In this document: positions 1 to 64,000 of the stretch, piece after piece
Position numbering within the stretch: position 1 is the stretch's first letter
How the letters are laid out: each line of letters starts with the position of its first letter
NCBI GenBank assembly: GCA_965140585.1
Contig: OZ223269.1
Location: 672,001-736,000 of the forward strand
DNA from: Spirochaetia bacterium
GTDB taxonomy: Bacteria; Spirochaetota; Spirochaetia; UBA9216
DNA: 64,000 nt
Reading direction: 5' to 3'
Program-made: the position numbers and the translations under genes
Notes under the pieces: generated by a model
Seen by the model: only the letters and a program-made list of their open reading frames with translations
Databases searched by the model: none
Told to the model about the DNA's origin: nothing

Positions 1-53
1 TTGAACTGCCTCAGAAAGCTTTTCTGTCTGTGCTGAAAACTGAAGATAACTGA
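1..53 (+). CDS. lepA: 3' end of elongation factor 4 (LepA), truncated by the window start
   Basis: Frame starting at base 3 reads ELPQKAFLSVLKTEDN-stop, matching the LepA C-terminal motif VE(I/L)PQxAFLxVL. Not in the ORF track. Confidence 0.75.
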   Translation, partial: ELPQKAFLSVLKTEDN

Positions 54-54
54 T

Positions 55-1644
55 CTACATATTTTCTGTGATTTTTTTTAAATATTCGCTGAACCACCGG
101 CTGGAAACAAGGAATCTTTTAAGAAAACTTTTTTCTAAGACCGGTGAGTTTCTGTAATCAGGAAAATAGTAATAGCAGTAATCTATTTCCTTCAATAACC
201 TGATTAACTCATCCTCTCTTTTATTTTCACCATTTATATATTCAACCACTTCTCTGGAAGCACTATCGAGTTTCTCCCTTTCGTTATTTAGAAAAGTCTT
301 TATAGCTGCAGCATTATAATCTGAGTTTATATGTTTTTCATCTTCAATGTTTATTTTTTTTGAATTTCCAGTTTCCGGTAATTCACTTAACACAGCCTGT
401 CTTGAGCATACAGCAAGACCATAGATACCTGTATCATTGAGCCGTTTATCTATTTTTTCAAGTTCAGTAATTCTTTCAGAATATGATTTCATGATGGGAT
501 CTGTAAAAACTATACGTCCCGATTTATCTTTGCACTTATGACGGTTGGGAGCAAGAACAGCATCAAAATAATGAGGCGGAGCAAGCCGCTGCCAGTTCAG
601 TAAGGATCGTTTATGAGTAGGTGAACCGTTTGAATGATATTTATCAGGAGTAAAAGAAAAATCGAGACCTGTAAAAAATACCTCTGAAGTGCTTATTTTT
701 AAGGCCAGGTAGAGAGCTGCAATACCAACAGACCCCAAAGGCGGGATAAGAGGCGGACATAAGCGGTATGCCTTAAGTGTATTTATCAAACTGGTATCTG
801 TATAGTCTGAAAGAATAAAATATTTTTTTCCACAGTGCTTTCTTATTACTTCAGGAGATGATGTTAAATCAAAAACAGCAGGAATGTTGAAAGCCTCATT
901 GTAGTAGAAGTCTGAGAGATTAGCGTGCTGAGCTTCAAGGACAATGCATAAGTCAGGAGTTATCCTGTTTGATAATAAAGGTCCAATGGCGGTGTCTACA
1001 GCAATTAAAAAAAAGCTGTCCCTGCTGTTTTTAATTATTTCAATTGATTTTTCTAAGGATTCTCCGGCTGCAGCGACTAATACATTTTTGTTCGTTGTAA
1101 TACTGCTGATATCCCGGGAATCAGGAAGGAATGGAAGATTAAGAAAAATATTCCTGCTCCAGAGGCGTCCCATGTGTATCATGGTGAGTCTGTTCTTCCA
1201 TAAGCGCTGAATATAGCTGTTCATTTCTTTTATGAGATTTTTGTAATAGTTTCTCTCAAAAAAATAAGCAGAATTAAAATAGACAGGGCATATCCTGCGA
1301 AAAGAGCCGGCATTTAAATAATTAATAATTTCTTTCGGTAGAGGGCTGTTATCAGTATAGAAGTAGGGTAGAGACACTGTTTCCTGCTTTGCAAAGTTAA
1401 GTGAAAAATTATAAAATTCGGAATTATTTTCAATCAGCAGAATGTTGTCACTGGAGCCTGTGAAACTTTGCAGTTCGTTAATACCTTTGAATAAAAGCGG
1501 TGAGATTACAAGAAAAAGAGTATCAGGAGCAGTCTGCAGGGAATTAATAATTAAATTTATATCATCTTTATACAACAGCCGGTTCTGATAGCTGACATTC
1601 TGTATGCCATTACTTTCTGTCAGAACCGGTTTATTGTCGGACAT
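55..1644 (-). CDS. MAF_flag10/DUF115 (MptE-like) motility-associated factor family protein
   Basis: Motifs VAAAGESL, IAVDTA, ITPDLC, GSVGIAALYLA and FTGLDFSF are typical of the DUF115 domain. Confidence 0.75.
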   Translation of the reverse strand: MSDNKPVLTESNGIQNVSYQNRLLYKDDINLIINSLQTAPDTLFLVISPLLFKGINELQSFTGSSDNILLIENNSEFYNFSLNFAKQETVSLPYFYTDNSPLPKEIINYLNAGSFRRICPVYFNSAYFFERNYYKNLIKEMNSYIQRLWKNRLTMIHMGRLWSRNIFLNLPFLPDSRDISSITTNKNVLVAAAGESLEKSIEIIKNSRDSFFLIAVDTAIGPLLSNRITPDLCIVLEAQHANLSDFYYNEAFNIPAVFDLTSSPEVIRKHCGKKYFILSDYTDTSLINTLKAYRLCPPLIPPLGSVGIAALYLALKISTSEVFFTGLDFSFTPDKYHSNGSPTHKRSLLNWQRLAPPHYFDAVLAPNRHKCKDKSGRIVFTDPIMKSYSERITELEKIDKRLNDTGIYGLAVCSRQAVLSELPETGNSKKINIEDEKHINSDYNAAAIKTFLNNEREKLDSASREVVEYINGENKREDELIRLLKEIDYCYYYFPDYRNSPVLEKSFLKRFLVSSRWFSEYLKKITENM

Positions 1645-1646
1645 TA

Positions 1647-3200
1647 TCAGTTAGAGACGAATATTCTTGTAAAGACCTCTGTGAAGTTATCTTCAAATTT
1701 ATCAGAAGCAAATACGATATCTCGTTCTCTTTCACTCTGCCAAGTCTGAGCACTGTATGCAACCATTGATGGAATTGACTCGAGTTCATTATTTTCAACT
1801 TCTTTAATATCTTTAAGCTGCATTACAATAATCTGGTTGTTAAGAATAAGCGGTTCTGATACGTCATCATTCTCAAGCTTATTTATACTTTTAAGAAAGT
1901 ATTCATTGAAAGATGCATTTGACAGAAAAGTGTTTCCATCAGTATCTGCAAGCTGAGTATATACTGGTATGTTCTGACCGTAATAAGAAACAGAAGGATT
2001 ACCATATACGAGCGGTGCATAATTAGTCTCATGAACTGCTGTATTTTTAAGAATACCTGCATTTTCAAATCCCGAAGTTGAAGCAATATCAATGAACTCC
2101 TGGGCAAGGTCTGTGAAATAATCCTCGATAATACCTTTTTCGAACTGAGACATATATGTTTTAACTTTTTCAAGTGAAGATTCATTTGAGGTATCAAGAT
2201 TCTCAATTTCAGATGTTACCTGATAAATAACCCATGTTGTCTCGTTTTCAACAATATCACTGATTCCATTCATCGGAAGGCTGAAAATCGCATCAACAGC
2301 ATCAGCGTCAGAGATTAGGTTTTTAAGTTCGTAGTAGTATGTTTCGCCGATTTCTCCGCCCTTGTCGGCATAAGGATCCGATGATTGAGTCTTTGCAAGT
2401 TCAGAAAACATTTCAGGGTTTGCATTAAGTTTTTCAAGCACCTGCTCTGCATCTTTACGGTCTGTGTTAATTGTGATTTTGCTTAATGTTGCATTCTCAA
2501 AAAGATTTGAGTTGGACTCTGCATACTCGGCTGCTTTTTCAAGCGGAAAGTCGGAAAAATTATAAACTACATAATTGAAACTCTTCGATGATGCCGCAAT
2601 ATCTTTCAGGAAGTCAGCCTCAGCTTCACTGCCGTTTATGGAGTAAATATCTGTAAGATACTCATTGAAGATCAATTCTTCTTTAAGCCTGCTTCGGACA
2701 TTCTTTTTTTCGATATTTGAAGACTGGGAATAAAGATTCTCGCTGAATTCACCGTTTTCCATAAAAGGACCGTAAGACACAATAGCTTTGTCTACGGCAT
2801 TTCCTGAAACGTTGAGGCCGCTGTTCTGTGCATCAACAATCATGGCAGTTCTTATAACTGTATTGTCGAACGCTGTTCGCCATACCTGATACTGAATGAA
2901 TTGTGAATTTGCATCTGTTATTGCATCGCTGTAATTATCTGCAATGCTTGCAATCTGATCTGCAAAGTAGGAGCCATCGTAATAGATTATTGCCTGTCCG
3001 TCATATGAACCGAAAACTGCAGTGTTGCCTGAGCTTATTTTACCTGCTATAGGTGCACCTACAAATGCAACTATAATAACAACAAGTGTAAGCAGGCTGA
3101 CAATCCACATTACAGGGTGGTTTGTCTTTTTTTTCTCTGCCATATCAATTTTTTCACTGGATAAATGACGTGATCTGCGTTTCTGTTCTCTGGAAGCCAT
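1647..3200 (-). CDS. SurA/PpiD-like membrane-anchored peptidyl-prolyl isomerase/chaperone
   Basis: N-terminal TM helix, SurA-N-like region, parvulin motif FSELAKTQSSDP..ADKGGEIG. Start moved from 3296 to the ATG at 3200 (MASREQ). Confidence 0.7.
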   Translation of the reverse strand: MASREQKRRSRHLSSEKIDMAEKKKTNHPVMWIVSLLTLVVIIVAFVGAPIAGKISSGNTAVFGSYDGQAIIYYDGSYFADQIASIADNYSDAITDANSQFIQYQVWRTAFDNTVIRTAMIVDAQNSGLNVSGNAVDKAIVSYGPFMENGEFSENLYSQSSNIEKKNVRSRLKEELIFNEYLTDIYSINGSEAEADFLKDIAASSKSFNYVVYNFSDFPLEKAAEYAESNSNLFENATLSKITINTDRKDAEQVLEKLNANPEMFSELAKTQSSDPYADKGGEIGETYYYELKNLISDADAVDAIFSLPMNGISDIVENETTWVIYQVTSEIENLDTSNESSLEKVKTYMSQFEKGIIEDYFTDLAQEFIDIASTSGFENAGILKNTAVHETNYAPLVYGNPSVSYYGQNIPVYTQLADTDGNTFLSNASFNEYFLKSINKLENDDVSEPLILNNQIIVMQLKDIKEVENNELESIPSMVAYSAQTWQSERERDIVFASDKFEDNFTEVFTRIFVSN

Positions 3201-3368
3201 AAATAAAGTATTCCTTAAATTTGAAGTAAAAATATTCAGAAAACAATAGCATGAGCGTTGCAATGTGTCAATCATAATGAGTTTTCGTAAAAGCATGTGA
3301 TATAGTAAAATATTTCAATTCTTAATTGATAATTACATGTCTGTTGATTAAATTTAAAGCATAATATT

Positions 3369-4550
3369 ATGCAGGAATACAAAAAATTCAGAATAGAAAC
3401 AAAGAGAGACGAAATACTTAAATCAGGTTTTTTGATATCACTGATTGGAGTCCCTCTTGTTCTTATATTCACCTTGCTGGACAGGAGCGCCGTAAATCTT
3501 GGAAATGTACTGCACTGGCGACTTGTAGGAATGTTTCCGATGCTGCTTTTTGTGATAATGAAAAGTTTATGGAGCCGTTATTTAGAGAGGCTTAATCCTT
3601 TAATCGTTCAATGGTTCGGTTTTATTATAATTTTTGCTCTATCATGTATGATGTCGGCAATTTTCATGGAAGTAATAAGTAATTCAGCTTCGTATACAGC
3701 TGTTGGCTTGGCAGGCACAACCTCAGGGAGCATACTAGTTATATTCGGATGCGGATTATTTAACGGAGTTGGATTTAAAAAAGCTGTCACAGCTGCAGGG
3801 GTGCCTTATATCATAATGGTTATTCTTCTGGTTATTGAGAACCGGCTGTCATCTGAAGAACGGGTATTAACCGCAAATATTATCTCGGCCTTGATTCTGT
3901 ACTGTGTAATGGTTTGGAGGAGGGAGAAAACAGATGATGAAAGGCTTTATAACCTTTTTATGCTTGACCATGAACATTCAATGCTTGAATCTGCAGTTAA
4001 AGAAAGAACCTTAGAACTCGAAATCCTGTTGTCTGAACTGCATCATAATGTTCGGAACAATCTGCAGACAATACTGAGTATAGTCTGTATATACGAACAT
4101 AGTTATCATTTTAATGATATTCATACAAGAATTGATATTATAAAGAAAGCTGTACAGATACTGTCTTTATCGCATAGTCTTTCCCATTTCAGTAAAACGT
4201 CAGAAAAAGTATCTCTGAAAAAATTTATTAATGGTCTGCTTAGTGAAATCTTTGATGAAAGAGATGTTATTGTAAATAAAGAAATAGCAGAATATGAAAT
4301 TAAAGTAGAGAATGCAGTTAAACTTGGACTTATTTTACTTCATATCCTGTCGCAGACCGAAAAAGAGTGTTCAGTCAAAATAGCAGCCTCTGACAATATA
4401 CTTGAAATCAGTATAACCTCTGATGGGAAATCTCCTGAATATAAGGGTGAGAATAAAGCCGGCGATCCTTTATTTGATATTATTAAAGCTGATGCAGTCG
4501 AATGGTCAGAAAATGAACTGAATTATACAAGATTGACTGTTATTGAATAA
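3369..4550 (+). CDS. Membrane sensor with HisKA_2-type histidine kinase domain (degenerate ATPase domain)
   Basis: About 6 TM segments, then LLSELHHNVRNNLQ (HisKA_2 H-box). G-boxes are poorly conserved. Confidence 0.65.
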   Translation: MQEYKKFRIETKRDEILKSGFLISLIGVPLVLIFTLLDRSAVNLGNVLHWRLVGMFPMLLFVIMKSLWSRYLERLNPLIVQWFGFIIIFALSCMMSAIFMEVISNSASYTAVGLAGTTSGSILVIFGCGLFNGVGFKKAVTAAGVPYIIMVILLVIENRLSSEERVLTANIISALILYCVMVWRREKTDDERLYNLFMLDHEHSMLESAVKERTLELEILLSELHHNVRNNLQTILSIVCIYEHSYHFNDIHTRIDIIKKAVQILSLSHSLSHFSKTSEKVSLKKFINGLLSEIFDERDVIVNKEIAEYEIKVENAVKLGLILLHILSQTEKECSVKIAASDNILEISITSDGKSPEYKGENKAGDPLFDIIKADAVEWSENELNYTRLTVIE

Positions 4551-4561
4551 TTGAAGGGATA

Positions 4562-4633
4562 TCGGGCTGAGAGGATTTGAACCTCCGACCTCGCCGTCCC
4601 GAACGGCGCGCGCTCCCCCTGCGCTACAGCCCG
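4562..4633 (-). tRNA. tRNA-Pro(CGG)
   Basis: Reverse complement folds: acceptor CGGGCTG/CAGCCCG, anticodon arm CGCCG-TTCGGGA-CGGCG, T-loop TTCAAAT. CCA not encoded. Confidence 0.93.
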
Positions 4634-4668
4634 TAAATAAAAAGCCCTTAAAGAAATCTTTAAGGGCT
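4634..4668 (-). terminator. Intrinsic terminator-like hairpin between tRNA-Asp and tRNA-Pro
   Basis: 11-bp stem (4643-4653/4658-4668), 4-nt loop, T-rich tail TTTTTATTTA on the minus strand. Confidence 0.6.
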
Positions 4669-4673
4669 ACTTT

Positions 4674-4747
4674 CGGGAGCGACGGGGCTTGAACCCGCGA
4701 TCTCCGGCTTGACAGGCCGGCGCGATAACCAGCTTCGCCACGCCCCC
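4674..4747 (-). tRNA. tRNA-Asp(GTC)
   Basis: Acceptor GGGGGCG/CGCTCCC, anticodon arm CCGGC-CTGTCAA-GCCGG, T-loop TTCAAGC. Confidence 0.95.
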
Positions 4748-4760
4748 AGAAGGTAGATGT

Positions 4761-4789
4761 AATATAGCGAACTGAAGAAAAACTGTCAA
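4761..4789 (-). promoter_or_regulatory. Sigma70 promoter for the tRNA pair
   Basis: TTGACA-17 nt-TATATT, ending 13 nt upstream of tRNA-Asp. Confidence 0.75.
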
Positions 4790-4864
4790 TAAGTTATAAA
4801 AATCTTTTTTATGATTTTAATAGTTTTTCAGTTTAAAAGAGGTGAGGCCGAATATCTAAATACG

Positions 4865-5662
4865 ATGAGAAGAGTACCGTTTATAGCAGCAGCGTTAATA
4901 ATCACAGTGTCAGGCAGTATTTATGCCGACTCGGAATACCTGATTCAGAAGGGCGATACCTTATACAGTTTAAGCCGTAAATATGATGTTTCTGTAGAGC
5001 AGCTTATGGAATACAACCACATAGAGAATGCTTCGAGAATATATCCCGGCATTAAAATTCTTATTCCATCCGGCTATACAGTTAAGAAGGGTGACACTTT
5101 TTATGGTATTGCCAGACAGCACAATATCAGCCTTGAGGAACTGCTGGGCAGCAATAATATGAAGATTTCGGATGTTCTTTATCCCGGACAAGTCCTGGTT
5201 CTTCCTTCCGGCAGAAGTAGTGTAGAGAAGCCTGTTGTAATCGCTCAGAAGCCTGAGAACGGGGGTTCTGAAGGTTCTTCAGTTGAAACTGCAGATGAAC
5301 CTGAAAAAACTGAAATAAACGTTATATGGCCACATACTGGGGTCAGAGCGCCTCTGGACGGAAAACTGAAAGGTATTCAAATTTCTGGAAATCCGGGGGA
5401 CAGTATTACTGCTGTTTCCAGCGGTACTGTGGTCTGGGCGGACGATTACGGAATGTATAAATTTCTTATTCTTGTTGAGTCTGATAACGGTCTCGTCTAT
5501 GGTTACGGCGGAAATGAGAAAAGTAGTGTGAAAGTAGGCGACAGGATTGTTTCCGGAAGCTCTATCGGAATACTGGGCGGTGCGGACGGAAAAGCTGATG
5601 CCTATTTTTTTGTATATAAAAACGGAAAGCCTGTCGATCCTTCAACAGCACCGCGTGTCTGA
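4865..5662 (+). CDS. LysM x2 + degenerate M23 domain protein (NlpD-like)
   Basis: Two LysM repeats (YLIQKGDTLYSLSRKY, YTVKKGDTFYGIARQH) and an M23 fold lacking the catalytic His motifs. Start moved to ATG 4865. Confidence 0.8.
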   Translation: MRRVPFIAAALIITVSGSIYADSEYLIQKGDTLYSLSRKYDVSVEQLMEYNHIENASRIYPGIKILIPSGYTVKKGDTFYGIARQHNISLEELLGSNNMKISDVLYPGQVLVLPSGRSSVEKPVVIAQKPENGGSEGSSVETADEPEKTEINVIWPHTGVRAPLDGKLKGIQISGNPGDSITAVSSGTVVWADDYGMYKFLILVESDNGLVYGYGGNEKSSVKVGDRIVSGSSIGILGGADGKADAYFFVYKNGKPVDPSTAPRV

Positions 5663-5663
5663 A

Positions 5664-5701
5664 TAAAAAAAGGCTGTCCGGATATTACTCACGGACAGCC
5701 T
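5664..5701 (-). terminator. Terminator between the convergent LysM gene and mmdB
   Basis: AGGCTGTCCG...CGGACAGCCT hairpin with an A-run on the left (U-tract on the minus strand). Confidence 0.7.
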
Positions 5702-5721
5702 GAATTGAAATCAGTTTAAAA

Positions 5722-6891
5722 CTAATTAAGCGACAACAGAACACCCGCAGCAATTGCAGAGCCTATAACTCCGGCTACGTTTGGTCCCATTGCGTTCATC
5801 AGCAGAAAGTTGCCCGGGTCTTCTTTCTGACCGACCTTCTGTACTACTCGTGCAGCCATAGGTACGGCAGATACTCCTGCAGCTCCAATCATCGGATTGA
5901 TCTTTCCGCCGCTTATCTTGCTCATCAGCTTTCCAAGCATTACTCCGCCGCCGGTTCCTACTCCGAATGCTATACATCCAAGCACAATAATGAAGATTGT
6001 CTCAAATGTAAGGAAGTGGTCGGCTGACATCTTCGAACCTACTGATATTCCAAGGAATATGGTAACTATGTTTATAAGCTCGTTCTGGGCTGTCTTTGAA
6101 AGCCTGTCTACAACTCCGCACTCCTTGAACAGGTTTCCAAGCATTAGCATTCCGATTAGAGGTGCTGATGCCGGAATAAGCAGGGCTGTAACTATTGTTG
6201 TGATTATCGGGAAAAGAATCTTTGTCCGCTTTGATACGGGTTTCGGATCTTCCATCCTGATAAGTCTTTCCTTCTTGGTTGTGAGAGCCTTGATAATAGG
6301 CGGCTGTATAATCGGTACAAGCGCCATATACGTATAGGCTGCTACTGCAATAGGTCCAAGCAGATGCGGTGCAAGCTTCGATGTAAGATATATCGCTGTA
6401 GGACCGTCAGCTCCTCCGATTATTGCGATGGAAGAGGCCTCTGCGAAGTTGAAGCCCAGATCATGCGCCGCAAGAAAGGGTATTGCTCCAAGCGCCTTTG
6501 CTCCAAGCAGGGTTATAAATATACCAAGCTGTGCAGCGGCTCCAAGAAGAAAGGTCTGCGGTTTGCCCAGTAGCGGTCCAAAGTCCGTCATCGCACCAAT
6601 TCCCATGAAGATAATCGGCGGGAACAGTCCAAGCTGAACACCCTGGTAAAAATAGTATATAAGTCCGCCGGCCTGGTCTCCGATTGGGCCTTCCAGAAGC
6701 CCTGTAAGCGGAAGGTTTACCAGTATTGCTCCAAACCCTATCGGGATAAGCAGCAGCGGCTCATAACCCTTTGCTATTGCAAGGTAAACAAGCAGACAGC
6801 CGATTGCAATCATCACAATGTTCTGCCAGGTGATTGCTGTGAAGGCGGTGCTGCTTAGAAATCTCAATATTAGATCTACGAAATTCACCAA
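5722..6891 (-). CDS. mmdB: Na+-translocating decarboxylase beta subunit
   Basis: [39 protein letters not shown] and [12 protein letters not shown] motifs of OadB/MmdB. Confidence 0.92.
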
Positions 6892-6900
6892 ATCCCTCCG

Positions 6901-7386
6901 TTAGCCGATGTCTACAAGCGGCTGTCCTTCGGTTACGTTTGTACCCGGAGTTACATGGATGGCTGCTACTGTACCGGCATTGCTTGCAAATACTTCAATG
7001 TCCATCTTCATTGCTTCCATTATCAGAAGAAGATCACCCTTGGCTACACTTGCACCCTGGGCTACCTTGATTTCCTTGATTGTTCCTGTGATTGCAGCCT
7101 TCTCTGTTCCGGCTCCGGCTGCTACAGGTGCGGCTGCAGGGGCTGCTGCGGGTGCGGGGGCTGAAGCTGCAGGTGCCGGTGCAGCAGGTGCAGCAGGTGC
7201 AGCAGGTGCTGCCGGTGCAGCAGGCGCGGCAGGCGCTGCAACAGGAGCAGCTGAGGCTCCTGCAGGGGTTGCAAGGCTTACAAGGTAACTATCGCCTTCA
7301 TGCTCAATTGTAAGGACATTTCCGTTTCTTGTTACGTTTATATCGTAAAGTGTTCCTTCATATTCAAACTTAATATTCTTGCTCAT
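6901..7386 (-). CDS. mmdC: Biotin carboxyl carrier subunit with Ala/Pro linker
   Basis: EAMKM biotinylation motif and (PAA)n linker. Confidence 0.9.
   Translation of the reverse strand: MSKNIKFEYEGTLYDINVTRNGNVLTIEHEGDSYLVSLATPAGASAAPVAAPAAPAAPAAPAAPAAPAAPAPAASAPAPAAAPAAAPVAAGAGTEKAAITGTIKEIKVAQGASVAKGDLLLIMEAMKMDIEVFASNAGTVAAIHVTPGTNVTEGQPLVDIG
7110..7270 (-). repeat. Degenerate 9-bp tandem repeat encoding the Pro-Ala-Ala linker of MmdC
   Basis: Repeated ggtgcagca-type units on the plus strand. Confidence 0.7.
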
Positions 7387-7391
7387 AACTC

Positions 7392-7778
7392 TTATACTCC
7401 TGGTGCTTTTCTTGTAATTTTATTGTTAGCGACCCACGGGTCATACTTTGCTGCTCCCGCTGAGCTCCATCCTGAAGCCTTCGGGGCATTCTGCTCATCT
7501 TCCTCTGCTGCCAGAAACGCTGATACCGCAGCCGAAAGCCATTTGGCGTTGTCGGCCATTGTTGCTGTAGCTGCTGCAACTATTACAGGCAGGGGCAGAC
7601 CTCCGCTCTTCTTTGCTGAAGAAGCCCTGGCAGATTTCGGCGCTTCGCTTTTGGCTGTATCACCGTCTGCGAATTTCCTTATCAGAACCATCAGCAGACT
7701 CAGAAGGACTAACAGCGTAAATACTATCAGTATTCCAAGTATCGATGTCATAACACTGTAAATAAATTCTTCCTGCAT
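7392..7778 (-). CDS. mmdD: OadG/MmdD family decarboxylase subunit
   Basis: Single N-terminal TM (GILIVFTLLVLLSLL), AAVSAF motif, located between mmdA and mmdC. Confidence 0.75.
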   Translation of the reverse strand: MQEEFIYSVMTSILGILIVFTLLVLLSLLMVLIRKFADGDTAKSEAPKSARASSAKKSGGLPLPVIVAAATATMADNAKWLSAAVSAFLAAEEDEQNAPKASGWSSAGAAKYDPWVANNKITRKAPGV

Positions 7779-7793
7779 AAAACTCTCCGCCTC

Positions 7794-9344
7794 CTACAGT
7801 GGTATATTGCCGTGTTTCTTGGCTGGTCTGTCTTCACGCTTTTTAATGTTGATCTCAAGCGCTCTGATGAGTTCTGCACGGGTGTATTCGGGGTCGATTA
7901 TATCGTCTACAAGACCAAGTCCTGCGGCTACGTAGGGGTTCATGAACTCTGTCTGGAACTCTGCTATCTTTTCCTGTCTCTTTGCTTCAGGATCCGATGC
8001 TGAACTGATGTCTTTTCGAAAGATGATGTTTGCTGCACCCTCCGCTCCCATTACTGCTATTTCTGCTGTCGGGTAGGCAAGAACTCTGTCGTATCCTAGT
8101 GACTTGGAGGACATTGCTATCATTGAACCGCCGTAGGATTTTCTCATAATCAGTGAAATCTTGGGCACTGTGGCCTCTGCTATCGCGTAGAGGATCTTTG
8201 CTCCGTGCCTGATGATTCCGCCGTGCTCCTGGGCAACTCCGGGAAGGTAGCCGGGAACGTCAACGAGTGTGATTACCGGAATATTGAAAGCATCGCAGAA
8301 GCGGATGAATCTTGCTCCCTTGTCTGATGAGTTGATATCAAGTGAGGCAGCCATGAACTTCGGCTGGTTGGCAAAGATTCCTACAGTGCGTCCGTTAAGC
8401 TTGGCAAAACCTACTACTACGCTTTTGGCGAAGTCTTCCTGTACTTCAAGAAATGAACCTGCGTCAAAGGCGCTTCCGATAATATCGCGTACATCGTAGG
8501 GCTTTCTGGCCTCTTCGGGGATGATCGACATTATTTCGGGGGTGGTTCTTTCAAGTGAATCTGTACATGCGCTTACAGGCGGCTGCTCTGTGTTGTTTGA
8601 AGGCAGGTAGTCCATAAGCCTTCTGATGAAATCAAAACATTCCTGCTCGGATGAAAAACGGAAGTGGGCGACTCCGCTTTTTGCACAATGAGCTGAGGCT
8701 CCTCCGAGGTCTTCGTGGCTGATTACTTCACCGGTTACTGTCTTGATTACATCCGGACCGGTGATGTACATGTGACTTGAACCGTCTACCATGAATATGA
8801 AGTCGGTTATGGCCGGTGAGTAAACTGCACCTCCGGCACAGGGACCGAGTATTACTGAAAACTGAGGAATTACACCTGATGAGAGTGTGTTGTTCCGAAA
8901 GATTTTGGCGTATCCGTTTAGTGAGAGTATTCCCTCCTGGATTCTTGCTCCGCCTGAATCGTTGACCTGGATAAACGGTGAGCCGTTTTTGAGTGCAAGA
9001 CTTTGGGCCTCTGCAATCTTTTCGGCATGCATTTCTCCAAGTGAACCGCCGAGAACTGTAAAATCCTGAGCTGACAGGAATACCTGCTTGCCGTTCATCT
9101 TACCTGTTCCGGTTACTACTCCGTCGCCGGCAAACTTGTTTTTATCCATTCCGAACTGGCTTGTTCTTGTCTGGATGTATGCCTGGCTTTCAACGAAACT
9201 TCCCTCATCCAGAAGTCCGGTGATCCTTTCTCTGGCGGTAAATTTCCCTTTATCATGCTGGGCTTTGATTCTGGCGTCGCCGCCGCCCTTCTGCATTTTT
9301 GCTCTGAAGTCTTTAAACTCCTGTAACTTTTCTTTGTTACCCAA
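7794..9344 (-). CDS. mmdA: Acyl-CoA carboxyltransferase, alpha subunit of (methyl)malonyl-CoA decarboxylase
   Basis: QDFTVLGGSLGE, DSGGARIQEG, GPCAGGAVYSPA, C-terminal KKHGNIPL. TTG start with GGAGGAG RBS. Confidence 0.9.
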   Translation of the reverse strand: MGNKEKLQEFKDFRAKMQKGGGDARIKAQHDKGKFTARERITGLLDEGSFVESQAYIQTRTSQFGMDKNKFAGDGVVTGTGKMNGKQVFLSAQDFTVLGGSLGEMHAEKIAEAQSLALKNGSPFIQVNDSGGARIQEGILSLNGYAKIFRNNTLSSGVIPQFSVILGPCAGGAVYSPAITDFIFMVDGSSHMYITGPDVIKTVTGEVISHEDLGGASAHCAKSGVAHFRFSSEQECFDFIRRLMDYLPSNNTEQPPVSACTDSLERTTPEIMSIIPEEARKPYDVRDIIGSAFDAGSFLEVQEDFAKSVVVGFAKLNGRTVGIFANQPKFMAASLDINSSDKGARFIRFCDAFNIPVITLVDVPGYLPGVAQEHGGIIRHGAKILYAIAEATVPKISLIMRKSYGGSMIAMSSKSLGYDRVLAYPTAEIAVMGAEGAANIIFRKDISSASDPEAKRQEKIAEFQTEFMNPYVAAGLGLVDDIIDPEYTRAELIRALEINIKKREDRPAKKHGNIPL

Positions 9345-9574
9345 TTTCTTCTCCTCCCTCTATCTAAGAAGATTGCCATGAATTTTCCGCAAGAAGCGTA
9401 TTACGGAAACTAAATACGGAATTTAATGATGGATACCCTCCGGAAATTGTATCATTGTCTGATATTAAGGATTAAATTCGCTTAAAAGGGTACGAATGTC
9501 AACCCTTGACTTAAATCCATCGTTAAAAAGAACAAATATTCAATGATAACGCAAACATCAGTAATGAAAAAAAT

Positions 9575-10015
9575 CTATAAAAGATGTTTTTTTAACGTTA
9601 CTATCCATTTTGCAGGTGAAGGTATACGGTAAGCAACCCTGTCTAGTTCACCTTTATCATTCTTAAAAGATACCTGAATGACAGTATCGTTCAATGCTTT
9701 ATCGCAAAAAAAATCGGTGGTACCGATATTTTTTATGTCAGAAGCTTTAACAAAGTGTTCTATATTACCAAATCGTGAATGGTAATAGATCCCGTCTTTA
9801 ACCAGAGCTATAGCGCCGGTTTTTCTGTTGGGTTTTTCAACCTTTGATTCCTGCCCGAAAAAAGTAACTCCATAGGAGGCAAGTATAATACTGGATGAAT
9901 CAAATTTTGAAGTAAGAAAACCTGTTTCCCTGTGTCGGATGATAGCCATAATAATAACAATAGCAAATATGATAACACCAAGTGCTACAGGAGACAGGTT
10001 TACAAGATAGTCCAT
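9575..10015 (-). CDS. Hypothetical protein with N-terminal TM
   Basis: 146-aa ORF starting 3 nt after the upstream ORF ends. Confidence 0.6.
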   Translation of the reverse strand: MDYLVNLSPVALGVIIFAIVIIMAIIRHRETGFLTSKFDSSSIILASYGVTFFGQESKVEKPNRKTGAIALVKDGIYYHSRFGNIEHFVKASDIKNIGTTDFFCDKALNDTVIQVSFKNDKGELDRVAYRIPSPAKWIVTLKKHLL

Positions 10016-10018
10016 TCA

Positions 10019-10399
10019 TCAGATCCTTTTTAAGTATTTTAGTGCTTTTCTGTAAGCTAGTTTCTTTACAACGCCTGTTTCCTTGAGGTTTTTAACAAAT
10101 GATGAGGCAATTTCTTCATCACTTTTCCCCTTGGATCTGAGTTTTTGAATATGTTCACTGTTGTCGCGAAGTGTCATGAATACCGGATCATCACTGTTTC
10201 TGCTACCGCTGTTAAGAATAAGAACACTGGCTACAATCAGTAGTGAGATTATCGCGGTGATTAAAAAATCATAACCAGGATCTGGGACTAAGTGTCTGAT
10301 AAACGAATTGGGATTTCCTGCATTAAAAATTGAATACAGATCCAGAGCCATTAGCAATGCGAGTATAATGTAAATAACAAGGTTCTTTTTATTGGTCAA
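10019..10399 (-). CDS. Hypothetical membrane protein (2 TM)
   Basis: TTG start with GGAG RBS and two hydrophobic segments. Confidence 0.6.
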   Translation of the reverse strand: MTNKKNLVIYIILALLMALDLYSIFNAGNPNSFIRHLVPDPGYDFLITAIISLLIVASVLILNSGSRNSDDPVFMTLRDNSEHIQKLRSKGKSDEEIASSFVKNLKETGVVKKLAYRKALKYLKRI

Positions 10400-10458
10400 T
10401 CAGAAACTCCATCCTAAATAAACAGGGGTGTTTCCACCCCCGTTGGTAATAGTAAAAA

Positions 10459-11982
10459 CTATTTCATTACGTGCCAGTTAGCCTGACCAACAGGAATGGC
10501 TGCCCATTCTTTTTCAGCCTGTTCCCAGGCTTCATCGCTGGCTTCAGCTTCCCAGACTGTAAGACCTCTTTCCTCTCTGGTTGCACCCGGAAGAAGGTTG
10601 TCAAGTACCATGGTAATGATAGCAGTAACAGCCATACCGGTTGTGAAGATTGTCTGAAGTATGTTGGTTATAACATACTGAGCAGAACCTGCATCTCCAC
10701 TTACCATAGAGGCTGCATTAAAATGTGCAGGAACTGTAAGTCCGGCAAAGAAACCGACACCTACAATAAAGAGGTTTCTTGCGTTGTTAAGGTTTGTAAA
10801 CTGCAGGTTGGAAAGACCGGTTGCAGCAATAAGACCGAACATTGCAAAGAAAAGTGCACCTACGATAGGCTGAGGAAGGGTTGCAAGAACCATTCCGAAC
10901 TTACCGAAGAATGGAAGTACAAGAAGGATAATACCTGCTGCTCTTATAACGCGGCGGCTGGCAACTCTTGTAAGACCGATTGAGCCGATATTTTCTGAAT
11001 AGGAAGTTGTACCGTTACATGTCTGGAAAATAGAAGCAATTAAACATCCGATACCTTCAGCTCCGATACCCTTGGATATAACTTTTGCTGTAGGAACAGG
11101 TGCTTCTGCAATTCTTGCACATGAATAGTAGTCGCCAACTGATTCAATCATTGAACCAACATAACCGGCAAGCATTCCGAGAGCACCGGCTGCTGTAATA
11201 GCGTTAAAAGTCGGAAATCCCCATTTGAACGGAATTGCTGGTTTAATCCAGAAAACTGGTGCTGAACCGATAAGCTCAATACCGTTTTTCAGATTGGCTG
11301 CATTTCCTTCAGGAATCCATCCTGTAAATGTTCCTATCAGAGAACATAACCATCCGAGGATAACTGCAAGAAGAATCGGGAAAAGAGCAAAAACTTTTGA
11401 TTTTCGTGAGAAAATCTGTGAGAAAACAACGATTGCGGCAAAAGTAATAAGAGAAATCACCCAGTTACCTGCCATCCATGGTGCACCTACACTGTAGAGT
11501 GCAAGACCAATCATTGCAATTGTAGGACCGATTACAATCGGACTGAATGCTCTTTTAATCAGTCCCATAAGTCCTGTGTAGCCAATTATGATTTCAAACA
11601 GTGATGCAATCATTACGGCTGCACAAACCTGCTGAATCATAACCTCGTATCCAAGGCCCTCTGCCGCACACATACCAACAATTGCGAACATAGGTCCCAG
11701 GAATGAGAAAGTACCACCCTGCAGAATCGGCAGTTTATTACCAATAGGTGACTGCTGAATCAGGGTTGTAATTCCGGCACAGAAGAACATTGTAGAAATA
11801 AGAAGTGCAAGTTCTTCAGTAGGAAGCCCCATAGCTCCACCGACAATGATCGGGATAATAACTGTTGATCCGAACTGTGTCAGGAACTGCTGAGCACCAA
11901 GAAGGAATGCAAGTCCCCACTTGGGTCGGCTGCCGATCGGGTAAATTACCCATCCGCCGCCTTTGTTTGCTTCGTCGCTCAT
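10459..11982 (-). CDS. NCS2/NAT family nucleobase (uracil/xanthine) permease
   Basis: LPILQGGTFSF, MIESVGDY and the NAT signature TTSYSENIGSIGLTRVASRRV. Confidence 0.9.
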   Translation of the reverse strand: MSDEANKGGGWVIYPIGSRPKWGLAFLLGAQQFLTQFGSTVIIPIIVGGAMGLPTEELALLISTMFFCAGITTLIQQSPIGNKLPILQGGTFSFLGPMFAIVGMCAAEGLGYEVMIQQVCAAVMIASLFEIIIGYTGLMGLIKRAFSPIVIGPTIAMIGLALYSVGAPWMAGNWVISLITFAAIVVFSQIFSRKSKVFALFPILLAVILGWLCSLIGTFTGWIPEGNAANLKNGIELIGSAPVFWIKPAIPFKWGFPTFNAITAAGALGMLAGYVGSMIESVGDYYSCARIAEAPVPTAKVISKGIGAEGIGCLIASIFQTCNGTTSYSENIGSIGLTRVASRRVIRAAGIILLVLPFFGKFGMVLATLPQPIVGALFFAMFGLIAATGLSNLQFTNLNNARNLFIVGVGFFAGLTVPAHFNAASMVSGDAGSAQYVITNILQTIFTTGMAVTAIITMVLDNLLPGATREERGLTVWEAEASDEAWEQAEKEWAAIPVGQANWHVMK

Positions 11983-12375
11983 AAATCCTCCAAAAAAATA
12001 TTTTTCAGGATGATAAACATCCTGTTACTCCCTATATAAAAATTGTTGCAGTATTCTGGATTATTAAGTTCGTCGAAAGTGTGTGTGGTGTGTGATAGAA
12101 AAAAACTTCTGGTGTTAAACATCATTTATATAGATATCCTTATCAGTTATATGGATGAAAGTCAACTCTAATAAAAGCAATGAAAATACAACAAATGATT
12201 TTATGTTATGTTAGGAAGATCCGTCAAGTTAAATTTGTTATAAAAATGTTTGCGCTAAAAAAACTGTTTTTTTCTTATATTCTAACCTTGACCTATGGAA
12301 GAAAGAGGATTAAGGTGATGGTATGATTCTGTTTGGTCATAGTCCTAGTTAATATTTCGTAAAATGGAGGAAAAG

Positions 12376-13773
12376 ATGGCAGATCCAAAAGAAGCGGCTG
12401 CATATATTGCAGGTCTCATTGACAGAGCCCACGCAGCCCAGAAAGAAATAGAATTCGCTACACAGGAACAGGTTGATGAAATGTGTGTTAGAGTCGCCTG
12501 GGCCGGATGTAATCCTGAATTCGCAAAAAAACTCGGTGAGTTTGCTGCAGAAGAATCAGGAATGGGTTTCGCTCCCGACAAAGTAGCTAAAATCTATTCA
12601 AAAGTTAAGGGAACTCTTCGTGATATGAAGGGTAAAAAGACCTGTGGTCTTGTTGAAACTGATGAAGAGAAAGGTCTTTTAAAGTTTGCAAAGCCGATTG
12701 GAGCAGTAGGCGCTCTTGTACCATGTACAAACCCTGAAGCTACTCCTTTTGTTAAGGCTCTCTGGGCAATCAAGACCAGAAATGCAATAATCCTTTCTCC
12801 GCACCCAAGAACAAAGGGTACAAACAAGATGGCAGTTGATGCTATCAGAGCTACTCTTAAGAAGGGTGGTTTTCCTGAAGACCTCGTAATCAACATTGAT
12901 CAGGTATCTGTAGAAGCCAGTAATGAGCTTATGAAGCAGGCTGACCTTGTTGTTGCTACCGGCGGTGCAGGAATGGTTAAAGCTGCTTACTCAAGTGGTA
13001 CTCCTGCTTACGGTGTAGGTGCTGGAAATGCAGTAAGTATCATTGATACAACAGCAAATCTTGCTGACGCAGCCAACAAGATTAAAAGATCAAAGATTTT
13101 TGATCATGCTACAAGCTGTTCAACTGAAAATGCAGTCCTAATTCAGGAAGGCATTTATGATGACATGGTTAAAGCAATGGAGGCAGAAGGCGGTTACTAT
13201 GTAGCTGATGCTGCTGACAAGAAAAAACTTCAGGATACAATGTGGGAAGATGGTCACACACTTTCAAGAAACATTGTTGCACAGCCTGCCCAGAAGATCG
13301 CAAAACTTGCCGGTCTTTCAATGGGTGATGACAAATGTTTCATTATGGTTCCTGAAACTGAAGTTGGAGCTGATGCTCCATTCTCAGGTGAAAAACTTTC
13401 TCCTGTAACTACACTTTACAAATACAAAACTTTCGAAGACGCAGTTGAGCTTGTAAACAGAATTACTGACTACTCAGGTGCAGGTCATTCATGTGGTATT
13501 CATACAACTGATGACAAGAAAGTTAAGGAACTTGGTAGAAAAGTAAAAGTTTCAAGAATCATGGTTAACCAGCCGCAGTGTCTTGCCAACTCAGGAGCAT
13601 GGACAAACGGTATGCCTATGTCAATGACTCTCGGTTGCGGTACATGGGGCGGAAACGTTGCTTCTGAGAACATCACTTACAAGCACCTTCTTAACTACAC
13701 ATGGGTTTCTTATGAAATCGCAAATACAATGCCAAGTGATGAGGAACTTTTCGGTACAGTAATGTACGAATAG
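12376..13773 (+). CDS. CoA-acylating aldehyde dehydrogenase (SauS/SucD/EutE-like)
   Basis: PCTNP, ATGGAGMVKAAYSSGTPAYGVGAGN, catalytic SCSTEN, GEKLSP, TLGCGTWGGN. GGAGG RBS before ATG 12376. Confidence 0.88.
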   Translation: MADPKEAAAYIAGLIDRAHAAQKEIEFATQEQVDEMCVRVAWAGCNPEFAKKLGEFAAEESGMGFAPDKVAKIYSKVKGTLRDMKGKKTCGLVETDEEKGLLKFAKPIGAVGALVPCTNPEATPFVKALWAIKTRNAIILSPHPRTKGTNKMAVDAIRATLKKGGFPEDLVINIDQVSVEASNELMKQADLVVATGGAGMVKAAYSSGTPAYGVGAGNAVSIIDTTANLADAANKIKRSKIFDHATSCSTENAVLIQEGIYDDMVKAMEAEGGYYVADAADKKKLQDTMWEDGHTLSRNIVAQPAQKIAKLAGLSMGDDKCFIMVPETEVGADAPFSGEKLSPVTTLYKYKTFEDAVELVNRITDYSGAGHSCGIHTTDDKKVKELGRKVKVSRIMVNQPQCLANSGAWTNGMPMSMTLGCGTWGGNVASENITYKHLLNYTWVSYEIANTMPSDEELFGTVMYE

Positions 13774-13786
13774 GCCTTTTGAATGA

Positions 13787-13972
13787 TTATTCAGGGCGGC
13801 GGAAATCTTTTTCGCCGCCTTTTTTAAACGGCCCTGGACAATCGATTTCCGGTTTGTAACCATCAGTCCGGTAGCAGATTGAAAAATAAAGAGGTTCCAG
13901 CTTATAACCTAGTTGGCAGCTGTCACCTTGAAGGGCTTCACAATAGTCGCATGTTTTATCATCGTTATTCAT
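13787..13972 (-). CDS. Small Cys-rich hypothetical protein, probably leaderless
   Basis: CDYC-x7-CQLGY...KPEIDCPGP. Extended -10 (TGaTACAAT) ends 6 nt before the ATG. Confidence 0.5.
   Translation of the reverse strand: MNNDDKTCDYCEALQGDSCQLGYKLEPLYFSICYRTDGYKPEIDCPGPFKKGGEKDFRRPE
13794..13825 (+). terminator. Terminator after the aldehyde dehydrogenase
   Basis: GGCGGCGGAA...TTCGCCGCC followed by T6. Confidence 0.75.
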
Positions 13973-14090
13973 GCGGATATTGTATCAGAATATTGATTTT
14001 TTTCAAAAGCTGTGGTACAGCGATTGTAATTAATTTACCGGAGTAATTACCGGTTAACCAATATTTAACTTTAGCTATGGAGGGTAAAGC

Positions 14091-15413
14091 ATGGCTGGTG
14101 AAGAGATAAGGGCTCTAGATAAGAAATACAATTTACATTCATGGAGTTCTCAGAAAGCACTAAATCCAATAGTGGTTGATAAAGCGGAAGGAATCTTTTT
14201 CTGGGATGCAGATGGTAAAAAATACTATGATATGTCATCTCAGCTTGTTAACATGAACGTTGGTCATGGAAACAAGAAGATCATCAAGGCAATTCAGGAC
14301 CAGGCTGAAAAAATGCCGTTTATCGGACCTGCTTATGCTGTTGATGTAAGATCTGAACTTGCAAGAAAAATCATCGAAGAAATTGTTCCTTTTATGGGAA
14401 AAATCTTCTTTACAAATGCAGGTGCGGAAGCAAACGAGAATGCAATCAAGATTGCTAGAATGGTTACCGGTAAGCAGAAAATTTTCAGCGGTTACCGATC
14501 ATACCATGGGGCAACCTACGGTGCGGCAAACCTTACAGGTGAACCAAGAAGATTCCCTTCAGAACCCGGTATTGCCGGTTTTGTAAAATTCTTTAATCCG
14601 TATCTTGAAAGAGAACCGGTAATAAATTTCGGCAGCGAAGAGGAGTATTCAAAATACTGCCTGGCAAAGCTTGAAGAACAGATTATCTGGGAAGGCGAAA
14701 ACAATGTTGCTGCTATTTTCCTGGAAACTGTAGTAGGTTCCAACGGTGTTCTTATTCCGCCAAAGGGTTACCTTGAAGGCGTCAGAGCGCTTTGTGATAA
14801 ATACGGCATTATGATGGTCTGTGATGAAGTTATGGCAGGCTGGGGAAGAACCGGAGAATGGTTTGCATTCATGAACTGGGATGTTAAGCCGGATATTGTA
14901 ACCTTTGCAAAGGGTGTTACCTGCGGTTATGCCCCTATCGGCGGTGCAATAGTTTCAAAAGCAATCGCTGAACATTTTGAAGATAATGTTCTCTACTGCG
15001 GTCTTACATACAGCGCACACCTTCTTGGATGTGCAGCCGGTATTGCTACAATCGATGTTTACAAAGAACTTGATCTTATTAACAATTCTAAAAAGATGGG
15101 GCCGGTAATGGCTAAGATGATGGCTGAACTTCAGTCAAAGCATCCTTCAGTCGGTCCCTGCAGAAATATCGGCCTTTTCGGTATGGTTGAGTTTGTTGAT
15201 AAAAACAATGGACCGCTTGTTCCTTATGCAAAAGATCCAAAAGGTCTTATGAAGCAGATTCTGGGTAAATTAAGAGAGAATGGTTTTGTAACATACTCAC
15301 ATGAGAATATGGTTGCAGTTTCACCGCCTCTTATTATTAAAGAAGCAGAACTTCAGGAAGCCTTTGATATTCTTGATAAGGTTGCTACTTGGGTAGATGA
15401 GAATCTGCTTTAG
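14091..15413 (+). CDS. Class-III PLP aminotransferase (beta-alanine/taurine/omega-amino acid type)
   Basis: SYHGAT, CDEVMAGWGRTG, PDIVTFAKG (PLP lysine), GLTYSAH. Confidence 0.88.
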   Translation: MAGEEIRALDKKYNLHSWSSQKALNPIVVDKAEGIFFWDADGKKYYDMSSQLVNMNVGHGNKKIIKAIQDQAEKMPFIGPAYAVDVRSELARKIIEEIVPFMGKIFFTNAGAEANENAIKIARMVTGKQKIFSGYRSYHGATYGAANLTGEPRRFPSEPGIAGFVKFFNPYLEREPVINFGSEEEYSKYCLAKLEEQIIWEGENNVAAIFLETVVGSNGVLIPPKGYLEGVRALCDKYGIMMVCDEVMAGWGRTGEWFAFMNWDVKPDIVTFAKGVTCGYAPIGGAIVSKAIAEHFEDNVLYCGLTYSAHLLGCAAGIATIDVYKELDLINNSKKMGPVMAKMMAELQSKHPSVGPCRNIGLFGMVEFVDKNNGPLVPYAKDPKGLMKQILGKLRENGFVTYSHENMVAVSPPLIIKEAELQEAFDILDKVATWVDENLL

Positions 15414-15437
15414 GATTGATCGTATCTGAAGATATAG

Positions 15438-15464
15438 ACCGCCGGAGAAATTCGGCGGTTTTTT
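15438..15464 (+). terminator. Terminator after the aminotransferase
   Basis: ACCGCCG-GAGAAATT-CGGCGGT followed by a T-run. Confidence 0.7.
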
Positions 15465-16246
15465 TATAGATAAGATTCTATCAGCTGGATACGTCTGCTG
15501 TAATAATCTTTTCTTCTACGGTTAAATTCACCGGGATCTCCGTTGATACCAGTAACTGCCGGTTCTAGCGAGTTAAAACTTTCTTTTAGTGACTGAAGCA
15601 GGTCTTTCCAGCTCATATCCGAGTGAAAACTGCTTTTGGGTGCCAATTGGAGTATTTCTGAATAATCATTTCCTGCTTCCTTTTTGATCATTGCAAAGGT
15701 TAGCAGTTCCTGGGGAGAAAGCTGGTACAGGCTGTCTTTAAAATTTTCTTTTTCAATTCCGAATAAATCTGAATAAAAATCAATAAACTCATTTTCTGCT
15801 TTGGAATAAAGGCTCTGCTCATAATAGAGTTGAGGAAGCAGTGTGAGTCTTCTCTCTTTCATATAAATCCTGCATTCAGGGCTGCAGAGGTATGTTTCTG
15901 CTGAATCGAAATCTCCGTGTTCGAGGTATGTCGAACCTAAAAAAAATGCCAGAGCAGTATCATTTGTTAATTCATATCCGTTTTTAAGTATACCGAATCT
16001 TTGTTCAATATTTTTCGAGTCACTATGGTTCAAAAAATATTCAAGATATACTTCCGGCCGTTGCGGATATCTTTCTACAGCTTTTTCAAGCAGTTTATCA
16101 GCTTTGACGAAATCTTTATGGAATTTGGCATATCGGGAACTGTCCAGAAGTCTTTTCCAGCCCGCTGTGGAGATGTAGGGAAGAACAACTCTCAGAAGGA
16201 TAACGCCTATGAAAAGTGCGCCGGGTAAAAAAAGGAACTTCAGCAT
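15464..16246 (-). CDS. Membrane-anchored TPR-like protein
   Basis: N-terminal TM and TPR-like helices (LGSTYLEHGDFDSAETYL). Confidence 0.6.
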   Translation of the reverse strand: MLKFLFLPGALFIGVILLRVVLPYISTAGWKRLLDSSRYAKFHKDFVKADKLLEKAVERYPQRPEVYLEYFLNHSDSKNIEQRFGILKNGYELTNDTALAFFLGSTYLEHGDFDSAETYLCSPECRIYMKERRLTLLPQLYYEQSLYSKAENEFIDFYSDLFGIEKENFKDSLYQLSPQELLTFAMIKKEAGNDYSEILQLAPKSSFHSDMSWKDLLQSLKESFNSLEPAVTGINGDPGEFNRRRKDYYSRRIQLIESYL

Positions 16247-16255
16247 GAATATCTC

Positions 16256-16741
16256 CTATAGATTCTGATATTTGCCTGTAACGGCATCAACTATCATAGT
16301 AAAATGACTGTTATCCTGATTAAAACATTTTACCACCCAGAATGGTTTATGTATTTTCTTTTCTTCTATAATTTCTGATTGAGGGACAACCAGTGCTTTC
16401 ATTTTATGCATGGCCGCATGATTAAGATATGTTCGGGCGGTTTTTAATGATTCCTCTTCGCTGAAATCATTTTCAAGAATATTTTCTTCAGGAACTTCAA
16501 CCTCAACATGTTTGAATATATCGCTTGTGGCTGCCTGATTATTGATCATATCAACCAGGCATGAAGCTTTATTGTTGCGGCCCATTCCGAAAAGAGTTTT
16601 TACCCTGAAAGAGAAAAAAACCCAATAATAAGGGTAGTAAATAAGCTTCTGAACTCTGGGAATGATGCTTGAAGTTTTTGCCTGAAGTATTGAGGCAGCA
16701 TCTTCTCTTGTTATTGTTGATTCAATAGCGTTGATATTCAA
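16256..16741 (-). CDS. Hypothetical protein downstream of the SSS symporter
   Basis: TTG start with GGAG RBS. Internal pseudo-repeat (YYPYYW...LVDMING-like / HKPFWV...IVDAVTG). Confidence 0.6.
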   Translation of the reverse strand: MNINAIESTITREDAASILQAKTSSIIPRVQKLIYYPYYWVFFSFRVKTLFGMGRNNKASCLVDMINNQAATSDIFKHVEVEVPEENILENDFSEEESLKTARTYLNHAAMHKMKALVVPQSEIIEEKKIHKPFWVVKCFNQDNSHFTMIVDAVTGKYQNL

Positions 16742-16757
16742 TGAAAACTCCGAAAGA

Positions 16758-16788
16758 GGAACTCCCCTGATTTTCTAAGGGGAGTTCC
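16758..16788 (-). terminator. Hairpin after the SSS gene
   Basis: GGAACTCCCCT...AGGGGAGTTCC with a short T-rich tail. Confidence 0.5.
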
Positions 16789-16805
16789 AGAGATTTTTGA
16801 GCTTT

Positions 16806-18353
16806 TCAGCTTTTTAATTTCTTGTTAATGGCACTTGCCTCACCAGAAAGATCAAAGTCTGCATTGGCAAGCATTTCTTTCGGTATCGGACCGAGGCTGG
16901 CTGCCTCATTCATTGCCTTAATAATATGCTCTGCAACCGGCGAAGACTTCTGTGTCGCAAGACTGACAACTATCATCAAAAGCCATGAAACAATAAGTCC
17001 GGCCAGCATCGGGTGGAGCGGAATTGCTGTCTTTTTGGCGATGAATGCCATTAAAGCTCCACCGACTATTGATGCAAGGGCTCCCTTTGTATTTGCTTTT
17101 TTCCACCATACTGCACATACGTATGCCGGCAGGAAGGCGCTTCCGAGGACTGAAGTTGTAAAAGTGACTATCGAGAAAACACCCGGAGGACTTATCAGAG
17201 CAACAACAAGCCCAATGATACCCATCCCTGCAACAAGAAATCTGGAAACCCATACCATTTGGCTGTCTGAGGCTTTAGGGTTGATGAACCTCTGAAAGAT
17301 ATCTCTTGAAGCAATAGTTCCAACCTGTAGAAGAATAGAATCAGCAGTTGACATTATTGCAGCCATAATAGCAGCCATGACTATACCGGTAACTGCAGGC
17401 GGCAGGAGTTCTTGTGCAAGCGTGAAGATAGCCATTTCAGGGTCTGCAAGATTTGGTAGAATAAGAATTGCGAAAATACCGAGCAGATAGGGAGCTGTGA
17501 CAAAGAAAAGATTCCAGATAGTGGAATAAACAGCTGCCATACGGGCAGTTTTAGGACTCTTCATTGCCATATGCCTTGTAACAACATGGGGCCATCCCAT
17601 ATAGCCTACTGAGAATATTAATACTGCACCTAAAATCTCTCCCCAGTTGTTATGAAACTGAAGATCCTTTCCCCATATTGAAAGATAAGTCGGGTCCAAT
17701 TTACCTATAGCGATATTGGCTGCAGTGAAGCCGCCTACATTTACGATGGTGGCAATAAATATCCACAGCATACCGACGATCATAACCAGACTTTGAAAGA
17801 AGTCTGTGTAAGCAACTGCAAAATAACCGCCCAGAAATGTATACAGCATTATAATTCCGACAGCAATTGTAAGAGCTGCTCCGTAGGGAAGTCCTGTAAC
17901 AAGTGCCATTCCCTTTCCACCGGCTATAAACTGTGCGAGGACATAAAAATATAGTAGAAATACAGAGAGCCCTCCGCTTATAATTCTGGTAGCGGGATGA
18001 GGGTATCGATGTTCAAGGTATTCTATTGAAGTGAGAGACCCGAGTATTTTAGACAGTTTCCTCATTCTGCGGCCTATAACCGATAAATTGACAACACCGC
18101 CTCCAATATCACCTGAAGCATACCAGATTGCCCAGTATCCGGCCCTGAATCCTTCAGAACCGCCTCCCAGGAACATGTAACCGCTCATGGAGGTTGACTG
18201 CAGAGTCATTGCTGTTACCAAAGGGCCTACCTGACGGCCGCCTAATAAATAACCTTCAAGATCTTTAGCTCCGCCTTTTTTTACGGCCCAGAAGCCGATA
18301 AAAACTACAACCACATAATAGATAATTAAAAAAACAAGGACGACAGGATTCAT
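16806..18353 (-). CDS. Sodium:solute symporter (PutP/PanF-like)
   Basis: YLLGGR, SMSGY, YTFLGGYFAVAYTDFFQ, GWPHVVTRHM, AAIMSTADS. Confidence 0.9.
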   Translation of the reverse strand: MNPVVLVFLIIYYVVVVFIGFWAVKKGGAKDLEGYLLGGRQVGPLVTAMTLQSTSMSGYMFLGGGSEGFRAGYWAIWYASGDIGGGVVNLSVIGRRMRKLSKILGSLTSIEYLEHRYPHPATRIISGGLSVFLLYFYVLAQFIAGGKGMALVTGLPYGAALTIAVGIIMLYTFLGGYFAVAYTDFFQSLVMIVGMLWIFIATIVNVGGFTAANIAIGKLDPTYLSIWGKDLQFHNNWGEILGAVLIFSVGYMGWPHVVTRHMAMKSPKTARMAAVYSTIWNLFFVTAPYLLGIFAILILPNLADPEMAIFTLAQELLPPAVTGIVMAAIMAAIMSTADSILLQVGTIASRDIFQRFINPKASDSQMVWVSRFLVAGMGIIGLVVALISPPGVFSIVTFTTSVLGSAFLPAYVCAVWWKKANTKGALASIVGGALMAFIAKKTAIPLHPMLAGLIVSWLLMIVVSLATQKSSPVAEHIIKAMNEAASLGPIPKEMLANADFDLSGEASAINKKLKS

Positions 18354-18487
18354 TATTCCTTTCCCCCCTGTTTTTCAGAGTCTTCAACCCAGTTCCTGGT
18401 TTTGATAAAAAATATTAATGTATAGACAAGCCAGAAAAGCGGGAAACCAAACAGCACAAGGGCTGTTACGGGTGGTAAACCAAACAT
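18353..18487 (-). CDS. 44-aa single-TM protein translationally coupled to the SSS gene
   Basis: GGAGG RBS, then MFGLPPVTALVLFGFPLFWLVYTLIFFIKTRNWVEDSEKQGGKE. Stop overlaps the SSS start (TAATG). Below the ORF-track cutoff. Confidence 0.8.
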   Translation of the reverse strand: MFGLPPVTALVLFGFPLFWLVYTLIFFIKTRNWVEDSEKQGGKE

Positions 18488-18638
18488 TTTTCCTCCGAAA
18501 TCTTTTTATTTTTTTGAGTAATGCATAACTCTGATTAAGGTTAAATGTGAAAGAAAAAAACTGTCAATACAGAAAAATCAATAACTAATCCACTTTAGTA
18601 CCACAATATTATAAAATGATGTTAAACTTTATTAGATT

Positions 18639-19529
18639 ATGAAAAAAAATGTCAGTTATCATAAAGAACAGGAATCTTTTGAAAATTTAATCAAACTAAG
18701 ATTCCCTGAAGGAATGGTTTGTGAAAGATGCGGTGGACAAAAATTCTGGGAAAAACCTGTAAAAAGAATTACCGTCTGCAAACATTGCCGGACTGAGAAT
18801 TCACCTCTTGCCAATACTATGCTTCACAGATCGCATATCAGTTTGGAGCACTGGTCCGGTATTGTCAGGCTGATGATAAATTCTTCAGACAGGGTTATAA
18901 CTGCAAGAACCATTTTCAGGGAAATACCTCTGGGATCTTACCGGAGCGCATGGAACGCATTGAGAAAAATCAGGTATGCAATTTCATATCATACAGAGGA
19001 TGAGAGGCTTGAAGGGGAGGTTGAGTTTGATGAGATAATAAAAAGAGGGCAGGGTGAAGATTACCGGAAAGTAAGTATCCTTGGTGCTCTTGAGATGTCC
19101 GGAGAAAAGAGACTGTCTCTAAAAATGGTTAAGAATCCTGATGAAATGAATATCAAGGATTATTTTAAAAAGAATTTCGATAAAAAAGCAGTATTCATAG
19201 TCGATCCTCAAAAGCTGTATTTGAGAAACTGGCTCGAATTAAACCGCTTTAAGCAGAAAAGTTCCATTACCGCATACGGCGGAAAGTTTATGAATATTCA
19301 TGTTGTTTTACAGGATGTTAAATACGGTTTAAGAAACGGGCACCATAATGTTTCTGAACAGTTTCTGCAGGAATATCTGGATGAATATCAGTTTATCTTT
19401 AATTACAATGATAACAGGGAAAAAGCTCAGCAGCTTGTTCTGGGATTTATGATGAATACGCCTATCGAAGGATTTAATAAACGACCTGAAACAAAAAAGA
19501 ACTTTCTTTCAATATTCAGTACAAAATAA
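18639..19529 (+). mobile_element. IS1595-family transposase-like gene, no terminal inverted repeats seen
   Basis: RFPEGMVCERCG...CKHC Zn ribbon, SYRSAWNALRKIR HTH, LEGEVEFDE, HHNVSEQFLQEYLDEYQFIFN. Confidence 0.7.
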
Positions 19530-19534
19530 AGGCA

Positions 19535-19565
19535 GAAAAAAGCTGACCGGGGTTTCCAGTCAGCT
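19535..19565 (-). terminator. Terminator of the preTA operon
   Basis: AGCTGACTGG-AAACC-CCGGTCAGCT followed by a T-run on the minus strand. Confidence 0.7.
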
Positions 19566-19695
19566 CAAATTATAAATAGTAAAATGGATGTTTGTTTAGT
19601 CCGTAGTTATACTGATTCGGGATGTTAACTAATTTTCAGGTAAGAAAGTCGTTAACTCCTCAAACATCAAAGTTTATGAATCAAACTTCTGTTGT

Positions 19696-21003
19696 TTACT
19701 GGTCATACTCCCCGACAACTATTTCGCGTTTACAAGGAGCATTTTCTGTATATACTGCTTCGCTTCCTTTTCCGAACTGATCTTCGGGTTTGAAAACAAC
19801 TTTGCCCGGAGTTATACAGCCGGCAACCGGACATACATGCAGACAGAGATGACAGCCTACACACTTGTCTTCATCAATGGCGACTTTTCTATTTTCCTGA
19901 TCCCAGGTGATCGCCTGATGAGCTCCGTCAAAACAGGATACGTAGCATCTGCCGCAGCTTACACATTTATCGTAATCGATCTGCGGGTAAACCTTGAAAT
20001 CTCTATCGAGTTCTTCGGCAGGTACGATACTTTTAACTGCAAGACCTACGAAGTCATCAATTGATTTAAATCCTTTCTCTTCCATCCAGATTGAAAGACC
20101 GCTTATCATGTCTTCAACAATCCGGAATCCGTACTGCATGACAGATGTTGTGAACTGCAGGTTGGTACATCCAAGAAGAAGGAATTCTGCACAGTCTTCC
20201 CAGGTTTCAATTCCGCCGATTCCGCTGATAGGTATATCTTTAAGAACTTCATCCTGTTTCATCTGGGCAATGAACCGGAGTGCAATTGGTTTTGCAGCTT
20301 TTCCAGAATAGCCTGAGATTGATGATTTTCCGTTAACTACCGGAAGACCTGTTAATTTATCGAGATCAAGTCCGGTGATTGATTTAATAGTATTTATGGC
20401 TGCAATAGCATGTCCGCCTGCTGCGATGGAGGCTCTTGCAGGAATTTCCATCTTTTCGATATTAGGTGTCATCTTAAGCATAACCGGCAGGTTGGTTCCT
20501 TTGAGTGTAGCTTTGGTAAAGCTTTCAATTAGCTCAAGATTTGCACCTACATCAGAACCCATGTTTTCCTGGGTCATCTGAGGACATGAATAGTTACATT
20601 CAATTATATCTGCGCCTGCTTCAGTTACATCCTTGGCAAGTCTTGTCCAGTCGTCCTCATTCATTCCCATTATCGAAACAATAAGACATTTGGTAGGAAA
20701 GTCTTTTTTCAGTTTGCGAAGGAATTCAAGGTTCTCCTCATATGGGTGATCTGAAATCTGTTCCATGTTTTTAAAGCCGACAAATGGTTCACCTTCTTTT
20801 CTGACATGGTCAAAACGAGGAGAACATTCATCAGGAATGTAAGTTCCTATAGTTTTAAAAACAACTCCGCCGCCTCCGGCTTCAAGGAATTTAGCGCACA
20901 TCTCATAGGTGGCGGCTACCGGTGAAGAAGAAAGGAAGAACGGGTTTTCACATTTAAATCCGCAAAAATCAACTGATAAATCTGCATGTTTTCTCTTTAC
21001 CAT
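19696..21003 (-). CDS. preA: NAD-dependent dihydropyrimidine dehydrogenase subunit PreA
   Basis: [24 protein letters not shown], two C-terminal 4Fe-4S motifs (CVSCGRC, CVGCHLC). Confidence 0.93.
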
Positions 21004-21005
21004 GA

Positions 21006-22304
21006 TTACTTTGCCTCCTTTGTGAGATATTTGTCTATGTTTTCAGCCGCAACCTTACCAACAGCTACAGCCTGTACAACTGTTTTTCCGCCGTTTACTA
21101 TATCGCCGCCGGCAAAGATGTATGGAACACTTGTTCGGCAGTCTTTGCTTTCATCTGCAATTATTGTATTTTTAGGACCGAAACTTATGTCTGCAATGTC
21201 CTTTACTGAAGGATCTGGTGCCTGGCCTATGGCAAAAATTACTTTGTCACATTCAAGCTCTATTTTTGATGAATCTCTGAAACCTTCTCCCTTAATACCA
21301 ACAACCTTCCCGTCTTTTCCGATTATCTCGGCCGGTGTAAAACCATAATGCATGTGAACACCGAGCGATTCAACGTAATTCATCTCGATTTTATGCGCAG
21401 GTGCTTCTTCTCTGGTTCTTCTGTAAAGAATCATTACTTTTTCCGCACCTAAAAGCCGTGCTGTAGTGGCACAGTCCATGGCTACATCACCACCGCCGAG
21501 AACTACAACCTTGTTGCCCGGTTCAATATCACCCCCTGACGGTTTTGCTGCACCAAGATATTCTACTGCGTTTGTTACTCCATCAAGCTCAACGCCGGGA
21601 ATATCAAGTGATTTGGGAGCCTGAATACCTGCCCCGATAAAAAAGGCTTTATAACCGTCTGCTTTCAGCTGATCGATAGTTTTGTCTTTACCGATTTTTG
21701 TGTTGCATATGATTTCAACGCCAAGGTCTTTGATAAGCTGTACTTCTTCTTCAACTATATACTGAGGAAGTCTTGCAGGAACTACTCCGTATGTAAGAAC
21801 ACCGCCCGGTATTGCTTTTTCTTCAAAAATAGTTACCCGATAACCTTTTTGTGCAAGTTCTGCGGCACATGTAAGCGATGCCGGTCCGGAACCGATCATG
21901 GCTACTTTGTCCTTTGTAGCATCAACTTTCTCAAGTGCTTCAAATCCGGTAGCTTTTGCGTAATCTGTAGCGAATCTCTGAAGCCGGCCTATCTGAATAG
22001 GTTTGTCGATTCCGGTTCTTGAACATGCTTTTTCACAAAGCACCTCGTACGGACAGACTCTTGCACAGATCCCGCCGAGTACATTGTTTGTTCGAATTAT
22101 CTCTGCTGCACCCTTAAAGTTTCTGAACCTTATAGATCTTATAAAGTCTCCCGGGTTTGTTCCTGCCGGACAATCCTGGGAACATGGTGCGTCAAGACAG
22201 AGAAGACAGCGTGAGGCCTCTTCCATTGCAGTTGCAATGTTAAAAGGGGGCACTTCTTCACACAGATATTGCTTCTGCAAATCCTGTTTGCTGTTATTAG
22301 ACAT
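21006..22304 (-). CDS. preT: Dihydropyrimidine dehydrogenase subunit PreT (GltD-like)
   Basis: [43 protein letters not shown]; adjacent to preA. Confidence 0.9.
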
Positions 22305-22562
22305 TATTCACCCTCCTGAATGAAATTACAGACAAATGCCTGTATATAAAAATATTTACACCGCTGTTTACGGTTTCAAAAATATTTTGCCTTTAATTTA
22401 ATTTTATTGTAAAAATTAGCGTTTGCAAGTTGAGATAAAGATTCAGAAATATTATCATCGGGCAAGATTATTCTGGGTTCTGCCTTTAAAACTGATGAAT
22501 TTTCTGCCATAGAAATTAATTATAAATGGTTTTTTGTGAATTGGCAACATTTTATTGCTATA

Positions 22563-22580
22563 AATGTTTGCCTAAACATT
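22563..22580. promoter_or_regulatory. Palindromic candidate operator AATGTTT-GCCT-AAACATT
   Basis: Perfect 7-4-7 inverted repeat in the preT/AEC divergent region; a related site lies at 62149-62164. Confidence 0.45.
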
Positions 22581-22597
22581 ATGAAGGGGTCAAACCG

Positions 22598-23485
22598 TTG
22601 ATTTTAAGCATTTTTATTATAATTTTACCACTTTTAGTCGTGGTTTCTGCAGGATATTTTATATCAAAGCTGCATAAAATAGATTCTGCATCATTAAGCC
22701 GCGTTCTGACAGATTTTTTCCTGCCTGCAATGGCCTTTCATTCTCTTTATACATCAAAAATTGTGTTTATGGATACTGCAAAACTCTTTGGAGCAGTAAT
22801 TTTATCTCTTTTTTTACTCGCTTTTTTTTCTATAGTCTATTCCAAAATTACCAAAACCCGTTTTTCCGATTTAGGCCCGTCAATTTGTTTTATGAATACC
22901 GGCTTTTTAGGAATCCCTCTGATGGCATTGTGGGGCGGGGCATATGCAGTGAATGTAGAGGTAATTATTGATCAGATTCAGAATATCTTTATATTCAGCA
23001 TAGGTCTGATGATGGTAACCGGAGGATTTAACACTAAGAGTTTTAAAGAAATGCTGAAGGCTCCAATACTGTGGGCTATTGTAGCCGGCTTTCTGTTTAA
23101 TGCATTTAATATCCGGCTGCCGCAGATTATTGTAAAAACAGCTGAGTTCAGCGGCTCAGGGGTTATGCCTCTAGCCGCTTTTATCGTTGGCGCCTCTATT
23201 GCAGGTAAGCCCTTGGTTTTTAACAGACATCTTATTTTCGGTCTGCTGTTAAGATTTTTCGGCGGATTTATTGCCGGATTAACGGGGGCTTTGGTTTTGG
23301 GATTTCAGGATACAATGAAAACTGTGTTTATCATTGCAATGAGTTTACCCTCTGCAATATTCACCTATGTACTCCCTGTCAGATATGGAAGAAATGCAGA
23401 TCTTGCCGGTTCAATGCTGATTGTTTCAACAGTACTCGGGATATTTACTATTCCGGTCGTAATTTATCTTGCAGGATTATTATGA
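22598..23485 (+). CDS. AEC family transporter (MdcF/MleP-like)
   Basis: FMNTGFLGIPL and SLPSAI..YVL motifs, about 10 TM. TTG start after a GAAGGGG RBS. Confidence 0.85.
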   Translation: MILSIFIIILPLLVVVSAGYFISKLHKIDSASLSRVLTDFFLPAMAFHSLYTSKIVFMDTAKLFGAVILSLFLLAFFSIVYSKITKTRFSDLGPSICFMNTGFLGIPLMALWGGAYAVNVEVIIDQIQNIFIFSIGLMMVTGGFNTKSFKEMLKAPILWAIVAGFLFNAFNIRLPQIIVKTAEFSGSGVMPLAAFIVGASIAGKPLVFNRHLIFGLLLRFFGGFIAGLTGALVLGFQDTMKTVFIIAMSLPSAIFTYVLPVRYGRNADLAGSMLIVSTVLGIFTIPVVIYLAGLL

Positions 23486-24238
23486 TTTAGAATTCCAGCT
23501 GCTTCCGGCTACGCAGTTTACAGTTCCCGAATCTGAATCCCTTACTTCATGATTTATGCCGTATAATTCTGTTCCGTTAAAATCATTTACTATAACGGCA
23601 TCTTTTTCAGGGAGGATTTCCTGCTTATAATTAATTTCAAACTCTGATAGGTTGTGTGTATCAAGGAAACTCACCGGCAGAGAATTAATCATCCATTCAA
23701 CATACCTGGTTGAGGTTACATGACGGTTCATATCAAGAGCGGAATACCCTGGTCTTAGATGGTATTCAGAGGTCTGAGTCTCAAGTTGAGGCATTTTTGA
23801 TTTGAAATCGGCTTCAAGTGCAGATTCAGAAGTCCCCGGCTCTGGATGCATGTCGGTGATAATCTGCGGGAGCCTGACTATCCGTCTTTTTTCGAGATTA
23901 ATGGTCAGCCATGCACTTGTTGCCTTTACAAGCTCCCTGTCTTTGCTGTCAGTTACTATAAAATCTCGACATGAGAAAAGCCCCTGGGCTCCGGATGGCC
24001 ATGTGTTTACATTGATAATTTCATCTTTTTCCGGGAGTCTTATAATTCGGAACTTCAGTCGTGAGAGCATCCAGGTAAGTCCGATTTTATTCAGATCATC
24101 AACTGTGATCTTATATTCTATGCAGTGATTTCCTGCTGCTTCATTCATATAATCACAGAGGCTTCGTATTGAAAGTTTTCCGTGTGTGTCTGTTTGAAAG
24201 CCTCTGACTTTAAAAGTGTCGGTAAAATATTTCATCAT
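23480..24238 (-). CDS. Acyl-ACP thioesterase family (double hotdog) protein
   Basis: WMLSRLKF, VNTWPSG, LDMNRHVTSTRYVEW, EINYKQE. Confidence 0.85.
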   Translation of the reverse strand: MMKYFTDTFKVRGFQTDTHGKLSIRSLCDYMNEAAGNHCIEYKITVDDLNKIGLTWMLSRLKFRIIRLPEKDEIINVNTWPSGAQGLFSCRDFIVTDSKDRELVKATSAWLTINLEKRRIVRLPQIITDMHPEPGTSESALEADFKSKMPQLETQTSEYHLRPGYSALDMNRHVTSTRYVEWMINSLPVSFLDTHNLSEFEINYKQEILPEKDAVIVNDFNGTELYGINHEVRDSDSGTVNCVAGSSWNSKS

Positions 24239-24453
24239 CTGTCTCCGCTGAGATTGTAAAGAGCGGGGGAACCGCTGTCAATAAATCTTCTTTTTAATTC
24301 AATTCAGTTTAAAGTTTTTTTTTGAAGAATAAAAAAGGCTTAAACCGATATAAATAAAAGAAATACAAAAAAATAATTATTTCAAAGAAACAGAAACTTG
24401 TTGATTTTGGGGTATTATTTTAATATTGAGCAAAAAAAAACTGGAGAAAAACA

Positions 24454-25431
24454 ATGAAATGTAGAAAGGCTGTCTGGGGTTTGGTGCTGTTTATCGCACT
24501 GATTTCACCAGGCATTGTTTTTGGTCAGGAGACCCTGGCTGTTTTGGATTTTACCACTGAAGCTGTTTCAAAGACTGAAATGAAAGCTATTGTCGAGTAT
24601 CTGTCAGCTGAATTATTCAATACAGGAAAATTTATAGTTATTGATGTATCACAGCGCGAAACTATTCTTAATGAGATGGAGTTTTCCATGTCGGGCTGTA
24701 CTGATGAATCATGCGCGCTTGAGATAGGAAAGCTTCTTTCCGCAGAAACTATAGTTACTGGGACTTTATCCAAGATCGGAAGCCGGTATCTGATGTCGGT
24801 GAAGATGCTTGAAACCGAAACCTCCAAAACTCTTGCAACATCTAATGGTAAATACGGAGATCTTGATGAGCTCATTGACGGGCTTGAGAATGTAGCCGCG
24901 GAACTTGCCGGAAATCCCGTAACTGAAACAGTCGTTGAATCCGAGCCTGAAAAAAATGAAACTGTTTCTGAATCGGCTTCTGCCGAAGAATCCGACAAAG
25001 GTGAGACCACTGCTGAAGCAGCCGCCCGACCTGCTGCCCCTGCTGATAAGACAGTCGCAGCGGATAACGGCGGAGTTGATATCCCGGCTATTATTTGTAC
25101 CAGTGCCGGGGCAGCAGGACTGTGTGTAGGAGGTTATTTTCTGTATAACCTGTTTGCAAATAGTCTACCGGCTTTTAACACTGCAAATATTGCATACGAT
25201 TCTGCATCATATGGATCTGATTTTGATACACTCTTCACTGCACTGGAAACATCCCGTGATGCAGCTTTTAATGATTTTCTTATCGGTTCAATTGCTGCCG
25301 GTGCCGGAGTAGTTTTGACAACTGTCGGTATAATATTATTTGCAAATGATTCTGCACCGGAAACTTCAAATATTGCATTCAGTCCGGTAGTCGGAAATAA
25401 TCCGGGCCTGCTTGTTCGAGTGAGCTACTAA
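24454..25431 (+). CDS. Exported protein with CsgG/TolB-N-like domain and C-terminal hydrophobic hairpins
   Basis: Signal peptide; LAVLDF, ILNEMEFSMSGCTDESCALEIGKLLSAETIVTGTLSKIG. Confidence 0.65.
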   Translation: MKCRKAVWGLVLFIALISPGIVFGQETLAVLDFTTEAVSKTEMKAIVEYLSAELFNTGKFIVIDVSQRETILNEMEFSMSGCTDESCALEIGKLLSAETIVTGTLSKIGSRYLMSVKMLETETSKTLATSNGKYGDLDELIDGLENVAAELAGNPVTETVVESEPEKNETVSESASAEESDKGETTAEAAARPAAPADKTVAADNGGVDIPAIICTSAGAAGLCVGGYFLYNLFANSLPAFNTANIAYDSASYGSDFDTLFTALETSRDAAFNDFLIGSIAAGAGVVLTTVGIILFANDSAPETSNIAFSPVVGNNPGLLVRVSY

Positions 25432-25441
25432 GGAGGCCTTC

Positions 25442-26935
25442 ATGAAAAACAGAATAATCATTTTATTAACAGTTATTACTATATTAAGCATTTTTATTTT
25501 TACTGCTTGTGAATTATTTCAGGCTCCGGTACGGGATAACACGTTCGATCCTTCATACGAGGGCGATGCTGTGGTTCCGGGCGCACCTCTTTCAATTGAT
25601 TTAAGCGCAAGCCTGTCCTCGATTATTGTAAAATGGGAAGCTTCAGAGAATGCTGAAGATTATACAATTTTCTGGGGAGACAGTTCTGATTTTGATCAAA
25701 CTGCACTGGTTGAAGCTGGTCAAACTACAAATTATAATATTAGTAACGGAGATGGAACTTATACTTATACTATAGAGAGTGATTTTATTTATGGGACAGA
25801 ATATACCGTATGGGTGGCCGGAGTCTCTTCTGAGGATATTATGAGTTCTGATATTGCCACAGGAGCAGTGACTTGCTCTGCTAAAGGTGAATTATCATCT
25901 GATTTCAATAGTGGTGCAGTTTTTTCATATGTTCAGGGTACTAATTCTCAATTCAGTGATGTAGTACAACAAGACGACAGATACTATTTGGGAATGGGAA
26001 TTGCATATGCATCCCCTGTAGGTGGAATATATTCAATTCGAACTGATGGAACTTCTACACAGCAAAAAATTGTAGATTACGTTGGCAGTTATCCCTCTTA
26101 TGAAATTATAAAAACATCATCGGATATTGATCTTTTAGATATAAATTATAATCAATATGTCAGTTATATCGATCTTGGAGATGATGCGGAGCACACTAGT
26201 GCAGATTTTCTGGTTGTCTCCGGGGCTGTATTTCATCAGGGAGAATCTGTTTTCTTATGTGGAGATAATGGAACATCGGTTATCAAGCTTTTTAATTATA
26301 ATTTAGGTACAATGACAGCAGATGATGTCTTTTTAGTTGACCCACTTGCACATTTCGGTACATCCGGGGTCGTTGCTGATGCTTATGATATAGTGAAACA
26401 GGGTGATATGGTGTATGTCCTTGGATATCATGGAGCGTTTGCAGGACCACCGGTTGTTGATGCAAAAAGTATAGTAATCAGACTTGATACAGACCTCAGT
26501 ATAAAGCAGATTGCAGAATTGTCGGCAGAATGGCCGGTAGCTGTGCCTGACATGCATATTGCCGCAGATAATTCTGATAGGTTGATAATTGCAGCACCTC
26601 AGCTTGTCGGAAGATTCGACTCTTTAATGAATGTGGACACCAGCTTTGGAAGTAACGGAACCAGCAGTACATTATTTGATTCAGGTTTTATTCCGTCGGA
26701 CATTGCTGTTCAGGCTGATGATAAAATTTATATCAGCGGATACTATGTTGATTCGATTAATATTGGATGTCTGTACAGAATTAATTCTGATGGTTCACTT
26801 GATCAGTCTTTTGCAAACAACGGCCGTTTTTTTCGTGATAACTCTGATTTTATGTCAGTTACAATTGGAGATGATGGAAAAGTTCTTCTTGCTGGAAAGG
26901 AAAATGGTTTTGCGGCTCTGTGGGTGCTTGAATAA
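25442..26935 (+). CDS. Lipoprotein with FN3-like domain and delta-60-type beta-propeller repeats
   Basis: Lipobox FTAC, RDNTFDP, VDTSFGSNG, IAVQADDKIYISG, DGSLDQSFANNG. Confidence 0.65.
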   Translation: MKNRIIILLTVITILSIFIFTACELFQAPVRDNTFDPSYEGDAVVPGAPLSIDLSASLSSIIVKWEASENAEDYTIFWGDSSDFDQTALVEAGQTTNYNISNGDGTYTYTIESDFIYGTEYTVWVAGVSSEDIMSSDIATGAVTCSAKGELSSDFNSGAVFSYVQGTNSQFSDVVQQDDRYYLGMGIAYASPVGGIYSIRTDGTSTQQKIVDYVGSYPSYEIIKTSSDIDLLDINYNQYVSYIDLGDDAEHTSADFLVVSGAVFHQGESVFLCGDNGTSVIKLFNYNLGTMTADDVFLVDPLAHFGTSGVVADAYDIVKQGDMVYVLGYHGAFAGPPVVDAKSIVIRLDTDLSIKQIAELSAEWPVAVPDMHIAADNSDRLIIAAPQLVGRFDSLMNVDTSFGSNGTSSTLFDSGFIPSDIAVQADDKIYISGYYVDSINIGCLYRINSDGSLDQSFANNGRFFRDNSDFMSVTIGDDGKVLLAGKENGFAALWVLE

Positions 26936-26949
26936 ATACCATGATATCT

Positions 26950-26987
26950 AAAAAAAGGCTGCACTCTCAACATGCAGCCTTTTTTTT
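26950..26987. terminator. Bidirectional terminator
   Basis: A-run, GGCTGCA...TGCAGCC, T-run between convergent genes. Confidence 0.75.
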
Positions 26988-27883
26988 CAGCAAAGCGATA
27001 CGCCGGCCAATATGGACAGGTACTTGGTTCTTTCACTGTCCGCCCTGGATGTTAGAATAATCGGTGCTGAAGCTCCGGCAATTATGCCGGCCATGTCGCA
27101 GTCGGTGAAATAAGCCATTGTTTTATAGAATACATTAGCCGCTTCTATGTCAGGAAACAGCAGGACATCAGCGTTTCCACCGACTTCTCCGGTTATACCT
27201 TTTACTTCGCAGCTGTGCTTGGATATGGCATTATCGAGTGCGAACGGTCCGTCTATGACGCAGCCTTTTATCTGACCGCGATCGGCCATCTTTGAAAGCA
27301 TAGCTGCATCAAGAGTGCATGGCATGGAGGGGTTAACTTTTTCAACGGCACCTATAACAGCAACCAGAGGTTTTTCAATTCCCAGCGTATGAGCGATTTT
27401 AACGGCGTTTTCGGTTAGAAGCTCTTTTTCCTTAAGCTCAGGTGCGATGTTCATTGCGGCATCGGTGGCAATAAGCAGTTTGTGGTATGACTTTATATCT
27501 ATAATAGCCATATGAGAAAGCATTCCTGAACCAGAGAGTCCGTTTTCACGGTCAAGGACTGCTTTCATAATAACTGATGTTGCGGTTTTTCCCTTCATAA
27601 GGCAGTCTGCTTTACCTGATTTTACAAGTTCAACAGCCTTCTTTGCACAGGCTTTTTCTCCGTCGGCCTCAATAATTTCAAAGGCCTCGATACATATACT
27701 GTTCTGAGACGCTATAGATTTGATTCTTTCCGGATTTCCTACAAGAATAGGTTTCACTATATTCTTTCCGGCCGCAGCAGCAATTGCGGCTAAAGCATCA
27801 TCTTCTTCCGCCATTGCCAGAGCAACGCATTTTGACGGTTTTTTAACTGCATTTTCTTCAAGTGTTTTAAAGTTATAGTTCAT
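26987..27883 (-). CDS. Phosphate butyryltransferase/acyltransferase (Ptb-like)
   Basis: ADCLMKG, TDAAMNIAP, DGPFALDNAIS, APIILTSRADS. Confidence 0.85.
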   Translation of the reverse strand: MNYNFKTLEENAVKKPSKCVALAMAEEDDALAAIAAAAGKNIVKPILVGNPERIKSIASQNSICIEAFEIIEADGEKACAKKAVELVKSGKADCLMKGKTATSVIMKAVLDRENGLSGSGMLSHMAIIDIKSYHKLLIATDAAMNIAPELKEKELLTENAVKIAHTLGIEKPLVAVIGAVEKVNPSMPCTLDAAMLSKMADRGQIKGCVIDGPFALDNAISKHSCEVKGITGEVGGNADVLLFPDIEAANVFYKTMAYFTDCDMAGIIAGASAPIILTSRADSERTKYLSILAGVSLC

Positions 27884-28020
27884 AATATAAACATCATACA
27901 ACGGATTGATGAAATGTAAATAATTTTATGAGTACTATGTCTTCAGATTATTATATATTTGTTTGACTATTTTATTGCTCAGCTGAAAAATCTCTGCTAA
28001 TATGACTGCAACAATCATAT

Positions 28021-28178
28021 TATTGTCCGAGCCTTCTTTCCTGCAGCCGATAGGTATGGAATTTCGGCCGATGAATTTCGTATCAAAGATCTGAGCTATC
28101 TGTGTAGACTGCTTTGAACGTCGTTCAAAAGGGTTGTACCGGAAACAGTACTGCCTTCCGTATTTGTAAAGGAGATAG
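28021..28178 (+). ncRNA. Moco/Tuco riboswitch (MOCO RNA motif)
   Basis: TCCGAGC...GGTATGG...GGC, GGGTTGTACC-GGAAAC-AGTACTGCC, TTCCGTATTTGTAAAGGAG overlapping the RBS of tupA. Confidence 0.8.
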
Positions 28179-28180
28179 TA

Positions 28181-29053
28181 ATGAGAACGAACCCGTCTCT
28201 CGGTATGCCTATAACAGGTGTACGTTCTGTCAAAAATTTCATTCTTATTCTGTTGCTGATTTTATCTGTGAATGCAGTATTTGCAGGCGGTCAGCAGGAA
28301 ACTAAACCCGCTGAGGAAGTCCGGATTAAAATGGCGACAACCACCAGTACAGAAAACTCAGGTCTTCTTGATGTTCTTATACCTGCTTTTACTGAAAAAA
28401 CAGGTATAGCTGTAGATGTAATAGCAGTGGGTACAGGCAAAGCTATTGCACATGGTGAGAACGGAGATGTTGATCTGATCTTTGTTCATGCCCGTTCGAG
28501 GGAAGATTCTTTTGTTGCTGATGGTTACGGCGTGAACCGCAAGGATGTAATGTATAATGACTTTGTAATTATCGGTCCTGAAAACGATCCTGCAGGAATA
28601 AGCTCAGCCGCAACGGCTGCTGAAGCAATGAAACTTATTACCGTTTCAGGGGCTGATTTTGTATCCCGAGGTGATGATTCCGGAACTCATATCAAGGAAA
28701 AAGCGATCTGGGCAGAAGCCGGAATAGCTCCTTCCGGGCAGTGGTATAAGGAGGCAGGTCAGGGAATGGGAACTGTAATAACTATGGCCAATGATATGAA
28801 CGGCTATACTATTTCTGACCGGGCTACTTATCTGGCTATGAAGGATGAAATCGGTCTCAGAGTCAAGTTCGATGGTGACCCGGTACTTTTTAACCCCTAT
28901 GGAATTATTGCTGTAAATCCTGAGAAATATTCTCATGTTAAATATGATGCAGCTATGGAATTCATCAACTATGTAGTTTCAGAAGAAGGTCAGGCTGTTA
29001 TCGGCGGATTTCAGAAAAACGGCGAACAGCTTTTTTATCCGGATGCCAAATAG
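28181..29053 (+). CDS. tupA: Tungstate ABC transporter substrate-binding protein
   Basis: MATTTSTENSGLL (TTTS motif), AVGTGKA, FVSRGDDSGTH, GQGMG. Confidence 0.9.
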   Translation: MRTNPSLGMPITGVRSVKNFILILLLILSVNAVFAGGQQETKPAEEVRIKMATTTSTENSGLLDVLIPAFTEKTGIAVDVIAVGTGKAIAHGENGDVDLIFVHARSREDSFVADGYGVNRKDVMYNDFVIIGPENDPAGISSAATAAEAMKLITVSGADFVSRGDDSGTHIKEKAIWAEAGIAPSGQWYKEAGQGMGTVITMANDMNGYTISDRATYLAMKDEIGLRVKFDGDPVLFNPYGIIAVNPEKYSHVKYDAAMEFINYVVSEEGQAVIGGFQKNGEQLFYPDAK

Positions 29054-29071
29054 CTTAATCAGGGTTATCTG

Positions 29072-29761
29072 ATGTTCAGCCTTTTAGGCAGAGCAGCTGC
29101 ACTTATTTTATCAGGCGACAGGGAAGTCTTTAATATAGCTGGGACTTCCCTGTTCCTTGCAGTCAGTTCTACCGGATTAGCCACACTTATAGGAATTCCT
29201 ATAGGAATATTTCTGGGTTTCACCTCTTTTCCGGGAAGAAAAGCCCTTAAAGTTTTTTTTAACAGCCTGATGGGCATTCCTACTGTAGTTGTAGGTCTGT
29301 TTGTCTATTCTCTTATAAACAGACAGGGTCTTCTAGGGCCTTTTGGTCTGCTTTTCACCCAGGGCGGAATAATACTGGGGCAGGTTATACTGATTCTTCC
29401 TATTATGATTTCAATGATCTGGACAACGTTATCAGGTGTCAATCCGATGCTCATTGAGACGCTTGATGCCTTCTGCATATCTTCATTCAAAAAGAATATT
29501 CTGGTTTTAAGAGAAGTTAAAACTCAGATTATACTTGTGATTGTAACGGGGTTCGGCAGGGTTATCGGTGAAGTAGGCGTGTCAATGATGCTTGGAGGAA
29601 ATATAAGATGGTATACAAGGACTATCACTACCGCAATTTCTCTCGAAACAAGTAAGGGGCAGTTTGAGCTCGGGCTTGCACTTGGTATGATACTTTTATC
29701 GATTTCACTTGCAGTAAATATATTGATCAAAATTGGTTCCGGAGCTGATAGTGATGAATAA
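29072..29761 (+). CDS. tupB: Tungstate ABC transporter permease
   Basis: LMGIPTVVVGL, GFGRVIGEVG, GGNIRWYTRTITTAISLETSKG. Confidence 0.9.
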   Translation: MFSLLGRAAALILSGDREVFNIAGTSLFLAVSSTGLATLIGIPIGIFLGFTSFPGRKALKVFFNSLMGIPTVVVGLFVYSLINRQGLLGPFGLLFTQGGIILGQVILILPIMISMIWTTLSGVNPMLIETLDAFCISSFKKNILVLREVKTQIILVIVTGFGRVIGEVGVSMMLGGNIRWYTRTITTAISLETSKGQFELGLALGMILLSISLAVNILIKIGSGADSDE

Positions 29762-30401
29762 TTTTTCTATAAAAAGCTTTAGTTTATCATTCGCATACGA
29801 GCAGGGTGAAAATGTATTGTGCGATGTTAATATGTCGATAAATCCGGGAGAGATTACCGTATTCTGCGGAGGGAACGGGACCGGAAAAACCACAATGATG
29901 AAGCTTATTGCAGGCCTGTACGTTCCTGACAAGGGGAAAGTTATTTACCTCGATGAAAGCGGAAATGAATTAAACAGTGACAAAGTTAAACTCAACTCGA
30001 TATACGTACATCAGGAACCATATATTCTGAAAGGAACTGTATTCAGCAATATTTCACTTCTTCTGAATTCAGATATCAGAAAATCAGAAAAAAGCGGAAT
30101 TATCTCCAGGTCTCTCGAACTGACAGGGTTATCCGGTTTTGAAAAGAAAAAAGCCTCTAATTTGTCAGGGGGAGAAAAGAAACGTCTTGCAATTTCCAGG
30201 GCTCTGGCCGCTGAAAAAAGAGTTCTTATGCTTGATGAGCCAACGGCAAATCTTGATGCTGCGAGTTCCAAAAAACTTGGTTCTCATCTATTAAAATTGA
30301 AGAGTACAGGTGTTACTATAGTTATTTCTACTCATGATAAACAGTTTATGGAAAAAATTGCAGACAATGTTTTTGATTTTGATGTCATAGGGAGGATCTG
30401 A
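29754..30401 (+). CDS. tupC: Tungstate ABC transporter ATPase
   Basis: GGNGTGKTT, LSGGEKKR, MLDEPTANLD. Start taken at the ATG overlapping the tupB stop. Confidence 0.8.
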   Translation: MNNFSIKSFSLSFAYEQGENVLCDVNMSINPGEITVFCGGNGTGKTTMMKLIAGLYVPDKGKVIYLDESGNELNSDKVKLNSIYVHQEPYILKGTVFSNISLLLNSDIRKSEKSGIISRSLELTGLSGFEKKKASNLSGGEKKRLAISRALAAEKRVLMLDEPTANLDAASSKKLGSHLLKLKSTGVTIVISTHDKQFMEKIADNVFDFDVIGRI

Positions 30402-31630
30402 TGCCTTTGTTGAAAGTAGTAACAGTTGATACTGCACTAGAACTTATTAATACTCATTTTAAGGCAATTCCCGGGAAAACCGAGAACATAGCGGTTTCTA
30501 AATCTGCAGGAAGGATTGTCGCTGAAAATATATACTCTGCTGATCCTGTACCGCATTTTGCAAAATCCACAATGGATGGCTATGCCGTAATCGCAGATGA
30601 AACTTCCGGGGCATCCGAAACTATACCAATTATTATGAAAATCGCAGGTGAAGTATCAATGGGGAAAGCTCCGGATTTTAAGATAAGCTCAGGTACTGCC
30701 GCTTACATCCCCACCGGCGGAATGATGCCTGAAGGAGCAGATGCAGTTGTAATGATAGAATACTCTGAACAGATAGGTGATGAAATAGCTTTTTCTGTTC
30801 CTGCTGTTAAGGGAATGAATGTAGTTCCGGTTGGAAGGGATATCAGCGTGGGTGAACTTCTGTTTGAGGCCGGAAGGCAGATAGATTCAGCAGATATTGG
30901 TGTATTATCCGCTTCCGGTATTACGGATATCAAAGTTTATAAAAAGCCCTCGGCTGCAATAATTTCAACCGGTGATGAAATAACAGCCTCTGATACCGTA
31001 CTTGTTCCCGCAAAGATCCGAGACATCAATTCACATACTTTGAGAGCCGAGGCCGAGAAAATCGGCTTTAATGTGGTTAGTGCAGGTGTTGTAAGTGATG
31101 ATAAAGAACAGCTTGAAAAAGCTATAAGGGAAGTTATGACCTGTTCAGATGTTGTTTTTTTAAGCGGCGGAAGTTCGGCCGGTAATAAAGATTTTACAAT
31201 GGAAATTTTTGATAAAATCGGTGAACCCGGCTGTTTCGTACATGGAATCGCATTTAATCCGGGAAAGCCTACAATACTTGCAAGTGCCGGCGGGTTTCCT
31301 CTTGTCGGGCTGCCGGGGCATCCGGTTTCCGCTCTCATGGTATTTAGAATTATCGGGAAGTATTTGTTCTATCTGCTTTGTAAGTCACATGCTCCGGTTG
31401 AGCCCTGGGTTGAGGCTGTCCTTACTGAAAATATTCATGGAGCTCCCGGCCGTGATACTTATAAGCCCGTTTTTCTCATTAAAAAAACAGATAACTGTTT
31501 TGAAGCTGTTCCTGTTGGGGGCGGATCCAGTATGATTACAACTCTAAGCCGGGCATACGGCTATATTAAAATCAGCCGTGATATTGAAGGTCTGTCATCA
31601 GGTACATCGGTACGGGTTTACCGGTTTTAG
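30401..31630 (+). CDS. moeA: Molybdopterin molybdo-/tungstotransferase MoeA1
   Basis: STMDGYAV, IPTGGMMPEGADAVVMIE, STGDE, SGGSSAG, PGKP, GLPGHPVS. Confidence 0.9.
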   Translation: MPLLKVVTVDTALELINTHFKAIPGKTENIAVSKSAGRIVAENIYSADPVPHFAKSTMDGYAVIADETSGASETIPIIMKIAGEVSMGKAPDFKISSGTAAYIPTGGMMPEGADAVVMIEYSEQIGDEIAFSVPAVKGMNVVPVGRDISVGELLFEAGRQIDSADIGVLSASGITDIKVYKKPSAAIISTGDEITASDTVLVPAKIRDINSHTLRAEAEKIGFNVVSAGVVSDDKEQLEKAIREVMTCSDVVFLSGGSSAGNKDFTMEIFDKIGEPGCFVHGIAFNPGKPTILASAGGFPLVGLPGHPVSALMVFRIIGKYLFYLLCKSHAPVEPWVEAVLTENIHGAPGRDTYKPVFLIKKTDNCFEAVPVGGGSSMITTLSRAYGYIKISRDIEGLSSGTSVRVYRF

Positions 31631-31639
31631 GAGTCTATT

Positions 31640-33556
31640 ATGAAAAGAAATATATATCTTAAACCTTTAAGCTTTGCTGATGCCCAAAATTGTATAGACT
31701 CGGAGTTCAGGCTGAATGAAAATCATAAAACTGAAATGATTTCCGTTGAAGATTCTTTAGGACGTGTAAGTTCATCTCCTGTAATAGCCAAGCTCTCGAA
31801 TCCAAACCATAATGCAGCTGCGATGGACGGAATAAGTGTAAAATCAGCTGCAACCCAAGAAGCAGATCAACGGAATCCGGTGACGCTATCTGTCGACATC
31901 GATTTTAAATGGGTTGATACAGGAGATGTTCTTCCTGCTGATATGGACTCTGTAATTATGATGGAAGATCTCAGTGAGGCGGATGAAAATTCTGTTGTGA
32001 TTACTTCACCGGCGGTTCCCTGGCAGCACGTCAGGCCGGTGGGTGAGGATATAATCTGTTCGGAGATGATCATTCCCTCCATGCACAGGATAAGGCCTGT
32101 AGATATTGGTGCTATGATAGGCGGCGGGATAACCTCTATAGAAGTTATAAAGAAACCTCTTGTCGGAATAATTCCTTCCGGTACTGAAATAATTGAAACT
32201 CCTGATCAGATGACTCCCGGTGCAATTCTTGATTCCAATTCAAGGATGTTCGCAGCTATGGTTTCAGAGTACGGCGGTACTCCGGTTAAATATTCTCCTG
32301 TGAAAGATGATTATAAGCTTCTGAGAGAAGCAGTTGTGAAGGCTCTTGAAAAATGTGATCTGGTGATTCTTGGTGCCGGTTCATCCGCAGGTTCAGAGGA
32401 CTTCTCAAAATCCATAATCGAAGAAATAGGAACTATGCTGTTTCACGGAGTTGCTATAAAACCCGGAAAACCGGCAATTTTCGGGAAAGCCGCGGAAAAA
32501 CCCCTAATCTGCATACCCGGATATCCTGTATCTGCCTGGATAGTCTTTGACAGACTTGTTCAGCCTCTTATCAGGGCTATGTCCTGTGTAAAAGCAGAAC
32601 CGAAGGTCCAAAGACGCGGTATTCTTACAAGACCTCTTGTCTCATCATTGAAACATCTTGAGTATGTGAGGGTTAAATGCGGACAGATCGGAGATAAAAC
32701 TATTGTGACACCGCTCAGCAGAGGCGCAGGAATAACGATGAGTCTTGTTAATGCTGATGCTATTGTTGAAGTTCCCAGAGAGTATGAAGGTTATCCTGCA
32801 GGTTCGGAAGTGGAACTGTATATGCTCAAATCATGGGAGGAGATCTCTGAAAGACTTGTTTCGATCGGCAGTCATGACCTTCTTATGGATATGATAAACG
32901 AGATTATGGTGATAAATGGATCAAGCGGACTCTCTTCTACTCACAGCGGCTCAATGGGCGGTGTTATGGCTGTGAAAAGGGGTGAATGTCATATTGCCCC
33001 GGTTCATGTTCTGAATCCTGAAACCGGTGTGTACAATACTCATCTGCTGAAGCAGTATCTGGCTGATAATGATGTAGTTATCGTAAAGGGTATTAAAAGA
33101 GTACAGGGGCTTATAGTTGCTGAGGGGAATCCTGAAAAGATTACTTCAATAACTGATTTGGCAGAAAGAGAACTGAGTTTTGTTAACAGGCAGCGCGGTG
33201 CAGGCACACGAATACTTTTTGATTATTTATGCGGAAAAGAAAATATACCGGCTGATTCCATAAAAGGTTATGGCCGGGAAATGAATACCCATATGTCGGT
33301 CGCTCAGGCTGTGCTTTCCGGCACCGCAGATGCCGGTATGGGGGTTGAATCCGCAGCCCGCAGCATGGGACTTCATTTTATTCCGATCGGTGAAGAAGAT
33401 TACGATTTTATTTTAAGAAAAGAGGTCCTGGATACTGAAGCAGGACAGGTTTTTATGAATGCCCTCTGTTCAAAACAGTTTAAACTTGAAGTCGAAAGAC
33501 TTGGCGGTTATATTCTTCAAGCTCCGGGCAAGATAATGAGGAAAGAAGATTGTTAG
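31640..33556 (+). CDS. MoeA2 fused to a C-terminal periplasmic-binding-protein-like domain
   Basis: AAMDGI, IKPGKP, PGYPVSA plus C-terminal GSHDL, GSMGG, FVNRQRGAGTRILFD. Confidence 0.88.
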   Translation: MKRNIYLKPLSFADAQNCIDSEFRLNENHKTEMISVEDSLGRVSSSPVIAKLSNPNHNAAAMDGISVKSAATQEADQRNPVTLSVDIDFKWVDTGDVLPADMDSVIMMEDLSEADENSVVITSPAVPWQHVRPVGEDIICSEMIIPSMHRIRPVDIGAMIGGGITSIEVIKKPLVGIIPSGTEIIETPDQMTPGAILDSNSRMFAAMVSEYGGTPVKYSPVKDDYKLLREAVVKALEKCDLVILGAGSSAGSEDFSKSIIEEIGTMLFHGVAIKPGKPAIFGKAAEKPLICIPGYPVSAWIVFDRLVQPLIRAMSCVKAEPKVQRRGILTRPLVSSLKHLEYVRVKCGQIGDKTIVTPLSRGAGITMSLVNADAIVEVPREYEGYPAGSEVELYMLKSWEEISERLVSIGSHDLLMDMINEIMVINGSSGLSSTHSGSMGGVMAVKRGECHIAPVHVLNPETGVYNTHLLKQYLADNDVVIVKGIKRVQGLIVAEGNPEKITSITDLAERELSFVNRQRGAGTRILFDYLCGKENIPADSIKGYGREMNTHMSVAQAVLSGTADAGMGVESAARSMGLHFIPIGEEDYDFILRKEVLDTEAGQVFMNALCSKQFKLEVERLGGYILQAPGKIMRKEDC

Positions 33557-34512
33557 ATACTTTCAACCGGAAGATCGACTACCTTCGACTTTCAATAACT
33601 GATTTATGTAACCTCAGATGCAGATACTGTATGCCCTCAGGCGGGGTAGAAAAAAAAGAGCACTCAAAGATCCTGAGAATTGAAGAGCTGACTGAAATAG
33701 CAGAAGCTGCAGTTTCCTGCGGAATAAGTAAAATCAGACTAACCGGCGGTGAGCCTCTTGTGAGAAAGGGGCTTATAGAACTTATTAAGAATATTCGTAG
33801 AATTGAGGGGTTAAAAACGTTGACTTTGACCAGTAACGGTATTCTGCTTCCTGATATGGCATTACGACTTAAAGATGCCGGACTTGATCGTGTAAATATC
33901 AGTCTGGATACTCTTAATCGGGAGAAATTCAATTGGATAAGCCGGCTTGATAAACTGGATTCAGTTCTTAAGGGGATAGACAGCGCGATAGAAGCAGGGT
34001 TAACACCTCTAAAGATAAATTCGGTGCTTATTAAAGATTTTAATGAAGATGAAATCCTGGATTTCAAAAAGCTTGCAGAAAATCTTGATATAGAGATAAG
34101 ATTTATTGAGTTAATGCCGGTAGGAGAGGCTTCAGGCTGGACTGAAGACCGTTTTCTGCCTAATAAAACGGTTTTTGACAAGGTGCCCGGTATGATGAAA
34201 ATCGAATTTACCGAAAAAGGAAGCCCCGCTGAAGTATGGCAGCTGCCCGGAGGGAAGGGGCGGTTCGGATTTATAAATCCGATAAGTCACAAATTCTGCG
34301 GAGATTGCAACCGGCTTAGAATTACATCAGAGGGAAAGCTGCTGTCATGTCTCCATTCTAACAGGGGGATAGATATTAAAGATGCTCTGGCTGAAGGAAA
34401 AACTCTGGCAGAAGTTATTAAGGAAGGAATCAGGATGAAACCCGGTGAACATAATCTGGAATTAGCTGATTTTGAAAAAACAAATCACAGTATGCATGAA
34501 GTAGGGGGCTGA
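33550..34512 (+). CDS. moaA: GTP 3',8-cyclase
   Basis: CNLRCRYC radical-SAM motif, FCGDCNRLR, C-terminal GG. Confidence 0.95.
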   Translation: MLDTFNRKIDYLRLSITDLCNLRCRYCMPSGGVEKKEHSKILRIEELTEIAEAAVSCGISKIRLTGGEPLVRKGLIELIKNIRRIEGLKTLTLTSNGILLPDMALRLKDAGLDRVNISLDTLNREKFNWISRLDKLDSVLKGIDSAIEAGLTPLKINSVLIKDFNEDEILDFKKLAENLDIEIRFIELMPVGEASGWTEDRFLPNKTVFDKVPGMMKIEFTEKGSPAEVWQLPGGKGRFGFINPISHKFCGDCNRLRITSEGKLLSCLHSNRGIDIKDALAEGKTLAEVIKEGIRMKPGEHNLELADFEKTNHSMHEVGG

Positions 34513-34513
34513 T

Positions 34514-35008
34514 ATGGAATTTACCCATTTTAACAGGGACGGCCGTCCGAAAATGGTTGATATTTCTGAAAAAGCAGAAACTGCACGTGAAGCAGTAGCG
34601 GAAGGTTCAGTTATTATGAATATTGAAACGCTTAGACTTATCCGTGATGGCGGTATGAAAAAGGGTGATGTCCTGGGAACCGCACAGTTAGCGGGTATTA
34701 CCGGTGCAAAAAAGACATCTGAGCTTATCCCCATGTGTCATAATATTTTTATCTCCGGAGTTGATATGGATTTTGAATTGATTGAAGCAGAGGATGAGGC
34801 AGGGGCTGCATATGGAAAAATAAATATCACCGCAACAGCCCGTACCTCGGGTCAGACCGGTATAGAGATGGAAGTGATGACAGCGGTGTCAACAGCAGCT
34901 TTGACTGTCTATGATATGTGCAAGGCAGTTGATCGCGGTATGGAAATAACCGGCATCAGATTGATTAGAAAATCCGGAGGAAAATCCGGTCTGTGGCAGA
35001 GAAAATAG
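34514..35008 (+). CDS. moaC: Cyclic pyranopterin monophosphate synthase
   Basis: MVDISEK, KKGDVL, LIPMCH, TGIEMEV, YDMCKAVD. Confidence 0.95.
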   Translation: MEFTHFNRDGRPKMVDISEKAETAREAVAEGSVIMNIETLRLIRDGGMKKGDVLGTAQLAGITGAKKTSELIPMCHNIFISGVDMDFELIEAEDEAGAAYGKINITATARTSGQTGIEMEVMTAVSTAALTVYDMCKAVDRGMEITGIRLIRKSGGKSGLWQRK

Positions 35009-35021
35009 AGAAGGCTGAAAT

Positions 35022-35462
35022 ATGAAGAATAAATTTGAACTGTTATCACTGAATATCTCAACGAAAAAAGGTGATAAAAAAGTACCGGTTGATTTTTTTG
35101 AAATTAAACCTGAGCATGGCATAGAGGGAGATGCTCATGCTGGCAACTGGCACAGACAGATATCCCTTCTTGCTGATGAAGATATAGATCTTATGCGTGG
35201 AAAGGGTATTGAACTCAATTTCGGTGATTTTGCGGAGAATATTACAACCAGGGGCATTGAATTATACAGCCTTCCTATAGGGACAAGACTTTTTATTGGA
35301 GATACTGAACTTGAAGTTACTCAGATCGGAAAAGAATGCCATCACGGCTGTGCAATCAGGCAGCAGGTCGGCGACTGTATAATGCCAAGACGGGGAATAT
35401 TTGCAAAGGTCATTAAGGGCGGGAGGATTACTGTTGAAAGCAGCTGTTATTACAATATCTGA
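35022..35462 (+). CDS. MOSC domain protein
   Basis: GDAHAGNWHRQISLL, FAENITT, QIGKECH, CIMPRRG. Confidence 0.85.
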   Translation: MKNKFELLSLNISTKKGDKKVPVDFFEIKPEHGIEGDAHAGNWHRQISLLADEDIDLMRGKGIELNFGDFAENITTRGIELYSLPIGTRLFIGDTELEVTQIGKECHHGCAIRQQVGDCIMPRRGIFAKVIKGGRITVESSCYYNI

Positions 35463-35904
35463 CAGAGCCTGCAGAGGTGTATACGAAGATTTATCCGGCC
35501 CTGCCATAGCTGAAATTTTAAGGCAGAAATTTCAGGAGGGGATTGAGATTTCCGGTACAATTGTTCCTGATGAAAAGGAAGCTATTCTTGGTGCTCTTAA
35601 CCAATACGAGTCTAATGATCTGATTTTTACAACAGGCGGAACCGGCCTGGGGCCAAGAGATATAACGCCTGAAGTTACAGCGGCCTGGTGCGAAAGGGAT
35701 GTTCCCGGTATATCAGAAGCCTTAAGAATTCATTCCTGCAGGGAAACACCGATGGCAGTACTGAGCCGGGGTTATTCAGGGCTTCATGGAAATACCCTGG
35801 TTATCAACCTGCCGGGGTCGGTTAAGGCTGTCACATCCTGTACAAATTACCTTCTCGGCATTCTTGAACATGCATTATTAATGATAAAAGGTGCGGGTCA
35901 TTAG
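35434..35904 (+). CDS. MogA/MoaB molybdopterin adenylyltransferase
   Basis: ITISDRA, TTGGTGLGPRDITPE, INLPGS. TTG start after GGAGG. Confidence 0.88.
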   Translation: MKAAVITISDRACRGVYEDLSGPAIAEILRQKFQEGIEISGTIVPDEKEAILGALNQYESNDLIFTTGGTGLGPRDITPEVTAAWCERDVPGISEALRIHSCRETPMAVLSRGYSGLHGNTLVINLPGSVKAVTSCTNYLLGILEHALLMIKGAGH

Positions 35905-36113
35905 GTGGAATTCTGTCTGCCGCCATAATCCGAATATTATACAGATACTTTTTTAACGAAAACGATAGTTTAGTGCTGATTAATTATGTTTTTCAAAAGT
36001 AAACCTATACTTTCCCTTGACTTTCTAACAGACCCTATTTAAAATTGATACTCAAACAACCGGACTGCTTTTTCGGGTGAATTTTTAAGCATTTCGGAAA
36101 AATATTTAAGGAT

Positions 36114-36875
36114 ATGTTGATGCTGTCAATTAAGGGTGTAAGTAAGCACTTTGGCGGTCTGAAGGCATTGAAGAACGTCAGTTTTGATATTCAGGACGGA
36201 CGTATTCATGGCATTATTGGACCCAACGGTTCCGGTAAAACTACTATGTTTAACTGTATAACCGGACTTTTAGAGGTGACTGCGGGTAATATCTACCTGA
36301 ATGATATTGAGATCACCGGCAAACCTGCGCATGAGATTTCCAATTTAGGTATCAGGCGGACCTTCCAGCAGGGGAAATTAGTTCCGTCTCTTAAAGTAAT
36401 AGAAAACGTAATGAGCGGCGTCTATGATTATCATAAAACTGATATCAAAGATACTTTTTTCAGAATACCGTTCAGACAGTCGAAAGTAGAAAAAGAACTT
36501 CGTAATGAAGCTTATGAGGTTCTTGAAATGCTTAATCTTTCAGAATCTGCCGATAGGTGGGCATCTGATCTTGTATGGGCTGAACGCCAGTTTGTTCAGA
36601 TTGCAAGAGCTCTTGTTTCCAAACCAAAAATTCTGCTTATGGACGAACCTGCCTCAGGTATGGGACCTAAAGAAACAGAACAGGTCGGTGAGCTTATTCA
36701 GAAAATTAAGGAAATGGGAATTACAGTGGTAGTTGTAAGCCATGATATGAAAATGCTTATGAATGTTGCTGAGACGGTCACTGTTCTTAACTTCGGAGAT
36801 AATATATTCGAAGGAACACCTTCTGAAGTACAGAAAGACCAGAGAGTACTGGAGGCATATCTTGGCACAGAATGA
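36114..36875 (+). CDS. LIV-type ABC transporter ATPase (LivG-like)
   Basis: GPNGSGKTT, RTFQ, LMDEPASGM, VLEAYLG. Confidence 0.88.
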   Translation: MLMLSIKGVSKHFGGLKALKNVSFDIQDGRIHGIIGPNGSGKTTMFNCITGLLEVTAGNIYLNDIEITGKPAHEISNLGIRRTFQQGKLVPSLKVIENVMSGVYDYHKTDIKDTFFRIPFRQSKVEKELRNEAYEVLEMLNLSESADRWASDLVWAERQFVQIARALVSKPKILLMDEPASGMGPKETEQVGELIQKIKEMGITVVVVSHDMKMLMNVAETVTVLNFGDNIFEGTPSEVQKDQRVLEAYLGTE

Positions 36876-37578
36876 AAATATACTGAGTATTGAAAACCTT
36901 TCTGTAAATTACGGACATGTAAAAGCACTTAAAAATATTGATCTCGAACTTAAAAAAGGTGAGATAGTAGTTCTTGTCGGTGCCAACGGGGCGGGTAAAA
37001 CTACTATAATGGAAACTGTACTTGGTGCAAATGTTCCTGAGAATGGTAAAATTACCTATAAAAGCAAAGATATCACCAATACATCTGTAGACAAGAATGT
37101 AAGAAGCGGAATGTTCCTGGTTCCTGAAGGGCGGGGAGTTTTTTCATCGATGACTGTTCTGGATAATCTCCTTCTCGGGGCTCATCACAACCTTTCTCAG
37201 TCTGATAAAAAACTTGAGCTTGTCTATGATTCTTTTCCGGTTCTCGGGAACAGGAAAAATCAGGTCGCCGGTACTTTAAGCGGCGGTGAAAGACAGATGC
37301 TTGCTATTGCAAGAGCTTTGATGTCATCACCGGATATGATTATGGTTGATGAACCGTCTATCGGGCTTGCTCCGATTATAGTAAATGATATTTTTGAGAT
37401 TCTTGTAAATCTGAATAAAGAGGGGTATACAATCCTTCTCTCTGAACAGAATGTCTATAAGGCTCTTAAAATTGCACATCGAGGTTATGTTCTTGAAACA
37501 GGAAATATAATCAAGAGCGGAACTTCTGAAGAACTGTTGAACGATCCTGCAGTTAAAGAAGCATATCTTGGAGCATAG
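36862..37578 (+). CDS. LIV-type ABC transporter ATPase (LivF-like)
   Basis: GANGAGKTT, VPEGRGVF, LSGGERQML, DEPSIGLAP. TTG start after GGAGG. Confidence 0.88.
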   Translation: MAQNENILSIENLSVNYGHVKALKNIDLELKKGEIVVLVGANGAGKTTIMETVLGANVPENGKITYKSKDITNTSVDKNVRSGMFLVPEGRGVFSSMTVLDNLLLGAHHNLSQSDKKLELVYDSFPVLGNRKNQVAGTLSGGERQMLAIARALMSSPDMIMVDEPSIGLAPIIVNDIFEILVNLNKEGYTILLSEQNVYKALKIAHRGYVLETGNIIKSGTSEELLNDPAVKEAYLGA

Positions 37579-37581
37579 AGA

Positions 37582-38472
37582 ATGGAAATATTAATAGCAC
37601 AAATATTTAACGGACTTTCGCTTGGAAGCATTTATGTTCTTTTGGTAACAGGATTTAATCTGCTTCTGCTTGTAGCGATGATTATTCACTTTTCTTTTCC
37701 CGTAGTAATTGTTTTTTCAATGTATATATCCTGGGTCGTGCTGGGATTAACAGGAAATAATATACCGCTCGGTGTTCTCGGCGGAATTGCTTCAGCGATT
37801 GCGGTTAACGCACTCACTGCACCGATGTTTCAGCATATTATGAAAAAACGCGGAAGTGTTGATATAAATGCAACCATGGTAATTTCTATGGGTATGGGAA
37901 TGATTATTACTGATATACTTTCCCACACTTTTAACCAGGGTTTTCCTATTGCTTTTCCTGATGCACTGACCGGAAATGATAAAGGAGCACTTATAAGTGT
38001 AGGTCTTATCAGTATATCAAGAGGTCAGGTTCTTACCCTGATTGTCGGCGTTCTTTTTGTAGCCTTTCTTTTCTGGCTGTTATATAAAACCAGAACCGGG
38101 CGTGCATTCAGAGCCATAGCTGAAGACCCGAACGGAGCAAAACTGGTAGGTATTCCGCTGTTGAAAACCGGATTCTTAAGTTATGCACTTACAGGGATTC
38201 TGGGCGGAGTTACTGCAGTACTTATGGCTATTCTGCTTGGTTCTGCATCTGCAGGACTTGGTGATTCTCTTGGACATAAGGTGCTTGCTGTTTCAATTAT
38301 TGCAGGTCTTGGTAATCTGACGGGAGGACTGATCATCGGATTACTTCTAGGTGTATTGGAAGCCATTATTCAGGGGTACCTTGCCGGTTCCTGGTCCAAC
38401 GCAATCGCTTTTATAATTATGCTTGTTGTTATTTTGGCTAAACCGAAAGGCGTATTCGGAAGCAAGCTATAG
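37582..38472 (+). CDS. LIV-type ABC permease (LivH-like)
   Basis: NGLSLGSIYVL, TRTGRAFRAIAED, KPKGVFG. Confidence 0.85.
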   Translation: MEILIAQIFNGLSLGSIYVLLVTGFNLLLLVAMIIHFSFPVVIVFSMYISWVVLGLTGNNIPLGVLGGIASAIAVNALTAPMFQHIMKKRGSVDINATMVISMGMGMIITDILSHTFNQGFPIAFPDALTGNDKGALISVGLISISRGQVLTLIVGVLFVAFLFWLLYKTRTGRAFRAIAEDPNGAKLVGIPLLKTGFLSYALTGILGGVTAVLMAILLGSASAGLGDSLGHKVLAVSIIAGLGNLTGGLIIGLLLGVLEAIIQGYLAGSWSNAIAFIIMLVVILAKPKGVFGSKL

Positions 38473-38490
38473 GAAGTCAGGAGGAGTACT

Positions 38491-39369
38491 GTGTCTTTAC
38501 CTTTATATTATTTTCTGGCAATAACCGCCATCTATATACTAATGAGCTGGTCCGTCTATATCCCGTACAGGGTTGGACAGCTTCATTTTATGACAGTTGC
38601 TAATATGGCAATATCAGCATATTTTTCAGCTTTAATGGCTATCAATTTTGATTGGCCTTTCATTGTAGTTTTTATCGTAGGAACTTTGCTTGGTGCATTA
38701 ATCGGGTTTCTGGTTTCCGTAGCGATAGGAGATGCTCCCTGCTTTGCTGTTGTTATTGTAGGCTTCACTTTTATCTATCTCACAAAAACTATAATTGAAA
38801 ATGTTGAAGCATTTGGAGGTCCTCTTGGAATCTTCAGTATACCGAAGATTCTTCAGACTTCAGCATCAAATAGAACATTTCTTATTATTTTCATATATGC
38901 CATGGTTGTAATTACAGGCTTTCTAATTCACCGCTTTGATAATTCAAGACTTGGCAGAGCTGCTTCTGCAATATTTATCGACAGAGAACTTGCAGTATCC
39001 TTCGGTGTTGATGTTAAGAAGATGGGTATGTTCCTTCAGACATGGGCTAGCGCACTCGGCGGAATGTCCGGTGTTCTGTATGCTTTCATTATGAGAAGTA
39101 TTTCACCAAACCATTTTACATTCCATATCGTCGGTGTATGTATGACAATGCTTTTTGTCGGCGGGTATACCACTCAGTGGGGCGCTTTGCTTGCAGCTCC
39201 GCTTCTATGGGGATTTCCGTTAATACTTCCGGATATTGTTGAATCATGGAATATCGTAATCTATGGTATACTGCTCATAGTTGTTCTTGTTATAAAGCCT
39301 GAAGGTGTTATAACAAGGCAGATGATTGAAAAAATTGTGAATGTATTCAAAAAGCCGAAAAAAGCCTGA
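38491..39369 (+). CDS. LIV-type ABC permease (LivM-like)
   Basis: SRLGRA, MLFVGG, KPEGVI; GTG start with RBS. Confidence 0.85.
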   Translation: MSLPLYYFLAITAIYILMSWSVYIPYRVGQLHFMTVANMAISAYFSALMAINFDWPFIVVFIVGTLLGALIGFLVSVAIGDAPCFAVVIVGFTFIYLTKTIIENVEAFGGPLGIFSIPKILQTSASNRTFLIIFIYAMVVITGFLIHRFDNSRLGRAASAIFIDRELAVSFGVDVKKMGMFLQTWASALGGMSGVLYAFIMRSISPNHFTFHIVGVCMTMLFVGGYTTQWGALLAAPLLWGFPLILPDIVESWNIVIYGILLIVVLVIKPEGVITRQMIEKIVNVFKKPKKA

Positions 39370-39461
39370 GGGAATATTTTTAAACTGTTTTATATTTGAA
39401 AATATCCGACATTTATAAATTGTAATAAACGCGTATGCGTTTAGAATATTAGGAGGAAAAA

Positions 39462-40652
39462 ATGAAAAAGATTTTAACAGTCTTAGTTCTGCTGCTTCTC
39501 TCCATGTCTTTCGTTTATGCAAGCGGAAGTCAGGAAGCAGGCGCTTCTGAAAGCGGTGAGGTAGTTGTCGATGAATGGGAAATCCCTTTCCTTAACTGTC
39601 TGACCGGACCTATTGCAAGTATCGGTGAATACCTGCAGTGGGGTGCTGAATTCGCAGCAGAAGAAATCAATGCTGCAGGCGGTATTGCCGGAAAACCTGT
39701 AAAGGTTGTTGGTATTGATACTGCTATGAGCCCTGAAAAGGGAACTGTTGAAATGTCAAAGCTTGTTGACAGTGCTCTTGTAGTTATGGGTCCTGTACCC
39801 GAACCTGTAATTATGGCTGCTGTACCAATCGCAGCTGATGAGGGACTTTACAGCTTTACAGCTACAACTTCCTACGAATATGCCGCTGAGTATTTTCCAT
39901 GGGCAATTTCATGGTTTGCTCCAACAGAAGAAAGGCTTGCACCGATTATTACTGCATGGGCAAAGAAAACCGGTGCTAAAAATGTTGTTCAGTTTGTAGA
40001 AAACTACGGCGCATGGCCCGGCATGGCAAAAGCTCATGTAAAGGGAGTTAAGGACGCTGGCGCAAATATCCTTGAAGATGTAGATGTACCATCAGATGCA
40101 GTATCTTTTGGTCCGCTTATCGTTAAAGCTCTTGCACAGGAACCTGACGGTATAATTTTTGCATGTAATGCAGAAAAAGTAGCTAAAATTATCATCGAAC
40201 TCAAGAACAGAGGCTGGGAAGATATGAGTAAAATACTTGTATTCTCAAGTGCTGATGATGCTGCTCTTTACACAACAGGCGGCGATAAGATCAATGGTAT
40301 CATGATTTATAACTACAGCGATCCAAGTCTTGATACTCCAAGATGGAATACTTTCAGACAGAGTTTTAAGGACGATCATGACGGTATAGAGCCCTTCAGT
40401 CTTTCACCCAACTACTACGATGCTGTTTATATGATCAAAAGAGCAATCGAAGAAACCGGTGTGACTGGTGATCCTTCAAAACTTGCAGAAGAAAGAACTT
40501 TAATCAGAGATTACTGTAATGATATTCAGAACTTTGACGGTCTTCAGTACAGCTGGTCAAATAAGGGTGGATATCCTGCAGACAAGCCCCTTTTCCTCTT
40601 TGAAATCAAAGGCGGAGAGAAAGTACTTGTTGATAAAATTACAGCTCAGTAA
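39462..40652 (+). CDS. LIV-type ABC substrate-binding protein
   Basis: Signal peptide, LTGPIASIG, AAEEINAAGGIAGKPV, YDAVYMI. Confidence 0.88.
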   Translation: MKKILTVLVLLLLSMSFVYASGSQEAGASESGEVVVDEWEIPFLNCLTGPIASIGEYLQWGAEFAAEEINAAGGIAGKPVKVVGIDTAMSPEKGTVEMSKLVDSALVVMGPVPEPVIMAAVPIAADEGLYSFTATTSYEYAAEYFPWAISWFAPTEERLAPIITAWAKKTGAKNVVQFVENYGAWPGMAKAHVKGVKDAGANILEDVDVPSDAVSFGPLIVKALAQEPDGIIFACNAEKVAKIIIELKNRGWEDMSKILVFSSADDAALYTTGGDKINGIMIYNYSDPSLDTPRWNTFRQSFKDDHDGIEPFSLSPNYYDAVYMIKRAIEETGVTGDPSKLAEERTLIRDYCNDIQNFDGLQYSWSNKGGYPADKPLFLFEIKGGEKVLVDKITAQ

Positions 40653-40669
40653 ATCTTAATCAGGTTTAT

Positions 40670-40719
40670 AAAAAACCGCAGACCGAACTGACTAAAGTTC
40701 AATGTCTGCGGTTTTTTTT
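40670..40719. terminator. Bidirectional terminator between the ABC operon and panE
   Basis: A-run, CCGCAGAC...GTCTGCGG, T-run. Confidence 0.75.
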
Positions 40720-40786
40720 ATGCTGATTTAATATTTAAATCAATTAGGCAATTTCAAAACTAACATAGTTTTGCAAGAAGCTCAAT

Positions 40787-41704
40787 TTATCTTTTAAGGT
40801 CATAGGTTTTTACAAGGGCTCCAATTACTCGGTTAGCCGGGGTCTCAATTCCAAGCTCCTGCCCCTTCTTGACGATGGCATTATTTATAAAATCTATTTC
40901 CGTGCGGCTTCCCCTGTCAAAATCCTGAAGCATTGATGACCTGTTTGCTCCGGTCTTTTCAGAGACTGAATAAACAGTTTCAAGAGGATTCTCATAGGTA
41001 AGCTCTATTCCTGCTGCTTTTGCAACTGCCACAGCTTCGTTAACCAGCTCACTCATCAACCCCTTGGTTGTTTCGTAATCGAGCAGTTCTCCATTCTTAA
41101 GCCCGGTTAATGCAGTTAATGCATTGATACCGACATTGATTACCAACTTACTCCAGACCAGTCCTGCAATATCATCTTCAAGCATAATTTCGAATCCGGC
41201 TTTTGAAAGCTCTTTGGAAAAGGCTTCAAGCTTTGAGTTATCCCCGTTTGACATACACAGGTGGGTAGGGCCGTTTCCTGCGTGTTTGATATGTCCGGGA
41301 CCTGCAAATGTAGCACCCTGAGATGTAACTCCCGCCGCAGTGTTTGATGCTCCGAAAACCTCTCTTATAAGATCCTCATTGCCTATTCCGTTCTGGAGGG
41401 TGACTACTACTGTTGAATCTGAAGCATGCTTTTTGAAAGATTCTGCAACAGCCTTGGTTGCTGTTGATTTTACAAAAATGATCATAATATCAGAGTCTTT
41501 AACATCTTCAGGGTTATCAGAGGCTTTGACTTTGATAAACTCGCTGTCTCCGGTTGCAAGCGTCTCTATTCGTAAGCCGTTTTCATTTACTGCATTCACA
41601 TGTGCTAAATTTATGTCATATAAAACAACTTCATTTCCTACCGCTGCAAGCTTTCCCCCGAACAGCGAACCCATTGCTCCTGAACCAATAATTGATATTT
41701 TCAT
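40787..41704 (-). CDS. panE: 2-dehydropantoate 2-reductase
   Basis: GSGAMG, LQNGIG, WSKLVINVGINALTAL, NRSSMLQD, RTEIDFIN. Confidence 0.88.
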   Translation of the reverse strand: MKISIIGSGAMGSLFGGKLAAVGNEVVLYDINLAHVNAVNENGLRIETLATGDSEFIKVKASDNPEDVKDSDIMIIFVKSTATKAVAESFKKHASDSTVVVTLQNGIGNEDLIREVFGASNTAAGVTSQGATFAGPGHIKHAGNGPTHLCMSNGDNSKLEAFSKELSKAGFEIMLEDDIAGLVWSKLVINVGINALTALTGLKNGELLDYETTKGLMSELVNEAVAVAKAAGIELTYENPLETVYSVSEKTGANRSSMLQDFDRGSRTEIDFINNAIVKKGQELGIETPANRVIGALVKTYDLKR

Positions 41705-41705
41705 T

Positions 41706-42662
41706 TTATTCTCCTGCTAATCCCGGTATTCCGAATATGGTTTTTGCAGCTTTTACACCTTCAATAACTGCAACTGCCATTACTTCGGCAGCCATACTGC
41801 CGATTGCGGTCAAATCTGCTTCTATATCTCCATTTGAAAGACAGAAAATACTGTCTCCGTCATGCATGGTATGTATTGGGTTTATAGTTCTAGCATAGCC
41901 GTCATGAGCCATCTGAGCAACTTTTGCAGCCTGAGGTTTAGTCAGTTTTGCGTTAGTTGCAATGACACCTATGGTTGTGTTTGATTTTATCGGATTAATA
42001 CCTGTTGATACCTGTTCTGCCAGCAGTTTTGCAGTTCCTGGAAATTCTCCGGGTTTACCCGATCTGGTTCCTGCAATTATCTGACCGGTGGTATTGTCTA
42101 TAACATCTCCAAAACAGTTTACAGCAACTATTGCACCGACAACGATATCACCAATCTTCATGCTTGCAGTTCCAAGTCCACCCTTCATGCAGAAATCGAT
42201 ACCTTTGGCTTTTCCAAGGGTTGCCCCTGTTCCTGCTCCAATGTTCCCCATTCTTGATTCATTTGAATTAGCCGCCAGACAGGCTTCATATCCCATCTTT
42301 TGATCCGGACGGGCTTTATAATCGGCTACCGGCAGATCAAAAAGGACAGCTCCGGGAACTATTGGTACCAGTCCTATTCCGATATCAAGACCTCTGTTAT
42401 TTTCTTCACTCCACTTCATGACACCGTCTGCGCCAGCGAGGCCGTAGGCACTGCCGCCGCCAAGATAGACAGCATGGACTGTCTGTATATAATTTACCGG
42501 ATTGAGGCAGTCGGTCTCTCTTGTTCCGGGCGCTCCGCCGGCAACATCAACACCGCATACTGCCTCTGTTTCAGGCAGAATAACTGTACAACCTGTCCCG
42601 CCTGTTAAATCCTGTGCATGACCGACTTTTATGCCGGGTACATCGCATATACTTCCGCTCAT
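41706..42662 (-). CDS. P1/S58 family DmpA/ThnT-like Ntn amidohydrolase
   Basis: GGAPGTRETD, GGSAYGL, VPIVPGAVLFDL, GAGTGAT, N-TTIGVIATNA autocleavage site, HTMHDGD. Confidence 0.88.
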   Translation of the reverse strand: MSGSICDVPGIKVGHAQDLTGGTGCTVILPETEAVCGVDVAGGAPGTRETDCLNPVNYIQTVHAVYLGGGSAYGLAGADGVMKWSEENNRGLDIGIGLVPIVPGAVLFDLPVADYKARPDQKMGYEACLAANSNESRMGNIGAGTGATLGKAKGIDFCMKGGLGTASMKIGDIVVGAIVAVNCFGDVIDNTTGQIIAGTRSGKPGEFPGTAKLLAEQVSTGINPIKSNTTIGVIATNAKLTKPQAAKVAQMAHDGYARTINPIHTMHDGDSIFCLSNGDIEADLTAIGSMAAEVMAVAVIEGVKAAKTIFGIPGLAGE

Positions 42663-42675
42663 TATAACTCCATAA

Positions 42676-43878
42676 TTATTCTAAATTTTCTAATACTTCT
42701 TTAGTTTCTGATGCCATCATCCATTCTTCATTAGTGGGGATGACAAGTACTTTTACCTTTGATTGACTGCTGCTTATAACTGATTCAACACCGGCTGCTG
42801 AATCATTAAGTTCTGAATCAATTTCGATACCGAGAACTTCCAGGCCGCTGCATATTTTTTCTCTTATAACTGCAGAGTTTTCTCCAATTCCGGCAGTGAA
42901 GATAAGTGCATCCATTCTGCCATCAAGAGTACAGGCAAGCTTACCTATATATTTTCTGATAGAACGAACAAATATTTCAAGAGCAAGTACACTTCTTTCC
43001 TGTCCTTCATCTGCAGCTTTAAGAATATCACGTAAATCAGGAGAGACTCCGCTTATTCCGGCAAGACCGGATTTCTTATAAATTATATCCTTAACCTCGG
43101 CTGCCGAAAAACCAGCTTCAGTTATCAGGTGTAAAACTGCATCAGGATCCACATCCCCGGCACGTGTCCCCATTGGAACCCCGCATGCTGTGCCTAAACC
43201 GAGCGAAGTGTCCACAGCTCTGCATCCAATAGATGACGTAAGCGATACACCGCCTCCGATATGTGCGCTTACAGTATGCAGTTTCTCTTTAGGCAGCCCG
43301 AGCATTTCTGCAGCTCTTAGATTGATGTATTTATGCGAGGCTCCGTGAAATCCGAATTTCCGAAGGCCGTATTTCTCATAGTATTCATAGCCCAGTCCGA
43401 ATGAAAATGCCGCCTGGCTCATATCAGAATAATAGGCGGTATCAAAACTTGCACACTGGGGAAGCTCGGGGAGCAGGGCAGTTATGGCCTGTACTCCGAG
43501 AAGTCCCGGAGGATTATGAAGGGGTGCAAGATTGAGATTGTCTTCCACTACAGAAACAACTTCAGGAGTAATAAGCATTGGCCTGGTCAGCTTATCTCCG
43601 CCATGAACGAGCCGATGGCCGACAGCATCAATTTCAGAAATATCTTTTAGTATGCCTGTATCATCGGAGGTAAGCAGATTCAATACTGTCTCAAGTCCCT
43701 GTTTGTGATTTTCAACATTAATATTAAATTCCTTCTTAAAAACCGAAGTTTCAATCTTGATAACGCTGTTGTTTCCAACCCTGTCAACCAGCCCTTTACA
43801 GATGGTCTGCTCATTATCCATTTTGAATATCTGGAATTTTATTGAAGTGCTCCCGCTGTTAATTATAAGAATTTTCAA
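42676..43878 (-). CDS. Acetate-kinase family acyl kinase with atypical pocket residues
   Basis: INSGSTSIKFQ, GHRLVHGG, LAPLHN, FHGASH, MGTRAGDVDP, FTAGIGENS, PTNEE. Confidence 0.85.
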   Translation of the reverse strand: MKILIINSGSTSIKFQIFKMDNEQTICKGLVDRVGNNSVIKIETSVFKKEFNINVENHKQGLETVLNLLTSDDTGILKDISEIDAVGHRLVHGGDKLTRPMLITPEVVSVVEDNLNLAPLHNPPGLLGVQAITALLPELPQCASFDTAYYSDMSQAAFSFGLGYEYYEKYGLRKFGFHGASHKYINLRAAEMLGLPKEKLHTVSAHIGGGVSLTSSIGCRAVDTSLGLGTACGVPMGTRAGDVDPDAVLHLITEAGFSAAEVKDIIYKKSGLAGISGVSPDLRDILKAADEGQERSVLALEIFVRSIRKYIGKLACTLDGRMDALIFTAGIGENSAVIREKICSGLEVLGIEIDSELNDSAAGVESVISSSQSKVKVLVIPTNEEWMMASETKEVLENLE

Positions 43879-44030
43879 ATAATGCCTCCTGTTTGAAAAA
43901 AACTCAAAATCACATTATAATTAAGTATTAGTTAAATTTCGTTATCTTTTCCTTGTTAAAAAATACTATTATAGGTTATATTATTATACAAGGTAAATAT
44001 AGGTTAAATTATACACTTTAGGAGTTTAAT

Positions 44031-44897
44031 ATGAGTTCACATCCGGAAGCAACAAAAAAATTGCTCGCTGCTGATCTTCAGAAGATGAAAGACGACGGCG
44101 AAAAGATATCAATGATCACTGCTTATAATTATCCACAGGCAATGGTTGTTGATGAAGCAGGAATCGACATTATCCTGGTGGGTGATTCACTGGGCATGGT
44201 TGAACTTGGCTACAAAGACACTGTTCCTGTAACCATGGATGAAATGCTGATGCATACCAAGGCTGTTATGAGGGCTGTAAATAGAGCTCACGTAGTAGGT
44301 GACCTTCCTTTTATGTCATACAATATCTCAAATGAACAGGCTGTAACCAATGCAGGTATCCTTTATAAGGATGGGCTTTGCGATTCTATCAAGTTCGAAG
44401 GCGGCCAGGATTTTGCACCTACAGCTGCCGCAATAACCAAGGCTGGTATCCCGGTTTTTGCACATATCGGACTTACTCCTCAGACAGCTGCCACAATGGG
44501 CGGTTTCAAGGTTCAGGGTAAATCACTTGATGCTGCAAAATCAGTGCTTGATGATGCTCTTGCAATGCAGGACGCAGGTGCTTTTGCAATCATTCTTGAA
44601 GCTATTCCCCAGCAGCTTGCTGCAATAATTACAGAACAGCTTACTATTCCTACAGTTGGTATCGGAGCAGGTCCTTCATGTGCAGGACAGGTTCTTGTTT
44701 ATCATGACCTTCTCGGACTCTTTAAGAGATTTACTCCGAAGTTTGTAAAGGTTTATGCTGATATGTATACACCTCAGGTTAATGCTGTTAAGGAATTTAT
44801 CGGTGAAGTTAAGGATGTAAAATTTCCTACAAACGACCACAGTTTCAACATGAAAGCCGAAGCAGTTGAAGAACTGAAAAAGGCACTGGGGCTTTAA
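44031..44897 (+). CDS. panB: 3-methyl-2-oxobutanoate hydroxymethyltransferase
   Basis: ILVGDSLGM, DLPFMSY, HIGLTPQ, GGFKVQG, GIGAG, GQVLVYHDLLG. Confidence 0.93.
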   Translation: MSSHPEATKKLLAADLQKMKDDGEKISMITAYNYPQAMVVDEAGIDIILVGDSLGMVELGYKDTVPVTMDEMLMHTKAVMRAVNRAHVVGDLPFMSYNISNEQAVTNAGILYKDGLCDSIKFEGGQDFAPTAAAITKAGIPVFAHIGLTPQTAATMGGFKVQGKSLDAAKSVLDDALAMQDAGAFAIILEAIPQQLAAIITEQLTIPTVGIGAGPSCAGQVLVYHDLLGLFKRFTPKFVKVYADMYTPQVNAVKEFIGEVKDVKFPTNDHSFNMKAEAVEELKKALGL

Positions 44898-44898
44898 T

Positions 44899-45804
44899 AT
44901 GTCAGCTGTATTGATTAAGGGAACAGATATACGGGAAGAGATTCTCGCTGAATTAAGGGCAGAAACTGCAGAGCTTAAAGAGAAGTACGGAAAAGTTCCG
45001 GGTCTCGTTACTATTCTTATTGGTGAAAACCCGGCTTCCATCTCCTATGTAACCCTTAAGATCAAGACAGCACAGAGTCTCGGTTATAATGAAATTCAGG
45101 ACACACGGTCTGAAGATATAACCGAGGCTGAATTACTTGAATTAATTGATAAATATAATAAGGATGAAAATATTCACGGAATCCTTGTTCAGCTACCTCT
45201 TCCAAAACATATAGATGAAAAGAAGGTTCTGAACGCTATCGATCCTGATAAGGATGTCGATGGATTTCATCCTGTAAATGTCGGACGGCTTATGATTGGC
45301 GGTGATGAGGTGAAATATCCGCCATGTACTCCTGCAGCAATTCAGGAGATGATTATCCGTTCCGGTGTTGAAACTAAAGGAGCTGAAGTTGTAGTAGTAG
45401 GGCGCTCCAATATTGTTGGAAAGCCGATAGCCAATATGATGCTGCAAAAAGGTGCAGGGGCTAATTCTACTGTGACAGTTGTGCATACCGGTACCAAGAA
45501 CCTGGCTGAACACTGCCTGAGGGCAGATATTCTGATAGTTGCAGCTGGAGTTCCTGGACTGGTTAAGCCGCAATGGATTAAAAAAGGAGCATGTGTTATT
45601 GATGTTGGAGTAAACAGAGTAGGTGAAAAAATCAGTGAAAAAACCGGAAAGAAAATAGCAGTTCTTAAGGGTGACGTTGATTTCGAAGAAGCCTCTCAGA
45701 TTGCCGGATATATTACCCCCGTACCCGGCGGTGTAGGTCCCATGACAATAACAATGCTTATGAAGAATACTTTAAAATCATTCAAATACGCATTGAGGTT
45801 ATAA
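44899..45804 (+). CDS. folD: Methylene-THF dehydrogenase/cyclohydrolase
   Basis: [41 protein letters not shown]. Confidence 0.95.
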
Positions 45805-45806
45805 TT

Positions 45807-47570
45807 ATGAAACTTGATCCGACTAAGATGAAGGACTGGGAGATTGCAGAAGCAGCTGAAAAGGATATGAAGACAGTCTATCAGCTTGCTGAAGAACTGA
45901 ATCTGGATAAAATGGAGATTCTTCCGTATGGTCACTTCCTTGGTAAACTGGATTACAACGCTATTCTTGAGCGACTGAAAGATAAACCGGATGGAAAATA
46001 CATCGAAGTTACGGCAATAAATCCTACTCCGCTTGGCGAAGGAAAGACAACTACAACCATGGGACTGGTTGAAGGACTTGGAAAGATTGGTAAATCTGTC
46101 TGCGGAGCCATCAGGCAGCCTTCAGGCGGACCTACATTCAACATTAAGGGTTCAGCCGCTGGAGGCGGACTTGCACAATGTGTACCTCTTACCGAGTTTA
46201 GTCTCGGACTTACCGGCGATATAGACGCCATTACTAATGCACACAACCTGGCTATGGTTGCTCTTACCAGCCGAATTCAGCATGAATTCAACTACGGCGA
46301 TGATGTGCTTGATAAAAAGAATCTAAAAAGACTTGATATAGATCCAAGAAATCCTGCAATAGGATGGGCTATAGATTTTTCAGCCCAGGCACTCCGGGAA
46401 ATAATAATAGGACTCGGCGGAAAGATGGACGGATTTATGATGAAAAGCGGTTTTCAGATAACTGTTTCATCAGAAATTATGGCCATACTTGCTGTTGCCA
46501 AAGATCTTAAGGATATGCGGGAACGCATAGGTAAGATGATTATCGGTTACAACAAGAAAGGTGAAGCTGTTACTGCTGATGATCTTGAAGTAGGGGGAGC
46601 CATGACTGCCCTGATGGCACGGGCAATCAACCCGAACATCATGCAGACTATCGAAGGTCAGCCTGTACTTGTTCATGCAGGCCCTTTTGCAAATATTGCG
46701 ATCGGCCAGTCATCAATTATAGCTGACCGTGTGGGACTTAAACTCTGTGATTACCATGTAACAGAGAGCGGTTTCGGTGCAGATATCGGTTTTGAGAAGT
46801 TCTGGAACCTTAAATGCCGGTTCTCAGGGCTTGTTCCGAACTGTTCAGTGATTGTGTGTACAGTAAGAGCTTTAAAGATGCACGGAGGAGGTCCAAAGGT
46901 TGTTCCGGGCAAACCTCTCGATAAGGCATATACTGAAGAGAATATTGAACTGGTTGAAAAAGGACTTGAAAACCTTCTTGCCCATATTGCAACCGTCAGA
47001 AAGAGCGGTGTACCTGCAGTTGTATGTATAAACCACTTTTATACTGATACTGATAAGGAAATTGAGGTCATCAGGGAAGCCTGTAAGAAAGCCGGTGCCA
47101 GGGTTGCCTTATCAAAACACTGGGAAAAAGGCGGTGAAGGCGCGGTTGAACTTGCAAATGCAGTTGTCGAAGCCTGTGAAGAAAAGCCGGATTTTAAATT
47201 CCTTTATGAAGATTCTACTCCTCTTAAGGATAGAATTGAGCTTATTGCTACCCAGGTTTACGGCGCCGATGGTGTGAGCTACAGTGCTGAAGCTGCTGCC
47301 AAGCTGGAAAAGATTCAGAATGACAGTGCCTTGAACGGTCTGGGAACCTGTATGGTTAAGACCCATCTGTCATTGTCGCACGACCCGACTCTGAAAGGCC
47401 GCCCGAAAGGCTGGACGCTCCCGATAAGTGATATACTTGTATACCAGGGAGCAGGGTTTATTGTCCCTGTTGCCGGAGGTATTAAGCTTATGCCCGGTAC
47501 TGCCTCGGATCCTGCATTCAGGCAGATCGATGTCGATACAGATACCGGACGTGTAAAAGGCCTTTTTTAA
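45807..47570 (+). CDS. fhs: Formate-tetrahydrofolate ligase
   Basis: [53 protein letters not shown]. Confidence 0.95.
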
Positions 47571-47596
47571 TTTCTATTAAAATACATTGAATATTT

Positions 47597-47631
47597 ATCA
47601 GCCGGAGCAATGAACCGCTCCGGCTTTTTTT
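47597..47631 (+). repeat. 35-bp direct repeat copy 1 (intrinsic terminator of fhs)
   Basis: ATCAGCCGGAGCAATGAACCGCTCCGGCTTTTTTT, identical to 49870-49904. Confidence 0.9.
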
Positions 47632-47708
47632 TATTATTTTTTAGAGCATTTTATCCGTAAATTGAATAAATACTTTCAATAAGTTGATTATAAAACGGAG
47701 ATTAAAAA

Positions 47709-49846
47709 ATGAGAAAACTTTTACTATTGCTGACAGCGATAACTTTGCTGTTCCTGTTCTACAGCTGTCCGACTGGATTGGTTGATACCCCTGAAGATGA
47801 TGATACAGAAGAAACAGTTTCACGGAATGATGTAACTATTTTATCAAGTACGTACAGTGATGAAACGGCTGTTATCTTTTACACCGAACCTTCAGATTCT
47901 GATTTCTACGCTACTGAGCTGACATTTACACCAACAGTATCTGGAATTTCGCAGCCTATTGAAATAAAAAAAGGTGAAAGTCTGCTTAGCGGTACTACAT
48001 CTTTAGGCTATCTGGCAGATTTGAGCAACGATACTGAATATACTCTTACTCTTACCGCTGTTTACAGTGATGATTCAAGTGCCGCCGGAGTTTCGGCTAA
48101 AGTTACGCCAATAGCAGATGTCTATCCTCCTGAAAATCTTACAGCAGTCAGGGGAGATCAAGAAGTTACTCTAAGCTGGGATGAACCCGCTGATAATAAC
48201 TGGTTTTATATTAACTTTGAGTTTACACCTGAAGACGGAGGCTATGAACAACCCTTTGCAATTTTTTCTTCTGAAACAGAATATACTATTGATGGTCTTA
48301 CAAACGGAACAGAATACACATTTAATGTTTATGCATCAGATTTTTTCGATCTTGAATCATCTAAGGTTGAAATCACATCAACACCATCAGCTGATCTTAA
48401 TCCTCCAGCACTTACTGCTTCATCAGTATTTCTAATAGATGTTGATATGGATGAGGGGGAACTGGCGGGCACATGTGAAATTGAAATGGCAGCCGATGAA
48501 AGTGATATTGAACGTTACAAGCTTTACTGGGGCTCTTCTGAGACAGTGAAGCTTGATGAGACTGCAATTACATCCATCGATAAAACTGGAGCTGATTTAG
48601 AGTATACGTTCTCAGAGAATACGGCCGTACCTTCAGGCGCAGCATACCTGCTTGTATATACAGAGAATGGGGATGGCGAAACAGCCGTTCCGTTTGCATA
48701 TGAGCTGAAGGATTTTATTGTAACGCAGGAACCGTATACCGGTACATTTAATTATCCTGTTGAGATATCTGGAAGTTATTATTCAACAAGATATCCGGAT
48801 TTGGGAATATTTGAATGGGATGGCACAGATTTCACAGCTATGGCAAGTCCTTCTGTAGCCTGGGCTTCTTCTCCCGAAGGATTATCGGCTTTTGGAAACG
48901 ATTTGATGTTTTGTGCGAGTGATGGCACTTCATCAAGGTTATGGAGACTGGATCCTGATGCTGGTACTGCAGGATATATATCCGGTATTGACTCAACATG
49001 TCTACCTGGAATTGATTTTGATGGCAGATATTTCTTTTCGATGGAAGATCCCACAATAGGTAAATCCTTGTACAGCTGTGACAGTTCAGGAACTGTAGAA
49101 TTGATTTATGATTGTGATGTGAGCAGCGATTCACAGAGCACATATACTTTATGTGAATTTGATTCAAAACTATTTTTATAGGTATTGATTCTACAGGTAT
49201 GGAACAACTTTATGTATGTGAGGATGATGATAATGACGGAAACTATACGATTACCCAGATAAGCTCCTTCTCAGATACAGCATTTAGAATAGATATTTAT
49301 CAATTTTTTATTAAGGATGGAGTTCTATATTTTCTGGGAGGTCCTGATAGCTGGTATAATTTATTCAGCTGGGATGGTGTTAGTATAAATCAGGAAACTT
49401 TATTTACTAATCCGAGCCGTATTGCAGAATCTGCTATAGAAGGAAGCCGGATGATTGAAAGCTATGCAAATAATATCTATTTTTCAGCCGGAAGTACATC
49501 CGATGGAGTAGAACTTTGGGTTTATGATGGTTTATCAGAGTCAATTGCCTATGATTTTTTTGATGCCGGTGAAGGTTTGTATACCTTTGGTGGTTATCCA
49601 ATGGGGTTGAAGGGGCATGATGGCTATTTATTTTTCCAGGCTTATAAGGAAGGTTCGGGTAATATGCTCTATCTTTATGATGGAATAAATACACCGGTAG
49701 GATTGATTGATACAAATGTAGATGACAATACTTCTTCAATAACTTATACAATGCCATTTACTGTAATTGATGATGATATGGTTTTTATGGATTTTACATC
49801 CGAAGATAATATTGATTTTTACCGTCTTACTATCGAGCAATTTTAA
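47709..49846 (+). pseudogene. Frameshifted lipoprotein gene with FN3 domains and ELWxxDGT-type propeller repeats
   Basis: ORFs 47709-49181 and 49199-49846 join if one T is added to the T5 run at 49173-49177 (KLFFIGIDSTGMEQLY). Lipobox FYSC; DGVELWVYDG motif. Confidence 0.7.
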
Positions 49847-49869
49847 AGTGCTTTTTCACTAAAAAACAG

Positions 49870-49904
49870 ATCAGCCGGAGCAATGAACCGCTCCGGCTTT
49901 TTTT
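49870..49904 (+). repeat. 35-bp direct repeat copy 2 (terminator)
   Basis: Identical to 47597-47631. Confidence 0.9.
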
Positions 49905-49972
49905 AACATTTATCAGCCCTGTTGACTATGAGCTGGATCGTGTGTATAGATAACGGTTAGACAGGAACATAG

Positions 49973-51517
49973 ATGAACGAAGACGCAGAATCAAATTACA
50001 CCGAAGACGAAATAAATAACTGTATAAATATATTAAAAGCCCTCTCTGAAAATGCAGATCAGTTAGTTGCTATTCCCAGAGAAACACAGATTGAACTTCT
50101 AAAAGCGGCAGGCGCATTGTCCAAACCGGATCATACAGTTCTAAAGCAGAGAAAAAAAGCAGCCGCGAGAAAAAAACGGCAGGAGACTGTCGCTGATGAA
50201 CGCGCTGCCCGTGCCGCAACCGGAATACGAAGCGCCCGTGAAAACATAGTGTTTTCGGCGCCGAGACAGCTGACCTGCGATGAAATTGTTACCGATAAAG
50301 ACCTTGTTCTAAATTCCCCCCGCAACTGCTATGTATGCAAAAAAGAATACACTCGAATGCATTTCTTTTATGATGCGATGTGTCCTGAATGCGCCGAACT
50401 TAATTACTATAAAAGGTTTCAGACTGCAGATTTACGGGGGCAGGTTGCGGTTATTACTGGTTCCAGACTTAAAATTGGATATCAGGCAACTTTGATGCTT
50501 CTTAGGGCCGGTGCTGAGGTTGTTGCCACCACACGATTTCCTGTGGATTCCGCTATTCGGTATTCGAAAGAAGCTGATTTTACTGAATGGGGTCATCGTC
50601 TGCATGTCTACGGGCTTGATCTGCGTCACACCCCCAGTGTTGAACTTTTCTGTACTCATATTGCCGACAGGTTTGGACGGCTGGATATACTTATAAACAA
50701 TGCTGCCCAGACAGTCCGGCGTCCGCCCGGCTTTTACCAGCATCTGATGGGTAATGAATTAATGCCGCGGGAGGAGCTTCCTGAAAAAGTCCGAAGCCTT
50801 CTTTTTGATTATGAATCCTGCCTTAACCGGATTGAAACATTTTCACACAGCAGTCATTCAGATGATGCTATTGTTCCGGTGTCCTGGGAGGCCAGAATTC
50901 CAGGCCTTGGGATGATTGAATCGGCCAGATTATCGCAGATCCCGTACGCGTATGAAGACAATCATGAAGTTGAAGCTGTTTTTCCTCAAGGCAAACTGGA
51001 TGTCGACTTGCAGCAGGTTGATCTGCGAACAACAAACAGCTGGCGCCTTAAGCTTGGTGAGATTCAGACCTCGGAAATGCTGGAACTCCAGCTTATCAAT
51101 GCTGTTGCCCCATTTGTACTATGCAATAGGCTTGTCCCTCTTATGAAAAAAGAAAATACCGGCTGCAAGCATATAATCAATGTTTCCGCCATGGAAGGCA
51201 AGTTTATGCGTTTTAAAAAAGGCGAGAGGCATCCGCATACCAATATGGCAAAAGCAGCGCTTAACATGCTTACGCACACATCCGCCAGCGAACTTGCTGA
51301 ACATGGAATATATATGAATGCGGTTGATACAGGCTGGGTGACTGATGAAGACCCGGCTCAGCTCGCGAAAAAGAAGCAGGAGCTGCACGATTTTCAGCCG
51401 CCTCTCGATATAGTAGACGGCGCTGCCCGTGTCTGTGATCCGCTTTTTGACGGTATAAATACAGGGCGGCACTGGTGTGGAATGTTTCTTAAAGACTACT
51501 TTCCGATTGACTGGTAA
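49973..51517 (+). CDS. Extended SDR oxidoreductase with N-terminal CxxC...CxxC region
   Basis: CYVC...[49 protein letters not shown]. Confidence 0.8.
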
Positions 51518-51548
51518 ACTGACTGCCGGAACACAGCCGGCAGTCAGT
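51518..51548. terminator. Hairpin between convergent genes
   Basis: ACTGACTGCCGG-AACACAG-CCGGCAGTCAGT, 12-bp stem. Confidence 0.6.
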
Positions 51549-51551
51549 AGA

Positions 51552-54260
51552 TTATTTTTCGGTAAGGTTGTATACACCATCCCAGTTTGCACGCGGCGGT
51601 TCCTTTATATATTTCTCACATCGATCAAGGTAATATAATGAAGGTCCGTCATCTGATGTAATTTTTAGAGCCTGTCTGAATAACTTTTCTGCTCCTGTCC
51701 AGTTTCTATCTTCAAAAGTAGTGAGTCCTTCTTCGAATATCTGAAGTAATTCCTTTTTCTCTTTTGTAAGCTGTGATTTTTCTTCAACCAGCTCATACAG
51801 CCGAACTGGAGTATTTATACCGACTACACGGACGCGGTCTAGTCTCCTTGTTGCAAACTCTTTACCGACGGCTTCATAGGTTGAATCACTTATAAGCAGC
51901 CAGGTTCCGTAGCGTTTGTTCACGCCTTCAAGTCTGGCCGCCAGATTGACAGCATTGCCCATCATAGTGTAATCCATCTTTTTGGCTGTCCCCATGTTTC
52001 CAACAACCATATCGCCAGTATTCAGTCCTATCCTGGTTAACAGCGGATTTGGACTTAAATTTTTATCCTCAATTTTTTTATTCATTATCGCTTCAGCTCT
52101 CTTCATCTCAATTGAAGCCAGGCATGCCTTATAAGCATGATCGGCAAAATCTGTAGGTGCCCCGAAGAATGAAATTATTGCATCACCTTCAAACTTATCA
52201 ATTGTTCCATGCCTGTCCATAATAATGTCCGACATCTTTGTTAGATACATATTCAGAAGGTTTACTAAATCGGTTGGATCCATTGCTTCTGAAATTGTTG
52301 AAAATCCTTTGACGTCTGTAAAAAGAGCTGTAAGATTCTTTTTTTCACCGCCAAGATTCAGCTTTTCAGGATTATCCAATAGATCGTTTATAACCTCGTT
52401 TGACAAATACTGACCGAAGGCGCTTCTAATAAAGGTTTTTTCTTTGGATGTAGAAAGGAAGTTTACTATAGTAAGTATTACAAAACTGGATGAAATAGTC
52501 ATAACAGGAGTAAGTACTGGAAAGTAATTTCCAGTTAAAGAGAAAACCAGCAGTCCGGAGAAAAATATGAAAATGATGAAACCGAAACCGGTTAGAATTG
52601 AAGGTACAGGGTTCAGCATTATCTTGATTCTATAGTAAATAAGGACAAGAATTACCGCCGCTATAATTGAAACCCATTGAGGGAGAATATCGACAAAATC
52701 ATGATTAAGAAGAGCATTCGCAATTGATGCATGTGTACCAACGTTATCATAGGTTGCATCGAATGGATTTACACCTCGATCAGTGGTCGCCGTGCCGGTC
52801 CATCCTAAATAGCATATCGCTCCATCAAGAGTCGACGAAAGAATTTCACGTGTCTTTATCAGATTGTTTAAAAGTTCGGCAGTTTCTGAAAAGCTGGTTT
52901 GGACTGATATCTTGATTTCTGAATATCGTTCTTTTTGAGCTTCCGGAACATTCGGTGAATCAAGAATCTGGTCAATTCGAGCCACTATACTATTTTCAGC
53001 ATCACCACCAAGGAAGTTAGCTGTTTCAGTAAAGAAGTAATCGCGTATGTGCTGATATTCACTGAACTCTTCAGTATCTCCTGATTCAAGCATATCGCTC
53101 TGCAATGACTGGGAGTAGTTATAAATATCAAGGATTGGCATATTCCCCTGATAGTAATTCAGATATCCGGCGTCTTTCATAATTTCAAGATTCTGAACAA
53201 GAAGGGTTTCCTGTCTTTTATGAAGTACTAAATAATAGTAGGAAAGCTGAGTAAAGCTTTCATCAAAATCCTTGCGGGGCCAGTTGATGACGAAATAACC
53301 ATCTTTATCAAGGGGAATAACGAGATCTAGGCTTTCACCATCAGGGAATACAGCATTTTTTAGTACAATCCTGTCTTTATCAGTCTCAATTTCAGGTTCG
53401 CCGAGTATCTTATATACGGCCTGAAAACTGAGCTGCGGAAAAAAAGTATTCTCATATTCCGCTATAAGATTTACTCTGCGTCTTACTCCGTCATTATCAA
53501 TATGAACATTAGGGAATCCGAGACTCGCTGCATTCATGCTTATCTGGTTTACCGCAGGCCGGATATCAATACCTCTTAAAAGTTTTGAATTTTCTTCAGC
53601 TCTAACCTTGATGCCCATATTTTCAATTATCCAGTCTTTTAAATCGGAAGAATATTCGTCCTCTTCCTGGTTGAGTATATTAATTGTAAAAAAGGAGTTT
53701 CCGAAATATGCAGCAGCCTGCCCGAAGTAGGTATCATTATCCCTTGCTACAGATTTTATTTTTTCATAAAGCTCACTTTTAGATGCTATACTCAGGTTAT
53801 TAAGCTGGGCAACGTATTCAGATGCATCAGAAAGACTTATATTTCCTGAGACTATTGCATTAAATAAACCTTCAGTATTACCTGTTATTTCTGCAAACTT
53901 TTCATCAAGCGATTTTGGAATTTCATTATATAGAAATTCACTGTTCAGACCCATTGGGCTTTCTTCAGTGTACTCAATATCAAATACTGCATACTTAGCG
54001 CCCATTTCCTTCATAAGAATGAGGCCATCTGCCATGATTGCCCGGCTCCATGGAAACATCCCCACTTTTGCAATAGCAAGATCGTCAATATTAAGAAGAA
54101 CGATGTTATCTTTCTCTTCCGGTCCTGGAGTCATTTTCATATAGAGATCCATAAAAAAATGTTCACCATCCCTGTAGAAGGTAAAAATATTCATTAAAGA
54201 GAATAAGATTACGAAGGCCACAGGAATAAGAAAGGCTTTTTGCAGATGTTTTATATTCAT
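51552..54260 (-). CDS. CHASE2-domain class III adenylate/guanylate cyclase
   Basis: NIDDLAI..GMFPWSR and DNDGVRRR (CHASE2), 3 TM, FTDVKGFSTISE, DKFEGDA, VGNMG..DYTMMGNAVNLAARLEG, WDGVY tail. Confidence 0.92.
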   Translation of the reverse strand: MNIKHLQKAFLIPVAFVILFSLMNIFTFYRDGEHFFMDLYMKMTPGPEEKDNIVLLNIDDLAIAKVGMFPWSRAIMADGLILMKEMGAKYAVFDIEYTEESPMGLNSEFLYNEIPKSLDEKFAEITGNTEGLFNAIVSGNISLSDASEYVAQLNNLSIASKSELYEKIKSVARDNDTYFGQAAAYFGNSFFTINILNQEEDEYSSDLKDWIIENMGIKVRAEENSKLLRGIDIRPAVNQISMNAASLGFPNVHIDNDGVRRRVNLIAEYENTFFPQLSFQAVYKILGEPEIETDKDRIVLKNAVFPDGESLDLVIPLDKDGYFVINWPRKDFDESFTQLSYYYLVLHKRQETLLVQNLEIMKDAGYLNYYQGNMPILDIYNYSQSLQSDMLESGDTEEFSEYQHIRDYFFTETANFLGGDAENSIVARIDQILDSPNVPEAQKERYSEIKISVQTSFSETAELLNNLIKTREILSSTLDGAICYLGWTGTATTDRGVNPFDATYDNVGTHASIANALLNHDFVDILPQWVSIIAAVILVLIYYRIKIMLNPVPSILTGFGFIIFIFFSGLLVFSLTGNYFPVLTPVMTISSSFVILTIVNFLSTSKEKTFIRSAFGQYLSNEVINDLLDNPEKLNLGGEKKNLTALFTDVKGFSTISEAMDPTDLVNLLNMYLTKMSDIIMDRHGTIDKFEGDAIISFFGAPTDFADHAYKACLASIEMKRAEAIMNKKIEDKNLSPNPLLTRIGLNTGDMVVGNMGTAKKMDYTMMGNAVNLAARLEGVNKRYGTWLLISDSTYEAVGKEFATRRLDRVRVVGINTPVRLYELVEEKSQLTKEKKELLQIFEEGLTTFEDRNWTGAEKLFRQALKITSDDGPSLYYLDRCEKYIKEPPRANWDGVYNLTEK

Positions 54261-54266
54261 AAAAAA

Positions 54267-54317
54267 ATTATAATTTTTAGGTTTTCAAATTGCAAATCAT
54301 TTTTGGTTACATACAAT
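54267..54317. promoter_or_regulatory. Back-to-back leaderless promoters sharing a palindromic -35 (TTGCAA, 54290-54295)
   Basis: Minus strand: TTGCAA-17-TATAAT-6-ATG(54260). Plus strand: TTGCAA-16-TACAAT-7-ATG(54325). No SD on either side. Confidence 0.55.
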
Positions 54318-54324
54318 TAATAAT

Positions 54325-54774
54325 ATGAACAATAGAAAAAATTTTTTACTAATATTGATGATAGCGACAGTTGGAGTTGTCTTCTCTCAATCAAATGATC
54401 TGATTGACGAAACACTTTCACAGATACAACTGAGCTGTGGTAACGGTGCATATCTTGCACTTACCGCTGCAGGTTTGATCAGCGAAAACTCAACAGATGA
54501 AGAAGCTGTGTCCTTTTTAAAACAGGAAGGCTGGATTGGAAAATCACGCAGTGCTGATGAGCCAATGACTCTTGGTGAATACTCACTGGCCTTAATGAAA
54601 AGCTTCTCAATGCCGGGAGGTATAATGTATACAATCTTCCCATCAGCACGATACGCTTCAAGAGAGTTAGGGTATCTAGGTTACATCAGCAAGGATTCCG
54701 GAGCCTATCGCAGTTTGAGTGGTAGTGAAGCAGTATCCATTCTCGGTCAGATTATAAGGAGCAGAAGCAAATGA
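54325..54774 (+). CDS. Exported hypothetical protein
   Basis: Signal peptide; stop overlaps the next start (ATGA). Confidence 0.7.
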   Translation: MNNRKNFLLILMIATVGVVFSQSNDLIDETLSQIQLSCGNGAYLALTAAGLISENSTDEEAVSFLKQEGWIGKSRSADEPMTLGEYSLALMKSFSMPGGIMYTIFPSARYASRELGYLGYISKDSGAYRSLSGSEAVSILGQIIRSRSK

Positions 54775-56060
54775 CGAAACGAACAATAATTTTTCTGTTA
54801 CTTATTCGTGTGACGGTAATGGGTATCAGCGCTGCCGATTTCGGGTTAACTACAGATGCTACTTCTTCACTGCCGTATACCAGCGGGACAGATATCGACT
54901 GGACTGGTCTGACTTATACAGTAAAAAGCGCGCTCTGGGCAAACGGACGGCTAAGCGATGAATTGACTGGGGAAGTTCAGGGAGGATTTACGATAACTGA
55001 AAGCCGTGTTTTCCTGTTGGAACTCGATCAGCTTCAGCTTGCCGGAAGTTTTATTTTACCGGGATCCCCTGCAGGAGCGCTTTCTTTTAAAGCCGGGCGT
55101 ATTTCTTTTTCTGAATTCTCGGGCAAGGTTTTTGTGCATACGGGGGATGGAATCAGTTTTGAATATGGACTGCCCGGTATGAGTATGTCAGCTTTCGGAG
55201 CTTATACCGGACTACTGCAGGGACCTTCATCGACCATCTTGATGAATAATTCGGATGTTGCCGCTCAGGCAGTAACCCCCTTGCCATTATGGGGTCCGCT
55301 TTCTTCTCCACGAATTGTAGAGGGTGTTTCATTTACATTTCCTGAGCTCTTTGCTCAGCAGACTCTTATTCTGACAGGTATTTTTCAGCAGGATATGAGG
55401 CCGGTTGACGAATTCGTAACCGGTGATTCAGCAATAAATACATTCTATGCAGGATTCGGGCTTATGGGGCCGATTCAGCCGGTCGCTTCACTCTTCTACA
55501 GTATATACGGATACGGTAATACCGGCTGGTATGGCAGCAATACTATCCTTTCATACATTGCTGGTGGCGGAATAAATTATCTTATGCCTAAGTTCCTTTC
55601 GTCACGGTTTGCACTTGAATTTACTTATTCAAGCGGTGATGCCGATCAGTCTGTTTTTTACGAAGGAAATACTGCAGGTTATTCAAACTCCTTCATTCCT
55701 ATAACCCCGGCTCCTGCCGGTTTGGTATTTACCGCTCAGCAGACAAATCTCTTTTATTTGAGCTGCGGCTATTCAATCAAACCGTTTTCTATGACTGGTA
55801 GTGCCGCTCTGCAGAATACAGTGGTTCTTCTGAAAGGCATTGGTTTTTTCAGGAGCACAACGGGGGCAATAAGCACTGGCGGAGTAAAAACCGGAGAAAC
55901 TGGACTGTATCTTGGTACAGAGGCAGATTTAAGTATAATGGCAAGGTTTCTGTCTGATTTAGGCTTTTCATTGTCGGGCGGAGTCTTCTTTCCGTCAGAT
56001 ATAATGGAGACTACTTCGCCTCAGATTAAAGCAACTGTAGCTGTATCATTATCGATGTAG
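54771..56060 (+). CDS. Putative outer-membrane beta-barrel protein
   Basis: Signal peptide, many amphipathic strands, YLGTEADL...SDLGFSLSGGVFFP, terminal beta strand. Confidence 0.6.
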   Translation: MTKRTIIFLLLIRVTVMGISAADFGLTTDATSSLPYTSGTDIDWTGLTYTVKSALWANGRLSDELTGEVQGGFTITESRVFLLELDQLQLAGSFILPGSPAGALSFKAGRISFSEFSGKVFVHTGDGISFEYGLPGMSMSAFGAYTGLLQGPSSTILMNNSDVAAQAVTPLPLWGPLSSPRIVEGVSFTFPELFAQQTLILTGIFQQDMRPVDEFVTGDSAINTFYAGFGLMGPIQPVASLFYSIYGYGNTGWYGSNTILSYIAGGGINYLMPKFLSSRFALEFTYSSGDADQSVFYEGNTAGYSNSFIPITPAPAGLVFTAQQTNLFYLSCGYSIKPFSMTGSAALQNTVVLLKGIGFFRSTTGAISTGGVKTGETGLYLGTEADLSIMARFLSDLGFSLSGGVFFPSDIMETTSPQIKATVAVSLSM

Positions 56061-56082
56061 CAGAATAAACGGAGGAAAAGTA

Positions 56083-57042
56083 ATGAAAACATTCAGATTC
56101 TATTTAATAATTATATGTCTTGTTTTTATAACGAATTTTTTATATAGCACAGATTTAAAGGCCATTGTACAGGAAGCGAACGGTAAGGTTGAAGTAAAAA
56201 GAGGAGGCGCGGCATGGGAATCGGTAAAGGTTGGTGATATTTTGTCTTCCGGAGACAGTATTTCAACCGGTTTTAACTCAAAAGCCGTGCTCGTCCTGGG
56301 CGATACCTCAGTCCTTGTAGCGAAGGATCTTACAAGGCTTACGCTTGCCGAACTATATGAGAAGGAAGGAACGGTTGTGACCGATCTTTTTCTCGATATA
56401 GGAAATATTAGGGCTGAGGTTCATTCAAGCGATGAAGTTTCCAACGATTTTCAAGTTAGGAACGCCAATTCGACCGCATCGGTCAGGGGGACGGTCCTCG
56501 ATGTTGCAATACTCGGCGACGGCCGGGGGATGAAAGTAATGGCTTGGGATGGTATGGCTCTGGTTACGGACATCCGTTCTGGTAGAAAGGCTCAGGTTGG
56601 AGAAGCTAAAAAGAAGAAGGATGAAAAAGCCGGCCAGGATTCCGAAGAATCCGGAGACGGAGAAAGTGAAGATAGCGGGAGTGGAGAATCCGGTTCTGAT
56701 GATGGAACAGATTCTGAAGGCGGCGGGTCAGGTGCGGACAGCGAAACTGGAGCAGCAAATATGGGAATGCCTTCGGAACCTCCGGCGGAAATAGCTGCAG
56801 CGCCGCTTATGGCAAGCGGGAATGGTGGCGGAATGGTGTCGTCCATGGCTTCTGCAATAGCAGCATCAACCGTAACAGTAAGTACTAAACCTCCTTCACC
56901 TGCAGTTATTTCTACCGGCGGTGGTACCTCGGCATCGACTGAAACAGCAGCGGCAGCCGTAGTTGAAGAAATAATCGGAGGAACAACACTTCCTGTAATT
57001 ACAACTAGCTCTGTAAGCATTCAGGTTGTATGGCCGGAATAG
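56083..57042 (+). CDS. FecR-domain exported protein with acidic low-complexity tail
   Basis: GKVEV, GDSISTGFNSKAVL, FQVRNANSTASVRGT. Confidence 0.8.
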   Translation: MKTFRFYLIIICLVFITNFLYSTDLKAIVQEANGKVEVKRGGAAWESVKVGDILSSGDSISTGFNSKAVLVLGDTSVLVAKDLTRLTLAELYEKEGTVVTDLFLDIGNIRAEVHSSDEVSNDFQVRNANSTASVRGTVLDVAILGDGRGMKVMAWDGMALVTDIRSGRKAQVGEAKKKKDEKAGQDSEESGDGESEDSGSGESGSDDGTDSEGGGSGADSETGAANMGMPSEPPAEIAAAPLMASGNGGGMVSSMASAIAASTVTVSTKPPSPAVISTGGGTSASTETAAAAVVEEIIGGTTLPVITTSSVSIQVVWPE

Positions 57043-57061
57043 GCTGGCAAGGTTGAACCGA

Positions 57062-58375
57062 ATGAAAACAAGACTAAATTTAATTATTTTAATAATTACA
57101 GTTATCCTGATTGGCTCCTGTAATCCGCTTATTATAGAGGAGCCTAATCTTAGCTATGTATCAATAGATACAGGGATAACACTTGGCTTTGCTGGCAGTA
57201 GGGCTTCTGTGAGTGATGTGGCATCTTTCCGACTAAAGGTTGAAGCTTCGGACATGGAAGAAATTGAGCAGACTTACACCGAAAGTATTATTAACATAAA
57301 AGTGGAAGCCGGAAGCGGACGAACTTTTACACTGACAGCTTTTGATGCAATCGGAAACAATCTGTTTTCCGGTAGCAGTAAAGTTGATCTTGTTGCAGGA
57401 CAATCTGCTGAAATAGTTATAACAATGGATTATTCCGGTTTCTACGTCATTTTCAACACTAACGGTGGAGGAACCATCTCGACAAAGTATGTTGAAAGCG
57501 GTGGAATCCTGACTACTCCAACAGTACCTGTAAAAACAGGTTATGCATTTGGAGGTTGGTATTCAGATGCTGACTTTATTGCATTATGGAACTTCAGTAC
57601 AGATACAGTTAATTCTGATGTAACTCTGTATGCCAAATGGACTGCAAACACATATTCTTTAACCTTTGATGGTAACGGTTCTTCCGGTGGAGCAATGACA
57701 AACCTTTCTGTTGATTATGATGGGACTGTTTCTCTGACATCCAACGGATATACTTTAACTGGGTATACGTTTATAGGATGGAACACTGCAAGTAATGGAT
57801 CAGGCATTTACTATGCTGATACTGCCAGCTATACACATACAACAGCAGGAAACATTACTCTATATGCTCAGTGGCAGGTTCTTCCAAGTCTGAATTTTAT
57901 CCAGACTGATGTTCTTGGTAGTACATCGCCTTATACAGGATGGAACTGGACGCGATATAATGATACTGTTAATTCAAATAGTTTTTTGATTACACCCAGC
58001 AGCTCTGCAAATTATTATACTATAGAGGTTTCTGATGGTACTGAAACTGTATTTACAAGTATTCAGCTTTATGATACCGGAAACTGGAGTACCGCTACAA
58101 TTAATTTCTATGCTTATTCTAACGGAGTTCAAACCGGTTCTGAAACTTATACAGGCGATGTTCCATATGCAACTGGGGGATATAAACATACTTTCAGTGA
58201 TACAGCTTTCAGTAATGCCGATATGATAGTTATTCAACCGTTGCAATCTGATGGAACATCCCCGACTCCTATATGTCTTGATGATATTATTACCGATTTG
58301 TTTGGTACGATAGATTTTGAAACAACAACCGGGCTAAGCGGGACTAGTACACCAACCGTGACTTATACACCTTAA
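57062..58375 (+). CDS. Lipoprotein with two InlB-B/Flg_new repeats
   Basis: Lipobox IGSC; PVKTGYAFGGWY...VTLYAKW and TGYTFIGWNT...ITLYAQW. Start moved to 57062 by alignment with the paralog. Confidence 0.75.
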   Translation: MKTRLNLIILIITVILIGSCNPLIIEEPNLSYVSIDTGITLGFAGSRASVSDVASFRLKVEASDMEEIEQTYTESIINIKVEAGSGRTFTLTAFDAIGNNLFSGSSKVDLVAGQSAEIVITMDYSGFYVIFNTNGGGTISTKYVESGGILTTPTVPVKTGYAFGGWYSDADFIALWNFSTDTVNSDVTLYAKWTANTYSLTFDGNGSSGGAMTNLSVDYDGTVSLTSNGYTLTGYTFIGWNTASNGSGIYYADTASYTHTTAGNITLYAQWQVLPSLNFIQTDVLGSTSPYTGWNWTRYNDTVNSNSFLITPSSSANYYTIEVSDGTETVFTSIQLYDTGNWSTATINFYAYSNGVQTGSETYTGDVPYATGGYKHTFSDTAFSNADMIVIQPLQSDGTSPTPICLDDIITDLFGTIDFETTTGLSGTSTPTVTYTP

Positions 58376-58398
58376 TTTTAAGTATTAAAATTCAAATC

Positions 58399-58432
58399 AG
58401 GGGATATCTGAAAATATCAGGTGTCCCCTTTT
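58399..58432 (+). terminator. Terminator between the paralogous lipoprotein genes
   Basis: GGGGATATCTGA...TCAGGTGTCCCC followed by TTTT. Confidence 0.6.
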
Positions 58433-58510
58433 GAATAATCATTATTGAATTAAAATTAATTATACGTCTGTATTTTTCTGTTATCAGTATCTTTATACAG
58501 AGGAGAGCTA

Positions 58511-59614
58511 ATGAAAACAAAACCGTTTTTAATATTTATAATAATTGTGGTTATTATAGCCGGTTCCTGTAGTCCTTTTATCATGGAGGAGATTAATCTA
58601 AGCAAAGTATCGATAGATACCGGAATAATGCTTTCATCTGCCGGCAGCAGGGCTGCAGCAGGCGATGTGGTTTTATTCCGGCTAAAAGTGGAAGCGGATG
58701 ACATGGAAACTATTGAAAAAGAATTCACAGAGAGTGAGATAAGCCTTGATGTGAAAGCCGGCGCTTCACGCACATTTACCCTGGAGGCTCTTGATGCAGA
58801 TGACAACAAACTATTCTCCGGTGGTTCTACGAAAACTTTGACTGCCGGTCAGTCTGTTTCAGTTAGTATAACGATGGATTATTCTGGTTTTTATGTCAGT
58901 TTTAATACAGACGGAGCAGGAACCATCTCGACGCAGTATGTTGCAAGCGGCGGACTTGTAACTGCACCGACAGAACCTGTAAAAACAGGATACACATTCG
59001 GCGGCTGGTATACAGATGCTGCCTTTACTACAGCTTGGAATTTGGCTTCAAGTATTGTCAATTCTGATATAACGCTTTATTTGAAATGGAATCTTCTTGC
59101 AGTCGGGAACATTGGACCAAGCGGAGGTTATGTTTTTTACGACAAGGGAGCATATTCTGACGGTTGGCGTTATATTGAAGCCTACCCAGTAGATTTATAT
59201 AATTCAATTGCCGCTGATTATTGGTTTTACTTTGCAAATGCTCAAAATGGTTATGATGTTACAACAACTACATCAGCAATTGGCTCTGGTTTGGAAAATA
59301 CTGCATTAATAGTGGCACAAAGGGAAACAGCAAATCCTTCAATTGATTCCAATACAGCAGCTCAAGTATGTGATACCGCTAACAGTTACGGTTATTCTGA
59401 TTGGTTCCTGCCCTCGTATAATGAGCTATACTTGATGTATTCAGAATTGCATTTAAACAGTTTAGGATCCTTTACTGATACATCATACTGGAGTTCAACA
59501 GATACAGAGAATGACGATTGTGCATGGGCATTAAATTTTTCAAACGGGTCAGGCGCTTCCGGTGGGAACTGGCATTCGAACGGCGGTTATGTGAGGCCTG
59601 CAAGACGATTTTGA
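58511..59614 (+). CDS. Paralogous lipoprotein with one InlB-B repeat and a DUF1566-like C-terminal domain
   Basis: Lipobox AGSC; GPSGGYVFYDKG..GWRYIEA, GYSDWFLPSYNEL, YWSST, VRPARRF. Confidence 0.75.
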   Translation: MKTKPFLIFIIIVVIIAGSCSPFIMEEINLSKVSIDTGIMLSSAGSRAAAGDVVLFRLKVEADDMETIEKEFTESEISLDVKAGASRTFTLEALDADDNKLFSGGSTKTLTAGQSVSVSITMDYSGFYVSFNTDGAGTISTQYVASGGLVTAPTEPVKTGYTFGGWYTDAAFTTAWNLASSIVNSDITLYLKWNLLAVGNIGPSGGYVFYDKGAYSDGWRYIEAYPVDLYNSIAADYWFYFANAQNGYDVTTTTSAIGSGLENTALIVAQRETANPSIDSNTAAQVCDTANSYGYSDWFLPSYNELYLMYSELHLNSLGSFTDTSYWSSTDTENDDCAWALNFSNGSGASGGNWHSNGGYVRPARRF

Positions 59615-59730
59615 TTCTTGATGAATAAACAGAACCGGATTGAAATAGAAGGACAGGTATCCTTTCGTAAAATGATTTCAGCAGGTTGAATACTTGCTGA
59701 AATCTGTATTTACATTTAAAAATAAAGGGA

Positions 59731-60780
59731 ATGAATATCAAGACTAAAAAAATAATTCTCGTTGTTCTTCTTATTGTTATCCTTGCTTCAATACTTTATT
59801 TTGGGCTTAAATCTCATGGAAGTTTTTTGTTTAATAATATCGAAGCAAACGGAAAAGACGGGTTGATAATTAGTAATTATTCGATAATATTTACAGAAAG
59901 CGGAATCCTGCCGAATTTCCCTGAGAAGGATTGTTTTTCGATATCAATATCTTTCAAGGCAGAAAGCTTAACTGAAAAAAGATTTCAATTTATAATGGTT
60001 GTGACGGACGGAAATCCACAAAAGCAGTTTCTTGTAGGGCAGTATCTTGATACTCTTGTAATCATGAACGGAACAGATTACGGCAACTATAAACGTGAAC
60101 CGAAAATATATCTGAAAATGGATGAGTCTGCGGAAGAGATCCTGCTGGAAATTGAATCTGCTCATAACAATATAAATATCAGCTTTAACGGAAAATCAGT
60201 GAAAAAGTCAGAGAGTATCGGTTTTTCACTACCTCTGGATACAAATAAGGCAAGGCTGATACTTGGAAACAGTCCATCAGGACGTAATCCATGGGCTGGA
60301 ACTATAAAAAATATTGAAATATTCAATTTCGGTGAGACAAATCCTGTGCTTGCATATTCTTTTAACAGTACAATAAGAAATAATCAAATATTGCCGTCTT
60401 CCGGTAATTATCCACTTGTTATTCCTGAAATGATAAAAGAATTGTATCCGGTTTATCTTCAGTTTCCGGGAGCGGAAATTTTATTTTCGAAAAATCTTCA
60501 GCGTGATGTGATAATAAATCTTATTGGGTTTATACCGCTCGGTTTAATTTTAACTCCAGGATGGTATTTATTCACTAAAAGGAAGTACGGATTCTTGATA
60601 GTTGTTTTTATATCATTTGGAACTAGCTTTTTTATAGAGATCAGTCAGGTATTGATACCTGGACGCAATTCATCATCACTCGATCTTCTTTTGAATACAG
60701 CCGGCGGATGTTTGGGTTATTTATTATTTAATACATATTCAAAAATTAGAGAGCATTTCGAAAGCCTGAAAGCTGGATAA
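59731..60780 (+). CDS. VanZ-family protein with LamG-like periplasmic domain
   Basis: LILGNS..WAGTI (LamG-like); DVIINLIGFIPLG, IEISQ..IPGRNSSSLDLLLNTAG (VanZ). Confidence 0.78.
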   Translation: MNIKTKKIILVVLLIVILASILYFGLKSHGSFLFNNIEANGKDGLIISNYSIIFTESGILPNFPEKDCFSISISFKAESLTEKRFQFIMVVTDGNPQKQFLVGQYLDTLVIMNGTDYGNYKREPKIYLKMDESAEEILLEIESAHNNINISFNGKSVKKSESIGFSLPLDTNKARLILGNSPSGRNPWAGTIKNIEIFNFGETNPVLAYSFNSTIRNNQILPSSGNYPLVIPEMIKELYPVYLQFPGAEILFSKNLQRDVIINLIGFIPLGLILTPGWYLFTKRKYGFLIVVFISFGTSFFIEISQVLIPGRNSSSLDLLLNTAGGCLGYLLFNTYSKIREHFESLKAG

Positions 60781-60792
60781 AGCAGGTATGAA

Positions 60793-60817
60793 AGGGCTGA
60801 CTTTAACCGTCAGCCCT
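60793..60817. terminator. Hairpin between convergent genes
   Basis: AGGGCTGAC-TTTAACC-GTCAGCCCT. Confidence 0.55.
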
Positions 60818-60836
60818 GAATAAATAATTGGTAAAC

Positions 60837-62084
60837 TTATTTTTCGTTTGCAGTCTTGAGAATACAGTGGAGAAGTACGTTTGCACCTCTTTCACAGTCT
60901 TCATAAGGCGTATCTTCAACTTCTACATGACTGCGTCCGTTAATTGACGGAACAAAGATCATCGCGCCTCTGGTAACCTGGTTAACTTCACTCATGTCGT
61001 GACCGGCACCTGATACCATCCTCATTGATGAATAACCGAGTTCTTCTGATGTCTCAACCACTCGATCCCATAATTCCTTATCGAATGGAGCATGAGCAAC
61101 TTTCCAGGTTTCTTCGGTTCTTATAGGACAACCTCTTCGTTCAGCAATGACTTCGAACTCTTTTTTCATCATTTCCCATGCTTTGATTGCATGTTCATCA
61201 TCCCATGATCGAATATCTACGGTGAAGTGAACCTTATCCGGTATGATATTTCTTGAATTAGGATAGTTCTGAATTTCGCCTACTGTTCCAACCATATCAC
61301 CGAACTGATGAGCAACTTTATTTACCACCATATTCATTTCAGAAAATGCGAGGAGCGCGTCGTTTCTTCCTACCATCGGTGTAGGTCCAACCTGGTTGGC
61401 TGTTCCTTCTAGATAGATGTCATACCAGTGAAGACAGAGAATTCCCTTTGGAGCTCCAATCTGAATGCCTTCTTTTTCAAGCTGGGGTCCCTGTTCGATG
61501 TGAAGCTCGTATGCTGCATAGATATTCCATTCTTTGTGGGAGCATGGGTAAGTGCCCTTGTAGCCGATTCTCTCAAGCTCTTCACCGAAAACAGTGTTCC
61601 CGTCCCGGTCTTTTCTTTCATAGGCCCATTCTTTGGTATGATTACCAACCCAAACACCTGAACCCATACATGCGGGAGCAAACCAGCCGCCTTCTTCGTT
61701 GGTCCAGTCTACTATAATGAAATCTCTTTCAAGTTCGATGTTATTCTCGTTGATAACACGCATTACCTCAAGTGCTCCAAGAACACCGAGAATACCGTCA
61801 AACCTTCCGCCGGGTTTCTGTGTGTCAAAATGAGACCCGGTCATTACTGCGCCGAGTTCCGGATTCTTACCCGGACGACGGGCAAAAATGTTTCCCATTT
61901 CATCAATAGTGATTTCACAACCACATTCCTTGTACCATTTAACAAGAAGATCTCTTCCGATTTTATCTTCATCAGTTGCGGCACATCTAATCAGACCATT
62001 ATTTTCTGTTTTTCCGATTTTGGCCGATTCTTCGAGGGTGCTTTTTAGTCTGGCACCATCGATCCGTAATTCTTTTAGATCCAT
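60837..62084 (-). CDS. M20 Zn-dependent N-carbamoyl-amino acid hydrolase (beta-ureidopropionase/PydC-like)
   Basis: GSHFDTQ..GGRFDG, WTNEEG, ELHIEQGP, NSRNIIP, SGAGHD, SHVEVE. Confidence 0.85.
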   Translation of the reverse strand: MDLKELRIDGARLKSTLEESAKIGKTENNGLIRCAATDEDKIGRDLLVKWYKECGCEITIDEMGNIFARRPGKNPELGAVMTGSHFDTQKPGGRFDGILGVLGALEVMRVINENNIELERDFIIVDWTNEEGGWFAPACMGSGVWVGNHTKEWAYERKDRDGNTVFGEELERIGYKGTYPCSHKEWNIYAAYELHIEQGPQLEKEGIQIGAPKGILCLHWYDIYLEGTANQVGPTPMVGRNDALLAFSEMNMVVNKVAHQFGDMVGTVGEIQNYPNSRNIIPDKVHFTVDIRSWDDEHAIKAWEMMKKEFEVIAERRGCPIRTEETWKVAHAPFDKELWDRVVETSEELGYSSMRMVSGAGHDMSEVNQVTRGAMIFVPSINGRSHVEVEDTPYEDCERGANVLLHCILKTANEK

Positions 62085-62148
62085 ATGATATCGTCCTCCT
62101 GAAAAATTACAAACATTTTATTCCGGCGGGTAATCCGGATGTGTTAAA

Positions 62149-62164
62149 ATGTTTGCCCGAACAT
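62149..62164. promoter_or_regulatory. Candidate operator ATGTTT-GCCC-GAACAT
   Basis: 14/16 match to the palindrome at 22564-22579; upstream of the hydrolase. Confidence 0.4.
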
Positions 62165-62271
62165 ATACATACATAATACCAGATAAGAATGAATGATGCA
62201 AACAAAATTACCTAAAAGTTATATATTGACCATAGGCAGATCATCGGCTTAAGCTGAAACGGGAGAATTAT

Positions 62272-64000
62272 ATGAATCTTGAAGAACTGAGATTTTACTA
62301 TGACAAATTTAAATACGGTGAAGATAACTTTCATAATCTGATGCAGTACCGCGTTAAAGAGATACTTCTTATTTCTACTTTCTACGATGCTTACATATTT
62401 GAGCATGATTCTCTTCTTTCAGAGCAGATAGTTGGTGAGTATCACCAGCTTAACCTGACAACTGTGCCGAGAATCACCAGCACGCCTACCGGTGCTGATG
62501 CGCTTAACCTGCTTCGTGAAAGACGTTTTGATCTTGTAATCACAACTCTGAGGACAGGTGAAGAGAGCAGTTTTGAACTATCTGCCAAGATTAAGGAAGT
62601 GCAGCCTGATGTTCCTGTAATACTGCTTTTAACGGTGCAGTCTGATATAGCCCTAGTAAACAGAAACCGGAACAGGCTTGAGCATATCGAGAATATATTT
62701 CTATGGAACGGAGATTCAAAGCTTATTCTCGCAATGATAAAGTTTATCGAGGATAAGAAAAATGCTCCCTATGATACTGAACATGGCCTGGTTAAGGTTA
62801 TACTGCTGGTTGAAGATTCAATTAACTTCATCTCGATATATCTGCCTCTGCTGTATACCGAGATCATGGAGCAGACTCAGAGGCTTATTTCCGAAGAGCT
62901 GAATGACAACCAGAAATACAACCGGATGCGTACGAGGCCTAAGGTAATAGTTACTGACAGTTACGAAAAAGGTGTGGAGCTTTATGAACAGTACCAGGAG
63001 CATATTCTTTGCGTCATGTCTGATATGGAATTTTATAAAGATAATGCGCTGGATGGAGACGCCGGAATTAAATTCCTTGGCAAGATCAGAAATGAGAATC
63101 CTGACATGCCCTGTATTCTGCAGTCGTCAGTACTGACAAACAGGAGGAGGGCTGAGCAGCTTGGCGTTAATTTCTTTCATAAACAGTCACAGTTTCTTCT
63201 GAAAGATCTGCGGAATTTCATTATCGAAAATCTGGGCTTCGGTGACCTGGTTTTCAGGGATGAAGACGGCGGTGAAATAGCGAGGGCCAGAAATCTGGGT
63301 GATTTTGAAAGAATCATTCCTGAGCTTCCCCTGGAATCACTGCTGAGTCACAGCCGGAAAAAGGATTTCTCATCATGGCTGATTGCGCATGGAGAAATGC
63401 AGCTTGCACGTATTCTGCGTCCGGTCGAAGCAGAAGATTTTAATAACTATGATACATATCGCAAGTATCTGCTTCAGCAGTTTATGAAGCTGCGTCGTAT
63501 GAGAAACCGCGGAAAGATAGTCAGCCTTAATCTCGAAAGTTTAAAGAATGACGGTGTAATCAATCGAATCGGTTCTGGCTCTCTAGGCGGAAAGGGCCGT
63601 GGACTTGCTTTTTTCAATTCATTTCTCGTAACGACCGAGTTTGAAAATAAATTTAAGGATGTTCTGGTTAAAATTCCAAGAACAACCATCATCGGAACTT
63701 CGGTGTTCAGTGATTTTGTAAATGAAAACAACCTTTTTGAACTCAGGAACAGTCCAGATGACGAAGATATCAAACATAAATTTGTAGCTGGAAAGCTCTC
63801 GCCGTTTGTTATTGAAAGACTGATGCTTTTTCTTGAAGAAGTCAGGGTTCCCCTGGCAGTACGTTCCTCGGGGCTTCTGGAAGATTCACAGTCTCAGCCC
63901 TTTGCCGGTGTTTATCAGACATACATGATTCCAAATAATGATAACAGCATTGAGCAGCGCCTGAAACAGCTTACAAATGCTATAAAACTCGTTTATTCAT
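62272..64000 (+). CDS. Receiver-domain-containing PEP/pyruvate-binding (PEP synthase-like) protein, truncated by the window end
   Basis: GGGAG RBS; MNLEELRFYY..FHNLMQYRVKEILLISTFYDAYIFE, receiver-like segments, GSLGGKGRGLAF, PLAVRSSGLLEDSQSQPFAGVY. Not in the ORF track because it runs off the edge. Confidence 0.85.
   Translation, partial: MNLEELRFYYDKFKYGEDNFHNLMQYRVKEILLISTFYDAYIFEHDSLLSEQIVGEYHQLNLTTVPRITSTPTGADALNLLRERRFDLVITTLRTGEESSFELSAKIKEVQPDVPVILLLTVQSDIALVNRNRNRLEHIENIFLWNGDSKLILAMIKFIEDKKNAPYDTEHGLVKVILLVEDSINFISIYLPLLYTEIMEQTQRLISEELNDNQKYNRMRTRPKVIVTDSYEKGVELYEQYQEHILCVMSDMEFYKDNALDGDAGIKFLGKIRNENPDMPCILQSSVLTNRRRAEQLGVNFFHKQSQFLLKDLRNFIIENLGFGDLVFRDEDGGEIARARNLGDFERIIPELPLESLLSHSRKKDFSSWLIAHGEMQLARILRPVEAEDFNNYDTYRKYLLQQFMKLRRMRNRGKIVSLNLESLKNDGVINRIGSGSLGGKGRGLAFFNSFLVTTEFENKFKDVLVKIPRTTIIGTSVFSDFVNENNLFELRNSPDDEDIKHKFVAGKLSPFVIERLMLFLEEVRVPLAVRSSGLLEDSQSQPFAGVYQTYMIPNNDNSIEQRLKQLTNAIKLVYS

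Follow-up and report, generated by a model that had tools for sequence, protein, structure and literature searches.

Aerobic degradation of pantothenate in Pseudomonas starts with pantothenase (EC 3.5.1.22), which hydrolyses the vitamin to pantoate and beta-alanine, continues through pantoate 4-dehydrogenase and dimethylmalate dehydrogenase, and ends at 2-oxoisovalerate; in this route, known from the biochemistry of the 1960s, pantoate is oxidised at C4 and the extra carbon leaves as CO2. A related amide is cleaved by ThnT, the pantetheine hydrolase of thienamycin biosynthesis. On the biosynthetic side, the canonical panBCDE pathway has an archaeal counterpart in which PanC is replaced by a kinase and a second enzyme, pantoate kinase and phosphopantothenate synthetase (PPS). 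According to an article of 2023 (PMC10393543), the protein behind the pantothenase activity was still unidentified.

The locus compared here with these systems lies in a window of 64,000 nucleotides from a Spirochaetia bacterium (contig OZ223269.1), to which all positions refer. Two operons diverge from an AT-rich intergenic region of 152 bp (43879–44030) that would hold both promoters; promoter-like hexamers are present on both strands, in numbers not above shuffle expectation, and an Rfam search of this region returned no element and no riboswitch at gathering score. The reverse strand encodes an acetate/propionate-kinase family (ackA-like) kinase (42676–43878; TIGR00016, 419 bits, cut-off 293), an S58/P1 self-processing amidase of the DmpA/ThnT/NylC type (41706–42662; PF03576, Peptidase_S58, 165 bits) and the PanE-family 2-dehydropantoate 2-reductase (40787–41704; TIGR00745, 285 bits, cut-off 141; PF02558, PF08546), separated by 13 bp and 1 bp. 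The forward strand encodes the ketopantoate hydroxymethyltransferase PanB (44031–44897; TIGR00222, 312 bits, cut-off 208), FolD (44899–45804; NF010765, 560 bits, cut-off 501) and the formate-tetrahydrofolate ligase Fhs (45807–47570; NF010032, 1100 bits, cut-off 938), with gaps of 1 bp and 2 bp; a terminator-like hairpin on the same strand (47600–47625; 9-bp stem in which 7 pairs are GC, and a T run behind it) closes this operon. The open reading frames lie exactly at the coordinates given in a preliminary description of the locus, and the gaps and the Pfam, NCBIfam and TIGR profile scores agree with its account of two tight divergent operons sharing one 152-bp region, with its family calls, and with its LIV-type ABC importer converging on panE, the distance between the genes of the binding protein and PanE being 134 bp.

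The importer (36114–40652, forward strand) comprises two ATPases with the branched-chain (HAAT-type) C-terminal motif (36114–36875 and 36763–37578; both PF00005, PF12399), two BPD_transp_2 permeases (37582–38472 and 38491–39369; PF02653, 104 and 73 bits) and a periplasmic substrate-binding protein of the Peripla_BP_6 family (39462–40652; PF13458, 150 bits). As listed, the second ATPase frame has 113 bp in common with the first, so that its real start is probably farther downstream; in loci from metagenomes and from the sister genus, orthologues of the first ATPase (55–81% identity) are encoded ahead of the binding protein. The binding protein is 64% identical to its counterpart within an Atribacteria operon, and pantothenate or pantetheine is proposed as its ligand.

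The best PDB match of the S58 protein is the nylon-6,6 hydrolase 9cxr (E 5e-67), and residues 4–279 match ThnT (phmmer, E 1e-52), in line with the kinship suggested in the preliminary description. With ThnT of Streptomyces cattleya (PDB 3tm1, 3s3u, 4ihe) it has in common PF03576 and the self-cleavage N|T motif, here N228|T229 within SNTTIG and aligned with the NTT of solved homologues, as well as a gene context that points to pantothenoyl or pantoyl amides. On the other hand, ThnT is longer by about 50 residues at its N-terminus (the alignment begins at residue 54 of its chain) and serves an antibiotic pathway, whereas the S58 protein belongs to a very large subfamily of primary metabolism (7,938 of 8,000 scored clusters at E <= 1e-40). 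The NylC-type hydrolases of nylon oligomers and nylon-6,6 (PDB 9cxr, 3axg) share the fold family and the NTT processing site, but nylon is man-made, their names carry no link to pantothenate, and the entry titles give no natural role. Genes of the wider S58 subfamily follow coaBC immediately in 12 loci, stand immediately before coaX in 2 and lie within ECF-transporter clusters in 7, and these contexts tie the subfamily to pantothenate/CoA compounds. We thus propose the S58 protein as a cytoplasmic candidate amidohydrolase of pantetheine and/or pantothenate. In the tree it falls into a supported clade with 31 members, and 28 of these lie beside pan genes.

PanB and PanE score above the family cut-offs as in canonical panBCDE biosynthesis, but here their genes adjoin those of an importer and of hydrolases, and the host genome (98.5% complete) lacks PanC, PanD and the downstream CoaBC. 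Indeed, the absence of panC and panD that the preliminary description had reported for the window extends to the whole genome, as judged by Pfam profile searches and by tblastn with Dehalococcoidia PanC, PanD and PanG as queries; CoaB and CoaC were not found in the genome either. The one flavoprotein hit of the genome sits near UbiD/UbiA-like genes and therefore looks like UbiX rather than CoaC. PanB is the sole genomic match to its family and PanE has two paralogues elsewhere that are 27% identical; folD and fhs gave one tblastn match each and here double as housekeeping genes rather than being dedicated copies. Among relatives, PanC is present in none of nine genomes with the tight cluster and in neither of two genomes from the same genus and family, CoaB is absent from five of five related spirochaete MAGs, and most spirochaete genomes with the tight cluster have neither type III nor type I pantothenate kinase; most genomes reached through the loci are MAGs whose completeness is not established, and each of these absences is weak when taken singly. 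The host genomes are thus predicted to be unable to use pantoate by the canonical route. An intact CoaX is kept in the host genus with no CoaBC to take its product, which the catabolic model set out below does not explain.

The linkage of these genes is not due to chance. Pan genes, coaBC or coaX occur in 29 of 80 S58-seeded loci; 14 of 80 S58-seeded genome loci carry pan genes; the order of the genes takes five or more different forms among them, and the MAGs they come from are labelled as Spirochaetales, Atribacteria, Bacillota, Dehalococcoidia and Anaerolineae. The binding protein used as sole seed recovers the same neighbours: its 80 metagenome loci contain S58 (24), panB (20), an ArgE/DapE-type M20 deacylase (18), panE (17), a class-III aminotransferase (5), folD (4) and fhs (4), and panC, panD, panG, coaBC and coaX in none; where each flank extends over 3 kb or more, 11 of 15 loci have a core gene. 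The module is thus never biosynthetic in composition, whereas in the phylum sample at least 24 of the 119 genomes that possess both PanB and PanC have the two genes side by side. Importer, amidase, panE and panB travel together in several phyla. With this module recur folD, fhs, the class-III (beta-alanine-type) aminotransferase and VOR (2-oxoisovalerate:ferredoxin oxidoreductase), whose genes adjoin it in loci L004, L005, L006, L069 and L099. The Atribacteria operon consists of VOR-beta/gamma, four ABC genes, the binding protein, M20, S58, panE and panB (with the aminotransferase added in L006), and L099 reads panB–VORalpha/beta/gamma–folD, VOR and FolD being exactly the enzymes predicted to act on the two products of PanB running in reverse.

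The reading that we prefer, although we consider it an evenly balanced proposition, takes the cluster as the local version of a module conserved in anaerobes for the catabolism (and possibly also the salvage) of pantothenate-type amides. In the proposed route, the ABC importer would bring in pantothenate and/or pantetheine and the S58 amidase would hydrolyse the pantothenoyl-cysteamine amide; N-pantoyl-beta-alanine would also be cleaved by the M20 deacylase in most versions of the module, and possibly by S58 itself in the host genus, where M20 has been lost. PanE would then oxidise pantoate to ketopantoate, and PanB, acting as a retro-aldolase, would release 2-oxoisovalerate and 5,10-methylene-THF, whose C1 unit FolD and Fhs would convert to formate with gain of ATP. 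The VOR encoded elsewhere in the host genome (57–62% identical to module-linked VORs) could turn 2-oxoisovalerate into isobutyryl-CoA, which a phosphotransacylase and the variant kinase of the cluster would convert to isobutyrate and a further ATP, and beta-alanine would pass to aminotransferase and aldehyde dehydrogenase genes farther upstream; the window does contain a Ptb-like gene and a cluster that looks like one for beta-alanine/uracil catabolism. Compared with the Pseudomonas route, PanE and PanB would be reversed, the carbon retained as a THF-bound C1 unit, and ATP could be gained. Substrates, the direction in which the flux runs and what the kinase and the S58 enzyme do are read from family membership and gene context, and for this sequence of import, hydrolysis, reversal and ATP gain we see about as much reason for belief as for doubt. 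All enzymes of the set are reversible on paper, so that gene content alone cannot fix the direction: the synthesis of pantoate and beta-alanine could just as well draw on VOR, FolD, Fhs, PanB, PanE and the aminotransferase. PanE strongly favours reduction, and its oxidation of pantoate would require a pull from later steps; free pantothenate is scarce in nature; and since the host genus has no M20 orthologue (best match 29% identity), no hydrolase can be assigned there to the pantoyl-beta-alanine bond unless S58 cleaves it.

The alternative that survives best, although we hold it to be improbable, is salvage only: S58 would be a bacterial pantetheinase converting imported pantetheine to pantothenate for CoaX and CoaBC, and panB and panE would be biosynthetic genes, either ordinary ones or relics, with a product that is somehow used or exported. 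Type III kinases do not accept pantetheine, which would give S58 its role, and growth of B. subtilis on pantethine is supported by CoaA only and not by CoaX (PMC11487621). The coaBC, coaX and ECF-transporter contexts of S58 agree with this, as do the module-bearing Atribacteria and the Bacillota MAG, which have CoaX and CoaBC and no PanC, and the Dehalococcoidia, where S58 heads a complete panG–panD–panB–panC operon that fits salvage, not catabolism. However, the persistence of panB and panE in genomes without PanC, pantothenate kinase and CoaB would stay unexplained, as would the joining of M20, VOR, folD, fhs and aminotransferase to the module, and the module-linked S58s form a clade of their own, separate from those linked to coaBC, coaX or ECF transporters.

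Less probable still is PanC-independent biosynthesis, in which the variant kinase would form pantoyl phosphate, S58 would work in the manner of the acyl transferase ArgJ and hand the pantoyl group on to beta-alanine, and FolD and Fhs would supply the C1 unit of PanB. The DmpA/ArgJ fold supports acyl transfer, no genome with the tight cluster has PanC, and the kinase (start codon TTG, with a GGAGG ribosome-binding site) shares one operon with S58. It keeps the equivalents of the catalytic residues, and the pocket motif TPLEG is changed to GT(x)CG in seven of seven module-linked copies, the three other paralogues of the host being canonical; yet two spirochaete genomes that lack the module have GT(x)CG too, so that the motif may reflect lineage and not a new specificity. 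The kinase is limited to one spirochaete sub-lineage of the module: it is found in 2 of 80 binding-protein loci and is absent from the Atribacteria, Bacillota and Anaerolineae versions, which carry the M20 hydrolase and importer and no ATP-using enzyme. Moreover, the spirochaete genomes in question lack CoaB, the host flavoprotein is UbiX-like, the same five MAGs have no CoaX, stop codons disrupt CoaX in the sister genus, and type I PanK gave no score above cut-off in any of 12 genomes, so that pantothenate, even if made, would be a dead end. The archaeal precedent differs as well, for PPS (PF02006) is absent from the host genome, the kinase is of the acetate-kinase family (carboxylates) and not a GHMP kinase, and the remaining CoA pathway is missing. 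Equally slight is the chance of generic peptide or branched-chain amino-acid catabolism, with an importer for valine or peptides, S58 and M20 as ordinary aminopeptidases, and panB and panE present only through the common intermediate 2-oxoisovalerate: transporter family names, database names for S58 (merely 'P1 family peptidase' or 'L-aminopeptidase/D-esterase-like'), OPT and oligopeptide-permease genes near S58 (L019, L024, L069, L011) and an M3 oligopeptidase after S58–M20 in Brevibacillus speak for it, but the binding protein is only distantly related to solved LIV or urea binders (E >= 1e-13), the frequency of pan, coaBC and coaX genes in S58 loci is not expected of a general peptidase, and the nearest S58 relative characterised by natural function is a pantetheine hydrolase.

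Of the two readings in the preliminary description, comparative genomics thus favours the catabolic one, because importer, amidase, panE and panB co-travel with M20, VOR, folD, fhs and aminotransferase and never with panC; replacement of PanC by kinase and Ntn-type transfer is disfavoured by the missing CoaB, the few pantothenate kinases and the restricted kinase. The open-access literature searched yielded no gene-level description of a pantothenate breakdown cluster, in agreement with the earlier statement that neither route had been described. A spirochaete unable to make vitamin B5 or CoA de novo thus retains two enzymes of B5 synthesis next to an importer and an amidase; since other anaerobes have this gene set as well, the organism probably imports B5-type compounds and degrades them for energy along a hitherto undescribed route.

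Searches with Pfam and NCBIfam reveal that the gene arrangement of the preliminary description is real: its eleven open reading frames lie exactly where they had been placed, and the database matches support the families. On the forward strand, an importer composed of two ABC ATPases (with the branched-chain C-terminal motif), two BPD_transp_2 permeases and a Peripla_BP_6 binding protein occupies positions 36114–40652 and converges, across 134 bp, on a reverse-strand operon coding for an acetate/propionate-kinase-family protein (42676–43878), a Peptidase_S58 protein recognized by Pfam and hereafter called S58 (41706–42662), and PanE (40787–41704), with gaps of 13 and 1 bp. A divergent region of 152 bp separates this operon from the forward-strand genes of PanB, FolD and Fhs (44031–47570, gaps of 1 and 2 bp), and fhs is followed by a strong terminator-like hairpin. 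No riboswitch or leader RNA reaches the Rfam gathering score within the 152 bp; promoter hexamers are present on both strands, and their count over the whole stretch (30) is that expected from shuffling (28.7). PanB scores above the cut-offs of the equivalog models TIGR00222 (312 bits, cut-off 208) and NF001452 (366 bits, cut-off 272), as do FolD (NF010765, 560 bits, cut-off 501) and Fhs (NF010032, 1100 bits, cut-off 938). PanE exceeds the subfamily model TIGR00745 (285 bits, cut-off 141) and reaches no equivalog-level NCBIfam model, the best being NF005091 with 203 bits against a cut-off of 252; the PanE family includes enzymes acting on other 2-oxo acids. Prediction of the ligand of the binding protein from solved structures was dropped, the matches being distant LIV and urea binders alone.

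The S58 protein matches PF03576, the profile of the self-processing Ntn amidases of MEROPS P1 (DmpA, BapA, ThnT, NylC), over its full length (165 bits, cut-off 23.9, profile positions 2–302 of 307). Among solved structures it comes closest to a nylon-6,6 hydrolase (E 5e-67), then to ThnT (E 1e-52), and those of DmpA and BapA fall short of E 0.001. Residues N228-T229 within SNTTIG align with the NTTIG of entries 9cxr and 9yys and form the predicted self-cleavage site; no signal peptide was found. ThnT hydrolyzes pantetheine, and sequence similarity and gene context make S58 a candidate for cutting the pantothenoyl-cysteamine amide. NCBIfam has no model for the protein, and public databases name its relatives just "P1 family peptidase" or "L-aminopeptidase/D-esterase-like". 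The host genome contains a second paralogue (G000:C7:84950-86095, about 50% identity over 280 residues) with a signal-peptide-like N-terminus at the start of the reading frame and the longest branch in the S58 tree.

In order to see which genes accompany S58 elsewhere, a collection of genome contigs was seeded with this protein, and 80 loci of 50–70% identity from many phyla were kept; partners were scored by tblastn with proteins of the window and of the loci themselves, and families were confirmed with Pfam. Pan genes occur in 14 of these loci, in an order that differs between lineages: panB divergent from (ack) S58 panE in Spirochaetales; VOR-beta/gamma (2-oxoisovalerate:ferredoxin oxidoreductase), four ABC genes, binding protein, an ArgE/DapE-type M20 deacylase, S58, panE and panB in Atribacteria; panB, panE, (M20, VOR alpha/beta/gamma), OPT and S58 in Bacillota; panE and panB divergent from S58 in Anaerolineae; and S58, a DUF2520 reductase, panD, panB and panC, with overlapping stop and start codons, in Dehalococcoidia. 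Since the same partners recur in different gene orders, these loci argue for selection acting on the linkage itself. A NUDIX gene beside the Atribacteria operon was considered as a CoA pyrophosphatase and dropped, the NCBIfam assignment being of the ADP-ribose/NudE type.

A second, independent seed, the binding protein alone, was compared with metagenome contigs and gave another 80 loci, many of them on short contigs. They contain S58 (24), panB (20), M20 (18), panE (17), a class-III aminotransferase (5), folD (4), fhs (4), the kinase (2) and VOR (1), and a core gene is present in 11 of the 15 loci with at least 3 kb on each side; panC, panD, panG, coaBC and coaX were found in none of the 80. 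The commonest layout is panE-M20-ABC-binding protein, after which S58 lies on the other strand and diverges from panB, and in one locus (L099) panB, VOR alpha/beta/gamma and folD all run in one direction. The set of importer, S58, panE and panB, which we call the module, thus recurs from two seeds. In the S58 tree (FastTree, 105 sequences, a quick method with an arbitrary root), the proteins of the window, of Atribacteria and of the metagenome loci share one clade of 31 members (local support 96), 28 of them pan-linked, apart from those linked to coaBC, coaX, ECF transporters, AI-2E-family transporters or the Dehalococcoidia operon. Among close relatives, the cluster of a near-complete same-genus genome of 4 contigs (G259) is identical in layout, with proteins 95–100% identical, and that of a sister genus (G231) consists of ABC genes and binding protein, then M20-panE-S58-ack on the reverse strand; panB-folD diverges from these, and an inverted fhs lies close by. 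As the sister-genus operon has it, the M20 deacylase is part of the ancestral operon and is missing in the genus of the window alone; no orthologue was found elsewhere in the host genome, where the best match is 29% identical.

Beyond the pan genes, coaBC is found in 13 of the 80 S58-seeded loci, immediately upstream on the same strand in 12, coaX immediately downstream in two, parts of ECF transporters in seven and an AI-2E-family transporter in 12. Twelve Chloroflexi loci (L026, L033, L037, L041, L043, L044, L049, L051, L053, L054, L057 and L078, at about 6600–9000) carry EtfB-EtfA-CoaBC-S58 on one strand, and two Bacillota loci (L050, L061) have S58 followed directly by coaX. S58 also lies within clusters of ECF ATPases, EcfT and a PF12822 S component (L013, L014, L023, L018, L046, L067 and L077), five of which contain M20 (L013, L014, L023, L046, L067) and three, from Brevibacillus, an M3 oligopeptidase (L013, L014, L023). 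That members of the wider S58 subfamily neighbor coaBC, coaX, pan operons and ECF transporters of the vitamin type suggests that their substrates are pantothenoyl or pantoyl amides. ArgE/DapE-type M20 enzymes act on N-acyl amino acids with a free carboxylate, and we infer a division of labor in which S58 might cut the cysteamine amide and M20 the pantoyl-beta-alanine bond. Growth of B. subtilis on pantethine is supported by CoaA alone and not by CoaX (PMC11487621), which would explain the placing of a putative hydrolase of pantetheine to pantothenate beside coaX or coaBC.

The host genome (10 contigs, 98.49% complete), of which the window is G000:C6:672001-736000, was then screened for the remaining steps of the pathway. 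The absence of panC and panD, first noticed within the window, holds genome-wide by Pfam and by tblastn: there is no PF02569 match for PanC (9 of 14 control genomes are positive), PanD and the archaeal phosphopantothenate synthetase were not found, CoaB has no PF04127 match (14 of 14 controls positive), and tblastn with PanC, PanD, PanG and a Chloroflexi CoaBC from other loci yielded nothing. The sole PF02441 (Flavoprotein) match lies a few kilobases from UbiD-like and UbiA-like genes and for this reason looks like UbiX; it was rejected as a stand-alone CoaC. The genome shows neither the PanC that marks a canonical pantothenate operon nor the CoaB and CoaC of de novo CoA synthesis. It does have a type III pantothenate kinase (CoaX), CoaD and CoaE, a single copy each of panB, folD and fhs, a VOR 57–62% identical to the module-linked ones, and, besides the kinase of the cluster, three more ackA-family paralogues (30–40% identity) and butyrate-kinase-like genes.

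Region 5722–22304 of the window codes for a Na+-decarboxylase beta subunit, a carboxyltransferase, a xanthine/uracil permease, an aldehyde dehydrogenase, a class-III aminotransferase, a PreT/PreA-like dihydropyrimidine dehydrogenase and a sodium:solute symporter, the latter being the best PanF-like match of the genome, below the cut-off; an IS1595/ISXO2-like transposase lies within it at 18639–19529 (+). Judged by its gene content, which includes a Na+-pumping decarboxylase set, the region looks like one for the energy-conserving catabolism of uracil and beta-alanine; no dihydropyrimidinase or ureidopropionase was identified in it. A Ptb-like phosphate acetyl/butyryl transferase (PF01515; 26987–27901, reverse strand) could catalyze a proposed step from isobutyryl-CoA to isobutyryl-phosphate. 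A Moco (molybdenum/tungsten cofactor) riboswitch at 28013–28190 (+, 59.8 bits) stands just upstream of genes for a PBP_like_2 binding protein and ABC components, followed by two MoeA genes and by MoaA, MoaC, MOSC and MogA-like genes up to 35904.

The distribution of PanC was analyzed in 30 genomes reached through the S58 loci. PanC is absent from all nine genomes with a tight non-Dehalococcoidia cluster (five Spirochaetales, two Atribacteria, one Bacillota, one Anaerolineae); it is present in three of four Dehalococcoidia, within the operon of S58 itself, in one Anaerovoracaceae genome where S58 stands 6 kb from panB and panE, and in 11 of the 16 genomes having an S58 without linkage to pan genes. 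It was not found in G259 or G231 either. CoaB is absent from all five Spirochaetales and from the Anaerolineae genome; the remaining 24 genomes have it. CoaX was not found in these five Spirochaetales or the Anaerolineae genome; it is intact in the host genome, G259, the Atribacteria and the Bacillota genome, and in the sister genus its gene (G231:C45:26934-27448) is broken by TAA and TGA stops. No type I pantothenate kinase scored above the cut-off in 12 genomes. Single absences are weak in metagenome-assembled genomes reached through loci, whose completeness is unknown; no such weakness attaches to the pattern over six spirochaete genomes, of which three reach 98% completeness or more.

The wider setting comes from 200 sampled genomes of the phylum, each at least 90% complete: 129 have PanB, 140 PanC and 164 CoaB, 10 of the 129 panB genomes (by our reading) have no PanC, and the class of the window has often lost CoaB, family f2 for example having it in just 3 of 19 genomes. 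An S58 orthologue as a general marker of PanC loss was rejected, since families f3, f7, f13, f16 and f35 have panB without panC and no S58; some of these families are also without coaB. In two f16 genomes where PanC and CoaB were not found, a protein of 415 or 427 residues is encoded directly downstream of panB (L087 6837–8084 and L088 6720–8003, both reverse strand); the two are 55% identical, match nothing in Pfam or NCBIfam, and are a lead on the role of panB without panC. The complete f3 genomes (L082–L084, at about 8270–10900) have panB followed by Flavoprotein and DFP (CoaC/CoaB) frames and panD, and no PanC is detectable in them at 99–100% completeness; this is a separate case of missing PanC, with CoaBC. 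In an f7 genome without PanC or PanD, a PLP-dependent decarboxylase (PF00282; L085 1965–3110, reverse strand) adjoins panB and might supply beta-alanine by another route. Family f22 is a case of PanC without PanB: CoaB is found in 30 of 31 genomes, PanC in 20 and an S58 orthologue (47–51% identity) in 27 (27 of 29 in the main genus g29), with no credible copy of panB (one weak match in 31, E 9e-4).

The kinase belongs to the acetate/propionate kinase family (TIGR00016, 419 bits) and reaches no NCBIfam equivalog model. In the alignment with the Methanosarcina thermophila enzyme (1g99), it has counterparts of N7, R91, D148, H180, R241 and E384, which we take to be the catalytic residues of that acetate kinase. 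The substrate-pocket motif FTPLEG, which holds P232, is changed to LGTACG, the PHOSPHATE-2 motif GNG to GGG, and DTAFHQT to DTAYYSD. All seven module-linked kinases share GT(x)CG in place of the TPLEG found in the other three paralogues of the host genome, which suggests a new specificity. The motif is weakened as proof of a new substrate by two spirochaete genomes that have GTMCG and no module; there the neighbors (dnaA, nrdD and thioredoxin-like genes) are uninformative on the substrate. The kinase is confined to one spirochaete branch of the module.

Two directions of flux had been put forward. The catabolic one, in which imported pantothenate or pantetheine is cleaved and PanE and PanB run backwards, stands as the best supported on comparative genomics; with enzyme roles that we infer, our confidence in it is evenly balanced. 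Most versions of the module join a binding-protein-dependent transporter, taken as an importer, to a pair of amide hydrolases and lack any ATP-using enzyme, an architecture typical of operons for catabolism or salvage. VOR, FolD, Fhs and the class-III aminotransferase, as recurrent partners, fit reverse flux because they would act on its products, namely 2-oxoisovalerate (VOR), methylene-THF (FolD and Fhs) and beta-alanine (the aminotransferase). The host genome offers additional parts for such a route in its VOR, the Ptb-like gene and the uracil/beta-alanine region of the window. The kinase would be the acyl-phosphate kinase of an isobutyrate branch, and in the reverse direction it and Fhs would each yield one ATP. 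Catabolism, too, predicts the anticorrelation with PanC, since a cell having both PanC and a pantothenate hydrolase would waste ATP in a cycle between the two. Against catabolism, the genus of the window has lost M20 and keeps an intact CoaX without CoaBC, and the S58 of Dehalococcoidia heads a complete biosynthetic operon. As an alternative to the isobutyrate branch, we retain for the kinase an activation of carboxylates for amide synthesis.

Biosynthesis independent of PanC, the other direction put forward, is unlikely: in a genome that can neither phosphorylate pantothenate nor add cysteine, producing it from pantoate would serve no purpose, and by thermodynamic reasoning its synthesis without ATP is not feasible. 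Still more improbable is an acyl-phosphate-dependent amide synthase of two proteins, in which pantoyl or pantothenoyl phosphate, formed by the kinase, would give up its acyl group to beta-alanine or cysteamine through the ThnT-like Ntn enzyme; the two candidates are encoded 13 bp apart in a spirochaete lineage without PanC, CoaB and CoaC, and, if the proposal is true, the missing ligases would be replaced by a chemistry not known for vitamin B5/CoA synthesis. Phosphorolytic attack of S58 on the amide with later formation of ATP, and ATP-free reverse hydrolysis as a substitute for PanC, were rejected by reasoning on thermodynamic and equilibrium grounds, respectively.

The remark in the preliminary description that neither route was known to have been described agrees with the open-access papers searched, in which we found no genes for pantothenate breakdown and no bacterial ThnT-like pantetheinases. 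In the parts consulted, one source gives the protein identity of pantothenase as unknown (PMC10393543) and another mentions host pantetheinases only (PMC12570885). The wider result is a link between pantothenate and CoA metabolism and a large, unannotated part of the S58/P1 family, together with the finding that a module of uptake and hydrolysis can include panB and panE. If the catabolic reading is true, the cluster would provide the first genes for the breakdown of pantothenate and pantetheine, with candidates for the orphan pantothenase (EC 3.5.1.22) and for a pantetheinase widespread among bacteria, and the textbook biosynthetic enzymes PanB and PanE would have been recruited backwards into an energy-yielding fermentation, the C1 unit being saved as ATP via Fhs. 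The presence of panB and panE in genome-based vitamin predictions would then not imply production of vitamin B5. A very large family labeled only "P1 family peptidase" would gain a function, and the finding would bear on the recycling of CoA from dead cells in anoxic sediments and guts.
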